This document shows positions 1 to 64,000 of a DNA stretch of 64,000 bases, piece after piece. Positions within the stretch are counted from its first letter, which is position 1; every line of letters begins with the position of its first letter. This stretch comes from Acidimicrobiaceae bacterium (lineage in GTDB: Bacteria; Actinomycetota; Acidimicrobiia; Acidimicrobiales; Aldehydirespiratoraceae), in assembly GCA_028820455.1 (NCBI GenBank), contig JAPPJC010000049.1, forward strand, positions 39,168 through 103,167, written 5' to 3'. The position numbers were made by a program, and so were the translations under genes. The notes under the pieces were generated by a model. The model was not told the DNA's origin. It ran no database searches and was given only the letters and a program-made list of their open reading frames with translations.

Positions 1-92
1 GTGGCATAATCATGATGACAACAGGACATGATCAGCATGTTAGACAAGCACAGGAGACTGTGGCAAGTTGCGACGCGATCGGTTTGAGTGTT

Positions 93-1187
93 ATGTCTCG
101 TTGCCATAACCGAGTGGTGCGTACTTGTGTGTTGACAGTGTTGGTCATGGTGTTTGGCTCTTGTGGTTCCAGTGACAGTAACGTGGACGGCCCGCTATCG
201 CAACCATCGTTTGATGAAAATAGTATGTCACAATCCCCAGACCCGTCATTGTCTTCTGAAACAACTCATCAGTCACAAGCCACGGAAACTACAATATTTG
301 AGCTACCACAGCCATCACAAAATGTTACGCCACCCACCACCACCGAACCACCTCCACAAACCGGGACGACCGTCGCACCTACCACAACTGAAACACAAAA
401 AATTGAGTATGCGACTTTTCGTGACGGCTCAGCACCGCAATGGCCGTTTCGAGGGCTTGTGCAGTTGTGGCCTAGTCAGACAAGTAATACTGGTGATCGC
501 CTCAAGCCGAGTTGGGTGTTGCGCTATTGGAGTTGGGATGTATCTGCTGAAACATACCCGCAGGTTGTGCTGCCCGATTTGCGGGTTGACTGTTTGGGTA
601 AGGTCGCTCTGATAGTACACGCAGAACGTGGAATCGAAGTTGGTGGCCCGCCCGGTACTACTAACAGCATGTATTGGATACCATGGGGTGGACTAGCACA
701 ACAGGTCGATGCGCCTTCACAAGAACTGTTACAAGCGCAGCAGTCACGTCCATCCAATGTTACTGTGAACACCGAAGGAGATTGGGTGCATATAGACACG
801 GGCTCGCAGATGCAGTCTTATGCGATGCGTGACCCTATAAGATCTGCTGGCTCACGATGGAATGTGCAAGCACGTCATGATGGTGAAATATTTTTGGTCA
901 CTGTGCATCCCACGCATCTGCCATGCTATTCAGGTGTGACCTGGATGTCACTAGCAGCAACCGGTGAACATGTTATTTGTGGTGCTAACTCTGCGGCTAC
1001 GGCGTTTGTTGCTCCATCGGGGTTTGTGTCTCAACAGTTAGTGCTGCCTGACCCGGACACGTTTGGTACGTACCTGTCATGCGCACCGCAACTCAACCTA
1101 GAGTATATGCGATTTACGGAAGCTCCACGATCTTTGGTCTCTTCATTGCACTGGCAAAAATTGGGAATGACACCTAAGAACTATTGA
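93..1187 (+). CDS. Family A paralog A1: predicted secreted lipoprotein, unknown function
   Basis: ORF 12..1187. ATG at 93 gives a signal peptide ending VFGSC (lipobox-like), then a Ser/Thr/Pro linker. Motifs APQWPFRGLVQLW, RYWSWD, HLPCYSGVTW and CGAN are shared with 5 other ORFs here. Confidence 0.8.
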   Translation: MSRCHNRVVRTCVLTVLVMVFGSCGSSDSNVDGPLSQPSFDENSMSQSPDPSLSSETTHQSQATETTIFELPQPSQNVTPPTTTEPPPQTGTTVAPTTTETQKIEYATFRDGSAPQWPFRGLVQLWPSQTSNTGDRLKPSWVLRYWSWDVSAETYPQVVLPDLRVDCLGKVALIVHAERGIEVGGPPGTTNSMYWIPWGGLAQQVDAPSQELLQAQQSRPSNVTVNTEGDWVHIDTGSQMQSYAMRDPIRSAGSRWNVQARHDGEIFLVTVHPTHLPCYSGVTWMSLAATGEHVICGANSAATAFVAPSGFVSQQLVLPDPDTFGTYLSCAPQLNLEYMRFTEAPRSLVSSLHWQKLGMTPKNY

Positions 1188-1338
1188 GACCTTACAAGAA
1201 CTTTTGCGTCATATCCAATCCAGTCATCTATTACATGTAATCGGATCTGAAATGTAATGTGCTAAACAGATAAAAGAATGAACGCGAGTCCTGTTGACTC
1301 ATTTGTGTGTGATCCACCCTATCACAAGAAAGGCTTTT

Positions 1339-2286
1339 ATGAGTGTGTCAGACTGTACTTATGACCCACCTGATACTATCAGTTTTGCTGATAATGTAAA
1401 GATAGAGTCAGCTGATCCTGCTGGTTTAGACATAAAGTTCGCGAATAATTTGTTGCCAACGCGAAACTCACGTCATGTGTTAGGTGCTCCACCTGACGAT
1501 GCAACACCATTTGTATGGGGTCATAGTTCTTTACAGACACCGTTGGATTCGTTTGTAAAAAACACAAACTATTTCTCGGCTATGTATGGAAATTATGGAA
1601 CAATGAAAATCATCGGTCATATAGGGGCTCAAAGAGACAGATTGAGATGTGATGTTCCAAACCGAGATTCATACGTGCATTGCCAACGCGACGAATCCGA
1701 CCCGGCGGAGTTATTGGATCTGGAGACCAGTGCTGTGCTGCCGCAGGGTAGTTCGATCAATCCGAGTTTTCATTATCATGGCAAAGCACTCGACATCACC
1801 TGGATTTATTGGGATAATCATGGCGTCCCGATCTATTGCCTGCCTTATGATGCTCTAACAGAAGCGGAAGATGTTACGACTCACCGTCGGCTAATAGCAG
1901 TGGAAGCAGGGTTGCGTAAATGGTTCGGCTACGTCCTTAACCGTGGCATCAGTAATCATCACAATCATTTTCATGTGGATAATGATTGTCCTGTGGCTTT
2001 GAGGCTCAAAGATAGTAGCTCAAGCAGGACGCATACTTCGTGCCATTTCTTCATGCAGGATTGTATCTACGCTTTCACAGATGAGAAGATAGCCTATGAT
2101 GGCGACTGGGGCCCGAAGTCGAAGCATGGTTGTAAGACGTTGCTATCGGATTTTGGGATGGAATGCCTGAACCCTGCTAAGTATGTGAGTCATTACATGC
2201 TGTTTCTTGACTATGTTATGATGCACGGTTTCGCTGACGCGCCTGCTGGTACTTACCGTTGGGGTGATAGTGCGTTGGTGGTGTGA
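1339..2286 (+). CDS. Family B paralog B1: leaderless LAS/M15-like zinc peptidase with PG-binding-like C-terminus
   Basis: ORF 1294..2286. ATG 1339 gives MSVSDCTYDPP, as at other copies. FHYHGKALD (H-x6-D) and HHNHFHVDN (HxH) form the metal-site signature. YDGDWGPKSKHGCKTLLSDFG resembles PG_binding_1. No signal peptide. Confidence 0.8.
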   Translation: MSVSDCTYDPPDTISFADNVKIESADPAGLDIKFANNLLPTRNSRHVLGAPPDDATPFVWGHSSLQTPLDSFVKNTNYFSAMYGNYGTMKIIGHIGAQRDRLRCDVPNRDSYVHCQRDESDPAELLDLETSAVLPQGSSINPSFHYHGKALDITWIYWDNHGVPIYCLPYDALTEAEDVTTHRRLIAVEAGLRKWFGYVLNRGISNHHNHFHVDNDCPVALRLKDSSSSRTHTSCHFFMQDCIYAFTDEKIAYDGDWGPKSKHGCKTLLSDFGMECLNPAKYVSHYMLFLDYVMMHGFADAPAGTYRWGDSALVV

Positions 2287-3317
2287 CGCCTTGGTGGTGG
2301 TTGGGTGTTGTTATGTGTAAGGTTGTGGTGGTTGCGCTGTTTTTAGGTTTTTGTGTTGGTGGAGTGTTGTACGGGTTTGGTGGTGTGGGCGCAGTTGATG
2401 TTGTTGTGGACGGCGAGGTGGTGGTTATTGGTGGTGTGGGTTCACAGGGTGGTTTGATGGCTGCGGGTGGGCGTTCCCCTGTTTGGCCGTTTCGTGGGAT
2501 TGTGAGGTATGCTGTTAGTGACACGGATGGTCATATGGTGTTGCAGTATTGGAACACTGAAACTGGCGCGATCAGTGAAGTGCAGTTGGGGCCTCTGCCT
2601 GGTTGTGGGATATCACCGGTGGCTAGTGATAAGCTTGTTGAGTTGGGGAGTTGGAGTCCAAACTATTATAACGTCATGTCTGATGGTCCGGTCAGGTATG
2701 TGGTGCCGTGGGGTGATGAGGCTTATCCGGTGCTTAATGCGCCGGGTTATGGTGATGATATCCCGGTTACAGCGGGACGGCCTGTGGTGAATCAAACGGT
2801 TTTTGATGGCAGGTTAGAAGTTTCGCATGTTGGGGATCTCTTGGATGGAGCGTTTGTTCTTCGTGTGGCTACACCGCAGCAGGAAGCGTATTACAATCCT
2901 GGTTATGATCCGTCTTCGGATACGGGTAGCGGGTACTGGCCAACGCTTGATGAGGTTCCATTACGTGGTGTTGACACGGAGGATTCTTATGATGAGGGGC
3001 CTTGGGTTGCTGCGGTTGGTACGGACGGTTTCTATTATGGCATAGGAGTCTTTTACAACGATCCGGCCTGCCCGGCGGAAGACCTTTATATTTTTGCGGG
3101 TGATACTGGTGAAGTGGTGGCATGTTCGCATTCTGCATCGGGTCCCGCTTTAGGAGGCGCAGCGTTTGTGCTGCCCGAAGGAGCGCAGCTTCTTGACCGT
3201 TTCGCCTTGCCTCAGCCTTTCACTACCCAGAAGTGTCCAGGATTGGATCTCTGGAAACTGGGAATACCACCGATTCCCAGCAGTGGGCCACCAACCCCTG
3301 GCAGCGGGCGTGACTGA
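2283..3317 (+). CDS. Family C paralog C1: N-terminally membrane-anchored protein, unknown function
   Basis: GTG 2283 overlaps the B1 stop (GTGA); alternative ATG at 2313. TM segment VVVVALFLGFCVGGVL. Motifs SPVWPFRGIV, LQYWNTETG, VPWGDEAYP, GTDGFYYG, AGDTGEVVAC. Confidence 0.8.
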   Translation: MTPWWWLGVVMCKVVVVALFLGFCVGGVLYGFGGVGAVDVVVDGEVVVIGGVGSQGGLMAAGGRSPVWPFRGIVRYAVSDTDGHMVLQYWNTETGAISEVQLGPLPGCGISPVASDKLVELGSWSPNYYNVMSDGPVRYVVPWGDEAYPVLNAPGYGDDIPVTAGRPVVNQTVFDGRLEVSHVGDLLDGAFVLRVATPQQEAYYNPGYDPSSDTGSGYWPTLDEVPLRGVDTEDSYDEGPWVAAVGTDGFYYGIGVFYNDPACPAEDLYIFAGDTGEVVACSHSASGPALGGAAFVLPEGAQLLDRFALPQPFTTQKCPGLDLWKLGIPPIPSSGPPTPGSGRD

Positions 3318-3452
3318 TGCTTGGGTTGGGGTGTGCGGAATCCGCTGTGGAACCGCCTTCCAACAGAAGACTGGGTTGATGAAGTTCTTGCTGTTGTGTG
3401 TTGGTAGTGTGCGGGATTGTCCGCTGGTTGTCTGCTTACTGGGTTTGAGCTG

Positions 3453-4436
3453 ATGAGGCGTTGTTTTGTGTTGGCGATGAGTGTACTGGTCGTGTGTTGC
3501 GCGTGTGCTGGTGGCACAACGTCTGAGGAGGTTTCACAGCCGTCGACTACCGAACATACAGTTCTTGAACCACCAACTGAAAATGGCAAACGCAGCACGA
3601 CCACCGATTCGCCAATGACAACGGATGAACCTGTGGGTGTGGAAACTGAGCGGCCGGTGGTTACCACGACTACGTCTGTTGTGACTACTACCAGCACGCA
3701 GCTGCCGTTAGAAAAAGAACTCCCAAGTTTCGAGGATGCGCCAGCACCCGAGCGGCCTTTCACCGGTTTGGTGCAGCTTTGGTACTTGCCGTACGCTGAG
3801 CGAAAAGGCTGGAGGTTGCGGTACTGGAGTTGGGACACACCCGCTGATGAGTATGCACAGGTGTTACTACCAGACCTACAAGTAGAGTGCCTCGGTCGGA
3901 TAGCGATGGTCGCCGACGATGAGCACGGTATCGAAATCGGTGGCCCCGAAGGTACCACCAACAGCGCGTTTGTGGTCCCTTGGGGAGGCACCGCCCAAAA
4001 GACGGGTGCGCCTTCTGACAAACTTCTCGAGTGGGCTACCCAGAGGCCTTCTAACATAACTGTGCGCACCGAAGGCGACTTGGTACACGTAAACACTAGT
4101 ATTCAGCAGCACTCTTATGCGATGCGCGATCCCGTACGACCTGACGGTGACCGATGGACAGTGCAAGCCCGCCATGATGGTGAACTTTTCCTGCTAACAG
4201 TGCATCCGGCGCATCTGCCGTGCTATTCTGGTGTTACTTGGGTATCACTAGCAGAAACCGGTGAGTTCGTCACGTGTGGTGCCAACACCGCGGCCACACT
4301 GTTTGTCGCCCCGGAACCACCCGCCGGTGAGCTGATTCTACCGGATCCTGACACTATGGGAACTTATCTGTCATGCGCGCCTGAACTTAACCTGGAACTC
4401 CTACCGTTTACCAAATCACGTCAACTCACTCGATAA
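3453..4436 (+). CDS. Family A paralog A2 (predicted lipoprotein)
   Basis: ORF 3417..4436. ATG 3453 gives MRRCFVLAMSVLVVCCACAGG. Thr-rich linker. ERPFTGLVQLW, RYWSWD, HLPCYSGVTWVSLAETGEFVTCGAN. Confidence 0.8.
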   Translation: MRRCFVLAMSVLVVCCACAGGTTSEEVSQPSTTEHTVLEPPTENGKRSTTTDSPMTTDEPVGVETERPVVTTTTSVVTTTSTQLPLEKELPSFEDAPAPERPFTGLVQLWYLPYAERKGWRLRYWSWDTPADEYAQVLLPDLQVECLGRIAMVADDEHGIEIGGPEGTTNSAFVVPWGGTAQKTGAPSDKLLEWATQRPSNITVRTEGDLVHVNTSIQQHSYAMRDPVRPDGDRWTVQARHDGELFLLTVHPAHLPCYSGVTWVSLAETGEFVTCGANTAATLFVAPEPPAGELILPDPDTMGTYLSCAPELNLELLPFTKSRQLTR

Positions 4437-4575
4437 CAGTCTCTCAGGGTTATCCGACGGGGTTTATACTTCTAGTTTTGCGGGTAAACACTACTGGTGA
4501 ATCTGTATTGATAACACAACTTTGCTATGAATGCGCGATTTATTGATGAGGCTGCTGCTATTGTGGATTGTTAAG

Positions 4576-5835
4576 ATGACGTACAAGCGTTATAAGGGCT
4601 GGATTGGCAATAAATTAGGTCTGGGTTTTCGTTTCGGCTTGGTTGTTGCTGTAGCTGCTAGTGGTGCGGTTGTTGGTGCTGACATGGCTGCTAGGGTTGG
4701 TGTGTCACAGCAGCTGTTGGGGGTCGTTGGTGTTGATAGGCCATCGCAGCTGTTGGCGGGTTCTGAGGTTGGTTTGCAGGTAGGTTCGGGTGGTGTGGTG
4801 GAATTCTCAGGTAGGGCTGATGGTGAATCTTTGGGCGTGGGAAGGAACTTTGCGCATCGGGGTGATGGCCTAGCACCAGTTTGGCCTTTCCGTGGAGTTG
4901 TGGATTCCGGGAGGGCTGATGATGGGGGGTTCGTGTTGCGGTTTTGGAGCATCGAATCCGGTGGGGTTTATGATGTGCCACTAGGAGCTATGTCACAGAG
5001 CGAACCGTATTGGTATTCTGATCGGGAGTATTCCGATGATCACTCTTATGCTGGTGATGTCCTGTATGCTAGCGAGGAGTTCGTGATTACTCAATTAAGT
5101 AACAGACTATCTCCTCTTAACGAGGATTGGACTCCTCATAGAGAGGAACGGACTAGGTGGTGGTGGATTGTTGTTCCGTGGGGTGATGAGGCGTACCCTG
5201 TTTTGTGGCCTGAAGTTCTTGTGGAATCTGAGTTGAGTCCAGAACGATTATCACAGGCTGAGGGTTTTGAAGTGTCTTTTGTCGAAGATCTTCATCGTGG
5301 CAGTGTGTTGCGTGTTGTCACACCACCCGAGGAAGCTTACTACGACTTGGATTACAGTTGGGATGTGTCGAGTCACACAGCAGGCACTGATGAGTATTAT
5401 GCGGCGTATCACCGGTCTTTTCATGTTCTGTTAGAGTTGAGCGAACCGCCGTCTGATCCTGTGGATTATTCTGATTATGAGTCTGAGGATAGTCCTTTTG
5501 GTGCCTTGGCGTACGATAGGTACATAACGTGGTTGAGGGAAGCTCCTTATGTTCGGTTTGATGGTACTGACGGCTACTATTATGGTATCACGATTATGGT
5601 GGCTCCAGATTTAGAGGATGCGACCGCTAGGGATTCGTGGGGTTTTGTTTTCGCTGGGGATACTGGTGAGGTTGTTAGTTGTCGCAGAGTGTTCAGCACT
5701 GCTGGAGCTCTGCTGGTGAAACCCGAGGGCTGGTCGGATCTTGTCGACCGTTTCGTGTTGCCTGAAGCCTTTTCAGGCTCGGATTGTGTGGGTACCGGAG
5801 AACTGCATAACCTGTCATCGGGTGAGGTGTCATGA
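4576..5835 (+). CDS. Family C paralog C2 (long subtype)
   Basis: ORF 4531..5835; ATG 4576 precedes TM segment FGLVVAVAASGAVVG. APVWPFRGVV, VPWGDEAYP, GTDGYYYG, AGDTGEVVSC. Confidence 0.75.
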   Translation: MTYKRYKGWIGNKLGLGFRFGLVVAVAASGAVVGADMAARVGVSQQLLGVVGVDRPSQLLAGSEVGLQVGSGGVVEFSGRADGESLGVGRNFAHRGDGLAPVWPFRGVVDSGRADDGGFVLRFWSIESGGVYDVPLGAMSQSEPYWYSDREYSDDHSYAGDVLYASEEFVITQLSNRLSPLNEDWTPHREERTRWWWIVVPWGDEAYPVLWPEVLVESELSPERLSQAEGFEVSFVEDLHRGSVLRVVTPPEEAYYDLDYSWDVSSHTAGTDEYYAAYHRSFHVLLELSEPPSDPVDYSDYESEDSPFGALAYDRYITWLREAPYVRFDGTDGYYYGITIMVAPDLEDATARDSWGFVFAGDTGEVVSCRRVFSTAGALLVKPEGWSDLVDRFVLPEAFSGSDCVGTGELHNLSSGEVS

Positions 5836-5953
5836 CCATACAGCTGTTCTGTTAGCACTGTATTTGGTTATGTGGCTGTTTGGTATCTGAACACGAGCAC
5901 GAACAGTACAGGCTGGACTACGGTTGCTATAACCACCTTTTGGTTAAGGCTGA

Positions 5954-6981
5954 TTGAGACACGGAGGTAAACGTATGGAAGAATGCAGCTATGATGATGC
6001 TCCAAGCTACGCGGACAGGTATCGGCGAGTTGGAAGTGTCTACCGTCATAGTAATGGTTCTATTTTAAGTCAAATCTTCTCTTTAGGGAATAAAAACCTA
6101 ACGGTAGACGTTCGGCCAGTAGTAGATTGGGCGGACACAAGAATTAATGACAAAATAACTTCAAAGCCGGAATGCAATCTTGATCTGGGGCAATTGGGGC
6201 AGGATATAACAAAGGCTAAGAGGAAAGGCAGAAATCCGTATTTGTTCGGTGGCCCATATAATGCGAACTATAAGTTCGATATTCATCCTGATATGGTGGC
6301 ACCGTTGAATAGTGCTGTTGTGACTATCGATTATTTTGCTCGGGTTTATGGTGACAACTATGGAAGACTCAAGGTGATCGGTCAGGGTGGCACGATAAGA
6401 AATCGTACGGGCTCTGATAGTTTTCATTATCATGGTAAGGCTATTGATATTTGGTGGTTGGGTTGGGAGAACCAGCAACAAGGCGGCACTGTGGTGCATA
6501 CCGCGTCTCGTCCGTGTAATGGTGCAGGTGAGGTGTCTTCAAGTTTAACAGCCCACCGTCGCCTAGTAGCGGTAGAAGCTGGACTGCGTAAATGGTTCGG
6601 CTACGTTCTGAATCGGAATATCGCTGGACATCACAATCATTTTCATGTTGACAATGGCTGTCTTGTGGCGTTGAGGGTTGATAATGAGCCTGAGGGATTG
6701 CCAATCCTGAAACACCAGATCGACCGGTTCGTTCGTGCCACTATTTTTTGCAGGACTGCATAAACGCATTTACGGATGTGGAAATAGACTATGATGGGAT
6801 ATGGGGGTCTCAGTCGGATCGGGGTTATAAAGCACTGCTGTCTGATTTTGGTATGGAGTGCTTGCACCCTGCTAAGTATGTGAGTCATTACATGCTGTTT
6901 TTGGATTATGTTATGATGCATGGTTTCGCTGACGCTCCTGCTGGTACGTATCGTTGGGGTGACGGTGCGCTGGTATTGTAA
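5954..6981 (+). pseudogene. Family B paralog B2, apparent frameshift
   Basis: ORFs 5954..6763 and 6748..6981 together cover a full B protein (FHYHGKAID, HHNHFHVDNGC, then HYFLQDCINAF...HYMLFLDYVMMHGFADAPAGTYRWGD). The frame switch maps to GGG run 6694-6696. It may be a homopolymer sequencing error. Confidence 0.7.
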
Positions 6982-7010
6982 CGGGTCAAGTTCTGTTAGT
7001 AGATGAATCG

Positions 7011-8050
7011 GTGGTAGTGGTGGGTAGTTATTTCGCAGCTGTATCTGTTGTTGTGGTATTTTCTGTTGGTGTAAGTGGTGCTGGGTTGGGAGACGTAGAA
7101 GATGTTGAGGACGGTGTGTCTGTAATATCAGCGGGTAGTGCTGTGGGGAACTTGTAGTACAGGGTGGTTCTGGGGTTACGGTTGGTCGGACTCCGGTTTG
7201 GCCGTTTCGTGGTATCGTGAAGTATGGTCTTGATGATGAGGGTGAGTCCGAGTATCCCGATTATTATGAGTGGAGACCTTTGGATTTGTTGTTTAGTGGT
7301 GAGCATAATGTGTTGCAGTATTGGCATACTGACACGGGTGAGATCACTGAGGTGCGGTTGGGGCCATTGCTCGGTTGTGAGCTGCAGATAGTGCCATTTG
7401 GTAGTGCTGTCGTGGTGTACGATAGTAGTGGCATGCTTGATCCGTCGCCTTTTTTTGGGTTCGTGCAGTATGGAGTGCCGTGGGGTGATGAGGCGTACCC
7501 GTTGGTTCGTGGGGTTGGTGTTGGTAGTGGCATGGATTCTGATGAGCGTTCGGTGCAGCAGTCGTTTCTGTTGGGCAAGTTGGCTGTATCGTCTGTCGGG
7601 GAACTTCTTCGTGTGTCAACACCACAACAGGATGCGTACTACGACACTTATGTCAATGCTAGGATCGGGTTGATGCTGGCGGATGCTCCGCATATTAGTG
7701 AGCTTGAACCTGAAAATGATGGTGAGTCGTGGTTTTGGCCTAGTGCTGACGTTATTGGTACTGATGGTTTTTACTACGGTGTTGGTGAGATTTATAACGA
7801 ACCGGCGTGGTGTCCGGGTGCGTATGGTTTTGTTGTGGCTGGTGATACTGGTGAGGTGGTGGCTTGCGGTAGTTTTAGGGGTTTGGATTCTGTTGGTTTG
7901 GGGGGTGTGGCGTTTGTGTTGCCTGAGGGTTCGCCGGGTTTTGTTGATAGTTTTGCTGTGCCTCAGGGGGTTCCACCTGGTGGTTGCAAGAATTTAGATT
8001 TGGAAACGTTGCGGGTGCCACAGACTGCTGGTGTGGATGTGACCCGGTGA
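7011..8050 (+). pseudogene. Family C paralog C3, apparent frameshift between TM anchor and body
   Basis: The TM-like N-terminus (GSYFAAVSVVVVFSVGVSG) reads in frame 3 from GTG 7011 to TAG 7155-7157. The body (TPVWPFRGIVKYG... to 8050) is in frame 2 and opens only after TAG 7136-7138. The switch is at G-run 7145-7148. The tracked ORF is 7217..8050. Confidence 0.6.
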
Positions 8051-9126
8051 TGTTGAGTGTGCTGCGATGGTGGGTGGTGGTGTGGGTGCTGGTGGTGTGT
8101 GTTGCTTGTGCCAACAGTGATACCCCAGAGGATGCTCCCCAGTCTTCAGAGGCTGTGACAGGGGTGGCAGGGTCGCAGTCGGTGGAGTCTTCTGCTGATG
8201 ATCCTGTGAGTGACAGGCGAGACGAAAGTGATGATACCGCATTCACGAACTCGAATTCAAACGGCCAGGACATAGAACAACTCGGAGAGAGATCACCCGA
8301 GGAGGAAACATCACTGGTGGGTGAAACATCCCCGGCGACTACGATCCAGACTACGACAACTACAACGTTTGCACCCTTAGATAAAGAATACCCATCTTTC
8401 GGTGCAGACGGTGCTGATACCGCACCGCGGTGGCCGTTTCGGGGTTTGGTGCAGCTCTGGTACAACACGTATAGTTTCATGGGTGAACTGGGTTGGTCGT
8501 TGCGGTATTGGAGTTGGGACACATCCGCTGAGATATACCCCCAAGTACCGTTACCAGGCCTGGAAATTGAATGTATGGGCAGAATCGGCATGGTCACACA
8601 CGGTGAGCTTGGCATAGAGATAGGTGGCATAACAGACACTGCTAGTAGCACGTATTGGATCCCTTGGGGTGACACCGCAGCAAAAGTCGACACAGCTTCT
8701 GAGATGCTGCTAACACAAATACGTGATAGGTCTTCAAGTGTTGAGGTGGCAACCGAGGGAGACTGGGTGCACCTGACCACCGGCACCCAGCAACAGTCAT
8801 ACGAGATACGCGATCCTATGCGACCCGATGGTGACCGATGGACAGTGCAAGCCCGCCATGATGGTGAACTGTTCCTGCTAACAGTGCACCCGGCGCACTT
8901 GCCGTGCTATTCTGGTGTCACTTGGGTGTCACTAGCCGCAACCGGTGAGTTCGTCACGTGTGGTGCTAACACCGCGGCCACACTGTTTGTCTCCCCGGAG
9001 CCACCCGCTGGTGAGCTGATACTACCAGATCCTGATACTATGGGCACATACCTGTCATGTGCACCACAACTCGACCTCACCAACCTCCCATTCACACAAG
9101 ACCGGCAACTCACACCACCACACTGA
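8050..9126 (+). CDS. Family A paralog A3 (predicted lipoprotein)
   Basis: ORF 7984..9126. ATG 8050 overlaps the C3 stop by 1 nt (TGATG) and gives MLSVLRWWVVVWVLVVCVACANS. PRWPFRGLVQLW, RYWSWD, conserved C-terminus. Confidence 0.8.
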   Translation: MLSVLRWWVVVWVLVVCVACANSDTPEDAPQSSEAVTGVAGSQSVESSADDPVSDRRDESDDTAFTNSNSNGQDIEQLGERSPEEETSLVGETSPATTIQTTTTTTFAPLDKEYPSFGADGADTAPRWPFRGLVQLWYNTYSFMGELGWSLRYWSWDTSAEIYPQVPLPGLEIECMGRIGMVTHGELGIEIGGITDTASSTYWIPWGDTAAKVDTASEMLLTQIRDRSSSVEVATEGDWVHLTTGTQQQSYEIRDPMRPDGDRWTVQARHDGELFLLTVHPAHLPCYSGVTWVSLAATGEFVTCGANTAATLFVSPEPPAGELILPDPDTMGTYLSCAPQLDLTNLPFTQDRQLTPPH

Positions 9127-9306
9127 TCATCACACTGAGCAGCCATTCAGACGCTACAGCGGTCGCAGGCAAACCGCGAGTACACAGTAGACTCTAGGCT
9201 ATTACCTAGGGCATTGAAGAAACCACCCCGTGAGTGTTTGACTTCGGGAATAACGGATACTTGGATTCCGGTGGATTTGGGACTGAGGAACCTGATATGG
9301 GTTGGT

Positions 9307-10437
9307 TCAACTATTGGGAATCTTGAGACCGCTGATGTCTAGTGGAGCCTGGTTGCATTGATCGTTGTCCCAGTCTGTGACCGTCTCAGGAAAAGCGATA
9401 GTATCAACCTGTGCTAGCACTTCAGGCTGACTTATCAAGAGTGCTCCACCTCTCGACCAACCGCAGGCTACCAGTTCTCCGGTCTCAATCGCAAAAATAA
9501 ACCCGTTCTCATCTGGGCATGCTGTTTCACTGGAGACAACCCTAACACCCCAGTGATAGCCATCAGTGCCATCCAACAGAACAATAGGAGTTGGAAAGTC
9601 CACAACCCCGTCGGATTCCTGGGGCTTCTCAGGGTCGTGATCAGTTAACGAAAGCCCATACGCACCAACAGAGTAATACTTTTGTAATGTTCCAACCGAT
9701 ACACGAACAACGCTAAAAACACCATCGGAGACAATGGATATCGTTCCCGCCTCACCAAACGAAATAGACTCCGGGCGACCAGCAGTATCTTGTGATCCGA
9801 CGACTATAGGGTAGGCCTCATCACCCCACGGCACACTATAAATAACCCGAGGCCAGTTATCCAAATTAAACTGTACAGCGTCTTCGTTGGCAACTGGAAG
9901 ACCAGGACACCCTCCGATCGGCCACGAACTATGTATCAGTCGCACCTCACTGTACCCACCGGTGTCAGCATTCCAGTATTGCAATACACCAAACTCACGC
10001 GGCTCCGGTACGCTGCCGTAGCTCACAACACCCGAAAACGGCCATCGCGGTGCCAACCACTCAAGACTCTCAACCTCTCCTGACACGGTAGAGTATACTT
10101 CTTCTGACGTGATGCGCATGTCTGGCACCATGTGCGTGTCGCTGTTGTGGATCAACGTAACAGGCCTAGACCAGCTAGGTACAGCATCTCGTCGCGCCAT
10201 CTGTCCCGAATGTATTCGATTCAGACCCACCACCATCTGTCCTGGACGCACCCCAGTATGTATGGTTGGAGCATTATGCCGCCCATGATGGGAACTGCTT
10301 TCTAATTCTCTATCAACGCTTGAACTAGCCGTCAACGGTACAATCAATAACACAATCAACGTACTGGTGGATCGGCGAGCAGCTCCGCTTCTTTCTTTAC
10401 GCCAACGCCGCGTTTCACAGCACCAGGGCATTGTCAC
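9307..10437 (-). CDS. Family C paralog C4
   Basis: 376-aa ORF. APRWPFSGVV, LQYWNADTG, VPWGDEAYP, GTDGYHWG, ETGELVACGW. Confidence 0.8.
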   Translation of the reverse strand: MTMPWCCETRRWRKERSGAARRSTSTLIVLLIVPLTASSSVDRELESSSHHGRHNAPTIHTGVRPGQMVVGLNRIHSGQMARRDAVPSWSRPVTLIHNSDTHMVPDMRITSEEVYSTVSGEVESLEWLAPRWPFSGVVSYGSVPEPREFGVLQYWNADTGGYSEVRLIHSSWPIGGCPGLPVANEDAVQFNLDNWPRVIYSVPWGDEAYPIVVGSQDTAGRPESISFGEAGTISIVSDGVFSVVRVSVGTLQKYYSVGAYGLSLTDHDPEKPQESDGVVDFPTPIVLLDGTDGYHWGVRVVSSETACPDENGFIFAIETGELVACGWSRGGALLISQPEVLAQVDTIAFPETVTDWDNDQCNQAPLDISGLKIPNS

Positions 10438-10690
10438 CCCAACGATAAGTACCAGCAGGCGCGTCGGCGAACCCGTGCATCATCATGTAATCTCAAAACA
10501 GCATGTAGTGGTTGATGCACCGAACTGGGTCTAGGCATTCCATCCCTAAATCCGATAGCAGGGTCTTGTATCCGTGATCCGACTCGTCATTCCACACGCC
10601 GCTGTAAGCTGGTTGCTCATCAGCGTGTGTGTCCATGAGTGCAGCCCTGCCGAACCCACCAACCAGAACCATGAACCGGTTATTAGATCA
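10425..10690 (-). pseudogene. Family B C-terminal fragment with in-frame stop
   Basis: The reverse strand reads ...YSGVWNDESDHGYKTLLSDLGMECLDPVRCINHYMLF*DYMMMHGFADAPAGTYRWGDNALVL*. TGA replaces the conserved Leu codon. No catalytic half lies upstream. The 3' end overlaps the C4 start. Confidence 0.75.
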
Positions 10691-10951
10691 GGTTTCATGT
10701 TACACCAGCTCTTTTGGTTGTTGATTTTGTGATAAAAATCATGGGCTATTCGGTTGTGAAGTTGTTTACCTGGCTGTTCAGTATACACAATACAACTGGT
10801 TTAGCGTTACTGGTGTGCTCACCGTTGTCAGGATGTGCACTACGATTGGATTGATGCGGAATGTGTGATGTGGGCGATATTGAACCACCTATCAGTTATC
10901 TTGAAGTTACGCTATTGAAGAGAAGATTACCGAAAGGAGAATAGACGTACC

Positions 10952-11881
10952 ATGACTCCTCCTGAAGATGTCACATCCAAAGAATATGACGTGTGCTCTT
11001 ATAATCCACCCGCACCTCCTCAAGGGACAAACCTAGTGGCGAATTATCCAAGCCATACTTTTCCGTCAGTTGGTAGCGGCTCAGTTGAAGTAAAGTTCCG
11101 GTACTCTTCGACATATAATTCGCAAGATTGGGCGGAGCAGAAGAAGATTAATCTAGATGCTTCTATGGAGCCTCTTTTGGATAGTTTTGCTAACAATATG
11201 AGTTACTTTTCTAGACTATATGGAAATAATGGTTATGGAAACATATCTTGGATTGGTCATATCGGTGGTGCACCCGGTACTCGCAGGTATACCTATCATA
11301 ATGTTGGTAGAGCACTTGATGTTACTTGGATTCAATGGACTGGTGGTAATGCGTCTAATCCACAGGTCGCTGAAAGCGAGGTATTTGACTCGAATGGCCA
11401 CTGGAGGCCAACGACTCATCGACGTTTGGTAGCTGTGGAAGCTGGATTACGGAAATGGTTCGGCTATGTATTGAACCGCTACATCGGTTGTATTCTTCCA
11501 CCTACGGAATGTAATGGGGAGCCTCTAGAGGGCCCGAGGAGTTCTCATCATAATCATTTTCATGTTGATAACGGGTGTCCTGTAGCTTTGAGAGTGGATC
11601 GAGAATCACGAATAAGATTAGATCGGACTATTCGGTCTTGTCATTATTTCATACAAGATTGTATTAACGCCTTCACAGATGTGGACGTGGACTATGACGG
11701 GACGTGGGACGCGCAAACAGATAGAGCCTATGAACACTTGTTATCCGATCTAGGGATGGAATGTTTGAATCCGATCAAGTTTATTAACCATTATATGTTG
11801 TTTTTGGATTATATCATGATGCATGGATTTGCGGATAAACCTGCTGGCACTTTTCGTTGGGGTGACAAAGCAATTTTATAA
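10952..11881 (+). CDS. Family B paralog B3 (LAS/M15-like peptidase)
   Basis: 309 aa. YHNVGRALD (H-x6-D), SHHNHFHVDNGCPVALR, YDGTWDAQTDRAYEHLLSDLG, HYMLFLDYIMMHGFADKPAGTFRWGD. No signal peptide. Confidence 0.85.
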   Translation: MTPPEDVTSKEYDVCSYNPPAPPQGTNLVANYPSHTFPSVGSGSVEVKFRYSSTYNSQDWAEQKKINLDASMEPLLDSFANNMSYFSRLYGNNGYGNISWIGHIGGAPGTRRYTYHNVGRALDVTWIQWTGGNASNPQVAESEVFDSNGHWRPTTHRRLVAVEAGLRKWFGYVLNRYIGCILPPTECNGEPLEGPRSSHHNHFHVDNGCPVALRVDRESRIRLDRTIRSCHYFIQDCINAFTDVDVDYDGTWDAQTDRAYEHLLSDLGMECLNPIKFINHYMLFLDYIMMHGFADKPAGTFRWGDKAIL

Positions 11882-11957
11882 ACGTAACCGGATTCGTGAG
11901 GGTGGAAACCCCGATGTCACACCACCAAAGTACATGTAGGATTGTAAGCTGGTTCGT

Positions 11958-12725
11958 ATGGGTAGACGTCGATACCGTATCGCACATCTCATTACTAGTG
12001 TCGTTGTCTACGTTGTGGTTGTAGTTTCTAGTGTAGTTGTTACATATGCAGCTGATTCGTCTTATACGCACAAATCGACATTGCAAGCACCGAGTTTGCC
12101 TTTTAGGGGGGTAATCGGCTACTACGATGGCACCGCCCCCGTCGCCTCCTACGACGTGGTCCCGTCAGTGGATCCGTATCCCCATCCAGGATTCGGTTTG
12201 CAATACTGGAATGCTAATGACCTATCTAGCACTTATGTCCCTCTAGGTGTTGATCATATGATTTGTGGTGGACATATCGAGGCCAGTTTCGATAGGCTCA
12301 AAGTCACATTCGTTGATTACAGATCTCTGGGTTATGTGATATTCCAGGTTCCGTGGGGCGATGACGCATATCCAATGTTCATTTCTGATCCCCCTGGTTG
12401 GCTCCCACCACCTACCGTACTTGGAGCAAGGGTGTCTGGCACGGACGGACACCACTACGGCTTTCATTATATTCCCGAAGAACCGGCATGCTCTGCGCAC
12501 AAAACCTACGTGGTAGACGGCATTACCGGAAAGTTAATCACTTGCGGCTGGAACCGTTTAGGCCCCATTTTAGTGAACTTTGATGAATCCTACGAACCCT
12601 CTAGCAGTATCAAGGACCCAGAGTTTCTGGTAACAAACCTACCCGAAGTCTACGATGATTCTTGCGATCGGTTCTTAGATTTGCGAGACTTGCCGCATAA
12701 CACGACGGGCGACTCCGCAGAATAA
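11958..12725 (+). CDS. Family C paralog C5 (short subtype)
   Basis: 255 aa. TM segment ITSVVVYVVVVVSSVVV. SLPFRGVIGY, LQYWNAN, VPWGDDAYP, GTDGHHYG, ITGKLITCGW. Confidence 0.8.
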   Translation: MGRRRYRIAHLITSVVVYVVVVVSSVVVTYAADSSYTHKSTLQAPSLPFRGVIGYYDGTAPVASYDVVPSVDPYPHPGFGLQYWNANDLSSTYVPLGVDHMICGGHIEASFDRLKVTFVDYRSLGYVIFQVPWGDDAYPMFISDPPGWLPPPTVLGARVSGTDGHHYGFHYIPEEPACSAHKTYVVDGITGKLITCGWNRLGPILVNFDESYEPSSSIKDPEFLVTNLPEVYDDSCDRFLDLRDLPHNTTGDSAE

Positions 12726-12803
12726 CACCTTCAAATATGCCAAGGGAAGGCTTGAACAACATAGCGTCTATAGCGGATTCTCAACACAGCAACCACAGAT
12801 CGG

Positions 12804-12960
12804 ATGTGCTCCCCCCCCCCCACTGATTGTAGGGCGAAGAAACAGTCACTGGAGGCTCCGAACAGTTCACATAAAAATCATTTTCATGTTGACGATGGGT
12901 GTCCAATTGCTTTGAGGGTGAAGCGGCGATCGAGAACGTTGCTAGAGTGTCAGGTGGGTT
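12804..12960 (+). pseudogene. Family B internal fragment (HxH region only)
   Basis: Reads PPPTDCRAKKQSLEAPNSSHKNHFHVDDGCPIALRVKRRSR, matching the PPTECNGEPLEGPRSSHHNHFHVDNGCPVALRV region of B3. The 5' boundary coincides with poly-C 12811-12821. Confidence 0.7.
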
Positions 12961-13464
12961 ATGATACGCTGTGGGAGAATATTAGTTGCTGTATTGTTGA
13001 TGATCCTTGCAACTATCAGTGCAGTCGGCTCTGAGGTTGGCTTAGAGGTTAACTCAGCAGCCAACATTAGCGTAGACGGCAAGCTAGTTCGTGGTATGCT
13101 TCTAGCTTCTGTGTCGACAACTGGCACGAGTGTAGACGGCAATGCGCAAGAACTAGAAGCTCTCAATGCGGTACAGGCGACGATCTCGTCTTTCGCGCCG
13201 GGCTTGACGAAGAACGTATCAATCGAAAGAAATGGACAAGCACCAGATTGGCCTTTCAGTGGTGTGATCAACTACGGACATTCTCTACAGTACTGGAACA
13301 TCGAAACAGGTCTTTTCAGTGAAGTGTCGCTAGGTAACAGCTCACTTTCATCAGGATGCAGTCCTGCATTATACGCGAACGATCGCTACTCTGAGGTTCA
13401 CTTTACAGGCGCACCAGATACGGTATTTCGAATACAGTCTTCAACAACCACCACAAACACATAA
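12961..13464 (+). pseudogene. Family C paralog C6, truncated (167 aa)
   Basis: Has the signal/TM segment (ILVAVLLMILATISAV), APDWPFSGVINYG and LQYWNIETG. It then diverges and stops, and lacks the VPWGD, GTDG and TGE..CG modules. Confidence 0.55.
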
Positions 13465-13507
13465 TACCTGAGAAATCCTAAGTCGTCGCCAAACGAGGAG
13501 CCGGGAT

Positions 13508-13674
13508 AGGTTGGTTCAACTCTTGGTAATCTTGAGGCTACCGCGGATTTAGAACTGAGGAACCTAGGTGTGGTTGGTTCAACCCTGGGGAATCTTTAGA
13601 GCACTGATGTCCAGCGGAGCCTGTTCGCAGTGATCGTTGATCCGGTCTGTGGCCGTCTCAGGAACTGAATTGAT
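13508..13674 (-). pseudogene. Two nested 3'-end remnants of a minus-strand family C gene
   Basis: Reverse strand 13674->13579 reads INSVPETATDRINDHCEQAPLDISALKIPQG*, compared with C4's IAFPETVTDWDNDQCNQAPLDISGLKIPNS*. A second short copy (LKITKS*) lies at 13508-13545. The flank resembles 9270-9330. Confidence 0.7.
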
Positions 13675-13828
13675 TGGGCAGCACCTTCGTTGCAACCGGA
13701 CCAACAGAACACTCCCCAATTGGCTATGAGTCGTGCTTCAATCGCATCACTTATTGCAGGATTGTGGTGCACGGGCTTGCCGGTAGAGTAAGTTATATGG
13801 TAAGCAAGAGTTATGAGTCTAGCCCGTT

Positions 13829-15217
13829 GTGGTGTGGTGGGTGGTTCTGGGTTTGCGTATAGGTTATTTGCTGGTTGTCATTGTAGGGTTTGTTGCAGTT
13901 ATAGGTGGCGCAGTCCTTGACATTGATGCAATACTGCAACCATCAGGAAGTTCTGGGGTTGATATTAGCGTACTACCACAGTCGCTGGGAGAACCTGAAG
14001 TTAGTCTGAACGCACCGCCGCAATTACTTTTGGGTAGTTCTAGGGTTGACTCGCAAGCGGGTTTGGGAGTTGTGGTGGGGTTCTCGGATAGCACCGATAG
14101 CGGGATTTCTGCCGAGGAGAACGATCCCGCGGTTGCGAGTGAAGGTTTGGCACCGGTTTGGCCTTTTCGTGGGATCATAGATTTCGGAAGGGCCGAAGAT
14201 GGTGAGTTTGTGTTACGGTTTTGGAACACTGAATCTGGTAGGATACATGATGTGCAGCTAGGGGCTGTGTTGGAGGGCGAACCGTGCTGGCATTCTACTT
14301 CTGCTTATTCTTCGCACTACGATTTTCGTGATCACGGCTCCGATATTTATGGTTATGCTTTGTATGCTACTGAGGAGTTCGTGCTGACACAGTTCGGTGA
14401 TAGCAGCTTACCAGTAGATAGTCATACTAGGTGGTCGGTTGTTGTTCCATGGGACGATCAGGCTTACCCGGTTGCGTGGCCTGAGGTTCTAGTGGGGTCT
14501 GAGTTTGGGTTAGGACAGCTACCACTGAGTGAGAACAACCCATCAAGCGGTAGACAGCGCGGGTTTGGATTGGGACAGTTGCCACTGGGTGAGGGTTTTG
14601 AGATGTCTTATATAGCCAACGGGCATTTCAACCCTAAAGGTGTGATAAGTGTTACCACACCAGATGGGCAGGCCTACTACGACTGGGATGCAGAGTTCTT
14701 GGATTATGATCTTTATACGGATGAATATCCTAAGGAGATCGATGCGGAAGTTAATTCTGAGTGTGAAAGAATCTACGTGGAAACCCTTATTGGTATTGAG
14801 TTGGAGTTGGGTGAACCGCCTCCTAATCCTGTTGATTATTCTCAGTTCTCGTCTAGTGATGATCCCTACGAACACGATGATTACAATGAGTGGTTGAGAG
14901 GTGCTCCTAAGGCTCGGTTTGACGGCACTGATGGCTATCATTACGGCTTCACGATCATTTTTCCAAGTTGGGAGGCTGGTCCAGGCGTTTCGCAGCCGTG
15001 GAGTTTTGTTGTTGCTGGTGATACTGGTGAAGTTATCGCCTGCCGTAAAATGGACGGTGCTGCTGGGCCTTTGCTGGTGAAACCTGAGGACTGGCCGGGT
15101 CTTATTGATCGTTTTGTGCCTCCTGAAGTGTTTTCAGGTTCGGTGTTTTCAGGTTCAACGCTTTCTGGTTCAGGCTGTGCTAGTGCTGGCGAGTTGCTCA
15201 ATCTGCCATCTGGGTGA
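13829..15217 (+). CDS. Family C paralog C7 (long subtype)
   Basis: 462 aa. TM segment IGYLLVVIVGFVAVIGGAVL. APVWPFRGII, VPWDDQAYP, GTDGYHYG, AGDTGEVIAC. C-terminal VFSGSVFSGSTLSGS repeats. Confidence 0.8.
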   Translation: MVWWVVLGLRIGYLLVVIVGFVAVIGGAVLDIDAILQPSGSSGVDISVLPQSLGEPEVSLNAPPQLLLGSSRVDSQAGLGVVVGFSDSTDSGISAEENDPAVASEGLAPVWPFRGIIDFGRAEDGEFVLRFWNTESGRIHDVQLGAVLEGEPCWHSTSAYSSHYDFRDHGSDIYGYALYATEEFVLTQFGDSSLPVDSHTRWSVVVPWDDQAYPVAWPEVLVGSEFGLGQLPLSENNPSSGRQRGFGLGQLPLGEGFEMSYIANGHFNPKGVISVTTPDGQAYYDWDAEFLDYDLYTDEYPKEIDAEVNSECERIYVETLIGIELELGEPPPNPVDYSQFSSSDDPYEHDDYNEWLRGAPKARFDGTDGYHYGFTIIFPSWEAGPGVSQPWSFVVAGDTGEVIACRKMDGAAGPLLVKPEDWPGLIDRFVPPEVFSGSVFSGSTLSGSGCASAGELLNLPSG

Positions 15218-15380
15218 AGGGTGATGGTACGCTTAATTCTGCTGGTGGTGCCTTCTCAGGTGCTGTTTGATGTCTAGTATTGTTGCATCGGAAGATGCGC
15301 AGTTCTTAATGTTTCTTAATGTTGGCATTGCCAGCACATTTGGGATTTGAACGTTGATGTAAACAGCGCGGGGTTGGATC

Positions 15381-16376
15381 TTGGTTGCCGTGTTCACCGG
15401 TTTGCAAAGATTGGCTAAGACAGAAAGGGATGATATTTTGGCAGGATGTTTGGATACTCCAAGTTATGAAGAACGCTATCAGTCAGACCATCCCAGCTTG
15501 ACCAGTATATTCTCTGCGGGAAACGACAATCTGACAGTCAACTTTCGACGGGTGAAAGACTGGGGCGACACGAATCCCTGCAATCTTGAGAGAACAGATC
15601 TGACACCTGCTCAGGAGCAAGATATAACACTTGCCCGCAGGGAAGGAAGACAGGTGTCTTTGTTCGGTAGGCTATACCATGCGGGTTATAAGTTTACGAT
15701 TCATCGTGATATGGTGGTGCCGCTGAATGGTGCTGTTGTGACTATCGACTATTTTGCTCGGGTTTATGGTGACAACTATGGAAGACTCAAAGTGATCGGC
15801 CAGGGTGGAACATTACGAGACATTATGACCGGTCCTAGTTTTCATTATCATGGTAAGGCTATCGATATTTGGTGGGTGGGTTGGGAGAACCAGCAGCAGG
15901 GTGGGTCTGTGGTGCATACTGCTGCGCGTCCGTGTAATGGTGCGGATGAGGTGTCTTCAGGTTTGACAGCTCACCGTCGTCTTGTTGCGGTGGAAGCGGG
16001 CTTGCGCAAATAGTTCGGCATTGTGCTCAACCGAAACATCAGAGATCACGGTGATCATTTTCATGTCGATATTGGCTGTCCTGTAGCGTTGAGAGTCAAA
16101 ACCGCAGACAACCCAGGTGGTCACACAGCAGCCAATTTTTTCCTACAGGATTGCATTAACGCGTTCACGGATATGGAAGTAGACTATAACGGTAAATGGA
16201 ACAGTAAGTCGAAACGTGGTTTTAAGACTTTGTTGTCTGATTTGGGTATGGAGTGCTTGGACCCGACTACATGCATCAACCACTATATGCTGTTCCTTGA
16301 TTATATTATGATGCACGGTTTTGCTGACAAACCCGCGGGTAAATACCGGTGGGGTGACAGTGCGCTGGCACTGTGA
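15381..16376 (+). pseudogene. Family B paralog B4, in-frame nonsense codon
   Basis: ORFs 15381..16013 and 16023..16376 share one frame, split by TAG 16011-16013 where other copies have TGG (GLRKWFG). FHYHGKAID and GDHFHVDIGC are present. Confidence 0.75.
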
Positions 16377-16480
16377 TGGTATAAGCTCCAGTGGTGTTTA
16401 CATGGGAGGATCCTTTTACACGGAGCATCATGATGGATGGTTGGTTATACCACTTGAAGTGACGGGGTTGGTGGTTTGTA

Positions 16481-17275
16481 ATGCGCTTAGGTGTTTTATT
16501 GGTTGTTGTGTGCTTGTCGGCCGGTTTAGCTTCGGTTAGCACCTGGACTTACAGCGGTGCTGCTGTTTCTGCCTTGTATGGTGGTTTGATCTTGGTGACT
16601 TCCGGTGATAGTGCTAACGGAGATTTCCCGGAGGGGGTGGAGGTGCTACCCGCACCGGATTTACTTTGGGAGGCAGCTCCGGTCTGGCCGTTCCGGGGTA
16701 TGGTTGGATTCTACGGCGGTGCTGTCGGTTTTGATTGGGTGTACGATCGTGGTGGTGGGTTCGGTTTGCAGTATAGGGACACTGATGGTGCTTCAATCAC
16801 AGCTGTAAAGATGGGTCCTGGAGACAGTCACGGTATGTGTGGGCCCGGGCAGATGTACGCTGGCGAGGATGGAGTAGAGATTGAATACATAAGATATCAC
16901 GTGTTCGGGGGAGTTGATCGTGTTCGTTTTATGGTGCCGTGGGGTGACTATGCGTACCCGCAGTTCTTACCCACTGAGAATGTTCGTCGGGTATCATCTA
17001 CCAAAGCTGGCACTGATGGAACCCACTACGGCTTCCGCTTCATACCAGATGAACCAGCATGTGGGCCGCAAATAACCTATATCGTTTTTGCTGAAACAGG
17101 AGATTTGCGTGACTGTGGCTGGGCCAATTTGGGGCCAGTGCTGGTAACACCAGAGGATATCTCGAACACAGAGTCAGAACCCGAACTCTCTCCAACAGTG
17201 TTAGAAGATAATCTATCGCACTGTAGCGACAAGGCCCTAGACCTACGTGACCTATCCAAACATAAAAAACAATAA
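16481..17275 (+). CDS. Family C paralog C8 (short subtype)
   Basis: 264 aa. Signal MRLGVLLVVVCLSAGLASV. APVWPFRGMV, LQYRDTDG, VPWGDYAYP, GTDGTHYG, ETGDLRDCGW. Confidence 0.8.
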   Translation: MRLGVLLVVVCLSAGLASVSTWTYSGAAVSALYGGLILVTSGDSANGDFPEGVEVLPAPDLLWEAAPVWPFRGMVGFYGGAVGFDWVYDRGGGFGLQYRDTDGASITAVKMGPGDSHGMCGPGQMYAGEDGVEIEYIRYHVFGGVDRVRFMVPWGDYAYPQFLPTENVRRVSSTKAGTDGTHYGFRFIPDEPACGPQITYIVFAETGDLRDCGWANLGPVLVTPEDISNTESEPELSPTVLEDNLSHCSDKALDLRDLSKHKKQ

Positions 17276-17568
17276 TGAGCACACTCGCTGGCATCAGTAC
17301 ACCAACACCGCATGTCGCGCGAATGCTGCCACAACTACCTGAAGACACCAAAGAGGTCGGTGGTGGTATCGCATGCCGCGCGAATGCTGCCACAACATGA
17401 CAACGCTCGTTCTTAGCTGTAAGGTTGCATTTGCCGGTCACTCCATCGGTTCCAGGCAGGACTCTGTGGTGAACAGAACAAAACCGCGGGCGGAATTGTG
17501 ATAGGCAAAACCGTGGAGAACAGAAGTAGGTATTGGAGGTGAGTGGATTGTTGTTTGAAAGCCAGATA

Positions 17569-18648
17569 ATGCGCTGGTGTGTGCTGGTTGTGTGTGTGCT
17601 ATTGGTGTGTGTTAGTTGTGGGGGTGGTGAAGAAACCTCCGAAGAGGATCACGACCGCTCAGAGGCCACGCTCCCTCACACCCCCTCAGACGGGTCTGAA
17701 ACATCGGCTACAACAACCGCAAACACTGAGAAGCGAGACGCTGGTTTGGGGTTGACAGGTCCGGCGCGGGAGGCTACTACTTCTACGACTGAGCCACCGA
17801 GGGTTACCACGACTACGACTACTCCCAAGTTAGAGCAAGAGTACCCACTTTTTGTGGAGGGACCGGCTCCGCAGTGGCCGTTCCGGGGCATCGTGCAACT
17901 GTGGTCCTCGTCGGATTACCCTTTGGGATGGGACGATTGGGTGCTGCGGTATTGGAGCTGGGACGAATCAGCAGAGTCCTATCCTAAGGAGCTGTTACCC
18001 GCAGAAGCTCGAGAATACCTCGATCGGCGAGAAGCCCACAAAGCTGAAGCCTACTCTGAGGTACCGGTAACCGGCTTGGAGATCGAATGCTTAGGCCGGA
18101 TAATCATGGTCGTCGACACTGAGCGCGGCATTGAAATCGGTGGTATTGATGGTGCCGCGAATAGTGCGTTCCGAATCCCGTGGGGTGGTACCGCACAAAG
18201 AATTGACACACCGTCGGAGGAACTCATAGAATGGGAGCGTGAACGTCCCTCGAATGTGGCTGTGCGCGTCGAAGGTGATCAGATCCACATCGATACCGGC
18301 ACTCAGCAGCACTCTTATGCAATGCATGACCCTATCAGATCAAACGGCCCGCGCTGGGCGGCTCAAGCCCGCTATGATGGTGAACTCTTCCTGCTCATGG
18401 TGTATCCAGCGCACCTGCCCTGTTACACTGGTGTCACTTGGATATCACTAGCCGAAACCGGTGAGTTCGTCACGTGTGGTGCCAACACCGCGGCCACACT
18501 GTTTGTCGCTCCAGAACCACCCGCCGGTGAGCTGATACTACCGGATCCTGACACTATGGGAACTTATCTGTCATGCGCGCCTCAACTAAACCTCACCCAC
18601 CTTCCATTCACGCAAGACCGACAACTTGTCACTGGTTTGTCTCGTTGA
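17569..18648 (+). CDS. Family A paralog A4 (predicted lipoprotein)
   Basis: ORF 17533..18648. ATG 17569 gives MRWCVLVVCVLLVCVSCGGG. Thr-rich linker. APQWPFRGIVQLW, RYWSWD, HLPCYTGVTW, TCGAN. Confidence 0.8.
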   Translation: MRWCVLVVCVLLVCVSCGGGEETSEEDHDRSEATLPHTPSDGSETSATTTANTEKRDAGLGLTGPAREATTSTTEPPRVTTTTTTPKLEQEYPLFVEGPAPQWPFRGIVQLWSSSDYPLGWDDWVLRYWSWDESAESYPKELLPAEAREYLDRREAHKAEAYSEVPVTGLEIECLGRIIMVVDTERGIEIGGIDGAANSAFRIPWGGTAQRIDTPSEELIEWERERPSNVAVRVEGDQIHIDTGTQQHSYAMHDPIRSNGPRWAAQARYDGELFLLMVYPAHLPCYTGVTWISLAETGEFVTCGANTAATLFVAPEPPAGELILPDPDTMGTYLSCAPQLNLTHLPFTQDRQLVTGLSR

Positions 18649-19744
18649 GGTTCATGGGGGCTTCGTCGCAGCGTGTGTTCGGTTCCGTGTCGGGGAATGC
18701 GACGGCCTCAACTTGGGTTGAAGTCTCTGAGGGAGCGATCAGGAATGCGCCGCCTCTTGTCCATCCGCAGGCTACCATCTCACCTGTTTCAATGTCGAAG
18801 ATGAAGTTCCACTCCAGCGGGCATGCTGCTTCACCAACGATTCTAAGGCCCCAGTGGTATCCGTCGGTGCCGTCCAAAATAATGAAACTATCACCCTCAT
18901 CTGTAGCCTCGGGCGCGGTTTCAGGATTCGTGGGGGACAGACCGAGCGTGCTCGCAAGGTAGTACTTCTCTGAGGAACCCGATACAACCTTCACCTTGCT
19001 GGACACAATGGATATCTCGCCTGCTTGACCGAACTGCAAACGTGTCGACCGAGTATCGATTGTGTCGGTTGATCTGACAAACTGCGGGTAGGCATGATCT
19101 CCCCAAGGAACCCTAAGAATCGTCAAGTACGCACCTTCGAAGCTGAATTCCACAGCGTTGTGATCCGCGACAGGCCAACTGGGGCATCCGCCACCTCTTG
19201 AGTTGGGAGAGGCCAGCTGCACCTCACTGTAAGCGTTCGTCTCGATGTTCCAATACTGCATGACTGGGAACCCAGCATCGCTTGTCGCATAGTTCACCAC
19301 ACCCCGGAACGGCCATGGTGGTGCCGCCCCTTCAACAGAAGCCTCTAGCCCAGTTCCCTGATCCTCCATCGTTGACGCTTGATCGTTTACTGAGATATGC
19401 GCGACAGACTCGGATCTGCTTGGTGCGGCGTATCTCATGAGCGGGTGAGACTTCATACCGGCATGGGCAGAAGTAGTACGATGAAGAGCAACACCATCGG
19501 GCACGCCACCATCCGGGGGCCGGTCCAACGGTTGCGCGTTCTGCTGTAAGAGCTGATCATACCAGCGGTCGGTGTTGACTCCGGTATTGTATGAGAATTG
19601 GCTTGTATCGGTACCAGTGTCCGCTCCGTTGGCCAGCATGAAGATCAGCAAGCACAGAAATCCCAACAACCCAAACGGAAGCCCCAATCTAGTAGAGCGA
19701 CTAGGGCGACATGCTCTATACTCTCTCTTTTGGTTTGATGGCAT
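18629..19744 (-). CDS. Family C paralog C9
   Basis: 371 aa. APPWPFRGVV, MQYWNIETN, VPWGDHAYP, GTDGYHWG, ETGEMVACGW. Its 3' end overlaps convergent A4 by 20 nt. Confidence 0.8.
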   Translation of the reverse strand: MPSNQKREYRACRPSRSTRLGLPFGLLGFLCLLIFMLANGADTGTDTSQFSYNTGVNTDRWYDQLLQQNAQPLDRPPDGGVPDGVALHRTTSAHAGMKSHPLMRYAAPSRSESVAHISVNDQASTMEDQGTGLEASVEGAAPPWPFRGVVNYATSDAGFPVMQYWNIETNAYSEVQLASPNSRGGGCPSWPVADHNAVEFSFEGAYLTILRVPWGDHAYPQFVRSTDTIDTRSTRLQFGQAGEISIVSSKVKVVSGSSEKYYLASTLGLSPTNPETAPEATDEGDSFIILDGTDGYHWGLRIVGEAACPLEWNFIFDIETGEMVACGWTRGGAFLIAPSETSTQVEAVAFPDTEPNTRCDEAPMNLNETNQ

Positions 19745-19925
19745 GACGTATTTTTGATGGCATGAGGTGTTTTAGAAACTAATCCCTATGAGTCGAGAAC
19801 GAATGAGTGGTAACAGGCCCATCGCGGTAGCGTGGATGCCGACCTCCGCTAGCTCGTGATAGCCGTGCTCTAATAGCGTCTCTGGAGTAGGAGTGGTCGA
19901 CACGCTAGCTGACTTCGCGTGTAGC

Positions 19926-20846
19926 TCATGACAATGGGAGATGACTTATATCCAAAGGTCCGTTTGTGCATTGTTCGCTTGTAGCTAACTTGGGCACGAC
20001 GAAGTTGTCGACTAGGGATGGTGAACCTTCAGGGTTTATCAGCAGTGCGCCTCCCCTGGCCCATCCGCATGCCACTACCTCGCCAGTATCACCAGCAACT
20101 ATGAAACCATCCTCCCATGGACAGGTTGGCTCGGCATGAATAATCCGCCAACCATAATGAAAACCGTCGGTACCATCTAACACGACAACAGGGTTCATTA
20201 TGCCATCAGTATCCCAGTCAGGCGCAACTGGTAGTTCTTGAGGCGTGCTGACTAAAGGAGCGAACTCTTGAAGATTATCTCTGTAATATCTTTCCTGTTG
20301 TGATGTAGCGATATGGAGCCAACCATTGACAAAATCTGCTGATATCGTCTCATCACCGACCGACACTTGCCGCGACCGTGTATCCTCAATCTCCGGCCAA
20401 CCAAAATAGGGGTACGCCTCATCACCCCAAGGCACCCGCAAAATAGTTTCAAACAGGTTCGCCCAAATACCTATTTCCACGTACTCTTCATTGGCATTGG
20501 GTTGTCCAGTACACGCCTCCCATTCTAATCGCACTGTGCGAAGATTACCTGTTTCGGTATTCCAGTACTGTAATTGTCCTCTGTGGTAGCTCACTATACC
20601 ACGGAATGGCCATACTGGTGCCAGATTGTCATCATCCTTCGTGTTGTAATTATCATTTGATGTTTGCTGTGTGTCTGATGCTTCCTGCGCACTATTCCAT
20701 GCAGATGACACATTGACAAGCTGTCCGTCAATCGTCGCATCAAGAGTTGTCGGACTATGTACAATTTGGGTGGTTTTCGAACTATCAGCTACCCAAAAAA
20801 AGGTCGCAACCACCACAGAAGTAAACAAACCAACAACATATTTCAT
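19926..20846 (-). CDS. Family C paralog C10
   Basis: 306 aa. TM segment VVGLFTSVVVATFFWV. APVWPFRGIV, LQYWNTETG, VPWGDEAYP, GTDGFHYG, AGDTGEVVACGW. Confidence 0.8.
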   Translation of the reverse strand: MKYVVGLFTSVVVATFFWVADSSKTTQIVHSPTTLDATIDGQLVNVSSAWNSAQEASDTQQTSNDNYNTKDDDNLAPVWPFRGIVSYHRGQLQYWNTETGNLRTVRLEWEACTGQPNANEEYVEIGIWANLFETILRVPWGDEAYPYFGWPEIEDTRSRQVSVGDETISADFVNGWLHIATSQQERYYRDNLQEFAPLVSTPQELPVAPDWDTDGIMNPVVVLDGTDGFHYGWRIIHAEPTCPWEDGFIVAGDTGEVVACGWARGGALLINPEGSPSLVDNFVVPKLATSEQCTNGPLDISHLPLS

Positions 20847-20910
20847 TGCTGTTTTCCTGTTGGATAAGCATGAACAGCACTACACATCACTTCACACAAC
20901 CAGTGCATGG

Positions 20911-21897
20911 TCACCCCCACCGGAAAGTGCCAGCAGGCTTATCGGCAAAACCGTGCATCATAATATAATCCAAAAACAGCATATAATGATTTATACATTT
21001 ATGTGGAGACAAGCATTCCATCCCCAAATCCGACAGCAATGTCTTATACCCCTTCTTCGATTTAGGACCCCAGTCCCCATCGTATGGAACTTCCTTATCA
21101 GTAAAATCTGTGAACGCCACAATACAATCCTGCAGGAAATAGTGACATGTTGTATAGGTCGTGCCAGTGCTACTGGTTTTAAGTCTTAGTGCCACTGGAC
21201 AGCCATTGTCAACATGAAAATGATTGTGATGTCTATCAATGTTCCGGTTGACAACATAGCCGAACCACTTACGCAATCCCGCCTCCACTGCTACTAACCT
21301 ACGATGTCTCGTAAGACTACGGCCCACTTCACCTGCAGCGTTGCACGGACGTGATGCCACATTACCACTCCACTGCACCCATGCAATGTCAAGTGCCCGA
21401 GCATCACAATGATAGCTAAGGTCCCCAGACGCACACCCACTTGCAGGCCTTTGAGCACCTAGGTGCCCAATGACTTCCATATTTCCATATCCATGGCCAT
21501 AAGTACGAGAAAAATAATCGGTATTGACAACAAACGAATCCAAAGGCTTCTGCATCGAAAGGTCGCATTCGAAGCTGCCTGGTTGATCGAATATCAAATC
21601 CCCGTCGTCATCACGCAATTCATCCATCGTTGCATCTAGATCGCATGTTGTCCAGTGCCATCCACTTGTCCTAGGCTGCCCAGTTAAGCCAGGTTGAACC
21701 GTCCGGAATTGGACTCTGAGGTTGTTATTCCCTGCGTCTGTAATGCGAGTGCCAGGAGGATTATATCTTGTGGGACGGTGCCTGTCATATGAGCATGTCG
21801 GTATGGTATCTATGGGTTGTTGTGGCATGTGATGATTGTTGACTACTATAGACATTAAAGGTGTGCTTTCTAGTGGCATCGGCTGTTTGTTTGACAT
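20911..21897 (-). CDS. Family B paralog B5 (LAS/M15-like peptidase)
   Basis: 328 aa. YHCDARALD (H-x6-D), RHHNHFHVDNGCPVALR, YDGDWGPKSKKGYKTLLSDLG, HYMLFLDYIMMHGFADKPAGTFRWG. Exact start uncertain. Confidence 0.8.
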   Translation of the reverse strand: MSNKQPMPLESTPLMSIVVNNHHMPQQPIDTIPTCSYDRHRPTRYNPPGTRITDAGNNNLRVQFRTVQPGLTGQPRTSGWHWTTCDLDATMDELRDDDGDLIFDQPGSFECDLSMQKPLDSFVVNTDYFSRTYGHGYGNMEVIGHLGAQRPASGCASGDLSYHCDARALDIAWVQWSGNVASRPCNAAGEVGRSLTRHRRLVAVEAGLRKWFGYVVNRNIDRHHNHFHVDNGCPVALRLKTSSTGTTYTTCHYFLQDCIVAFTDFTDKEVPYDGDWGPKSKKGYKTLLSDLGMECLSPHKCINHYMLFLDYIMMHGFADKPAGTFRWG

Positions 21898-21938
21898 CAG
21901 ATGGGTTACATGAACCCGGGGTTATGGTTGTCTGGGGT

Positions 21939-23021
21939 TTATGATTGCGGTGATATAAGGGTTCGTTCTTTCGTGAACGGTAATGTCATCAGATTAAGTT
22001 TCGGAGCGCATGACAGGTAGGGGTAAAATGCTTCTGCATCGGGTAACACCAAAGGTTGCAGCTCAGCTTCTGGTGGTAGTACAAAAGTGGTGGCAGCAGA
22101 GTTGGCACCGCAGGTAACGAACTCCCCGGTTGCCGCTAATGACACCCAGGTCACACCCGAATAGCACGGAAGGTGCGCAGGGTGCACTGTGAGCAAGAAC
22201 AGTTCGCCGTTGTGCTGTGCCTGGGATGTCCAGCGGATACCATCAGATCTTATTGGATCACGCATCGCATAAGACCGCATCTGCGAGCCCGTGTCTATAT
22301 GCACCCAGTCCCCTTCGGTGTGTACGGATATGTTAGATGAACCTGTGCGTGCAACTTCTAACAGTTCTTGTGACGGTGCATCGGTTCGTTGTGCTACACC
22401 ACCCCAAGGAACCCAATACGTACCATTGGCAACACCTTCAACACCACCGATTTCGATACCACGGTCATCGTGCACCACCATAGCGATTTGGCCTAAGCAA
22501 TCAATCCGCAAACCAGACAACTCCAACTGTGGATATTCCTTATCGGCAGGTGGATCCCAACTCCAAAAACGCAATAACCAAACCGACTTTTTGTGGCTGG
22601 GCCACAGTTGCACAAGCCCGTGGAACGGCCACTGTGGTGCGGTGCCATCAACAAATCTTATGAACTCAGGCTTCTTTAGCGCAGGAGCTGTTGTAGTTGA
22701 CGGGACTTGCGGTTGAGAAGTCGTTGTGGGTATAGTCTGTGGTGCGTTTGTAGGCGGTTTCGATGTTGAATCTTCTGGTTGTGGTATAGTCGTACCATCT
22801 AGAGACTCCAATGGTGTCAGAGTTTGACTATCCGCTGATTCTTGTTCGCTATCCGATGTGCTCTCATCCTTATTTCCGGAAGCTGGCAGTTCTGTCGTGA
22901 AGTTACCATCTATCGTGCTAGAGACTTGTGAATCTTTCTGTGGGGTTCTGTTACTGGCGCAAGCGGCGCACACCATCAGCACCGATGCTACTAATACCGC
23001 CAGAGCTTGCCCGTTTATCAC
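21939..23021 (-). CDS. Family A paralog A5 (predicted lipoprotein)
   Basis: 360 aa. MINGQALAVLVASVLMVCAACASN. APQWPFHGLVQLW, RFWSWD, HLPCYSGVTWVSLAATGEFVTCGAN. Confidence 0.85.
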   Translation of the reverse strand: MINGQALAVLVASVLMVCAACASNRTPQKDSQVSSTIDGNFTTELPASGNKDESTSDSEQESADSQTLTPLESLDGTTIPQPEDSTSKPPTNAPQTIPTTTSQPQVPSTTTAPALKKPEFIRFVDGTAPQWPFHGLVQLWPSHKKSVWLLRFWSWDPPADKEYPQLELSGLRIDCLGQIAMVVHDDRGIEIGGVEGVANGTYWVPWGGVAQRTDAPSQELLEVARTGSSNISVHTEGDWVHIDTGSQMRSYAMRDPIRSDGIRWTSQAQHNGELFLLTVHPAHLPCYSGVTWVSLAATGEFVTCGANSAATTFVLPPEAELQPLVLPDAEAFYPYLSCAPKLNLMTLPFTKERTLISPQS

Positions 23022-23096
23022 TCAGTCCCCTCATCAGTTGTGATCTTTGACAGTAATACTACCCACTCGGGGAATTGGTTACTGCTCGTTTGTTCG

Positions 23097-23405
23097 TCAT
23101 GACTGGCATAGCACTCCTGCCGGTGGGTTGAACAACACCTCTACAGAGAAAACCTGATCGTTGGTCAAACGAAAAGCTTGAAGCCTCGTATCAACCAAGG
23201 CAAGTGCGACGATCTCATCGCCGGGATTCGTTTCAACTCCCTGAACCAGAAGTTCTTCACCCTTTCGAATCATCGGCACATCATCATCAGTCCACCCAGC
23301 CGCTGTGGCGCACCCAGAAACGAACGCCACACCGAACTGCTCGCCAACGTCGCCGTCGTCATCATCACCAGGCCGATCCCGACCGCAACCGTTGTACGAC
23401 CCCAC
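23097..23405 (-). CDS. Hypothetical small protein
   Basis: 102-codon ORF between A5 and C11 with no recognised motif. A hydrophobic stretch upstream lies in another frame, so the start and frame are uncertain. Confidence 0.3.
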   Translation of the reverse strand: MGSYNGCGRDRPGDDDDGDVGEQFGVAFVSGCATAAGWTDDDVPMIRKGEELLVQGVETNPGDEIVALALVDTRLQAFRLTNDQVFSVEVLFNPPAGVLCQS

Positions 23406-23483
23406 AACCTGCTCTCAATGCACCTGCTAGGATGGTAACTACAAAGTTGATAACACGTTTAACAGGGTTTAGAGTTATAAGGT

Positions 23484-24824
23484 ATGCATCCTATAGGCTA
23501 CGGCAAGCTCATCGGGTTTGTTGCGATGATGCTTTTGGTGGTCGGTGTGTTCGTCGGTTCTTTCCCATTACTAGCAAGTTCTGACAGCACGCCTTCTGAC
23601 AGTATGGTATTGACAATGCTATTGGCGGCGTCTGAAACCCCACTACCGCAATCGTCAGGAAGTTCTGGGGTTGGTGTTGGTGTCGCACAGCAGATGTTGG
23701 CGGGTTCTGAGGTTGCTTTGCGGACGGGTGTGGGTGCTGCGGTGGAGTTTTCTGATAGTGCTGATGATGATGGTTTGGCACCGGTTTGGCCTTTCCGTGG
23801 GATTGTGGATTTCGGGAAGGACGAGGATGGGGAGTTTGTGTTGCGGTTTTGGGACACTGAGTCTGGTGTGGTGCATGATGTGCCGCTGGGAGCTATGTCG
23901 GAGGGCGAACCGTGCTGGTTTTCTGTTAATCTTGGTTCTCTTGATCATTATTCTGATATTTATGCTACTGAGGAGTTCGTGTTAGCCAGATTCGCTGACG
24001 ATATTTCTTTTTGGCGTAGCCGGGATAGGTGGCATGTTGTTGTTCCGTGGGGTGATGAGGCGTATCCTGTTGTGTGGCCTGAGATTCTTGTGGAGTCTGG
24101 GTTGGACGGGTTGTCGTTGGGTGAGGGTTTTGAAGCGGCTGGCTTTAATGGGTTTTCGCCCGCGTCTGGGTTAGACCCGTTGCCGTTGGGTGAGGGTTTT
24201 GAAGTGTCTTTTGCGTATAATGACTATCCTGATCATAAGGGTGTGTTACATCTTGTTGCTCCGCGTGATGAGGCTTATTACGACTGGGAGTTGGATGGCC
24301 TGGATTACGATTACATGGATGAGTATCCTCAGGAGGTCGCTGATGAGGTGATTAGTTCTGAGTGTGACCGGATTTCTTATGAGTTTGCTATTGGTGTTGG
24401 GTTGATGTTGGGTGAGCCTCCATCTGATCCTGTTGATTTTTTTGAGTTTTCGTCTGTGGATCATCCCCGCTTTTATGATTACAATGAGTGGGTGAGGGGT
24501 GCTCTTCAGGCTCGATTTGATGGCACTGATGGCTATCATTATGGTTTCACTATTATTATTCCAGCATTGGAGGGCGGCGGTATTTCAGACTTGTGGAGTT
24601 TTGTTGTTGCGGGTGATACTGGTGAGGTTGTCGCCTGTCGTAGAGTGTCTGAGACTGCGGTTGGGCCTTTGCTGGTGAAACCTGAGGGTTGGCCTGATCT
24701 TGTTGACCGTTTTGTGCTGCCGGAGGCTTTTTCTGGTTCTGTGTTTTCTGGTTCTGTGTTTTCTGGTTCGGATTGTACTGTCACCGGCGAGTTGCTCAAC
24801 CTGCCATTTGGTGGAGGGTCATGA
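23484..24824 (+). CDS. Family C paralog C11 (long subtype)
   Basis: 446 aa. TM segment IGFVAMMLLVVGVFVGSF. APVWPFRGIV, VPWGDEAYP, GTDGYHYG, AGDTGEVVAC. SGSVF x3 near the C-terminus. Confidence 0.8.
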   Translation: MHPIGYGKLIGFVAMMLLVVGVFVGSFPLLASSDSTPSDSMVLTMLLAASETPLPQSSGSSGVGVGVAQQMLAGSEVALRTGVGAAVEFSDSADDDGLAPVWPFRGIVDFGKDEDGEFVLRFWDTESGVVHDVPLGAMSEGEPCWFSVNLGSLDHYSDIYATEEFVLARFADDISFWRSRDRWHVVVPWGDEAYPVVWPEILVESGLDGLSLGEGFEAAGFNGFSPASGLDPLPLGEGFEVSFAYNDYPDHKGVLHLVAPRDEAYYDWELDGLDYDYMDEYPQEVADEVISSECDRISYEFAIGVGLMLGEPPSDPVDFFEFSSVDHPRFYDYNEWVRGALQARFDGTDGYHYGFTIIIPALEGGGISDLWSFVVAGDTGEVVACRRVSETAVGPLLVKPEGWPDLVDRFVLPEAFSGSVFSGSVFSGSDCTVTGELLNLPFGGGS

Positions 24825-25033
24825 TGGGTGTGGTTCTGCTATGTGGTGACCTTTTCAGGCTCTGCTCGATGTTGGTATTGGTGTATCGGAAAACGTGTGA
24901 GGTGTGTGCTCAGTGTTAATGCTGGCTAGCATATTTGGGGTCTGGATGATAGCGTGAACGGCGTGGGATTGGATATTGATTATCACGCTTACTTGTTTAT
25001 TTATGAGAGTGGTTAGGATTTGGAGGTAGTGTT

Positions 25034-26023
25034 GTGACTGGTTGTTTGGATTCTCCTAGCTATGCAGATAGGTATCAGTCGGTTGGAGGTGTTTACCGTT
25101 ATAGGGGCCGAGTGAACGGTGATGCTTTGGAGCAGATTTTCACTTTGGGGAATGAAAATTTGACTGTAGATGTTCGGAGGGTGGTCAATTGGCCGGGAAT
25201 GGGTGAGCCTAGGCTTTGTAAGCTTGATCAGCAGGATGTAACACTTGCTGAATGGGAAGGGAGAGAAGTGTCTGTGTTTGGTGATCCGTATGATGAGAGT
25301 AGCGGTTCCGGGTGTGATGTTCATCGTGATTTGGTGGCACCGTTGAATAGTGCTGCTGTGAATATTGATTATTTTTCTCGGGTTTTTGGTGATTATGGGA
25401 GGCTTAAAGTGATCGGGCAGGGTGGCACTATAAGAACTGAAGAGAGATCCACTCCTAGTTTCCACTATCATGCTAAGGCTATGGATATTTGGTGGGTGGG
25501 TTGGGAGGATCAGCAACAGGATGGGACTGTGGTGCATACTGCTTCGCGTCCGTGTAAAGGTGGGGGTGAGGTGTCTTCGGGTTTGACGGCTCATCGTCGG
25601 CTTGTCGCGGTGGAGGCGGGTTTGCGCAAGTGGTTTGGCACTGTTTTGAACCGGAACATCGACGGTCATGATAATCATTTTCATGTGGATATCGGGTGTC
25701 CTGTGGCTTTGAGGGTTAAAACCGCAAGCTCACGTGGCAAGGATTCGGCTCATTTTTTCTTGCAGGATTGTATTGTGGCGTTCACAGATTTTACTGATGA
25801 GGAAGTTCCATACGATGGTGATTGGGGTCCGAAATCGAAGAAGGGTTATGAGGCTTTGTTGTCGGATTTGGGGATGGAGTGCTTAGACCCGATTATGTAT
25901 GTGAGTCATTATATGCTGTTTTTGGATTATATCATGATGCATGGTTTTGCTGATAAACCGGCTGGTACGTACCGTTGGGGCGATAGAGTACTGGTTTTGG
26001 ATGACGGGTCCAGCAGTGCTTAG
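25034..26023 (+). CDS. Family B paralog B6 (LAS/M15-like peptidase)
   Basis: 329 aa. Starts MTGCLDSPSYADRY. FHYHAKAMD (H-x6-D), DNHFHVDIGCPVALR, YDGDWGPKSKKGYEALLSDLG, HYMLFLDYIMMHGFADKPAGTYRWGD. Confidence 0.85.
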   Translation: MTGCLDSPSYADRYQSVGGVYRYRGRVNGDALEQIFTLGNENLTVDVRRVVNWPGMGEPRLCKLDQQDVTLAEWEGREVSVFGDPYDESSGSGCDVHRDLVAPLNSAAVNIDYFSRVFGDYGRLKVIGQGGTIRTEERSTPSFHYHAKAMDIWWVGWEDQQQDGTVVHTASRPCKGGGEVSSGLTAHRRLVAVEAGLRKWFGTVLNRNIDGHDNHFHVDIGCPVALRVKTASSRGKDSAHFFLQDCIVAFTDFTDEEVPYDGDWGPKSKKGYEALLSDLGMECLDPIMYVSHYMLFLDYIMMHGFADKPAGTYRWGDRVLVLDDGSSSA

Positions 26024-26130
26024 TGTTAGTGTGTGTGAGAGCCGCTGGTGTGTGTTTTAGTGGTGTTTAGTGTTAGTGTGGGATCTGGTGGGTGGGGGTT
26101 GTTGGGGTAATGGGGTTTGGTGGTTTTGTG

Positions 26131-27150
26131 ATGCGTTTGGTGGGACTGTGTTTGGTGGGGGTGTTGTCAGTGGGGTGTGGTTCTGGTGAGTCGGATGGGG
26201 TTGGGGTGGATGAGCTGGTTGATGAGCCTGTTACGACTACGACGGTTGTGGGGGATTCGGGGGAGGATGTGACGACGACGTTGGTGCCTGATCCGACACC
26301 TGAGGTGACGGAGCCTGATCCGGTGCCTGTTACGACTACGACGGTTTTGGGGCCAGCTTCGGTTGTGTGGTCGTTGTTGCATAGGCCTGAGTTTGTCGTG
26401 GGTGTGGCACCTGAGTGGCCGTTTCGGGGTTTGGTGCAGTTGTGGCGTGGTGTTCATGAGTATCAGGATGTGTCTAGGGGTATGTGGGTGCTGCGTTTTT
26501 GGAGTTGGGATCCTACTGTAGAGACACATTCGGAGGTGTTGTTGCCGGATTTTGGGGTTGATTGTTTGGGTGGGTTGGTGTTGGTGTCGCATGGTGAGGT
26601 TGGTATCGAGGTTGGGGGTGCTGTTGGAGCTGTTGATGATGCTTTTTGGGTTGATTGGGGTGGTAGCCCGCGAAGAGTGGAGCCTTCTGAGGTGTTGTTG
26701 GAGGCTGCGGGATCGCGTCCATCCAATGTTCCTGTTGAAACCGAGGGTGATCTGGTGCGTGTTGGTGAAGGATTACAAGCGCGTTCTTATGCGATGCGTG
26801 ATCCGTTACGCTCGAATGGTCAGCGTTGGGATGTGCAGGCTCGTCATGATGGTGACTTATTCGTGTTGAGTGTGCATCCTGCACACCTAGAGTGTTTGTC
26901 GGGTGTAACCTGGTTGTCGTTGGCTGATACTGGTGAACTCGTAGCCTGCGGTGCTAACACTGCTGCCACCGTGTTCGTCACACCCGAACCACCCGACGAT
27001 AGAGGCAGTGGTGGTGACCATAGCGGTAATGACGACAATGGTGGTGGTCTTGTGATGCCCGACTCCGAAGTCATTGGTGTTTACTTGTCTTGTCCTGTTC
27101 CTTTAGACCTGGAATCGGTCTCCCTTCCCGAACTCAAACGGACAAACTGA
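26131..27150 (+). CDS. Family A paralog A6 (predicted lipoprotein)
   Basis: ORF 26092..27150. ATG 26131 gives MRLVGLCLVGVLSVGCGSG (good lipobox). APEWPFRGLVQLW, RFWSWD, HLECLSGVTW, ACGAN. Carries an extra Gly/Asp-rich insert near the C-terminus. Confidence 0.8.
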   Translation: MRLVGLCLVGVLSVGCGSGESDGVGVDELVDEPVTTTTVVGDSGEDVTTTLVPDPTPEVTEPDPVPVTTTTVLGPASVVWSLLHRPEFVVGVAPEWPFRGLVQLWRGVHEYQDVSRGMWVLRFWSWDPTVETHSEVLLPDFGVDCLGGLVLVSHGEVGIEVGGAVGAVDDAFWVDWGGSPRRVEPSEVLLEAAGSRPSNVPVETEGDLVRVGEGLQARSYAMRDPLRSNGQRWDVQARHDGDLFVLSVHPAHLECLSGVTWLSLADTGELVACGANTAATVFVTPEPPDDRGSGGDHSGNDDNGGGLVMPDSEVIGVYLSCPVPLDLESVSLPELKRTN

Positions 27151-27317
27151 CAAGCTGCTTCATTGATCGCGAAGGACCACAAAGCGTCCATAATGAGCGA
27201 AGTGCTTGAGAAGGCTTCTGAGGTATAGCCTGCAGCAATATCGCCTAAGTATCGCCGTGTCGGTTGAGTCGCTCATTGTGTCCTGTTTTGATCTGTGTTG
27301 GGATTATCGAGTCGGTG

Positions 27318-28214
27318 TCAAACCTCTGAAACGGCACCCAACCAAATGGTTTGACCGATGACTGCAAGGGAGGCCTTATGGGTCTCATAGTCGGGCATCA
27401 GACGAGCGACGATCCTCCAGAAGCCGGGAGTGTGGTTGGCTTCACACAGATGGGCTAGCTCGTGGACCAGGACATAATCGATGAGACCGGGCGGAAGCTG
27501 GAGGGTGGCCCAGTGTATGTTGATACGCTGACCGTTGCTGGCGGGACGGACTGAGCCCCAACGGTAGCCGAGATCCCGGACTTTGACCTCCACCGTTTCT
27601 TCACCTAACCGGGCAGCCCAGGGTCGGATGCGACGCTGGAGCCACCGACCGCCTACTTCGGTGTACCAGCGACGCATCAGGGCAGGGCCTTCATGGACTC
27701 GGGCGACAGGCAGGTGGAAACGCCCTGCTTGTAGACGAACGCCAACCGTGCCGTTAGTGTCTGCGTCGCTGCCGCTGTTACCAGAGACGTTGACACCGAT
27801 GCTGCCTGCACCGCTGCTGTTGCCAGAGACGTTGGTGCTGGTACTGTTCGCGTCGGTGTTGTCGGTACCTGATGTGAGGGTCAGGCGGTAGTTGCGTCCT
27901 AGGTAGACGAAACCTTCGCCTTCTACGAACTGTTTGACAACCGGTGGACCGGTGAGGGCGTCTTTGTCGATGAGTTTTCGGTGGATCCACCCGCTTTTGT
28001 CTTTCACGAACCGCTGGGCCCGTTCGACTGTCACGGTTGGTGGGGCTTTCAAAGTCAGCGAAGCGTCGCGTTCCACTACTATCTCGATGGTTTTGCGGCC
28101 GCTGGAGAGTGAGACCTCCAACATCAAGTCACCCACGACCAGAGATTGCAGATCCCGAAGTAGATCGGAAGGGGAAGCCACAACGGCGTTCATCGCAACT
28201 GGCTGACCGTGCAA
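27318..28214 (-). CDS. DUF45/YgjP-like (M48-type) zinc metallopeptidase
   Basis: HELAHLCEANHTPGFW (HExxH) near the C-terminus. Sits directly downstream of hsdR, a common genomic association. Carries an Asn/Ser/Gly/Thr low-complexity insert. Confidence 0.8.
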   Translation of the reverse strand: MHGQPVAMNAVVASPSDLLRDLQSLVVGDLMLEVSLSSGRKTIEIVVERDASLTLKAPPTVTVERAQRFVKDKSGWIHRKLIDKDALTGPPVVKQFVEGEGFVYLGRNYRLTLTSGTDNTDANSTSTNVSGNSSGAGSIGVNVSGNSGSDADTNGTVGVRLQAGRFHLPVARVHEGPALMRRWYTEVGGRWLQRRIRPWAARLGEETVEVKVRDLGYRWGSVRPASNGQRINIHWATLQLPPGLIDYVLVHELAHLCEANHTPGFWRIVARLMPDYETHKASLAVIGQTIWLGAVSEV

Positions 28215-28239
28215 TCCGACGTGGGAGCCACAGCAACAG

Positions 28240-31200
28240 TCATCGCAGGCGATACCGGTTGGCTTTGGTTAATTCCAGCAGTTCTACGGCTAGCTGGTCG
28301 AGGCTGTTGTAGTTGAACAGGTCGCTGGCGTCGAGGGTTCGTTTGATGTGTTTGCGGAGGCCGTCTTGTTTGGTGGGGTTGTCCCAGAAGCCGACCACGC
28401 GAACAGTGCGGTGGATCTCGGTGGTGAGGCCTCCGGTGAGGTTGATCAGCCTGCCAGCTGTGTCGGGAGCGGAACTGGCGACCCTTTCGGCCATGACGTT
28501 GTGGAAGGGCAGCTCGGTGGTCGGGTCGAGTCCAGTGTGGTTCTCGTCGGAGTGCCCGGCGTTGACTTCTTCGACCAGTTCGTGGAACTCGAGAGCGATC
28601 TGTTCCCAGCGGTCTTTGAGCCGTTCCAGGATCTCGTCGACACGTTTGGAGAGCTTCCGGAAGTAGACCGGGTCCTCGTCTAGGTGCTCACGAATGTGGA
28701 AGCGTATGGCGTGTTCCATTTCCGACGCTTTGGCACGGGCCGAGCTGATCTCGTTGACGTGGACGGCGAACTCGGGGGCGGTGATGCGTACCGGTTCGAT
28801 CTTGTGGCTGAGGTCGAGGGCTGTGATATGGCTGTCGAGTAGCCGGCGGACTTTCTCCTTGTACTTGTGGGGGTCGAAGTCACCGTCGGGAGTGTCCCTG
28901 TAGCGACGACGAACCCTAATTTGTATCTCACCGAAGAGACCGACGTCATCGACGAAAGGCAATGTCTGCGGTCTGGGTAGCACAGTATCGAACGTACCCA
29001 GGAAAACCCGCAGTGCCTCGTCGAACTCCGCTCGGAGTCTCTCGTCGGCCAGCAACTGGACGCAGGCTTCGATATTGTCATCGGCGGCGGCGGGTTCCAC
29101 ACCGTGCTGCACGAAGAGCTGGCGGATTCTCTCCCGCTGCGGGTCGAGTTTGTCGATCTCCGAGGTCAGCGGACGTAACGCTACGTCGACGTCAGGGTCG
29201 AGCCAGCCGTCGTCGCGACTGTAAGCTGCCAGGGCCTGAGTGAGTTGGGCGGACACTCCGTAGTAGTCGACGACCAGCCCGTGTCTCTTGCGGGGCGCGG
29301 TACGGTTGACTCGTGCGACGGCCTGCAGCAGCTCAGCTTCCTGGATCAGCCGGTCGAGGTAGATCGCCTGAGCCCCGGGGGCGTCGAACCCGGTGAGCAG
29401 CATAGATTTCACGATCAGCAACGCGAGCGGACTGTACTTGTCGTCATCAGCGGGCCCTAGCGGCAGCTTGAAGCGAGCGATGCTATCCTGTTGGGACTGT
29501 TTGGCAGTCCACTGCGCGTAGCGTGGAGGGTCATTATGGTCACCGGAGATGACGGGAGCGAAGTCCAGGGCACGGATCATGTCGATCCGATCAGCAGCGG
29601 CACGCAGAAACGACTCGTCGTGATCGGACGACCCAGCAGGTACTCCACCTGAGGAACGACCCGACAACCCATCGGACAGCCCGCCTGATTCTAAAAACTG
29701 TTCCACCTCGGCGACTAGTTCGTCGCGGGCTTCGTTCAAGGCCTCGTGGTATCGTAGACACGCTTCGCGGCTTGTCGCAACGACCATGGCTTTGAAGCCG
29801 TCGGGCATCACCGTGGAGACGTAGTGGCGTAGCATGTTTTTGGCTTTGGCTGTGATCAGCTCGGGGGCTTCGAGCACCTGAGCGGCGGTGGCGTAACGCC
29901 TCTGGAGTGTGCTGCGCTGGTCGTCGCTGAGTCCGTCGAACCACCGCAGGAACAGGTCGTCCATTCTGGAGGCACCCCTCACGGCTGCGTCGGTGGTGCG
30001 GCCCTCGTAGAAGATGGGCACCGTGGAACCGTCGGCTTCGGACTGACGTAGGGTGTAGCGGTCGAGGTAGTTGCCGAAGATTTCCATGGTTTTCTTGCGT
30101 GCGCCCATGATGATCGGCGTGCCGGTGAACCCGATCCGAGCCGCGTTCGGTAAAGCGTTCATCAGGTTGGCGTGCAACAGCGAAGCCTGAGAACGGTGGG
30201 CCTCGTCGATCAGCACCAGGATCTCACCCGCCTCGTTCAACGTCTCGAACCGTTCGGCATCGCTCAGGCCGCTGCTGCTGGGGCTGGGGTTGCCGGTGTC
30301 GCGGTATTTCTGGATCATCGCCATCACCACGCCCGGCCCGGGCCGACTCAGCAGGTCACGTACTTCGGTTGCGTTGCGGGCAACTCTGACAGTCTCACCG
30401 GTGAGCGCAGCGGTGTCCCCCAACTGCTTTTCGAGGTCGGTGCGGTCGGTTACCAACACTATCTTGAACCGACGCAGATCGGGATGGCTGCGCATGGCCC
30501 GGATCAGAAACACCATGGTGAGGCTCTTGCCCGACCCCTGCGTGTGCCAGATTATCCCACCCCGACGGTCGATGTGGCCGTCAGCCACCCTAGTGTCGCC
30601 CTCAATCAGTCGTTTCGATGCCTTGTGCACACCCCGATACTGCTGGTAGCGGCCCACGATCTTGACAGAGCGGCCTGTGACTGATCCCACGAACAGCGTG
30701 AAATGCCGGACGATGTCGAGCAGCCGCTCCGGCGTCAGCATCCCCACAACCAGAAGCTCCTGCTGGGTGACTGCCTCAACAGGCTTACCCCGCGAAGCCG
30801 CGACCTCGGCGACGGTGGCAGGATACGAATCTTTCCAGGCCATGTAATGCTCCGGCAGAGCCGAAAACGTCGCTGCCTCGGCTCGCTCTCCGGTGGTGGC
30901 CACAGTAAACTGGTTCGTCCAGAACAGCTGCTCCGCCCCCTCGACGATCTCACTGTCACGCTGGTTGGCGTAACGACGGAGCTGATCCACGGCGTCGACT
31001 ATGGCACTATCAGGTCCAGGCGATTTGGCTTCTATCACTACCATCGGGATCCCGTTGACGAACAGCGTCACATCAGGCCGAATGTCGGGTGCCTGCCCCG
31101 GTGTCGCCACCGTGAACTGCGACACCGCAAGAAAGTCGTTGGCCTCCCAGTTGTCCCAGTCGACATAGTCAACCGTCTGATCCCGCCCGCCATCCCACCC

Positions 31201-31593
31201 CTCAAGCCCGGCAACAGTGACCCCACCAAGCAACAACCCTGTAGACCGGCGGTTGGCCTCCAACAGTTTCACCACCCCTGCTGGCATCGACCGAAGCTCC
31301 GCCACCGCCGCCTCAACCCGACCCGCATCAAGCCAAGGCTCACCGTCAGGGCCGGGGTTGATTTTCAACAATGCTTCCCTGAGACGCCCCTCCAGCAGCA
31401 CATCCCGCTCCGACGACCGGAAATCAACACCCCTCGAGTCCCATTCGGACCAGATCAGTGTCTCCCACCCGAGAGAGCGCAAATGTTCCAGAAGCGGCTG
31501 TTCCACCTGCTCCCATTCCAGTGAACCGAGGGAGGAGCTGGGAAGACGGTTCGTGAGCCGCTCCACGTGTTCCCGTTCCGGCTGAGAGGTCAC
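28240..31593 (-). CDS. hsdR: Type I restriction enzyme R subunit
   Basis: ORF 28240..31749. Helicase motif I GIIWHTQGSGKSLTMVF, DEAH box VLIDEAHRSQ, typical N- and C-terminal HsdR regions. The likely start is GTG 31593, with AAGGTGG 8 nt upstream (alternative 31605). Confidence 0.93.
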   Translation of the reverse strand: MTSQPEREHVERLTNRLPSSSLGSLEWEQVEQPLLEHLRSLGWETLIWSEWDSRGVDFRSSERDVLLEGRLREALLKINPGPDGEPWLDAGRVEAAVAELRSMPAGVVKLLEANRRSTGLLLGGVTVAGLEGWDGGRDQTVDYVDWDNWEANDFLAVSQFTVATPGQAPDIRPDVTLFVNGIPMVVIEAKSPGPDSAIVDAVDQLRRYANQRDSEIVEGAEQLFWTNQFTVATTGERAEAATFSALPEHYMAWKDSYPATVAEVAASRGKPVEAVTQQELLVVGMLTPERLLDIVRHFTLFVGSVTGRSVKIVGRYQQYRGVHKASKRLIEGDTRVADGHIDRRGGIIWHTQGSGKSLTMVFLIRAMRSHPDLRRFKIVLVTDRTDLEKQLGDTAALTGETVRVARNATEVRDLLSRPGPGVVMAMIQKYRDTGNPSPSSSGLSDAERFETLNEAGEILVLIDEAHRSQASLLHANLMNALPNAARIGFTGTPIIMGARKKTMEIFGNYLDRYTLRQSEADGSTVPIFYEGRTTDAAVRGASRMDDLFLRWFDGLSDDQRSTLQRRYATAAQVLEAPELITAKAKNMLRHYVSTVMPDGFKAMVVATSREACLRYHEALNEARDELVAEVEQFLESGGLSDGLSGRSSGGVPAGSSDHDESFLRAAADRIDMIRALDFAPVISGDHNDPPRYAQWTAKQSQQDSIARFKLPLGPADDDKYSPLALLIVKSMLLTGFDAPGAQAIYLDRLIQEAELLQAVARVNRTAPRKRHGLVVDYYGVSAQLTQALAAYSRDDGWLDPDVDVALRPLTSEIDKLDPQRERIRQLFVQHGVEPAAADDNIEACVQLLADERLRAEFDEALRVFLGTFDTVLPRPQTLPFVDDVGLFGEIQIRVRRRYRDTPDGDFDPHKYKEKVRRLLDSHITALDLSHKIEPVRITAPEFAVHVNEISSARAKASEMEHAIRFHIREHLDEDPVYFRKLSKRVDEILERLKDRWEQIALEFHELVEEVNAGHSDENHTGLDPTTELPFHNVMAERVASSAPDTAGRLINLTGGLTTEIHRTVRVVGFWDNPTKQDGLRKHIKRTLDASDLFNYNSLDQLAVELLELTKANRYRLR

Positions 31594-31687
31594 AACGGGT
31601 ACCACCTTACAGGGTGATCGTTGATCTTCCAACAAAGGCCATTTTCTACGCATCCTCCCCGCAGATGTACTATAACACACGAAACAC
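31491..31687. repeat. hsdR 5' end/leader (copy 1) fused to a vapC 3'-end scar
   Basis: 31491-31645 is about 88% identical by eye to 32576-32733. On the + strand, 31633-31675 reads KGHFLRILPADVL*, matching the last codons of vapC at 33379-33421 (KGHPLRILPADAL*). Confidence 0.8.
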
Positions 31688-31901
31688 GGCGGGCTCCACG
31701 GTGGATGCGACTTTAGACACAAGCGGCTATAAAATGACAAACGTGACAAACGTGACCGAACCGATGGGGTTTACGCCTATGATACGACGTCTACGTTTTG
31801 ACGAGCGTCGGTGGGATATCGTTGTCGACGGAAGACATCGACATCAGAATAGGCTTCCCATCGGTGTTCAGACCTTTAAGGTTGCATTGCCGGCCATCTG
31901 A

Positions 31902-32168
31902 ATGTACGATCTTCATATGATTGAGATGGCAGTGAGCGAGGCACGAAACCGGCTGGCCGAAATGATTGAAGAGTCTCGTCGGTTGGGTGAGCCGATCTCG
32001 ATAACACGACACGGCCGACGGGTTGCTGTCATCGTGGATTCTGCTGCTTTCGACCGGCTTATTGGCAGCTTGGATGACATCGAGGATCGCCGTGAGCTTG
32101 ACATCGCGCGAGCCGATGACGACTACGTGCCCTGGGATAAGGTCAAGGCTACGCTGGAACTTGAGTGA
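31902..32168 (+). CDS. Phd/YefM-family antitoxin
   Basis: MAVSEARNRLAEMIEESRRLGEPISITRHGRRVAVIVDSAAFDRL is the typical Phd/YefM fold signature. 4-nt overlap with the downstream toxin. Confidence 0.85.
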   Translation: MYDLHMIEMAVSEARNRLAEMIEESRRLGEPISITRHGRRVAVIVDSAAFDRLIGSLDDIEDRRELDIARADDDYVPWDKVKATLELE

Positions 32169-32428
32169 GCCGATACACCGTTGTGATCGCCCGGCGGGCA
32201 ATCAAATCGATTGCCAGGTTGCAACGTAAGGAACAACAACGGATTCGAGTGGCAATAGATCTGCTGGCCACCGAGCCGCGACCCCCTGGTAGTGTCGCTC
32301 TCACAGGTGAGGAATCCGTGTACCGAGTGCGCGTCGGTGACTACCGGATCTTGTATGAAATCATTGACACTCGCTTGGTGATTCAGGTGATACGTGTTGG
32401 GCATCGCCGTGATGTCTATCGATCCTGA
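32165..32428 (+). CDS. RelE/ParE-family toxin
   Basis: 87 aa. ...YRVRVGDYRILYEIIDTRLVIQVIRVGHRRDVYR is the typical RelE/ParE C-terminus. GTGA overlap with the antitoxin. Confidence 0.85.
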   Translation: MSRYTVVIARRAIKSIARLQRKEQQRIRVAIDLLATEPRPPGSVALTGEESVYRVRVGDYRILYEIIDTRLVIQVIRVGHRRDVYRS

Positions 32429-32575
32429 CAAAGCTGACCATAACGACACTCATCCATCGTAGCAGGGTCTTGTATGCTCATCATCGGATTTAATAGCAAC
32501 AGTGTATGTCGCGCCGAGCTTCAATCGACGAGTAGCTCCCGATAAGCCCCACGACTGAGCTAGAAACTCTGGTAG

Positions 32576-32733
32576 GAAGCGGCTGTTCCACCCGCTCCCA
32601 TTTCGGCGAACCGAGGGAGGAGCTGGGAAGACAGTTCGTGGGCCGCTCCACGTGTTCCCATTCCGGCTGAGAGATCGCAACGGGTATCACCTTACAGGGT
32701 GATCATTGATCTTCCAAAGACCCGGGCCATTTG
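32576..32733 (-). repeat. Duplicated hsdR 5' end/leader (copy 2, truncated)
   Basis: The minus strand reads ...SQPEWEHVERPTNCLPSSSLGSPKWERVEQPL, parallel to hsdR's SQPEREHVERLTNRLPSSSLGSLEWEQVEQPL. No hsdR body follows. Confidence 0.8.
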
Positions 32734-32780
32734 CAGACCTCTCAGCCGAACTTGTAACAATATATGCTACAATATATTGT

Positions 32781-33008
32781 ATGAAGCAGACAACGATATA
32801 CCTACCGGACGACCTCAAACGTAGACTGAACCGGATCTCCCGGCAAGACCGCCGAACAGAGGCATCCATTGTGCGCGAAGCACTCGACGACTGGTTGAAA
32901 CACCGAGAGGTGGAACCCACCACACCTCTGTTCGCACAGGGATGGGGGGATCCCACACTAGCTGAACGTGTGGACGAACTCCTATCCGAGACAGGCTTCG
33001 GAGAATGA
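32781..33008 (+). CDS. Ribbon-helix-helix (CopG-type) antitoxin
   Basis: MKQTTIYLPDDLKRRLNRISRQDRRTEASIVREALDDWL. 4-nt overlap with the PIN toxin. The tracked ORF starts at 32706, but ATG 32781 fits the RHH N-terminus. Confidence 0.8.
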   Translation: MKQTTIYLPDDLKRRLNRISRQDRRTEASIVREALDDWLKHREVEPTTPLFAQGWGDPTLAERVDELLSETGFGE

Positions 33009-33421
33009 TCCTCGACACTAGCCTATTGTTAGCCGCTTTCGTCCCGGACCAGCAGATGCACGAGGCTTGCGCGCGGATTCTCGTTTCAGCCCGCCCGAGG
33101 GTTGTGTCACCGCTGGTGCTCGCAGAACTCGACTATCTGACAGCCCGACTTGCCGGTGTGGACGCTGAACTTCTATTGCTTTCAGAGTTGTGCTCCGGCG
33201 CGTACGAGTTGGCGGCATTCACTTTTGACGATCTGGAGCGTGCGAAAGACCTGGTGAAACGCTACCGAGATCTTCCGCTGGGCCTGACCGACGCCTCACT
33301 TGTCGTACTCGCAGACCGGTACGGAACAGACACCATCGGATCGCTCGACCAACGACATTTCCGCGTCGTGCAGTCACTCAAAGGCCACCCTCTACGCATC
33401 CTCCCCGCAGATGCGCTATAA
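33005..33421 (+). CDS. vapC: PIN-domain toxin
   Basis: 138 aa. MILDTSLLLAAF (first acidic residue), LVLAELDY, LGLTDASLVVLA, SLDQRHF. Confidence 0.85.
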   Translation: MILDTSLLLAAFVPDQQMHEACARILVSARPRVVSPLVLAELDYLTARLAGVDAELLLLSELCSGAYELAAFTFDDLERAKDLVKRYRDLPLGLTDASLVVLADRYGTDTIGSLDQRHFRVVQSLKGHPLRILPADAL

Positions 33422-33653
33422 CGCACGAGACACCTTGGAACTGCAATGTAAACAGTGATCTCAACAGACTCACCGGATTGAAGCATTACTCCAGCGTAAC
33501 GTCACATCTGGGCCATGACGTTTCTGCATGTAACTGCACCGGTCGCTATTCGGTGGTGATTTCCAACAAGTCGTTAACGAGTTGTGCTGTTTCGTCGTGC
33601 TGTGATCGTATAACGTTTGTGAAGGTCTCGACTCATCCACACCATCAACCGGG

Positions 33654-33941
33654 TTGGGCATAGACTTGTGTGCTTCACCCCAGTCGTTCTCGTCAGATGG
33701 TCGGCATGCAGGTGTGGAGATTTCAGGATTAGGAGCAGAGGAGCTAATTCAAACCAACGACAAAGCCAAACGCTTTCACCGGACTCTGCTCGAAGAATGG
33801 GCCTACATACGAAACCAGGCCTCACAAACACAACGCACAACAGTCCACAAAGGCTTCCTGCACTACTACAATCACCACAGAACCCACAGCGCACTCAAAT
33901 GAGCCATACCCCCCGCATCCACCATCGGATACAACCTATGC
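33654..33941 (+). mobile_element. IS481-like transposase 3' remnant
   Basis: IQTNDKAKRFHRTLLEEWAY...YNHHRTHSALK is the C-terminal end of an rve integrase core. No N-terminal part. 33789-33941 is repeated in inverted orientation at 41130-41278. Confidence 0.7.
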
Positions 33942-34236
33942 GAAACACACAATTAGATACTCGTTCCCGGCATCCGCAGTCAAGCAGAAATCCTTTATTA
34001 AACTATTAAACCTTGTTTTCTTTGAGGAATCTGATCCAGGCTCGGGTTGGTATACCCGCCAGTGGACGGTTGAGCATGTTGTCGACCCAATCGTTCATGA
34101 ATCCTATCCTTGCAATGCGGCCGAAATTGCCTCCACCATCGTAGGCCGGTCTATCGGACGTATGACTCCGTTGCCGATAGGGTGCATTGATCTCCGGCGA
34201 AGCGATACTGCGATCCGATTTTGACTTGCGACGATA

Positions 34237-34785
34237 TTACCACCAATGGTTACGGTGCTCAGCGACATTACGGGCCGACCAGAGGCCTGGGGAATCGACG
34301 AGTGGAACACCAGAAAGTACATTCGAGAGATGCCAAGGAACTACCACCAGTAGATCCCAGGACGTGCAAGCCGCTGGTGTTACCGTGTAGCGGAAGCTTG
34401 GCTCAGCTTCCTTTGCTAGCACATACCAGCTTTTGAGTTCAATGCCCAACGCCACATCAAAGTCATCGGAGGCTAGTTGCCTTCTCAGCAGCACATCCGG
34501 GAAGGTCTGGGCTTGCCGGTCAAACCTATACAGAGGCCACTCGTCGTTGGGATCCCACACGTCTCGAATCCGATTCAGCGTGTTGACGACTTGTACCTCA
34601 ATAGTAGTTCCCAGCATAGTGTTCAGTGCGAACAGGTCACTAGCGTCAATCCCTTCAATGTTCGTTGACGAGCTAAAGTAGCCTGGAAGAGCCATAAGTG
34701 CTTCCCTCACACGATGCATCAAAGGCGTGCGCGGGTCATCAGGATCAGGTGTTCGATCGATGGGCTGAGCAGGAATCTTGGCCAC
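34237..34785 (-). CDS. Putative type II restriction endonuclease (PD-ExK)
   Basis: 182 aa, 10 nt downstream of the methyltransferase on the same strand. FPDVLL...x...GIELKSWY fits a PD-(D/E)xK core. Confidence 0.55.
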   Translation of the reverse strand: MAKIPAQPIDRTPDPDDPRTPLMHRVREALMALPGYFSSSTNIEGIDASDLFALNTMLGTTIEVQVVNTLNRIRDVWDPNDEWPLYRFDRQAQTFPDVLLRRQLASDDFDVALGIELKSWYVLAKEAEPSFRYTVTPAACTSWDLLVVVPWHLSNVLSGVPLVDSPGLWSARNVAEHRNHWW

Positions 34786-34795
34786 GGAACTACGT

Positions 34796-35815
34796 TCAGG
34801 CGTTTGAGGTTAGCGGGTGTTGTTCGCTGACGGCTTTGAGTCGTTCAACCGCAAGATCCGCGAAGTGTTCAACCAGTTCCGCTGCGTATCCGTCTCGCCC
34901 GAGTTCCACCGCTGCGACCAGCGCGCTGCACAGTCCGCCGAAGGGCTCCCACACCATATCACCAGGGACGGTAGCTGCTGAAATGATCCGGCGCATGAAT
35001 TCCAGAGGCTTCTGATTCAGATGCACAGCGGCGTTGCGTCCCGGCCGATGCACACGAGGGGCAGAACGCACACCGTTGCCTTTGTAACGTTCGCCACCGT
35101 TCAGCGGCGGCACCGACCAGACGTTGGTGATCCCATGGCTGTGACTCCACGTGCCGCGCAACTGCGCCCAATCGCTCAAGGTGGCCGGAACTGTCCCATC
35201 AAGTGAGTAGTATGGCCTCCCATCGGGTCTTCCATGTTCGTTGGCGTAAGCCACAAGACGCTGCATCATCTCGGGCGGCGGAAGATACCACAGCCAGTCC
35301 TGAGTCAGATATTTGCGGGTTGCGGCATTGGCCACCCCACAAGCCGCGTTCGCTCTGTTCAACGGCAGCCCGGTACGCTGCCATTCATAACGTAACCATT
35401 GTTTCGCCGACATCGCCCCGCTGGGCGTGTTGAATTCCAATCGACGCCGATAGAACACACACACCTCAGTCACCACGGGAAACTGTCTGATCGTGTCACT
35501 GTTCACGTTGCCCGCGATGTGAGCGACACCTTTGTCCCACACAATGGTCTGCACATATTCCCAGCCGTGGCGTATCAACACTGGATGAACAGTCGCCCAA
35601 CCCAGCTCGGTGTTCCAAAACCACAAGGTCGAAGCCGCTTGAGCGTGTCTACTCCACGATTCCACGTGCGGCTCGTACCAATCGGCCAGGTCATTCGTTG
35701 TGCGAGGATCGCCCGGGAAGCCACCAACACCATAGGCACCGTCGGAGATGATGACCGAAGGCGTAGGCCAATGAGAGTAGGCATCAAGAGCATCACCCCG
35801 AAACACCGACCACAT
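34796..35815 (-). CDS. Beta-class N6/N4 DNA methyltransferase
   Basis: ORF extends to 35989; the probable start is MWSVFRGD at 35815. N-terminal VIISDGAYGVGG sits where the DPPY motif is expected. C-terminal VWEPFGGLCSALVAAVELGR is the AdoMet motif I. VWDKG is typical of the family. Confidence 0.8.
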   Translation of the reverse strand: MWSVFRGDALDAYSHWPTPSVIISDGAYGVGGFPGDPRTTNDLADWYEPHVESWSRHAQAASTLWFWNTELGWATVHPVLIRHGWEYVQTIVWDKGVAHIAGNVNSDTIRQFPVVTEVCVFYRRRLEFNTPSGAMSAKQWLRYEWQRTGLPLNRANAACGVANAATRKYLTQDWLWYLPPPEMMQRLVAYANEHGRPDGRPYYSLDGTVPATLSDWAQLRGTWSHSHGITNVWSVPPLNGGERYKGNGVRSAPRVHRPGRNAAVHLNQKPLEFMRRIISAATVPGDMVWEPFGGLCSALVAAVELGRDGYAAELVEHFADLAVERLKAVSEQHPLTSNA

Positions 35816-36772
35816 GCTTCCTCGGGTGTCCTCTTTGGGGGAGTTCGTTTGGCAAGTGTTTTCCTGTTGAGGACGCTTTTTCCACTGAATCGTCTTTTTG
35901 GGTATCGACTCGGATGCATTTTTCTTCAGTGTGTTTAAATTACTCGACACCTGTCCTATTTCACTTTGCACAAATGGTAGTCTACGCATCTCACCACCCG
36001 TTCACTTTCATTCTTGCCTTTTCAGCGCGACTTACCCGGTGGCGGCGACGTTCGAAGATGAAATCCATATCTGTTCATCCTTATTCTTGCCATTTTACAG
36101 CGACCGCTCCGATTGCTTTACCCGTTCCGGCCATGGCGTTGTCATTCCACAATGTATTATAATATTGTAATCGCAAGCACATATATTTACAATACGTGAA
36201 AATCACTGTAAAATACTAAAATATTTCTAATCCATTGCATATGCAGGTTGCCAACAGTCTGTGAAACGACAAACAATCCGCAGTCGAAGAATTGGCTGCA
36301 AACCAGATGGTGTCGGTGAGTTTCACAGCTGTGCGTGGTGAGTGCTTTGCTATAACACGGCGCACGCATGCGCGTCCAGGGTATTTTCAACTCTGTTGGG
36401 CCGGTCCAGCGTGTCAGGGTTTCACGTAGGCCCTCGTTGTTGGTGAGCCTGTCACTCACGGTTCGTTCCAAGACTGGGTGATACTGCTAGCAGCGCATCT
36501 CGTAGGCGGTTGGCTGTCTTGGTGGCGTCAGCAGCGAGGTCGGTGTCACGGGCGTTGAGTATGCGCAGGTGTGTAAGCATCTCATCTGATGGTTCATGCC
36601 AACTGAGACGATCCGTGTTGCGTCTAGCACAAGATGGAAATCATATGAATAGATATGAAATAGTTGATGACAGCTTCGCCGTTGTGTATACTCCAATCAT
36701 GTTCACTGAAATAGCTCAACAAGAAGTGGGTCTGCTAGCTACAAATAGTATCAAGAAGAGGGAAAAGAAACT

Positions 36773-39022
36773 GTGAATCACAGATCGCTCAAGATAATAC
36801 GAGGTAGGAACACCAAACCAGCAGCTACAGAGATGCTGATAAATGAAGTGGAGCGCACGGATATTCGAGGAGAGCTTATTATCGGTTTTCCTATTGTAAA
36901 GTCATCGGATGGCCCTCACCTCATTGATGCGACCCTGATATCACCAGACTTGGGTGTCGTATGCCTCGACATAATCGAAGGGAGCGATCCGCGAGGACAC
37001 AGAGAACGTCAAGATGATATGTACACCTCAATGCACTCTCAGTTGTTCATGCATAGATCTCTGATCAAACGGCGTTCGCTAACTGTTCCTATCGTCACAG
37101 CTTCATATGCTCCCGCTGTTTCCCGCACGAACACCCCGGACATCAACCGCACATCCGGAGACAAGAATGACTCACCGCCTGGGGTTGAAGAATATCCACT
37201 ATTAGAGGAGGGACGTCTATATTCATGGATATCTGGTATCACTGATCGTGACAAGATCACAGATGACATATACAGGCAAACTCTTTCTGTCTTGCAGAAT
37301 ATAGCCACCATCCGATCTTCCACGAATAAACGCCATATCAAGAAACCGGACTCAAGAGGAGCACGGCTTCAGGAACTAGAAAAATCCATAGCAACATTAG
37401 ACCATCAACAGAGCCGAGCTGTGATTGAAACCACCGACGGTGTTCAGAGAATCAGAGGTTTGGCAGGTTCAGGCAAAACAATAGTGCTAGCCCTGAAAGC
37501 GGCATACTTGCATGCACGTTATCCAGAATGGAAAATAGCTGTCACATACCACACTAGATCCCTTAAAGCGTATCTCACTCAACTCATAGAAGGCTTTTTC
37601 ATCAGCAAAATGCAGGAACACCCCAACTGGGATAATCTTCGTATACTCAACGCATGGGGAGCACCAGGGGCATCCGACCGCGAAGGCATATACCACGAAT
37701 TCTGTAATCGCAACAATGTCGATTATCTGAATTTCAGGCTAGCCAGGCAACAATTCGGGCAGGAACAAGCATTCCAGAGGGCTGTGGATTTGGCTCTCAG
37801 TAAGACTGACCAGCCGGATGCGGTGTACAACGCTGTTCTCGTAGATGAAGCTCAGGATCTGCCGCCTGCTTTTCTGAGGCTCTGCTATGAGATCCTCCGT
37901 GAGCCGAAAAATCTTGTGTATGCCTATGATGAGCTGCAGAAACTCACTGATACTAGAATGCAACCACCTGAAGAGATATTCGGTTCAAAAAACGGCGAAC
38001 CCCGCGTTGTTCTCGAAACCGGTCACGATGGTTCTGAAAGCAAGAAGGACATCATCCTCAACAAATGCTACAGAAACTCTCGTCCTATCCTAGTTGCGGC
38101 ACACAGTCTCGGATTCGGTGTGTACCGTGAAGACTCTCACAACACGGAATCGCTGTTTGGCACGAACATGGAACGTGCTGTTGAAAACAGTAAATCAGGT
38201 TTGATCCAAATGTTTGATTACCCGGAATTATGGGAAGATATCGGCTATGAATGTACAAGCGGAAGCCTTTCACTCGGTAGTGATGTGACCCTCATAAGAA
38301 CTTCCGGGACAAGCCCTAAATTCTTGGAAGAACATTCGCCGATCGACGATATTGTCAAGTTTCAATTGTGTTCCAATGAAGACGAGCAAGCTGAGTGGGT
38401 TGCCAACGAAATAGAATCCAACCTCACGCTTGATGAACTCAACTACAACGACATCATGATCATACATACTAATCCCAGACTGTCACGCGCCAAACTCGCC
38501 AAAGTCCGCAAAGCTCTCTTGGACAGGAAAATACAAAACCATCATGCTGGTGTTGACACGAAACCGGACTATTTCAACAAGCCGAATTCCATTACATGCA
38601 CAGGTATTCACAGAGCAAAAGGCAATGAAGCTGCGATGGTGTACGTCATAAATGCTGAAGACTGCTATTACAGCTCAAATAGCCTGTCTAGTATACGCAA
38701 CAGGTTATTCACCGCGATCACTCGCAGTAAAGCCTGGGTCAGAGTTGTTGGTATCGGGCGTGGAATGCGTGAGCTCACGAAAGAATACAACCGGCTGAAA
38801 GAAGCCGATTTTGAGCTTAGGTTCCGTTATCCCACAAGCGAAGAACTCAAGAAGCTCACGATTGTCCACCGTGATATGCCGGACACTGAGCGCAGGAACC
38901 TTGAGCAACGCCAGCAACATGTGGAGGCTCTGATCAATGATTTCAAAGAAAACCGCATCTACCTCGAAGATTTCGATGAACACCAGATAGAAGCTCTGCG
39001 TGCTTTTCTTGGCAGCAGGTGA
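36773..39022 (+). CDS. Superfamily 1 (UvrD/PcrA-like) helicase with uncharacterised N-terminal domain
   Basis: 749 aa. Walker A GLAGSGKTIVLALKAAY, VLVDEAQDLP, NKCYRNSRPIL, GIHRAKGNEAAMVYVI, RNRLFTAITRSKAW. The first ~200 aa are unassigned. Confidence 0.8.
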   Translation: MNHRSLKIIRGRNTKPAATEMLINEVERTDIRGELIIGFPIVKSSDGPHLIDATLISPDLGVVCLDIIEGSDPRGHRERQDDMYTSMHSQLFMHRSLIKRRSLTVPIVTASYAPAVSRTNTPDINRTSGDKNDSPPGVEEYPLLEEGRLYSWISGITDRDKITDDIYRQTLSVLQNIATIRSSTNKRHIKKPDSRGARLQELEKSIATLDHQQSRAVIETTDGVQRIRGLAGSGKTIVLALKAAYLHARYPEWKIAVTYHTRSLKAYLTQLIEGFFISKMQEHPNWDNLRILNAWGAPGASDREGIYHEFCNRNNVDYLNFRLARQQFGQEQAFQRAVDLALSKTDQPDAVYNAVLVDEAQDLPPAFLRLCYEILREPKNLVYAYDELQKLTDTRMQPPEEIFGSKNGEPRVVLETGHDGSESKKDIILNKCYRNSRPILVAAHSLGFGVYREDSHNTESLFGTNMERAVENSKSGLIQMFDYPELWEDIGYECTSGSLSLGSDVTLIRTSGTSPKFLEEHSPIDDIVKFQLCSNEDEQAEWVANEIESNLTLDELNYNDIMIIHTNPRLSRAKLAKVRKALLDRKIQNHHAGVDTKPDYFNKPNSITCTGIHRAKGNEAAMVYVINAEDCYYSSNSLSSIRNRLFTAITRSKAWVRVVGIGRGMRELTKEYNRLKEADFELRFRYPTSEELKKLTIVHRDMPDTERRNLEQRQQHVEALINDFKENRIYLEDFDEHQIEALRAFLGSR

Positions 39023-39031
39023 TCTGTAGGC

Positions 39032-39259
39032 ATGGCTGCACCCCGACATCGAATGGTTCTACGCGAGATCGAATCCATTACAACACACTTGGTGGGCACT
39101 GGACTGGTTGACGACCAGAACTCATCGTATGAAAATCGAATAGGTTCATCAAGATATGCGATTCAGTATCACAACTCTGGTTCGGCTGCGTCAGTCCTTG
39201 AAGACGCCAGTTATTCAGAGATGTATAAGAATCAGCAAGCGAGTAGGGCTTTCAACTGA
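39032..39259 (+). CDS. Hypothetical ORF, possibly the truncated 5' end of a helicase-linked gene
   Basis: 75 codons starting 10 nt after the helicase stop. No motif. Ends where convergent hicA ends. Confidence 0.25.
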   Translation: MAAPRHRMVLREIESITTHLVGTGLVDDQNSSYENRIGSSRYAIQYHNSGSAASVLEDASYSEMYKNQQASRAFN

Positions 39260-39437
39260 GAATACCCGACAGAGTCTTGACCTTGATGGGACTATGACGA
39301 GGGATGACTTCGTGATGTTCGTCGTTGAGTTGTGTTGTCATCCGTACATGGGAGCCGCGCTGCCGGGTGGGACGATATCCGAGTTTGCGAAGTGCTCTCT
39401 GGAGATCGGTTCCGCTTAGATCTCGGGGGAGTCTCAC
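39252..39437 (-). CDS. hicA: HicA-family toxin
   Basis: 61 aa. LSGTDLQRALRKLGYRPTRQRGSHVRM...IPRHSPIKVKTLSGIL is the typical HicA signature. Confidence 0.85.
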   Translation of the reverse strand: MRLPRDLSGTDLQRALRKLGYRPTRQRGSHVRMTTQLNDEHHEVIPRHSPIKVKTLSGILS

Positions 39438-39676
39438 AGAGCCAACACTTCGTCACGGACAAAATGTAGACGAATCAAATCGGGACACTCAGCAGTGTCA
39501 TCAAAATAACACTCGACGGCCTCTCTGACGTTTTCACGAACCTCCTGTATCGTGTCGCCTTCGGTGTGTATACCATACCCCAGGGCACTAGCCGAGTACC
39601 CGCCATCAACCTCGTCTTCGGTTACCTCAAAAATAATCTCAGACACGGTCGAGTTCACAGTTTTCTCCTTTCGCAC
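39434..39676 (-). CDS. hicB: HicB-like antitoxin
   Basis: 80 aa. EDEVDGGYSASALGYGIHTEGDTIQEVRENVREAVECYFDD is a HicB/UPF0150 N-domain. 4-nt overlap with hicA. Confidence 0.75.
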   Translation of the reverse strand: MRKEKTVNSTVSEIIFEVTEDEVDGGYSASALGYGIHTEGDTIQEVRENVREAVECYFDDTAECPDLIRLHFVRDEVLAL

Positions 39677-40366
39677 CCACTGGGGTGCACACTACATCCG
39701 ATGTTCTATCATACCTACGATAGTGTACAGAGGGCATTTTGTTTTGTAGCAGCGATTATCACCAAGTCCCACACGGCACGCCGAGACATGCGAGCTGTTA
39801 CCGTTCATCGAATCAGTCCATTCCACTGGCACAGAGAAGGCCCGGAAAACAGGGAAGCTGCGATCAACACAACTAACCGCTGAACCTCTGCTATGGTATC
39901 CGGGCACGCTCGCTGGTGTCGTGCGAGAGTATCTCACCAAAGAAACACTCGCATACTACGACCGCTTACTGCGACAACCGCGGCCGTTGTATCCGGGTGG
40001 AGGGGGGTAGTGGTTCAGGATTTGGCGGCTCCAGAGGTGCTCCTTTTCGACTGTGGTCAGAGTTGCGGTTTCGCAGATTTCGTTCCAGTGATATCTACAG
40101 GCAGCGCAACAAAGACCGAAGGTCAAAAAACACATCAAAACCTTATACCGCGAACGTCGGCCCATGGTTGGCAGAAGCATCGCGTGGGTTAAAAAGGGTA
40201 AAGCCAAACGGGTGCACTACCGGGGTGTCAAAGCCAACCACCAACGACCGCTTCCCGCGCGTTGTCTGCGGTGGAAGCTGCAACGACAGTAGGACGCAGA
40301 TAAGTCTTACGCTCGGATCATGCCGCCAGTGTCTGAGGGGTGGCAGCATGCGCAGGATCCTTTCGC

Positions 40367-40753
40367 TTATGTGTGATGAACTTGAACACCTCGAGCGTGG
40401 GTGGCTAGTGCTTTGAGGTCTTTGATGTCGCCGTTGAGGACGGTACCGTCTGGTTCTGCCATCGCTATTACGACAGCGTCTACGGCAGAGCCGCGGCCTG
40501 CTCGGTCACGCAGGATTCCGGCTCGTCGTGCTACTGGTTCGGGTAGCTCATCAACGATGTCGCAGGCTTTGAGAAAACGGTTCACTGTAGCATCCGTGTG
40601 CTGTCGGCCGGAGAGGCATTCTACGAGTACAACAGTCGGTACTACCGGAGGCCAGAGCCCGTCAGCTCGAAAGGTGCTGATCTTCTCGACCGAGGCGATC
40701 CGCTGGATCGAGAGGTCGGTCACCCCGCCCGAGTCAAGGACCAGTAGTGTCAC
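40367..40753 (-). CDS. vapC: PIN-domain toxin
   Basis: 128 aa. LVLDSGGV..., VVLVECLSG, SAVDAVVIAMA. 4-nt overlap with the upstream small antitoxin gene. Confidence 0.75.
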   Translation of the reverse strand: MTLLVLDSGGVTDLSIQRIASVEKISTFRADGLWPPVVPTVVLVECLSGRQHTDATVNRFLKACDIVDELPEPVARRAGILRDRAGRGSAVDAVVIAMAEPDGTVLNGDIKDLKALATHARGVQVHHT

Positions 40754-41001
40754 AATGATACCTTGCCGGTGCTGCGGTTGAGAATGCGAAGTGCGAGCGC
40801 TTGGGAGCGTGCTAGTCCTTCGGGTGTGGGGTCACCGACTCTCTGGGTTATTTCTTCAAGATACCGGTCGGTTTCGTCTAGTAGTGAGCGGCGACGGATC
40901 TCGGCTCTAGCCGCGTCTGTTAGCAGTTCCGAAGTAGAGATGCCTAGTTCTTTCAAGGCGTTATGGAGTTCATCGGAAAGTTCGATTTCAATTCTAGCCA
41001 T
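40750..41001 (-). CDS. Type II antitoxin partner of the PIN toxin
   Basis: 83 aa, helical (MARIEIELSDELHNALKELGISTSELLTDAARAEIRRR). Translationally coupled to the PIN gene. Confidence 0.65.
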   Translation of the reverse strand: MARIEIELSDELHNALKELGISTSELLTDAARAEIRRRSLLDETDRYLEEITQRVGDPTPEGLARSQALALRILNRSTGKVSL

Positions 41002-41129
41002 CTAGTGATTATACATGTAAATTATTATATTACACTATATTATCTACTTAGTTTGTCATTTTGGGTTGTCCGTCTAAGCTCTTGGAGGAGGCTGGTAAGC
41101 TTTACGAGCGGATCATGCCACCAGCCTCT

Positions 41130-41278
41130 GCATGGGTTGTATCCGATGGTGGATGCGGGGGCGGCCCTTTTGAGCGCGCTGTGGGTTCTGTGGTGATTGT
41201 AGTAGTGTAGGAAGCCTTTGTGGGCTGTTGTGCGTTGTGTTTGTGAGGCTTGGTTTCGTATGTAGCCCATTCTTCGAG
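41130..41278 (-). mobile_element. IS481-like transposase 3' remnant (inverted copy)
   Basis: The reverse strand reads ...EEWATYETKPHKHNAQQPTKAS.. in the DNA match. About 93% identical by eye to 33789-33941. It truncates the neighbouring vapC pseudogene. Confidence 0.7.
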
Positions 41279-41633
41279 CGTTGACGGTGATCGTAGCTGA
41301 CGAAGCCTGCGAGGGCGTCGTCGAGTTGTTCAGCGCAGGCCACGTAGACAGCATCCAGGGATCTCAGTCTCCGGTCGGGGATGCGGCCAGCCCGGTCGAG
41401 CACCGCCGACGTGAGACGGGCCAGATGCACCGCGTTCAGGAGTTCATCACAACGCCTGCGCGTCGACCCCAGCAAGTGAGCACCGCGCGGCGGCGGGCTT
41501 CAGTGCGCAGCAAGTCAGACGGGACGAACGACCGTCCCCGCATCCACCGCTTCAGCTCTTCCGATTCCAGTTCGGCTGTGATCAACTTCACGAAAGCGGA
41601 CGCGTCCAAGAACCACAACTCAGCGTTCTTCAC
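41279..41633 (-). pseudogene. PIN-domain toxin (vapC), frameshifted and 3'-truncated
   Basis: The N-part VKNAELWFLDASAFVKL (ORF 41436..41633) and the C-part LRSLDAVYVACAEQL...FVSYDHRQ (ORF 41113..41475) are in different frames. The gene runs into the IS remnant. Confidence 0.7.
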
Positions 41634-41907
41634 GGCGTAGCTCTGTCAGCCGCTCGCTGGGAGACGACACCTCAGATGACATCACGATCAGCGGTCCCAG
41701 TCTCTCGAAGGCCTCATCAAAACTCTCCGTGGCCAGGGTTCACGAGTCTTTCGTCTGTCAGCCGCTCCAGAGCACCGCTCAGAGGCACTACGGGACTCAG
41801 ACGTGCCACAGTCCCCTAACGGTGATCTCATAGGTCTCTCCTTCCGCCACCCGACGAAGCCACCGACTGGCATGCTGCCGCAACTCCCGAACCCCGATCG
41901 TCTTCAT
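41620..41907 (-). pseudogene. Phd/YefM-type antitoxin with a 4-nt deletion
   Basis: DNA is parallel to the intact copy at 46147..46398 (MKTIGVRELRQHASRWLRRVAEGETYEITVRG...). GAGTGCCTGTGGCGCG is replaced by GACTGTGGCACG, which breaks the frame. Confidence 0.7.
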
Positions 41908-42306
41908 GTGCCACATGATAACACAAAACTCCCGCATTACCGTATTGCAGGGCTCATCCCACTACCCCCTCGGGCCGGGTACAGCGTCCACGGTTGTCGC
42001 CTAGACTAAATTGAAATCCACTAAAGAAGACGCTTGGGATGCTACTAATGCGGGCAGTTATAGTTAGATCAGACCTCGGCGCGAAATATGTAAGTCACAG
42101 TCTAAACCGTGAGACCCAACTACAGGTAGTTCCTCTTTTCGCCGTGGATGCAACGTTTGTGGTTGCCTCGGCTGGTCGGGGAATGCGGTTCGTGTGTGTC
42201 TTTCCGTCTGTTCCGGTGGGCCGGTTACGAGGTTGTGGTGCTGAGGGATTTCGTACGGTGTGGGTAACGTTCGGGTTCGCTGGTTGTCTGGTCGGCGGCG
42301 TCGGAG

Positions 42307-42380
42307 TTGTCCGATTCGTAGCATTCATTCTGTCCGATTCGTACTCTGGGAACTGTCCGATTCGTAGCATTCGTTCTGTC
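42307..42380 (+). repeat. Three direct copies of TGTCCGATTCGTA upstream of the AAA ATPase gene
   Basis: TGTCCGATTCGTAGCATTC(A/G)TTCTGTC occurs at 42307-42333 and 42353-42380, with a partial copy between them. The repeats end about 20 nt before start codon 42400. Confidence 0.6.
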
Positions 42381-42399
42381 TGGGTGGTAGTATCGGGTT

Positions 42400-43674
42400 G
42401 TGGGTTTATATGTTCCCAGGATCGTTGACGCGGAGTTGGACGAATTGACGGCGGGATTGGCGGCGGTCTCCATTGAGGGGCCGAGAGCGGTGGGCAAGAC
42501 CGAGACCGCGTTGCGTCGAGTTGGAACCGCTCACCGTCTCGACGATCCGGTGCAACTCGAGTTGGCTGCAGCCGATCCGAAGCGGCTTACATCCGGTGAA
42601 CCGCCGATACTGATCGACGAGTGGCAACGGGTTCCCTACTCATGGGATCTGGTGCGACGCGCTGTCGACGAAGGGGTAGAGGCGGGCCGGTTCATCCTCA
42701 CCGGCTCAGCCGCTCCCATGCAAGCTCCAAGCCATTCCGGAGCGGGACGCATAGTGACCGTACGGATGCGGCCACTGTCGCTGTCCGAACGCGGTCTGAG
42801 TGACCCCACAGTCAGCCTAGCCGGGCTGCTCGGCGGCACACGGCCCAACCTGTCGGGCGGCACCCACATCGGTTTACAAGACTACACCGAAGAGGTAGTC
42901 AGGTCGGGTTTCCCCGCCATCAGAACCCTTCCCCCGAGATTACAGCGCGCCCAACTCGACGGGTACATCGACCGCATCATCGACCACGACTTCACACAAC
43001 AGGGCCGCAGAGTACGCGACCGCAGATCGCTGCGATCCTGGATGACCGCCTACGCGGCAGCGGGATCCACCACAGCGTCGTTCGACACGATTCGAGACGC
43101 CGCGACACCCGGCGAGACGAACAAACCGGCTAAATCCACAATTCACGCATACCGTCGCATCCTCGAACGGCTGTGGGCGATCGAAGAAGTACCCGCCTGG
43201 CTGCCCACCAGAAACCGCCTGCGTCGCCTAGCCGCTTCGCCATCGCACCAACTCGCCGACCCCGCCCTGTCGGCACGCCTGCTCGGAGTCGGAGCAGACG
43301 CCCTCATAGCAGGCGACGATCCCGGCCCCCGCATACCCCGTGACGGCACCCTGCTGGGAGTGCTGTTCCAGTCGCTCGTCACACTGTCGGTGAGAACATA
43401 CGCCCAAGCCAACGAAGCCCGCGTGTCACATCTGCGCACCCGAGCAGGCGAACACGAGATCGACCTGATAGTCGAACGTGCCGACGGCCGAGTGGTCGCC
43501 TTGGAAGTGAAACTCTCAGCTACCATCAACAACGAAGACACCAGACACATACACTGGCTCGCCAAACAGATCGGCACCGACCTTCTCGACGCCGCGATCA
43601 TCACCACAGGCCCCGAAGCCTACAGACGAAAAGACGGCATAGGCGTCATACCAGCAGCCCTACTAACCGCCTGA
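42400..43674 (+). CDS. AAA ATPase with DUF4143-type C-terminal domain
   Basis: 424 aa. Walker A IEGPRAVGKTETA, ILIDEWQRVP (Walker B-like). C-terminal EIDLIVERADGRVVALEVK is typical of the AAA_14/DUF4143 family. Confidence 0.8.
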   Translation: MGLYVPRIVDAELDELTAGLAAVSIEGPRAVGKTETALRRVGTAHRLDDPVQLELAAADPKRLTSGEPPILIDEWQRVPYSWDLVRRAVDEGVEAGRFILTGSAAPMQAPSHSGAGRIVTVRMRPLSLSERGLSDPTVSLAGLLGGTRPNLSGGTHIGLQDYTEEVVRSGFPAIRTLPPRLQRAQLDGYIDRIIDHDFTQQGRRVRDRRSLRSWMTAYAAAGSTTASFDTIRDAATPGETNKPAKSTIHAYRRILERLWAIEEVPAWLPTRNRLRRLAASPSHQLADPALSARLLGVGADALIAGDDPGPRIPRDGTLLGVLFQSLVTLSVRTYAQANEARVSHLRTRAGEHEIDLIVERADGRVVALEVKLSATINNEDTRHIHWLAKQIGTDLLDAAIITTGPEAYRRKDGIGVIPAALLTA

Positions 43675-43830
43675 CCCACACACTGGCACTAACCCCCCCT
43701 GTTTCCGCGGTTGCAGTTGTTGAGGTGACAGGCTCCAACACTCGACAAGGCGTTCCCGGGAATTCACGGACACGTGCGAGACGTCGTGGCCAGTGCGCAA
43801 CACCCTCCGAGTTCTGCTCCAACCAAATCG

Positions 43831-44062
43831 TTGACGGTGATCGTAGCTGACGAAACCCGCGAGAGCGTCGGTGTTCGCCAAACCCGAAAATTATCCACCA
43901 TTCTCTGGACTGCTAGCACTGCCGCTGTTAGGAGAATCGACGTTCGAGCTCGAAGGTGATGATTCCAGACTGCTATACATCGTCAAGGCGAAAACACTGG
44001 GAGGCAGATGTGTTCTCCCCGTCAAGTCATATCTTAATTTTGAATTGCTTGATCTTGTTCGT
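43831..44062. repeat. Direct repeat copy 1 (vapC-tail fragment plus ~190-bp unit)
   Basis: 43831-43870 matches vapC DNA at 41281-41320. 43866-44062 matches 46830-46973 plus 47111-47160 at about 85% identity by eye. Confidence 0.7.
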
Positions 44063-44078
44063 TGAAGTTGATGGTCAA

Positions 44079-45803
44079 TTACGTCTCCCCACTGGCTGTC
44101 TCGAGATGGGTGACGGGATGGATCTCATAAACAAAGTCGATGATTTGGTCTGCGACCTGAGCTACTGGCATTTGCTTCAGGTTTTCAGCGGAGAGTTTCT
44201 TTTTGAGCATGGGCCATGTCTCCTCGGCTAACTCAATCTTTGAAAACTCGCAGTCCCACCGTCTCCATACAGTCTTTATGTCCTTCTTCTGTTTTCTGGC
44301 TTTCGCTAACTGTTTCTCGATTGCCTCAATCTCTGGTATGCAGTTGCTAATATGATCTGGTTTTCGTTTCGCCACTCTCTGGATTCCCAAGGCTAACTCC
44401 TCATCTGTGAAGTTGGCGAACTCAAAGCATCCACCATCTCCCCAAGTCCTTATAACGACTAGATGCTCGATGTCGGAGCGGCGCACTCTTGTTCGGAACT
44501 CATCTGGCAGAGACTCTATAATACTGTCTACTACCTGTTTGTGCTGCTTTTCCACTTTCTGTGGCGTACTATAACGGCTTTCGGGATCGACCACGACCAC
44601 GAATGCGGTCAAGGGTCGCAGCAATAGAAAAGCATCCCCATGGTCAGGATGCACTTCAGGGATGGCTATTGACCGAGCAACAAGTTTTGGGTCACCGGAT
44701 ACACTCTTGAGATTTACGAACTTCACCAATCTAGAGCTTGATCCAGGAGCGACCAACTTAAGCACACGAGGCACTATCATCATTTCGGTGTCCCCTTCAA
44801 CAGCCACTACGACAGTAGGCGTATTCTCAAGTCGATAGTCCCGTAAGGTTTTTGCCCGTTCAACGTAATCAACTTTTAGTCGATCGGGTAGCAATGGAAA
44901 ACCCTGAGCAGAATACTCCTGTAGCGGCTCTGCATAGCCGTCTGCCGCCAGATCCTCGTAGTATTGGAGGATCATCTCAGCAGCTATTCGTAGTTCCATA
45001 GCATTTAAGGCATCGTATCGGAGATCTTCCCAACGACGTGGAGTGGCTGCTTTAACGACTCGGTGCCAATCACCGAGTGGGTCGAAGGAACGCGCGTTAG
45101 CAAGCCAGAATTCCGCTTGCTCGCGGAGCGTAGTAGGCTTAATACTCGATAAGAGTTGTCGCTCCACATTAGGACTGGAAAGTACATAGTCACGTATTTG
45201 TTCAACCGAACCAATACATGAGATTCTTCCAAGCACCCTGGGCGTGTATCTCGGAGCGAGAACCTCAAGTACTATAGAAAGAGCTCTCATCTTGCGAGTC
45301 ATATCCACATAACTAGGCCGTAGGCGAGGGTGATCGTACACCATCCGGTCATCGAGTATCTGCACATTCCTGTGCAATCGTTCAATGACCGATGATATGC
45401 CCCGTAAGGCTAGAAGCTGAAACCATGAGTAGCGGACCCCAATGTGAAGGGTAAGGGTATGACGGGAGTATGATTTTGGCCATGGTCGAAAACGGGTTTG
45501 TAGAGGATCACGTAACTGACCGTGGAGACTAGCCTCATATAGTATAGATCTGTACATGGAGTACTGCTTAGGAGGATAGAGATCCACACCTGGCTCTACC
45601 TTACGTGCATATATACGAAATAAAGGTATCAGTACACGGATCTTATGTAAATACATAAGTAGATCCCTGTTGACATTGAAACCACGTTTCTTCGCTTCTT
45701 GAATGAATCCATTCACATCTAGTAGAGGTCTCTGGGAAAACGCGAACGGCATAGGCAGCAGATCAAGACTAGAAGGAACGACACCAGGTTTAATCTTGTG
45801 CAT
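44079..45803 (-). CDS. Standalone TOPRIM-like (OLD/DUF4276-type) domain protein with unknown N-terminal half
   Basis: 574 aa. VVVAVEGDTEMMIVPRVL (the EGxTE motif of OLD-type Toprim) followed by FVVVVDPES. The ~330-aa N-terminal region has no motif I recognise. Visibly more AT-rich than its flanks. Confidence 0.6.
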   Translation of the reverse strand: MHKIKPGVVPSSLDLLPMPFAFSQRPLLDVNGFIQEAKKRGFNVNRDLLMYLHKIRVLIPLFRIYARKVEPGVDLYPPKQYSMYRSILYEASLHGQLRDPLQTRFRPWPKSYSRHTLTLHIGVRYSWFQLLALRGISSVIERLHRNVQILDDRMVYDHPRLRPSYVDMTRKMRALSIVLEVLAPRYTPRVLGRISCIGSVEQIRDYVLSSPNVERQLLSSIKPTTLREQAEFWLANARSFDPLGDWHRVVKAATPRRWEDLRYDALNAMELRIAAEMILQYYEDLAADGYAEPLQEYSAQGFPLLPDRLKVDYVERAKTLRDYRLENTPTVVVAVEGDTEMMIVPRVLKLVAPGSSSRLVKFVNLKSVSGDPKLVARSIAIPEVHPDHGDAFLLLRPLTAFVVVVDPESRYSTPQKVEKQHKQVVDSIIESLPDEFRTRVRRSDIEHLVVIRTWGDGGCFEFANFTDEELALGIQRVAKRKPDHISNCIPEIEAIEKQLAKARKQKKDIKTVWRRWDCEFSKIELAEETWPMLKKKLSAENLKQMPVAQVADQIIDFVYEIHPVTHLETASGET

Positions 45804-46146
45804 CTAATACAAATCATCCTCCCTCGAATCTCACACATCCAACGCTACAAATCTGGCGACCCAGATACGCCCCAGTACATCTGATCGAAACAGGTGTGAT
45901 AACTGTAGGCGTTATATCGGGATTGAAAGATCGGAAAATGCTAGGGCCTGGTGGATATATTGCTCAAACAGAACATAACATTCTGTATCCGAAAGGCTTC
46001 ATTCCTGGACGCTGCTCACTCTAGGTCAGCGTCTCTTAAACTGACGGAACAACGGTTTCAGGGTTGTTCCACTCGCTCCCACTCAGGGCATAAGGTGTCA
46101 TGCCGCGACTGCCCTAACTCGCTCCGATAGAAGGTCCTCAGCGAGG

Positions 46147-46398
46147 CTAGTACGCAACTTCGGATGACATCACGATCGGCGGTCCCAGCCTCTCGAAGGC
46201 CTCATCAAAAATCTCCGTAGCCAGGTTCACGAGCCCTTCGTCTATCAGCTGCTCCAGAGCACCGCCCGGAGGCACTACGGGACTCAGACGCGCCACAGGC
46301 ACTCCCCTAACGGTGATCTCATAGGTCTCTCCTTCCGCCACCCGGCGAAGCCACCGACTGGCATGCTGCCGCAACTCCCGAACCCCGATCGTCTTCAT
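46147..46398 (-). CDS. Phd/YefM-type antitoxin (no adjacent toxin)
   Basis: 83 aa. MKTIGVRELRQHASRWLRRVAEGETYEITVRGVPVARLSPV. No PIN or RelE ORF lies downstream. Confidence 0.75.
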   Translation of the reverse strand: MKTIGVRELRQHASRWLRRVAEGETYEITVRGVPVARLSPVVPPGGALEQLIDEGLVNLATEIFDEAFERLGPPIVMSSEVAY

Positions 46399-46829
46399 GT
46401 GCTATCATGATAGCACAAAACGCCCACAACTCCGCTAGCGCGGACGACGAACAGAGCCCCAACGTGGGGAGTGTCGGGTCGTTAACACGACACCGGCGCA
46501 GCATAAGAGGGCCTCACTCTGGCAACTCTCCTGAAGAGCTTCCCGCGCTCTATGTCCAACAGAGTCGCACCCGCCAGAACAATCCTGAACTCTACAACGA
46601 GGAAGTCTTGTATGCTGATTAGGCATCCCTGTTGACCAGTAACGGCGGACGCAGAAGTATGCGAGTCGTGGCCTGTTGGTATCCGACTGGTCAAGTAACG
46701 GACACAGAAGCACCATGCGGTTTCATAGCGAGTTGTAACATCGCAACTGGGTTTTTATGTCTTGCGATGTTTCGGTGGCGAGGTGGGTGAACTCAGGCCA
46801 GGCGATTACGAAGTCGTTGCACGACAGGG

Positions 46830-47160
46830 CGTCGGTGTGCAACAAGTCCGCAAATTACCCACCATTCTCAGGACTACTCGCACTGCCGCTGTCAGGAGAA
46901 TCAACATTCGAGCTCGAAGGTGATGATTCCGGACTGCTGGACATCGTCGAGGTGAAAACACTTGGAGGTAGAGTCTGATTATTAGTAGGTCTAGGCGAAT
47001 ATCCAGCTGCATTTCCGCAGTATCGTTTGCCGATCCTTTGTGATTCACCCTTCGTCTTTGAACCTCGGCTTTTGTTTTTTGATCCTGTTCGGGCTTTCTT
47101 TCGCATCATCTGTGTTCTCCCCGTCAAGTCATATCTTATTTTGAGTCGCTTGATCTCGTT
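46830..47160. repeat. Direct repeat copy 2 with a 137-bp internal insertion
   Basis: Matches 43866-44062. The insertion spans 46974-47110. Confidence 0.7.
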
Positions 47161-47555
47161 GACCGTTGGCGAGTCCTTGAAACTGGGAATTCAAGAAACT
47201 CAACCTCAGACCATTTATCAGTATACCTGCACCAGTCGGATGCAACTGGACGCCAGTCTCCTGGTCGAAATTGAAGGCATAGCTGATATACAAGTCCCGA
47301 TCTCAAAACCACCACCCGCAGCGCACGAAGCAAGTCCTGATCGGAAGGTAGAAAGCTCTAGCGAAGGTATTATTCAAGCAGAACACCACATTCTATATCT
47401 GACAAGCCTAATTTCTGGGATACTGTTCACGCGAGACCAACATCTCAGTTTATTAGCATTGATGTTATTAGCATTGATGAAGGATGGTCAACAGCATCTG
47501 TACAGTTCAAAGTGGAGTGTAGAGATATCGCCACCAAGATTAACATTAAGTGGGA

Positions 47556-48593
47556 TCAGTCGCTATGACCAGCAGAGTGTATAAGGTTGGAAAGGTCAGG
47601 ATTGTCTGGATAGTCATCAAGCATTGCCTCTATTAGTCGCGACAATGTAATGTTTGCACCACCACCGCCACGATTGAGGTCTTGCAATGCTGACCACCAG
47701 ATTGAGTGTCCGTCGCCTGTGACTTGGAGTCTTGAGGGATCGCCTCCGGCACGTTCCCAGATCGAACGATCTGTTGGACCCTGGGGGTATAGTTTCGTCA
47801 CGAGATTGTGGAGCGTGTGGTCGCCTCCAACGGGAGAGACGTGTGAGAGTTTCGCGAGCAGTTCGAATGCGAAGGCCGCGGCATTGGAGGCGGCGATAGT
47901 CTGACTACCGCTTGCATCAGCTGCTGTCTTGTTGTCAAGTAGATCCGAGATCGCTCGGATCGCCAATCCATCAGCTCCCACGGTTGCGGCGGCTTTTGTG
48001 ACGCCCACATCCTCCATGGCAACTGCCACAGCGTCACTGAATGTAGATCGGATGCGGTTGGCGTCAGCAGACTGACTTGAGGCGATGACGCGTTCACCGA
48101 CGACGATCGGAGCTACGATCGCTTTTGGTGTCAAAACGTCAACAGCATCGCAGCGTCGGCGGGATAGCCATGAGCCGTCCGTTGCGATCATCCTCGCGAC
48201 CTGCACGAGCCTAGTCGAGACAGGGCCTACGTCGGGCCTTGATACAACGTGATCGCCTTCGCTTCTCCCAGATTCGGCCCAATAGATTTTGCTAGACGCT
48301 ACAACATCGCCCATCCGTACGTCTTTCACTCCACCAGCTACGCCAACCATGAGCACGATCTTTGACCGTAGGTTTATTGCAGTTTTGGTCGTCAGTGTAG
48401 CAGCGTCAATATTGCCCGGCCCGCATTCAATGATGCCCACGCTTATTGTTGTTGTGTCAGTGGCGAATCGGCCGATATCGACAACCGTTGCTCCTATACT
48501 ACGAGTGCGGAGGCTGTCAAGATGTTCCCGTACGGCGCGGTGCTCTAGTTGCAACGCTGTCACGATCAATGCATCAAGGCGATCGGAGGTCAT
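47556..48593 (-). CDS. Nucleoside phosphorylase-like (PNP_UDP fold) effector fused to a C-terminal effector-associated domain
   Basis: 345 aa. LIVTALQLEH, LMVGVAGGV and AVAMEDVG are typical of PNP/MTA-nucleosidase-like enzymes. The last ~80 aa (LYPQGPTDRSIWERAGGD...LIEAMLDDYPDNPDL) are homologous to the C-terminus of the upstream gene. ATGA overlap. Confidence 0.8.
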   Translation of the reverse strand: MTSDRLDALIVTALQLEHRAVREHLDSLRTRSIGATVVDIGRFATDTTTISVGIIECGPGNIDAATLTTKTAINLRSKIVLMVGVAGGVKDVRMGDVVASSKIYWAESGRSEGDHVVSRPDVGPVSTRLVQVARMIATDGSWLSRRRCDAVDVLTPKAIVAPIVVGERVIASSQSADANRIRSTFSDAVAVAMEDVGVTKAAATVGADGLAIRAISDLLDNKTAADASGSQTIAASNAAAFAFELLAKLSHVSPVGGDHTLHNLVTKLYPQGPTDRSIWERAGGDPSRLQVTGDGHSIWWSALQDLNRGGGGANITLSRLIEAMLDDYPDNPDLSNLIHSAGHSD

Positions 48594-50962
48594 GTTGCTT
48601 TTCGTATGATCTTGAGGTCAGAGTTTTTAGGGTAGTCGCGCAACATCTCCTTGATGAGACTCGCAAGAGTTGGTGCACCTACGGCACCGGTTGTGACTGC
48701 TGCGAGTGCTCTTTCCCAGCACTGCCTACCAGTGCCACACAGCTCTATGTCCGCTTCGTTGCCCCCAGCTCGAGTCCAGATGCCTTTTTGACTAGGCCCT
48801 TTCGGATACAACTTGACTGCTATCTCGTGGATACCAGCACTGAGTTCGTGAGTTGAAGCTGATCCCAACGAACCGAGCACCTTGGTCTTCAAGACTTCAA
48901 GTGGCGACAGGATTCGTTGACACGCAACCTTGGCGGCCACGAGGTCGGGACGTTGTGGAGCGTGAGTGATAATATACTGCGCAGCATTTTTCCATTTCTC
49001 ACGAGCGACGAGTTCGCCGAGCCGCTTTGCATCAGTCCCAAGATCAGCTGCAGCCATTATTGCTTTGGCACTGCCCGAATCTGCATAGGAAGCAAGCATC
49101 TCAATGGCATCGACTGCCTTGGATACGTCGATCACCGCGATGGCTTTCATAACTTTCTGACTCACGACTGCCCTGCTTAGGGTCGACTCAAGGCTGGATG
49201 CTGTAAATCCTTCAAGGGTGACTACTCTGGCAGTTCGGTTGAGAAGACGGGAACGCGCTGGCTCATCAACGATACTCCAGGCCTCGGCACGTCGAGGGTA
49301 GGATGCCAGATTGATCTCATCGCATGCACCGAGTTCGGCTACCAACGACCTCACGTTGCTATCGCCGTTTATGAGGGCGTTGAGAACCGGTTCCAACGCG
49401 TCCCATGGTTCCAACCATGTCCACGGATCAGCACCGTCTTCGACCGCTCGTGCCCAAATAGCCAGCCAACTTGGTGACCCCGTCCGCACCGGTAGAAGAG
49501 CGTCAGCGTCTTGGTGGACGACTTCGGCTGCTAGTTTGATGAGACCTCGCTCATTGAGAGCGACTGCGGCTTTGACCACGCCACGCGGCTCACACCGCGA
49601 TGCGAGTTGTGAGCGTGACTCAGATGTGTGCCCTGGGATGGCAAGATGATCTTGGAATGCTTCAATGGGCTCGCTGGTTGGGCATGACAGGCTGTGGGTC
49701 ATCGGGAGTTGTGCCTGTTGAGCGATTTCGTGCACCCACTCTTGGTTTCCTACGCCATCCACTGAAGCCAGTGCTGTGTCGATCCGTTCTGGAGCGGCCC
49801 GATGTGCAAGTGCTGCGAAGACGGTGCGACGGTTGGCGGCGATGGCTGCTTTGAGGTAGTCTACGAGTGCTTTCCCACGCTCCTTGATCTGTTTGTCAAG
49901 TGCTGTATTTATCGAGACGCATAGCTGATCGCGCGGTTTGGCTGCGATTTCATCCAACGCAGCCTGGAGATCATCTATGCGGCTCGAATCACCGATTACA
50001 GCCGCTGCCCACGGCTCGACTAACGCGCAGAGATTCGATTCAAGATCTGCGAGATCGAGGGTTCGCAGCCCCCGAACGTGCGAGAACGAAGCGTTAGTGG
50101 ATGATTCTGCAAGCAAAGCGACCACTCGTGCTTTGACGACACGTCCGCGCTGTGGTCCCGGGGCTAGGTGGCTGAGTAGATGTGCACATGCGCGGAGTCC
50201 GTCGGGGTTTGAGCTACAGGCTTCGTTGAGGTGCAGGTTCACCTGAGCGAGGTGATACCACTCGCGCAGCGAAGGTGCCACAAAATCTAGTTCAACCGCT
50301 ATATCCAAGTTGCCATCAAGGACAGCCCGACCGGTTTCTCTGGCCATCGGTGGATCATCGCCATTGATTATTGACGTTGAGTCGAAGCGCGCTCGGGACT
50401 GTTCCGGGACCAGGTAGACCCCGAACGTGGTATCGCGTTTGGGGTAGGGCACACTTGTGGGTGTGAACAGCAGACCGAAGACCAGATCAGCGCGATCTGC
50501 CGTGCTAAGTACGTCCCACAACTGGTCAAGAAGCACATCATAAGTCGAGGTGCCCAGCCAATAGACAGGCCGAGATTCCGCCAACAGATCCAGGACAGCA
50601 CCTAGACCCTCGAGGCGGCCACAACTAACGGGAGGAACGGCAGCGGCGTTAGCAGACGTAGCGTGGATACGGAGATCGGCGAGTTCCATCTCGCCCAATC
50701 GATCAATCTCGACAGCGGCTAGCGTTGTTTTGACCATGCCCGACCGATCTGCTTCTGCGTCGGGTTCGGTGAACTGCACCACATAGTAGTCGCGGATCGC
50801 ATAGCCAGCATAGAAGTTGGGCCATGTCGTCGGTGCGTCTGGCGGCAAATCAGTGTGCCAACGGATGGCGTCGAGCATCTCGGTGTCAATGCCTGCTGCG
50901 TCAATCAAGCCGTGTCTACCGCCCGCATCGCCGAAGCGTGCCCACCCGAGCATGTCACTCAC
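48590..50962 (-). CDS. Large adaptor protein (GAP1-like) with C-terminal effector-associated domain
   Basis: 790 aa with no catalytic motif seen. The C-terminal LYPKGPSQKGIWTRAGGN...LIKEMLRDYPKNSDL matches the effector C-terminus. 4-nt overlaps on both sides. Confidence 0.7.
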   Translation of the reverse strand: MSDMLGWARFGDAGGRHGLIDAAGIDTEMLDAIRWHTDLPPDAPTTWPNFYAGYAIRDYYVVQFTEPDAEADRSGMVKTTLAAVEIDRLGEMELADLRIHATSANAAAVPPVSCGRLEGLGAVLDLLAESRPVYWLGTSTYDVLLDQLWDVLSTADRADLVFGLLFTPTSVPYPKRDTTFGVYLVPEQSRARFDSTSIINGDDPPMARETGRAVLDGNLDIAVELDFVAPSLREWYHLAQVNLHLNEACSSNPDGLRACAHLLSHLAPGPQRGRVVKARVVALLAESSTNASFSHVRGLRTLDLADLESNLCALVEPWAAAVIGDSSRIDDLQAALDEIAAKPRDQLCVSINTALDKQIKERGKALVDYLKAAIAANRRTVFAALAHRAAPERIDTALASVDGVGNQEWVHEIAQQAQLPMTHSLSCPTSEPIEAFQDHLAIPGHTSESRSQLASRCEPRGVVKAAVALNERGLIKLAAEVVHQDADALLPVRTGSPSWLAIWARAVEDGADPWTWLEPWDALEPVLNALINGDSNVRSLVAELGACDEINLASYPRRAEAWSIVDEPARSRLLNRTARVVTLEGFTASSLESTLSRAVVSQKVMKAIAVIDVSKAVDAIEMLASYADSGSAKAIMAAADLGTDAKRLGELVAREKWKNAAQYIITHAPQRPDLVAAKVACQRILSPLEVLKTKVLGSLGSASTHELSAGIHEIAVKLYPKGPSQKGIWTRAGGNEADIELCGTGRQCWERALAAVTTGAVGAPTLASLIKEMLRDYPKNSDLKIIRKAT

Positions 50963-51798
50963 AGCGTCAGGAGTTCGCTGAGATCTCCCGTCTTGGACCC
51001 ATTGCTTCTGATGAGATACCCCATCGATTCGGGGCCGTGATCAACGAACTCGGGATCTGGTTTGTCATCGGCTAATGTCCGTCCTTGGGCCGACAAGCCC
51101 ATTACATGATGTCGTGACGGCTCCCAGTTGCCAGCAACATAGGAGTAAAACAGGGGCATGCGCTGCTTGAGGATCATCACGGGAATGACTCCATCGGTGA
51201 TATCAGATATTTCGTCCCAACAGGACAGCACGACTGTGAGATCGGGCGGGAAAGCGTCCGTCAACATATGTCGCTGGCGTTCATGGCGCAATATCTGGAG
51301 GAGTTCCACGAGGCGGATGTCCAAGGGAAGCCCGCGAGACTTTGCTGTTGCTTCCGACATGGGCTCTTCAAACTCTGGGAGGCTAGGCAGGCTAGACATC
51401 CGCTCCACACGGATGAATAGATTCCAGCGGGTCGACCGCACGACGAGGTCGCGCCAGTGTGGGGAGATATTGCGGGTGTTCACAAGTTCATCGATTGCTT
51501 CACCTGGATAATCAGGGATCGACAACCGCAGCATTTCGCCATCCTGTCGTCTCATGGTCAGTTCTTGGATTACCTTTACCCCGGCCGAAGTATGACGAAC
51601 TGGAAGACCTTGAGATAGGCGATCTAAGCCGTCGTGCACGGCAGCGAGGCTCTCTGGTGCACCGACAAGTGAAAGCGTGCTCAATCCGTGCCGTAGTCGC
51701 CCGTATAGCTGCACGAGAAAAGTTGATTTTCCGCTATCCGGCCCACCGACAAGCAGCACTAGTTCTGTTGACGAAGCCGCCCGGCTGACCGTGGTCAT
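50959..51798 (-). CDS. P-loop GTPase-like protein (second of tandem pair)
   Basis: 279 aa. Walker A LLVGGPDSGKST, DYPGE (DxxG), SCWD in the position of NKxD. 4-nt overlaps on both sides. Confidence 0.75.
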   Translation of the reverse strand: MTTVSRAASSTELVLLVGGPDSGKSTFLVQLYGRLRHGLSTLSLVGAPESLAAVHDGLDRLSQGLPVRHTSAGVKVIQELTMRRQDGEMLRLSIPDYPGEAIDELVNTRNISPHWRDLVVRSTRWNLFIRVERMSSLPSLPEFEEPMSEATAKSRGLPLDIRLVELLQILRHERQRHMLTDAFPPDLTVVLSCWDEISDITDGVIPVMILKQRMPLFYSYVAGNWEPSRHHVMGLSAQGRTLADDKPDPEFVDHGPESMGYLIRSNGSKTGDLSELLTL

Positions 51799-52856
51799 GT
51801 CGGCCTCAGCCGTTCGCGGAACCCCAGAAAGGGGTCCAGCTGCCTCGGGTCGTCATGCTCAAGGCGACGGGGTGCAGTTGCCTTTCGGATCGCCTCGTCG
51901 AGTGGAAAGATGGGATCAGGTATTGGGGATCTCCGAATAACAGACAACGGAGTAGCTGCCATCCCGAAGAGTTCGGTGTCGGTATGCTCAAGTGCTTTAT
52001 CAATCGTATCGGGTACAGGGAGATCAGCCTTCGCTCTCACCGGGTAGACCTCACGACCGTTAGCGACCGAAGACACTCGCATGGCCAGATTCTGGTAGGA
52101 ACTTCGAGCGCGTCCTTGATCTGGGCCTGAGAGCGCGTCGGAGTCGGAGAGTAGTACGAATAGATCAGCCCGGTCAGCGATCCATTGTGCTCCAGGTGCA
52201 GCGTCGGCTTCAATGGCCCATTCCTCGAACCACTCGCCTGGAACATCGGTAAAAAACACGTTATATAAGTTTCGCAGGTTCGAAGCGAGCCGGACGTGAA
52301 GCAGTGCTGGCGAGCGGCCGCTCGTAGTGTGTGGAGGGAAACCTCGTGATCCGTTAGGCGGAAACTCGGCATAGTGAGCGATCTGGTCCCATCCCAGAAT
52401 AGTGTAGGACCCGGCAAAGCTCAGACCGTTGCTTTCATAGTCGCGGCGTAGACGGATGAAGTATGCTGCAAGTGCAGATGTTTTGCCCGCGTTGGGTGCT
52501 CCGATCAGTGCCACAACCCGTGGGCGACCGGTACCAGCAATTGCGTTCAAGTCCACGCTGCCGAGAGCGAGCCCAGACCACGGTGGTCGGTCACCCTCTG
52601 TGTATAAGCCACTGCTCTCCGCTCCGTTGGTTTGCCAGTTCTCACACTCCGTTAGCTTAAGATCGCCAAGATGGCAGGGTGTTTTGGGAGCGTAACAGTG
52701 TGCGTTTTTGCATTTGTTTCCGCTGGCAGAGTGACCGCTCGTCAGGCCGTCACTACGATCCGGCTGAGCCGAGTCGACTCCCACCGCAGGCTCTTCGTGT
52801 GCTGGCTCTATAGGTGGGGCATCTACAGCCCCCGGTGCATTATTGTCTGGTGTCAC
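51795..52856 (-). CDS. P-loop GTPase-like protein (first of tandem pair) with Cys-rich N-terminus
   Basis: 353 aa. Walker A LIGAPNAGKTS, FTDVPGEW (DxxG). N-terminal CKNAHCYAPKTPCHLGDLKLTEC. 4-nt overlaps on both sides. Confidence 0.75.
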   Translation of the reverse strand: MTPDNNAPGAVDAPPIEPAHEEPAVGVDSAQPDRSDGLTSGHSASGNKCKNAHCYAPKTPCHLGDLKLTECENWQTNGAESSGLYTEGDRPPWSGLALGSVDLNAIAGTGRPRVVALIGAPNAGKTSALAAYFIRLRRDYESNGLSFAGSYTILGWDQIAHYAEFPPNGSRGFPPHTTSGRSPALLHVRLASNLRNLYNVFFTDVPGEWFEEWAIEADAAPGAQWIADRADLFVLLSDSDALSGPDQGRARSSYQNLAMRVSSVANGREVYPVRAKADLPVPDTIDKALEHTDTELFGMAATPLSVIRRSPIPDPIFPLDEAIRKATAPRRLEHDDPRQLDPFLGFRERLRPT

Positions 52857-53980
52857 GATTCCGGCTCCGGCAGATCAACGGCGCATGCGCTGAGCAAACC
52901 GATAACTTGAAGGTCTCTGAACACCGATTTGGCAGCATCGCCGGGCGTCAGTGTCTCTGGAAGGGTCAGTATTGACATGTCGGGGTCGTTGGCAGCAATC
53001 GCTGAAACCACAAGACCGTATCCGTCGACGCTGACTTCGCGCTTCGGCCCGATTCGTTCCCAAGCTGTTGCCAAGTCTTTGAACGTGATCGACAGCTCCG
53101 TGCCGATACTGCTGGCTATGGCCTCATCTAGCAGGTGCTCGACCGCTGTCGGTGCTGTTAGAGGAGTCAATCGGCGTATGTCTAGTGCTGTGGCGATCGC
53201 GCAAAGTGCAGGGTCGCTGACGTCGGCATACCGCTCACCGAGCACATCCGAATAGGCTGCAAGATGCCACCAAAGCAGACTCTCTCGAAGCAGTGAAGCC
53301 TCGACAACAGCCCACCGGGCTTTGAGTTGCGCTCGAAGTGCACCTCCCAGCTTCTGGGCGAAGGTTTTCAGTTCGCTATCATCCAGTGAGTCGCTGGTTA
53401 CAACCGGCGGCATCCGCAATTCGTCAATGTCGGTTGACGGTAGCCACACGAGGTCGAGACGCTCCGACACGACCGCATCAATCCGCGATATCTCATCTCT
53501 GACTACTTCCTCCCACCGGCCTACCGACACTCCCAACGCCCTAATGGTTCGAAGTACGTACCAGTTGGCTGTTTCGAGGTCCTCGTCATCTGCCGCTGCC
53601 GTGACCGCTGCTTGGAACGTAATAGCCCGCAGCAGTTCGGTAGGAGTCTCAGGGAAGGCGTTGCGCGCTGAGGGCCACTTGTCCAGCAGACAATTATAGG
53701 CGTAGTTCAAGACTGGATCATCGACCGGTGCTGTCGACTCGTCGATGGCACGAAGCAGAGCCGCAGCCAGCTTTGATCGACCTTCGCCCGCTAGCCACTC
53801 AGCCATGTTCTGGGCTGCTTCCCCGGCGTGTTTTAGTCGTTGATCATCTTCACCGAGATCACTTAGCAGTCCCGCCCGAAGCAGGTTCAACAGCAAATGG
53901 TTGGTCATCTGATTCCCTTGATTATAAAGCTGTGACTCGGCCACCGCCGAAGTCGCAGTCTGTTTGTGTACATTGTCCAA
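52853..53980 (-). CDS. All-helical protein, first gene of the GTPase operon
   Basis: 375 aa, Leu/Ala-rich, no catalytic motif. ATGA overlap with the downstream GTPase. An alternative start is MTNHLLLNLL at 53908. Confidence 0.7.
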   Translation of the reverse strand: MDNVHKQTATSAVAESQLYNQGNQMTNHLLLNLLRAGLLSDLGEDDQRLKHAGEAAQNMAEWLAGEGRSKLAAALLRAIDESTAPVDDPVLNYAYNCLLDKWPSARNAFPETPTELLRAITFQAAVTAAADDEDLETANWYVLRTIRALGVSVGRWEEVVRDEISRIDAVVSERLDLVWLPSTDIDELRMPPVVTSDSLDDSELKTFAQKLGGALRAQLKARWAVVEASLLRESLLWWHLAAYSDVLGERYADVSDPALCAIATALDIRRLTPLTAPTAVEHLLDEAIASSIGTELSITFKDLATAWERIGPKREVSVDGYGLVVSAIAANDPDMSILTLPETLTPGDAAKSVFRDLQVIGLLSACAVDLPEPES

Positions 53981-54442
53981 GTATATGTAGTCGTGTTAGC
54001 ATGTCCGCAGTCTATCCTGGATTCATCATGGGGATGCTCAGGTGTGAGGTTCACGGACACGTCCTGTCAGCTCGGTTCTCAGGTGTACCGCGATCTTCGG
54101 CAGGATGAAGCGGGACTTCTTTGGCCGCACGATTGTGTTCCTGTGCGAAACCTCTAATCCTGTGCTTGGCGAAACCTGTACCTGGTTACGACGTAAAGGC
54201 TGGATACAATGCAGCGGTCCGCCTCACGGCCATGATCAAGCACTTGACTTGAACCATGTCAGCGCAGCCGTAGCCAACGAAGCGAGCCTGGCAGTGGCTG
54301 TTCCGAGACGCCGAGCGGTTGTGCTCCCTATGTCATTTACCATGCAATTCATCAATCTTCATCTATATCCACTCATTAAGATCGCGATCTGCTAGCATGA
54401 TCACTCCTTCCAGATAAACCATGTCTTTTCTAAGAGATTCAT

Positions 54443-55384
54443 ATGTATATAGTACATTCAATGGAAGATCGGATGTGCATTGAAGTACTTCTTGAAGAAT
54501 CAAATACGCTGGTTGAAATTCTTGACATAATCGTAGAAGACATGTCCGATCCACGTCTACAGGCGATAGCTGACTCAGCCTGGTACCGCCTCGGATCAGT
54601 CAATGTTCTCATCCGAGATCAAGGTGGAGATGCGGTAGCAGCGTGCCTAGCTCGGGGACTTATAGAGCAAGCAGCATATTGGGATTGGACACTAGCGACA
54701 GGAGTTGGTGTTGATCACCTTGATCGGTGGGCGGTGCTTGAACTGGAGAACTTGTCGCGTCTTGCTGCTGAAATGGATGATGAGGTGTGGCTTGGGTGGT
54801 TAGTACCACCCAGTCTGACTTTAACAGTATCTTCAGGGCCAGCTATTCCGAAGAATCCTGGAGATGCAGTTCGACGACTCGGATCGGGTTTAGACGGGGC
54901 TGTTCTCGGGCCGTTGCAATTTGAGGGCCTGCTGTCAGCGTACCGGATCCTTGATGTGCTTGCACATGGCAACTATATTGGTGCCACAATCCTCTCAGGG
55001 CATCCAGATTCCAAATTGCCTGACTGTCTTGCCGCTATAGCTACGCATTTAGCGGCTGCTAGTGCTACTGCTGTGATGTTCGCTCTCGTCAATGAAGAAT
55101 CGTGTCTGGACGCGGTAGCAGCACAATTCAAGCTCGTGGCCACAACAGCATCTGCGATCCATGGTCTTAAATCGCAATTGTCATTTGTGACGCGGCGACT
55201 GCCTCATGCAAAACGAACACAGCCAGTTGACACAACTTCATCTATATCGCGAATGCCCACAGCTACCGAAGACATGACGAGACTAGGTATTGAGTTTGTA
55301 GATGCAGCTGATCATCTTGTCCAAAGCGTTTTAAATAGTGCTAACCACACAGAATATTGCTGGTGCATGGCTTCCACTGTATAA
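54443..55384 (+). CDS. Hypothetical protein, tandem paralog 1
   Basis: 313 aa, divergent from the GTPase operon. LARGLIEQAAYWDW aligns with AARMLLEDGARWSW of the next gene. AT-rich relative to its flanks. Confidence 0.6.
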   Translation: MYIVHSMEDRMCIEVLLEESNTLVEILDIIVEDMSDPRLQAIADSAWYRLGSVNVLIRDQGGDAVAACLARGLIEQAAYWDWTLATGVGVDHLDRWAVLELENLSRLAAEMDDEVWLGWLVPPSLTLTVSSGPAIPKNPGDAVRRLGSGLDGAVLGPLQFEGLLSAYRILDVLAHGNYIGATILSGHPDSKLPDCLAAIATHLAAASATAVMFALVNEESCLDAVAAQFKLVATTASAIHGLKSQLSFVTRRLPHAKRTQPVDTTSSISRMPTATEDMTRLGIEFVDAADHLVQSVLNSANHTEYCWCMASTV

Positions 55385-55391
55385 CTTTGAG

Positions 55392-56018
55392 ATGGCACAG
55401 TCAAATCTGTTAGTTATTCGTAATAGTTTAGAAGGAAGCCTGGGTAAAGCACTTATGCCAATTGCTGCACGCATGCTGCTTGAGGACGGTGCTAGATGGA
55501 GCTGGTTCAGACACAGTGCGGGGAATGAGATGAGAGGCGAGTCTCTAAAAGCGTTGGTCAATGATGGGATAGACTATCGAGATCGAATAGCTGCGAATCT
55601 TAAATCGGACGGAGTACCTCAGTATATCATTGACCAACTCCTCGGCACTGCCCTCGAAGTTTCTCGCCCCGAATCGGCGACAATACCAACAGCAAAATTA
55701 GATGACATGCTGCGCGGTGCTTACCCTAACCTATCATACATTGATACAACACGAGCTATGTACAGCATATTATCACAATTTGTGCATGCTACACCTATCT
55801 CAAATTGGCATATTCATCGAGATATATTTCCTTCACTCTCAGCACCCATTTATGCTGTATCATTAGAATCAGCTGTTAGAGGATTCGAGCGCATAGCATC
55901 AATTACTCTCCCAATGATGGGTATCGATCTTGAATCCCTAGAGCAACCGTTGAAGAAGATGCGGAAACAGTGTGCTATGATAATTCAGCAGGCAATCCTC
56001 TATCATTTCCTAGGATAG
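55392..56018 (+). CDS. Hypothetical protein, tandem paralog 2
   Basis: ORF 55338..56018. ATG 55392 lies just after the upstream stop. Shares a helical N-terminal motif with the preceding gene. Confidence 0.6.
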   Translation: MAQSNLLVIRNSLEGSLGKALMPIAARMLLEDGARWSWFRHSAGNEMRGESLKALVNDGIDYRDRIAANLKSDGVPQYIIDQLLGTALEVSRPESATIPTAKLDDMLRGAYPNLSYIDTTRAMYSILSQFVHATPISNWHIHRDIFPSLSAPIYAVSLESAVRGFERIASITLPMMGIDLESLEQPLKKMRKQCAMIIQQAILYHFLG

Positions 56019-56021
56019 ATG

Positions 56022-57253
56022 GGGGATTATAGGGTTAGGTTGACGGAAGCTCGTATGCTGGGTATGTTCATTGTATGGGCAATTCACCAGGAAAATCGTA
56101 TAGGGGTGGGATCAGTCTGTTACGGTTGGCGGTCATGTTTCCCGATGAGCGAGCCGCTCGGAATGGTTTGAAGGTAGTATCTGGCCGGATGGTAGAATCT
56201 GCCCACGTTGTGGTAGTGGCAAGACTTGCGAGGCGAGTCACGCTAAGATGCCTTACTGGTGCGGTGCTTGCCGTTCCTATTTCAGTGTCAGGACGAACAC
56301 GGTGCTGGAATCGTCGAGGCTGCCCCTGCTGAAATGGGTGTATGCCGTGTATTTAGAGGTGACTAGCCTCAAAGGTGTGAGCTCCATGAAGCTACACCGC
56401 GACATCGATGTGGCCCAGAGCACTGCTTGGCATATGCTGCACAGGATACGCAAGGCCTTCAAAAACGACGACCCCCTGTTCAGTGGTATAGTCGAAGTCG
56501 ACGAGACGCACTTCGGTGGGAGAGAACGCAACAAGCACCAGTCGCAGCGCAGCGGTAAGCGCGGCCCGAGTGGCAAGGCAACCGTAGTCGGAGCGAGAGA
56601 ACGCAGCACGGGACGTGTGGCTGCTGCTAGTGTGCCCGATACCACGGCTTCCACGCTATGCGGGTTCGTGGACACCCACGTCGGGAGCAGGGCATTGTTG
56701 ATGACGGATGGGACGCACGCTTACAGCGGTTATAATCGCGTTGTCGTGAACCACAGCGTAGGAGAATACGTGAGAGGAATGGCGCACACCAACGGTATCG
56801 AGAGCTTCTGGGCTATGCTCAAGCGCGCTTACCAGGGAGTGTACCATCACATCAGCCGCAAGCACCTGCACAGGTACGTGGGCGAGTTCGCCAGCCGCCA
56901 CAACCTGCGGCCGCCGGATACGGTGGATCAAATGTCAACATTAGCTCGGGGCATGATCGGTAAACGCCTCACGTACGCGGAGCTGGTAGCATGAAACGAC
57001 TATACCGTTCTGATTGCAAAGCCACAACAGACGAACTGTCCGATGAAAGGGGTGAAAGCGGACTTGAACCATCTGGAACCGCCATTCAACGACTCAGGTA
57101 GCGTGTATCCGATGATATTCGACACCGAGACCGTCACAACGCAGCAGAAAACACCACCGCGCATCCAGGAGTCGAAAAATACACGAAACCACAACCCGCA
57201 AACCCAAACACGCAACCCCCACAACACCCCGTCAACCTAACCCTATAATCCCC
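56022..57253 (+). mobile_element. IS1595-family insertion sequence
   Basis: 25-nt terminal inverted repeats GGGGATTATAGGGTTAGGTTGACGG (56022-56046) and its complement (57229-57253). 8-bp direct duplication GATAGATG at 56014-56021 and 57254-57261. Confidence 0.9.
56075..56994 (+). pseudogene. IS1595-family (ISXO2-like) transposase with apparent frameshift
   Basis: The N-part MGNS...MFPDERAAR is in frame 2. The Zn-ribbon and DDE body (EWFEGSIWPDGRICPRCGSGKTC...VEVDETHFGG...) is in frame 1, tracked as 56248..56994. The switch is at 56159-56161, a short G run, so it could be a sequencing error. Confidence 0.75.
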
Positions 57254-57464
57254 GATAGATGGCTCTCATATCTTTATGGAGGACTCTGTGACTGCGGTGA
57301 ACTTCTTCTATGAGCTCCTACGTCACATTCTCGCACTGGATGGCTCACCCTACTACAACCCAGATACAATGTCCACGGTTATCACAGCGAGCAACGTCTT
57401 CCTAATCCAGCAGAGCAACTGCTCCACAACGGCTGCTCCGCCCGCCCCTTCTCAGGGTCTGATG

Positions 57465-58637
57465 TCATGCCGCGACCGTCCTCACCCGGCCGGAAAGGAG
57501 GTCGTCTGCGAGGCCAGCGCGGAGTTTCTGGAGCTTGTCTAGTTGCTGCTGGGTGGCCTGGATTGCATCGTCAGCTGTGTCGAGGATCTCTGCACTACGT
57601 TGTTGTTCTTCTAGTGATGGGAGATGGAGCTTAAGCTCCCCAATTAGCTTTTGATTCACGGATGGTAATGCTCCGATTTGGACAAAGTTCTTGAAATCAA
57701 CAAGCTGCAACCAGCGATATAACCATTCAGTCGAGACAAGCGACGTTGGAATGGCCGCCATCATGTTATTGTCTACGATTGAGTCAACTGTCAATATTCT
57801 ACGTTTGTTGCCGAGTAAAGCAGCACCAACTTTCGCGAATATGACCGAACCGGGTGGAAGAAGTCTCCATCCATATCTTACAGCGACCTCACGTTCGACA
57901 TAGTTGTTCGCGTCTCGCATGAACTTTCTGTTGCCAGATGCATTCATATCGCTTACCTTATAAAATGGGACGGATCCTGTCTGGTTCCCTTGCATATCCT
58001 CGGGAAATCCATGTCCACCCTTAAGAATTGCGACAGCTGCCAGATCAATTGCTGGGCCAGTTGAGCTCAGCACAAGCTGTTCCTGGACGGCACTTGAGAC
58101 GACTTGCAGTTTGGTGATGACATACTCAGTAGTCCGAATGGTTTCGTCAAACGTGTCGAGAATTTCTGCGATACGTTGCTGTTCGTCTAGGGGTGGTACT
58201 GGTACGTGCCAGCGTACTAAGTTCGCTCTAGGTAGATGACCGATACTTGTCTGCCCCGTTAAGGCTCGGAGCAGACCGCGACGTGCGGCATATTCAAAAT
58301 AATATCGCATGAAGAGCGCGCTCACCTTGGCAATAGGACGCAGACGATGGATAGCATTCTGAAAATAACAATTAGACAACTCACCAGACCACAAGGCTGC
58401 TCTTCCTACCTCGCCTCCTTCACAGATAAGCAAGTCTCCCGGTTGTAACCTATAGCACTTGCGTTCTATACCACTAAAGTTCATTGTTCCAAGGTCATCA
58501 ATGACTATTTTTCCCCATTGAACGTTCCGGTTTGCGAGGTACTGATATTGTGGCCCATTATTGGAACCATTACTAAGCATCTTGCCGAGTTGAACCTCAA
58601 ACAGCTGACCCAAAGGCTGTTGTTCCCACTCACCCAT
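57465..58637 (-). CDS. hsdS: Type I R-M specificity subunit
   Basis: Two target-recognition halves, each followed by a conserved helix ([19 protein letters not shown] and [21 protein letters not shown]). ATG 58637 overlaps the hsdM stop. Confidence 0.9.
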
Positions 58638-61035
58638 AACCCAGCCTCTCGAGATGTTCCTGGAGTCGGGCAGTAGCAGCATCTCGTTCAGCTTCGAATT
58701 CTCCCAGAGTTGTGCCGTACTTGTCGATTAGGTTGTTGTACCAAGCGTCGGTTTTGCGTTGGATCTCTGCGAAGTGATCGTCTACGAGCTTTTCGATACG
58801 GCCTCTGAGCACGCCGATCGCCTCTGTCGGGGCATCTGCTTCTTCCATGGCACCGAGAGCATCACGAGCTGCGTCGAGAAGTGAGATATCCAACGTTCGG
58901 ACTCTCGTCTTGAGTAAACGGGACTCTGACTTCATCTGTTTGATCTTGGTAGGGCTCAGAACGTTAGTGTCAGCAGCACCGTCGTCGTTGTTCACTGCTG
59001 TGGCTGCTTTGATTCTGGTGTTGAGGTCGGCTAGTGTGGCGGCCAACTCCGACCTGGATGCGAGCTGCGGACCGGCTAGGAGTTTCACAACAGCCTGATC
59101 GGCTAGGGCCGGAGCGTTCTTGTCGTCTTGGCTGGTTTCAGCGGTGGTCAGCCAGGCTTCAATCACTGCTTTCCATCCTCTACTGACCGCCGTTTTGAGT
59201 TCGTAGAAGCTTTCTTGCCACCAGGTAGCGGATATGCCAGCGGCTTCGAAGCGGTCCATGCCATCTGCCGTCATGCGGTCTGTGAACTTTTCTACGAGCT
59301 CCTGGCGTACTCCGGCGAGGCTGTCGCGTCCGGGCAGGTTTTGCAGCATCGGCTCTACCGTATCGTTCCACCATTGGGGCCAGGGGCTGACCGCGGCCCG
59401 CTGGGACACTGCATCGCTTATGATGCTGTGTGCGGCTTCACGTTCTTGTGGTGATGTGACGTTATGGTGGCACCAGTCGGCGTAGCCGTCACCCCGGTCA
59501 GTGAACAGGAGAGCGGCATCGAGGCCTGCCTGGTCGTGGAGCTCCTTGGCGGCGTTGATTTCGGCTACTGGCACGCCGCCGTGGAGGTGGGCTCGCACGT
59601 CGTGGGGTTCGGGTGGTGGCGAGTTGTCGGCGTAGCGTCGGATGTTGCAGTTGAAATCGTTTTCGGCTAGCTCTTCTATGGTGACGACTCTGGCGAAGCT
59701 GTCTACGTCGGTGAAGCTGTGGTAGGCGGCGGTGATCTTCTCTTCGTCACGGGGGCGTAGGTGGTTCTGAGCCCGGCCTGCGTAGTAGTCACGGTCGGCG
59801 TTGATGAACAGCACTCTGCCCCGACGACTGGGCGGTTTGGAGCCGGGTGCCCGCAGGATCAGGATGGCAGCGGGGATGCCGGTGCCGTAGAACAGGTTCG
59901 GAGCTAGACCGATCACGGTGTCGAGCAGATCAGCCTCGATGATCTTACGGCGGATCTCACCTTCCGTGCCGCCACGGAACAGCACGCCGTGGGGCATGAC
60001 AGTGGCGACGATGCCGCCGGGTTTGTCGCCGTCTTCGGGTTTGAGCACGGCCAGCATGTGCTGCAGGAACATCAGATCGGCCTTCTTGCCGCCTTCGGGG
60101 GTGTAGCCGTAACGGAACCGCTCGGGGTGGGTGAGCGACGCCTTGTCGTAGTTCTGACTGAACGGCGGATTGGTGATCACCCGGTCGAAACGCTTCAGCT
60201 CGCCACCGCTGACGTGCTCGGGACTGGCGAGGGTGTCATTGTTGCGCAGGTCGGCATCGTATATGCCGTGCAACAGCATGTTCATCTTCGAAATCGACCA
60301 GGTAGTACCATTGTTCTCCTGCCCGGCCAGTTCCAGATTGTTCGGGTCGCCGCCGTTGTCGGCCACATGGTTACGGGCGTAGATCAGCATACCGCCCGAC
60401 CCCGAACATGGGTCGTAGATACTCATACCCTCCTGCGGGTCGAGCAGGCGCACCATCAGCTGCACCACCGGCCTAGGAGTGTAAAACTCGCCGCCCTTCT
60501 TACCCGCAGAATCCGCGAAGTCGCGGATCAGATACTCGTAGGCCGCGCCCAATAGGTCAGGGAACTCGAAATCGGAGTTGCGCAGCCGGTAGCGCGAGAA
60601 ATGGTCGATAAGGTTGCGCCACTTCTTGTCCGACACGGTGGTGGTGCCGACCCGCCGGTTGAAGTCTATATGCTGCAACACCCCCTCCAACGGCGGGTTC
60701 TCCTGCTCCAACCCACTAAGAGCCTTATTGAGTCCATCCCCTACTTGTCTGTGCAGCTCGTTCTGCAGATACTCCCACCGGGCCTGCTCGGGCACGAAAA
60801 ACGCCTCATTGTAGAAGTCCCGGTCGCAGGCCCGTCGCTCGGCCTGCTCACGCGAACGTCCTCTGGCCATCTCACGCTCTATGAGCCGCTGACGTTCCTC
60901 ATCGAACACGTCGCTGGCTCTCTTCAAGAACAGCACTCCGAAAATGTACTCCTTGAACTCGGAGGCGTCCATTTTACCCCGCAGAATATCCGCCGCCGTA
61001 AACAGATGCCGCTCAAGCTGTCGTAACGTAAGCAC
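58630..61035 (-). CDS. hsdM: Type I R-M N6-adenine DNA methyltransferase subunit
   Basis: 801 aa. HsdM N-domain (LWxAADILRG-type [23 protein letters not shown]), motif [13 protein letters not shown], motif [10 protein letters not shown]. Long helical C-terminal extension. Confidence 0.93.
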
Positions 61036-61436
61036 ATCAGCAGTCTAGACGATAGGTGCGACACAACGTTCCACACAACGGAAACTATCCTCGCAATCCT
61101 ATCCACCCAGATACAACGTCTACGGTTATCACACTTAGCACTACGAGTGCTCCGCGTCGAAGCTATCCTGTGATCAGTCAACACAGGCAACGTCAACAAT
61201 ACTGGTCACACCAATTCCAGCAGAGCTCCACCCACACTCACACCCCATACCCATCATCAATCCCACGTTTTCGCTAAGAGCCGCTTTGTGTGTCCGGTTC
61301 CCTGTGTCATAGGAAGCCGGTACAGTAGCATCATTGATTAAGTGGATAATAGATGCAAGCTCATAATAGGTAGTCAATGTCGTATTCGCTGTTGTTGACT
61401 TATCGAGTAATGTTTAAAGGTATAATGTGATTTAAT

Positions 61437-63287
61437 ATGAAAGTTGATATTGTTACTTTCAAAGAACTGTTCCAAAAAGATGTGCAGTATCAAGTTCCAA
61501 TCTTTCAGCGTGAGTATGTTTGGACGCTTGAGAACCAGTGGGAAGTACTCTGGGAGGACATTCAGGAAACTGCTGAAGAATACCTTAAAAAGCTCAAAAA
61601 GTTAGATAATGATAGAGCCAAGGCACAGCAGCGCACGCGAAGGCATTTCATGGGTGCTGTAGTGCTCCAGCAGAAGCAGGGGACCATAGCGGATACGCAG
61701 AAGTGCGACATCATCGACGGTCAGCAGCGCATTACCACAGCTCAACTCATCTTGGATGCAGCGCGAGATGTCATCGGAGGAACCTTGGGAGACAGAAGAG
61801 CGAAGAATCTGGAACAACTGGTGGGCAATCGGTTCGTGGAAGGCACGGATCGATTCAAGCTTTGGCCAGCACGCAGTGACAGGGATGCCTTCCGGTATGC
61901 CATGACCAAAGGTGATGAAGGATCCGATAGCACACCCTCTGGGATATGCGTTGCACACGGTTACTTCCGCGATCGAATAGAAGAGTGGTTGAACTCTGAT
62001 TTTGATGCGGACGACACTGTGACCGTTGAAAAGAAGGCTCACGCTCTTGAGACGACTCTGCTCGGACTATTCGAATTCGTGACGATCGATCTGGCGGTTG
62101 ATGATGACTCCAATATCATATTCGAAGTGTTGAACGCGCGCGGTACGCCTCTGTCGCCTGCTGATCTGATCAAGAATTACATACTCTACACAGCGGAGAA
62201 GGAAGGACGGCAGGGCAGCGCGGAGGAGCTTCACGATAAGGTTTGGGGACAGTTTCTTGATCCATGGTGGAGCTTGGAAGTACGGCAGGGTGCTCTGATC
62301 CGTACTCAACTGGATATCTTCCTCAACTACTGGTTGGCATCAGCCTTAACAAAAGAAATAAGATCAAGCCGCGTGTATCCCGAATTTGTGGAATACGTGA
62401 GAGAACAGAGCCAGTCCTCTGCTGAATACTCAATACAAACGATAGCTGGTGAAATCAATCGATACAGTAAGATCTATCACGGGTGGTATGAGTATGCACA
62501 GGACGGTCATCCAGCTTTCGGTGGTTTCTTCCGGCGCAGTTGGAGATGCGGGCTGGGTGGAATGAGTCCTCTAGTGCTATGGCTGTTTGCACAACGTGAT
62601 CACGGACTGCCTGAAGAGGAACTTGTGCGCATTGTCGGTCACATAGAGAGTTTTCTCGTGCGAAGGGCGATGTGTCGGATTAATACCGCTGGTTTGAATC
62701 GCCTGAGCGTTACACTCCTGGGGCGTGTTCGTGAAGTTGACGATAAGCAGATACTTCATACACTCACAAGTACACTCACAGATATGCAAGGTACTCTACG
62801 TTGGCCGACTGATGATGAAGTTGAACAGGCAGTACTCGAACAGCCGATGTATGGTCGTGTGGGTGTTGACAAGATCCGGATGATTCTCGCTGCCTTGGAA
62901 GAACAGGAACGTCGGAAAGATCCATACTCCCAATCCGTTGCAGAAGACCTGGAGAAACGGACTGTCGAACACGTAATGCCCCGAGCATGGCATGATAATT
63001 GGCCACCACCAGATGGCACGAATCACGAAAATGGGCTTGCACGACGCAATCTCCTAGTCGATACGCTGGGCAATCTCACTCTGCTGACTGGAAAACTCAA
63101 TGCCTTTATCTCGAATGGCCCGTGGCACGTGAAACGTGAAGCATTCAGTGAACACCCAGGCTTGTACATAACTCAAGATGTGCAGAAAACACAGGAATGG
63201 TCAGACGACGCCATCCAAAATCGCGGGCGAAATCTGCTTTATGAAATACTGAAAACATGGCCGCGCCCCAGTAGCGAGCCCTTATGA
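61437..63287 (+). CDS. GmrSD-like type IV restriction enzyme (DUF262 + DUF1524)
   Basis: 616 aa. [10 protein letters not shown] (DUF262 DGQQR motif). C-terminal EHVMPRAW...[11 protein letters not shown] (His-Me/HNH-like DUF1524). Confidence 0.85.
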
Positions 63288-63293
63288 AGTCGC

Positions 63294-63562
63294 AGTCGCA
63301 GGCCCGTCGCTCGGCCTGCTCACGCGAACGTCCTCTGGTCATCTCACGCTCTATGAGCCGCTGACGTTCCTCATCGAACACGTCGCTGGCTCTCTTCAAG
63401 AACAGCACTCCGAAAATGTACTCCTTGAACTCGGAGGCGTCCATTTTACCCCGCAGAATATCCGCCGCCGTAAACAGATGCCGCTCAAGCTGTCGTAACG
63501 TAAGCACATCAGCAGTCTAGACGATAGGTGCGACACGACGTTCCACACAATGGAAACTATCC
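63294..63562 (-). pseudogene. Duplicated hsdM 5' end plus leader (truncated copy)
   Basis: About 98% identical by eye to 60823-61091. Encodes the first ~72 aa of HsdM ([20 protein letters not shown]...), then runs into the 3' end of the GmrSD-like gene. Confidence 0.85.
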
Positions 63563-63647
63563 CACTACCTCTCGGTTTTGCGGTTAGTATTTGCACAACC
63601 CGTGGGACTGTGTCGTGAAACTCATGATATGATGATATCATGATACT

Positions 63648-63857
63648 ATGAGCAAGCAGACGACTGTGCGTCTTCCAGACGATTTAGCCCGAGAAGCTGA
63701 GGCGGTAGCCCGCGTGCAAGATTCGAGCATGAACCAGCTCATCATTGATTCGCTGCGTGCAGAGATCGACCGGGTGAGAGCCGACGACGATTTCACATCC
63801 AGAGCAACGAGGCTGATACAACGCGACCGGGAGCTGTTGGAACGCCTGGCTCGGTGA
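63648..63857 (+). CDS. Ribbon-helix-helix antitoxin
   Basis: 69 aa. MSKQTTVRLPDDLAREAEAVARVQDSSMNQLIIDSL. GTGA overlap with the downstream toxin start. Confidence 0.75.
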   Translation: MSKQTTVRLPDDLAREAEAVARVQDSSMNQLIIDSLRAEIDRVRADDDFTSRATRLIQRDRELLERLAR

Positions 63858-64000
63858 CGAGATACCTCGGCTTAGCCGAGTACCTGTGGCTTGCCGAACA
63901 AGTCACAGGCATCCCTGCCGATATCCTGTCAGAGTCCAAGCCGCATAGAACTCGCGGACTCTGCCCTTCACGCTCCTATGGCCTCTTTTGGTGGTGATGA
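63854..64000 (+). CDS. doc: Doc/Fic-family toxin, 5' part (runs off window; apparent frameshift)
   Basis: VTRYLGLAEYLWLAEQVTGIPADIL in one frame is followed by SRIELADSALHAPMASFGGD in the +1 frame, both typical of a Doc N-terminus. The switch is near AAGCCGC at 63938-63944. Confidence 0.5.

Follow-up and report, generated by a model that had tools for sequence, protein, structure and literature searches.

Two adjacent genes in the 64-kb stretch of DNA analyzed here (the window) raise the question of whether an effector enzyme is brought to its scaffold by a domain that both proteins carry at their C-termini. An earlier note on this DNA had claimed that the tails of the two proteins align while the remainder of each is unrelated, and had read the tail as a candidate death-domain-like recruitment module. 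The region it referred to, 47556-48830, comprises the entire gene of a PNP-fold effector (PNP) and the final ~80 codons of the upstream gene, which encodes the scaffold GAP1. Both tail peptides quoted there were found in the translations of 47556-48593 and 48590-50962 on the minus strand. When the whole 345-aa and 790-aa proteins were compared by composition-adjusted BLASTP, a single significant segment was returned, pairing PNP residues 261-334 with GAP1 residues 711-783 (33 of 74 identical, 45%, one gap, E=1e-17). Every other segment had E>4, and outside the tails the two proteins are therefore unrelated, as had been claimed. The similarity of the tails is far above chance. If it were a functionless likeness, arising by chance, as a low-complexity artefact or through recent local duplication or gene conversion, then the Gly-rich GGGG stretch might have raised the scores slightly; against this stand the composition-adjusted E-value, the match of a curated Pfam model to both copies, the maintenance of the two copies as separate orthologous lineages across loci down to 34% GAP1 identity, and the presence of the domain in 723 cluster representatives. 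This explanation retains practically no credence and is already refuted.

The identity of the shared ~80-residue tail was established by sequence as that of EAD1 (effector-associated domain 1, Pfam PF19955). The PNP tail cleared the Pfam gathering score (39.0 vs 24.2 bits), whereas the GAP1 tail missed it by 0.7 bits (23.5 vs 24.2, E=8e-5). Searched with a 10-sequence EAD1 HMM that included the GAP1 copy itself, the GAP1 tail matched at E=9e-39, and its orthologues P0003, P0005, P0007, P0009 and P0010 carry precomputed PF19955 annotations. Identical NCBI proteins exist for both GAP1 (P0001, titled 'EAD1-containing protein [Acidimicrobiaceae bacterium]') and PNP (P0022, 'EAD1-containing protein'). 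The window holds two EAD1 copies, on the core protein GAP1 and on the effector PNP, whose genes are adjacent, as is usual for EAD1 pairs; the 10-sequence HMM found no third copy within the 64 kb. The proposal of an effector-associated domain paired on scaffold and effector thus agrees with Pfam and with the literature, which name the same domain, EAD1, on GAP1 and on PNP. Because the tail is the published EAD1, the finding rediscovers a known docking idea. The GAP1-N1 architecture and the idea of homotypic recruitment were put forward by Kaur, Burroughs, Iyer & Aravind (2020, eLife 9:e52696; PMC7159879), with PNPase among the listed effectors; the domain is also Pfam-curated, and conceptually nothing new comes from the locus. 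In the literature searched, neither DO-GTPase systems nor EAD1 proved to be the subject of an experimental paper.

The operon and its nucleosidase effector

The two genes close a five-gene operon on the minus strand (53980-47556), whose established architecture runs GASH, DO-GTPase2, DO-GTPase1, GAP1-EAD1, PNP-EAD1 (Table 1), with a 4-nt overlap between the PNP-EAD1 start and the GAP1 stop.

Table 1. Features of the operon in window coordinates.
Feature	Position	Strand	Description
GASH (GTPase-associated system helical) protein, first operon gene	52853..53980	-	375 aa; Pfam PF19994 GASH, E=3.8e-29
DO-GTPase2	51795..52856	-	353 aa; Pfam PF19993, E=1e-42
DO-GTPase1	50959..51798	-	279 aa; Pfam PF19975, E=2.4e-61; Walker A GGPDSGKST, Walker B DYPGE
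GAP1 (GTPase-associated protein 1), adaptor/scaffold	48590..50962	-	790 aa
GAP1-N1 domain, GAP1 aa 8-93	50684-50941	-	Pfam PF20012 GAP1-N1, E=1e-12
EAD1 of GAP1, aa 711-788, adaptor-type copy	48599..48832	-	Pfam EAD1 23.5 bits, E=8e-5; motif TGAVGAPT
PNP-EAD1 effector gene, last in operon	47556..48593	-	345 aa
PNP/MTAN-fold nucleosidase domain, aa 9-246	47856..48569	-	Pfam PNP_UDP_1, E=1.4e-13; catalytic-type residues E17, E194, D217
EAD1 of PNP effector, aa 261-339, effector-type copy	47577..47813	-	Pfam EAD1 39 bits, E=1e-9; motifs WW.AL, GGGG

Judged by its sequences, the locus appears to hold the full gene set of a double-GTPase conflict system of GAP1-N1 type. Both DO-GTPases carry DxPGE and four conserved cysteines precede DO-GTPase2, in agreement with the paralogous TRAFAC-clade DO-GTPases of Kaur et al. 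(2020), which have a Walker B glutamate and, in one of the two, an N-terminal Zn ribbon. DO-GTPase2 has an N-terminal Zn-ribbon-like four-Cys motif (CX4C...CX9C), Walker A GAPNAGKT and Walker B DVPGE, and the four cysteines and the P-loop/DxPGE motifs are kept in a six-locus alignment. The position of GASH is unchanged in loci L002-L007, and GAP1, which matches GAP1-N1, lies downstream of a DO-GTPase gene as expected. With the systems of Kaur et al. (2020) the locus shares GASH, two DO-GTPases (one with a Zn ribbon), a C-terminal EAD1 on GAP1 and an adjacent EAD1 effector; it differs in that their GAP1 includes GAP1-M and GAP1-C, Pfam models that gave no match to the window GAP1 even at E<=10. 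The middle and C-terminal regions of GAP1 are conserved among its homologues.

Neighbouring genes for type I R-M, GmrSD, a DNA methylase, a helicase and a transposase place the operon in a defence island. PADLOC 2.0 matched no system-level model here, only the PNP effector domain; a defence function of the operon (anti-phage or abortive infection) is therefore presumed from context. A promoter and terminator scan gave no more sites than shuffled sequence, and Rfam and tRNA scans gave zero matches.

The effector has a PNP/MTAN fold and keeps the catalytic acid intact. Its PNP domain matched the PADLOC model 'Effector PN-superfamily' (E=3e-15), and the AF2 model of the protein (pLDDT 89.5) matched MTAN structures in Foldseek at E=1e-19 and TM 0.85. 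Residues E17, M193, E194, S216 and D217 are invariant among 95 homologues, which establishes the conservation of the catalytic positions, and in HMMER alignments with the MTAN chains 4f1w and 4wkc the PNP ME (193-194) pairs with ME and RAISD (213-217) with RAISD. We take the aligned positions to be E12, E174 and D197 in E. coli MTAN catalytic numbering, which would place D217, in the RAISD motif, with Asp197. Glu12 and Asp197 agree with the mutant PDB entries 1z5n and 1z5o. A housekeeping MTAN or futalosine hydrolase was considered and rejected, since the NCBIfam scores (56 vs 169 bits) lay far under the equivalog cut-offs and the gene sits in a defence operon.

PNP-domain defence effectors are ATP nucleosidases (Rousset et al. 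2023, bioRxiv 10.1101/2023.01.24.525353). Cap17 of CBASS and DtcC of Detocs likewise have an effector domain of PNP/MTAN fold and a terminal position in their defence operons, and convert ATP/dATP to adenine and ribose-5'-triphosphate during infection. The catalytic Asp-type residue is D217 here, while the mutated sites are D472 in Cap17 and D353 in DtcC. By analogy with these two enzymes, ATP is the likely substrate of the window effector. The coupling to a sensor differs: cyclic nucleotides activate the CBASS effector Cap17, and DtcC has a phospho-receiver domain, whereas here an EAD1 tail would dock onto a GTPase-associated scaffold.

Fused relatives and the proposed tether

The variable effector of GAP1-N1 systems (Kaur et al. 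2020) is fused to GAP1 or coupled through EAD1 or GAAD. Effector coupling in the window is by EAD1, whereas in a set of relatives GAP1 is fused directly to PNP. These GAP1::PNP fusions, P0011 (994 aa) and the clade P0012-P0016 (971-983 aa), carry neither EAD1, and their operons have four genes, the separate effector being absent. Bootstrapping of the GAP1 tree gave 0 of 100 replicates with monophyletic fused forms, and the outgroups were split forms; P0011 was sister to the window GAP1 (96/100) within a split-form clade (100/100). The tree of the PNP domain was congruent with that of GAP1. By these phylogenies fusion arose at least twice independently, in each case with loss of the two EAD1 copies. 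At L001, a stretch of 41 nt stands in place of the 255 nt that encode the GAP1 EAD1, so that the GAP1 core now shares the reading frame of PNP, and out-of-frame relics persist of the former GAP1 3' end and of ~30 codons of the PNP EAD1; the P0011 fusion retains DNA relics of both lost EAD1s. P0011 could be a decaying locus and not a functional fusion, but the P0012-P0016 clade argues against decay as the reading of the fused architecture as such. These comparisons establish that in evolution the two EAD1s and a covalent link between GAP1 and PNP are interchangeable, and the loss of both EAD1s upon fusion fits a role for them as a tether.

We consider it probable that the window encodes a complete GAP1-N1 system in which contact between the EAD1s of GAP1 and PNP tethers the nucleosidase to the GTPase-GAP1 core and the GTPases switch the cleavage of adenine nucleotides. 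The adaptor-type EAD1 of GAP1 would bind the effector-type EAD1 of the nucleosidase and hold it non-covalently at the core. Once an invader is sensed, a GTPase switch would alter the state of GAP1, and the tethered enzyme would be released, concentrated or activated. It would then cleave the N-glycosidic bond of adenine nucleotides, and the infected cell would be starved. Of these elements we infer the physical EAD1-EAD1 contact, the control of the effector by the GTPases, its substrate (by analogy) and the defence function of the operon.

It has been proposed that EAD-type adaptors connect many bacterial conflict systems with effectors that can be exchanged for one another, akin to Death-fold signalling in animals. 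The window locus and its close fused relative offer a compact test case of five genes with an enzymatic read-out (adenine release, ATP loss), in which the natural fusion is a ready-made 'delete both EAD1s and fuse' control for a six-year-old computational hypothesis.

Lineages and fold of EAD1

The five-gene order and an EAD1 on both proteins were retained at L002, L003, L004 and L006, four split-form loci chosen across the 34-68% identity range of GAP1 homologues. In neither protein is EAD1 less conserved than the remainder (71% vs 68% overall for GAP1, 76% vs 71% for PNP). Across loci, EAD1 identity was 48% among GAP1 copies and 55% among PNP copies, while the GAP1 and PNP EAD1s were 40% identical both within a locus and between loci, and at this depth there is accordingly no signature of pair-specific co-divergence.

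The earlier note had suggested a search for the domain on other effector types, and EAD1 was indeed found on caspase and CHAT effectors as well. Searched with a profile built from the EAD1s of GAP1 and PNP, a public representative library gave 723 matching cluster representatives; the best 150 of these included 43 GAP1, 37 PNP, 24 caspase and 5 matching a CHAT model, counts made independently for each family and possibly overlapping. In an NJ tree of these best 150, one clade held 39 of the 43 GAP1-borne EAD1s, and the EAD1s of PNP and caspase effectors were intermixed. The motif GxxGAP occurred in 19 of 43 GAP1 EAD1s vs 0 of 75 effector EAD1s, and GGGG in 66 of 75 EAD1s of PNP, caspase and other effectors vs 12 of 43 of GAP1 (again in the best 150 of 723). 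GAP1-borne and effector-borne EAD1s are thus separate, old sub-lineages, so the window pair are not closest paralogues. An origin of the pair by recent duplication, or its homogenization by gene conversion, was rejected because the copies fall in these separate old lineages. Kaur et al. (2020) described adjacent EAD1 copies as tending to be closest, which differs from the window subfamily, where adjacent copies are not closest relatives.

The division into two sub-lineages suggests a further step, which we offer tentatively: EAD1 may be a directional connector and not a symmetric domain that pairs with itself, with a 'socket' on GAP1 and a 'plug' on interchangeable effectors, the split form of the window and its sister P0011 constituting a natural experiment that could show an EAD pair to be functionally equivalent to a peptide bond. 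If this is true, effectors would be swappable behind a constant interface.

The same data bear on a reading in which the two EAD1s do not touch each other and both bind the same other partner, be it a ligand, a molecule of the invader or a further system component such as GASH or the GTPases, so that they would provide shared regulation and not recruitment. The equal within- and between-locus identity of the two EAD1 types speaks for it, as pair-specific co-evolution is not visible. If the domains bound a regulator, however, at least one copy would be expected to survive fusion, and both were lost exactly when GAP1 and PNP became a single chain, in two independent events. The presence of EAD1 on unrelated effectors (caspase, CHAT) and also on unrelated cores (PMC7159879) is a better fit to a generic connector. 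We therefore regard the third-partner explanation as very unlikely.

The AF2 domain model of the PNP EAD1 had five helices in ~85 residues (pLDDT 82.5 alone, 83-95 within the full protein), and EAD1 is accordingly predicted to be a small all-alpha, non-enzymatic terminal domain. In Foldseek the model matched nothing in the PDB at E<=0.001 (the best match, TPR/Fis1-like, had E=3 and TM ~0.3) and had no significant match in BFVD, where a 'Death domain-containing protein' appeared only at E=6.8; the EAD1 profile matched no PDB sequence. The Foldseek results lend no support to Death-fold membership or to a viral EAD1 mimic, and membership of the Death-like superfamily (DD/CARD/DED/PYD) was rejected, the six-helix Death fold being undetected by structural comparison. 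The 'death-domain-like' description in the earlier note holds as an analogy of logic but fails as a statement of fold, since the predicted EAD1 has no significant PDB match, Death folds included. The logic is shared with Death-fold adaptors (DD/CARD/DED/PYD), bDLD1/EAD3 and bDLD2-3, each a small all-helical non-enzymatic domain on core and effector with proposed self-pairing; with five predicted helices and no PDB structure or sequence match, EAD1 is an analogue and not a member.

The Death-fold analogy also raises the alternative of nucleated higher-order assembly, in which the GAP1 EAD1 would seed polymers or clusters of effector EAD1s in the manner of CARD and Death domains, and PNP would be activated by proximity. 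MTAN-family enzymes act as dimers. Besides the published analogy to Death-fold signalling, the adaptor-type and effector-type sub-lineages would suit seed and polymer roles, and single proteins with two EAD1 stretches (e.g. P0178 and P0263) point the same way. We nevertheless consider such assembly unlikely: the EAD1 model has no significant Death-fold likeness, and both EAD1s are dispensable in the GAP1::PNP fusions, which accords more readily with a simple tether than with a polymer that the system could not do without.

The GAP1-N1 systems of Kaur et al. (2020) come mostly from proteobacteria, bacteroidetes and spirochaetes, whereas the window host is an Acidimicrobiia MAG. A genome-contig search with the single GAP1 protein gave no match, and one with a 12-sequence alignment returned one species genome, Ca. 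Poriferisodalis, the same as that of L007.

The shared tail and its operon

The earlier note held that the tails of the 790-aa scaffold GAP1 and the PNP-fold effector PNP-EAD1 align while the rest of the two proteins is unrelated, and BLASTP bore this out. The sole significant segment pairs residues 711-783 of GAP1 with 261-334 of PNP-EAD1 (45% identity, one gap, E=1e-17), and all remaining segments have E>4. The stretch singled out there, 47556-48830, does hold the PNP gene and the 3' end of the upstream GAP1 gene. Since Pfam assigns EAD1 to both proteins, the shared tail is effector-associated domain 1 (PF19955). The PNP copy reaches 39 bits and the GAP1 copy 23.5 bits, 0.7 under the gathering score; judged by pairwise similarity and by its orthologues, the GAP1 tail is an EAD1 despite this sub-threshold score. 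NCBI has both proteins, from an Acidimicrobiaceae MAG, as "effector-associated domain EAD1-containing protein".

The two genes belong to five consecutive minus-strand ORFs, each overlapping the next by 4 nt at the stop/start junction (Table). Alignments show GxxxxGK[ST] and DxPGE motifs in both DO-GTPases; near the N-terminus of DO-GTPase2, four cysteines (CX4C...CX9-10C) are also conserved. Window GAP1 is not matched by the Pfam models for GAP1-M or GAP1-C even at E<=10, although conservation with its homologues is high in the middle and C-terminal parts; this Acidimicrobiia subfamily may lie outside the current GAP1-M/GAP1-C models. It is nearly absent from species-representative genomes, with Ca. 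Poriferisodalis as the single match. PADLOC has no model for the GTPase system as a whole.

GAP1-N1 GTPase-centric systems were defined by Kaur, Burroughs, Iyer and Aravind (eLife 2020, PMC7159879) as comprising GAP1, GASH and a pair of DO-GTPases, one of them bearing a Zn ribbon, with PNPase in the effector list. Because that paper defines the same system and effector, the pairing of scaffold and effector through effector-associated domains, as the earlier note read it, holds up as a reading and is a hypothesis already published. Observation and interpretation both hold, but neither is new: they are already in the literature, Pfam and the NCBI annotation of these proteins. A full-text literature search found no experimental test of DO-GTPase, GAP1-N1, GTPase-centric or effector-associated-domain systems, and mentions of them only in two Aravind-group papers and one DGR preprint. 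What is added here is the apparent replacement of the EAD1 pair, twice independently, by a covalent link, in one case with molecular relics, together with a split between adaptor-type and effector-type EAD1s and a negative search for the EAD1 fold.

Table. Features of the operon and its surroundings (window coordinates)
Feature	Position	Strand	Match
Cassette family C, example	13829-15217		
Cassette family A, example	17533-18648		
Cassette family B, member	20911-21897		
YgjP-like peptidase + type I HsdR	27318-31749	minus	
DNA methylase	34796-35989	minus	
UvrD-like helicase	36773-39022	plus	
AAA_14/DUF4143 ATPase	42400-43674	plus	
574-aa ORF	44079-45803	minus	
Phd/YefM-type antitoxin ORF	46147-46398	minus	Pfam E=2e-8
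Stretch without convincing ORF	46400-47555		
PNP-EAD1, 345 aa	48593-47556	minus	PNP_UDP_1 + EAD1 (Pfam)
GAP1, 790 aa	50962-48590	minus	GAP1-N1 + EAD1 (Pfam)
DO-GTPase1	51798-50959	minus	Pfam E=2e-61
DO-GTPase2	52856-51795	minus	Pfam E=1e-42
GASH	53980-52853	minus	Pfam E=4e-29
Two overlapping ORFs, 313 + 226 aa	54443-56018	plus	
IS1595 transposase	56248-56994	plus	
HsdS/HsdM	57465-61035	minus	
GmrSD	61437-63287	plus	

Split and fused forms of GAP1

GAP1 homologues occur in two architectures. Split GAP1 has ~790 aa and a C-terminal EAD1, and the PNP-EAD1 gene follows directly in four related loci (L002, L003, L004, L006). In the fused form the GAP1 core is joined directly to the PNP domain (P0011, 994 aa; P0012-P0016, 971-983 aa), EAD1 is absent at both positions, and the operons have four genes without a separate effector (L001, L005, L007). 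Neighbour-joining on the GAP1 core (691 columns, 100 bootstraps) gave the fused forms as monophyletic in 0/100 bootstraps: P0011 is sister to window GAP1 (96/100) within a clade that otherwise contains split forms (100/100), P0012-P0016 make up a clade of their own (89/100), and the outgroups are of the split type. The PNP-domain tree agrees with this, the PNP of P0011 lying nearest to that of the window (74% identity). The simplest history suggested by these trees is a split, EAD1-bearing ancestor followed by two independent fusions, each losing both EAD1s.

The DNA of L001, which encodes P0011, retains relics of its fusion. In place of the 255 nt that code for GAP1's EAD1 stand 41 nt, and this change brought the GAP1 core into frame with PNP. 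The old GAP1 C-terminus (NPQLRII.QAI*) and its stop are still readable in another frame (L001 3870-4000), and the first ~30 codons of the PNP EAD1 persist, out of frame and degraded, in L001 4680-4800 (HNLCTIVTVQYLQSPANSSIWEHAGADEA vs HNLVTKLYPQGPTDRSIWERAGGDPS in the window). An out-of-frame deletion, exploiting the overlapping stop/start (ATGA) junction, produced this fusion. No EAD1 relic was found in the older fused clade, P0012-P0016.

If the two EAD1s served as a non-covalent tether, then both should be lost once the proteins become one chain, and it is exactly then that they are lost together. If each EAD1 instead bound something else, this joint loss would be hard to explain. We infer a direct EAD1-EAD1 contact between GAP1 and the PNP effector. 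Taken alone, P0011 could represent a decaying locus; the fused architecture is viable, since the P0012-P0016 clade is conserved.

L006 5210-6754 holds another Rosetta-stone-type fusion within the system: DO-GTPase2 and DO-GTPase1 are joined there in one 514-aa protein (PF19993 + PF19975), in support of the published proposal that these GTPases act as a heterodimer.

EAD1 sub-types, fold and effector chemistry

A profile built from both window EAD1s matched 723 of 1.84 billion cluster representatives at E<=1e-3. Among the best 150 of these 723 were 43 GAP1 and 37 PNP proteins with EAD1 (N-terminal in 3 of the latter), 38 other long proteins and 31 short fragments. The 38 other long proteins included 24 with the caspase model (Peptidase_C14), 5 with CHAT and 1 with WD40, caspase and CHAT families being counted independently; the earlier note's proposal to look for the domain on other effector types was thereby answered positively. 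Across five loci, identity is 48% among GAP1-borne EAD1s, 55% among PNP-borne ones and 40% between the two, the same within a locus as between loci; by this measure the two copies of a locus are not mutual closest relatives. One clade of a neighbour-joining tree of the 150 representatives holds 39 of the 43 GAP1-borne EAD1s and only 6 from long effectors, and PNP and caspase EAD1s are intermixed. A GGGG motif is present in 66 of 75 effector EAD1s vs 12 of 43 GAP1 EAD1s, whereas GxxGAP occurs in 19 of the 43 GAP1 EAD1s and in none of the 75. At the family level the proposed pairing is homotypic. As a lead, drawn from short domains and unbootstrapped trees, it looks heterotypic at the sub-family level, adaptor type with effector type.

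The predicted EAD1 model has five helices (pLDDT 82.5). Structure searches returned no significant neighbour in the PDB (best E=3, TM ~0.3, TPR/Fis1-like) or in BFVD, nor did a sequence search find a relative of solved structure. The description "death-domain-like" in the earlier note therefore stands as an analogy of logic but not as a statement of fold.

The PNP domain is confidently predicted (pLDDT 89.5), and in Foldseek its model superposes on those of MTA/SAH nucleosidases (E=1e-19, TM 0.85). Across 95 homologues E17, E194 and D217 do not vary, and HMMER alignment to MTAN chains pairs ME (193-194) with ME and RAISD (213-217) with RAISD. By our assignment the three residues correspond to Glu12, Glu174 and Asp197, the catalytic residues in E. 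coli MTAN; of these, Glu12 and Asp197 agree with mutant structure entries 1z5n and 1z5o. A housekeeping MTAN was rejected (56 bits vs the NCBIfam cut-off of 169 bits); PADLOC matched its "PN-superfamily" effector model. Cap17 of CBASS and DtcC of Detocs, both PNP-domain effectors, act as ATP nucleosidases and so drain ATP in the course of infection (bioRxiv 10.1101/2023.01.24.525353); we infer, by analogy, the same chemistry for the window effector.

Genomic surroundings

A defence island spans 27318-63287; besides the GTPase system it comprises the peptidase/HsdR, methylase, helicase, ATPase, transposase, HsdS/HsdM and GmrSD genes of the Table. HsdR and HsdS/HsdM lie ~26 kb apart, as if other defence systems had been inserted within a type I R-M locus. 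Also in the island, and 1.7 kb beyond the 3' end of PNP-EAD1, the 574-aa ORF has no match in Pfam, NCBIfam, PADLOC or PHROGs; its stretch VVVAVEGDTEMMIVPRVL is reminiscent of a Toprim/OLD-type motif. The Phd/YefM-type antitoxin ORF is an orphan with no recognisable toxin partner. The ~1.1 kb directly downstream of the operon matched no Rfam family. The 313- and 226-aa ORFs, divergent from the GTPase operon, have no match in Pfam, NCBIfam, PADLOC or PHROGs and are not conserved beside the GTPase system in related loci.

Window 1-27150 holds ~22 ORFs of 210-462 aa without a Pfam match, a sample of which gave no PHROGs or PDB-sequence match. They form three paralogous families (23-68% identity, E down to 1e-144) in a three-gene cassette repeated about six times in tandem, the copies having diverged; N-termini are lipoprotein-like in family A, and family C is G/V-rich with a hydrophobic N-terminal anchor. 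GC skew is strong, up to 0.38, in parts of this region.
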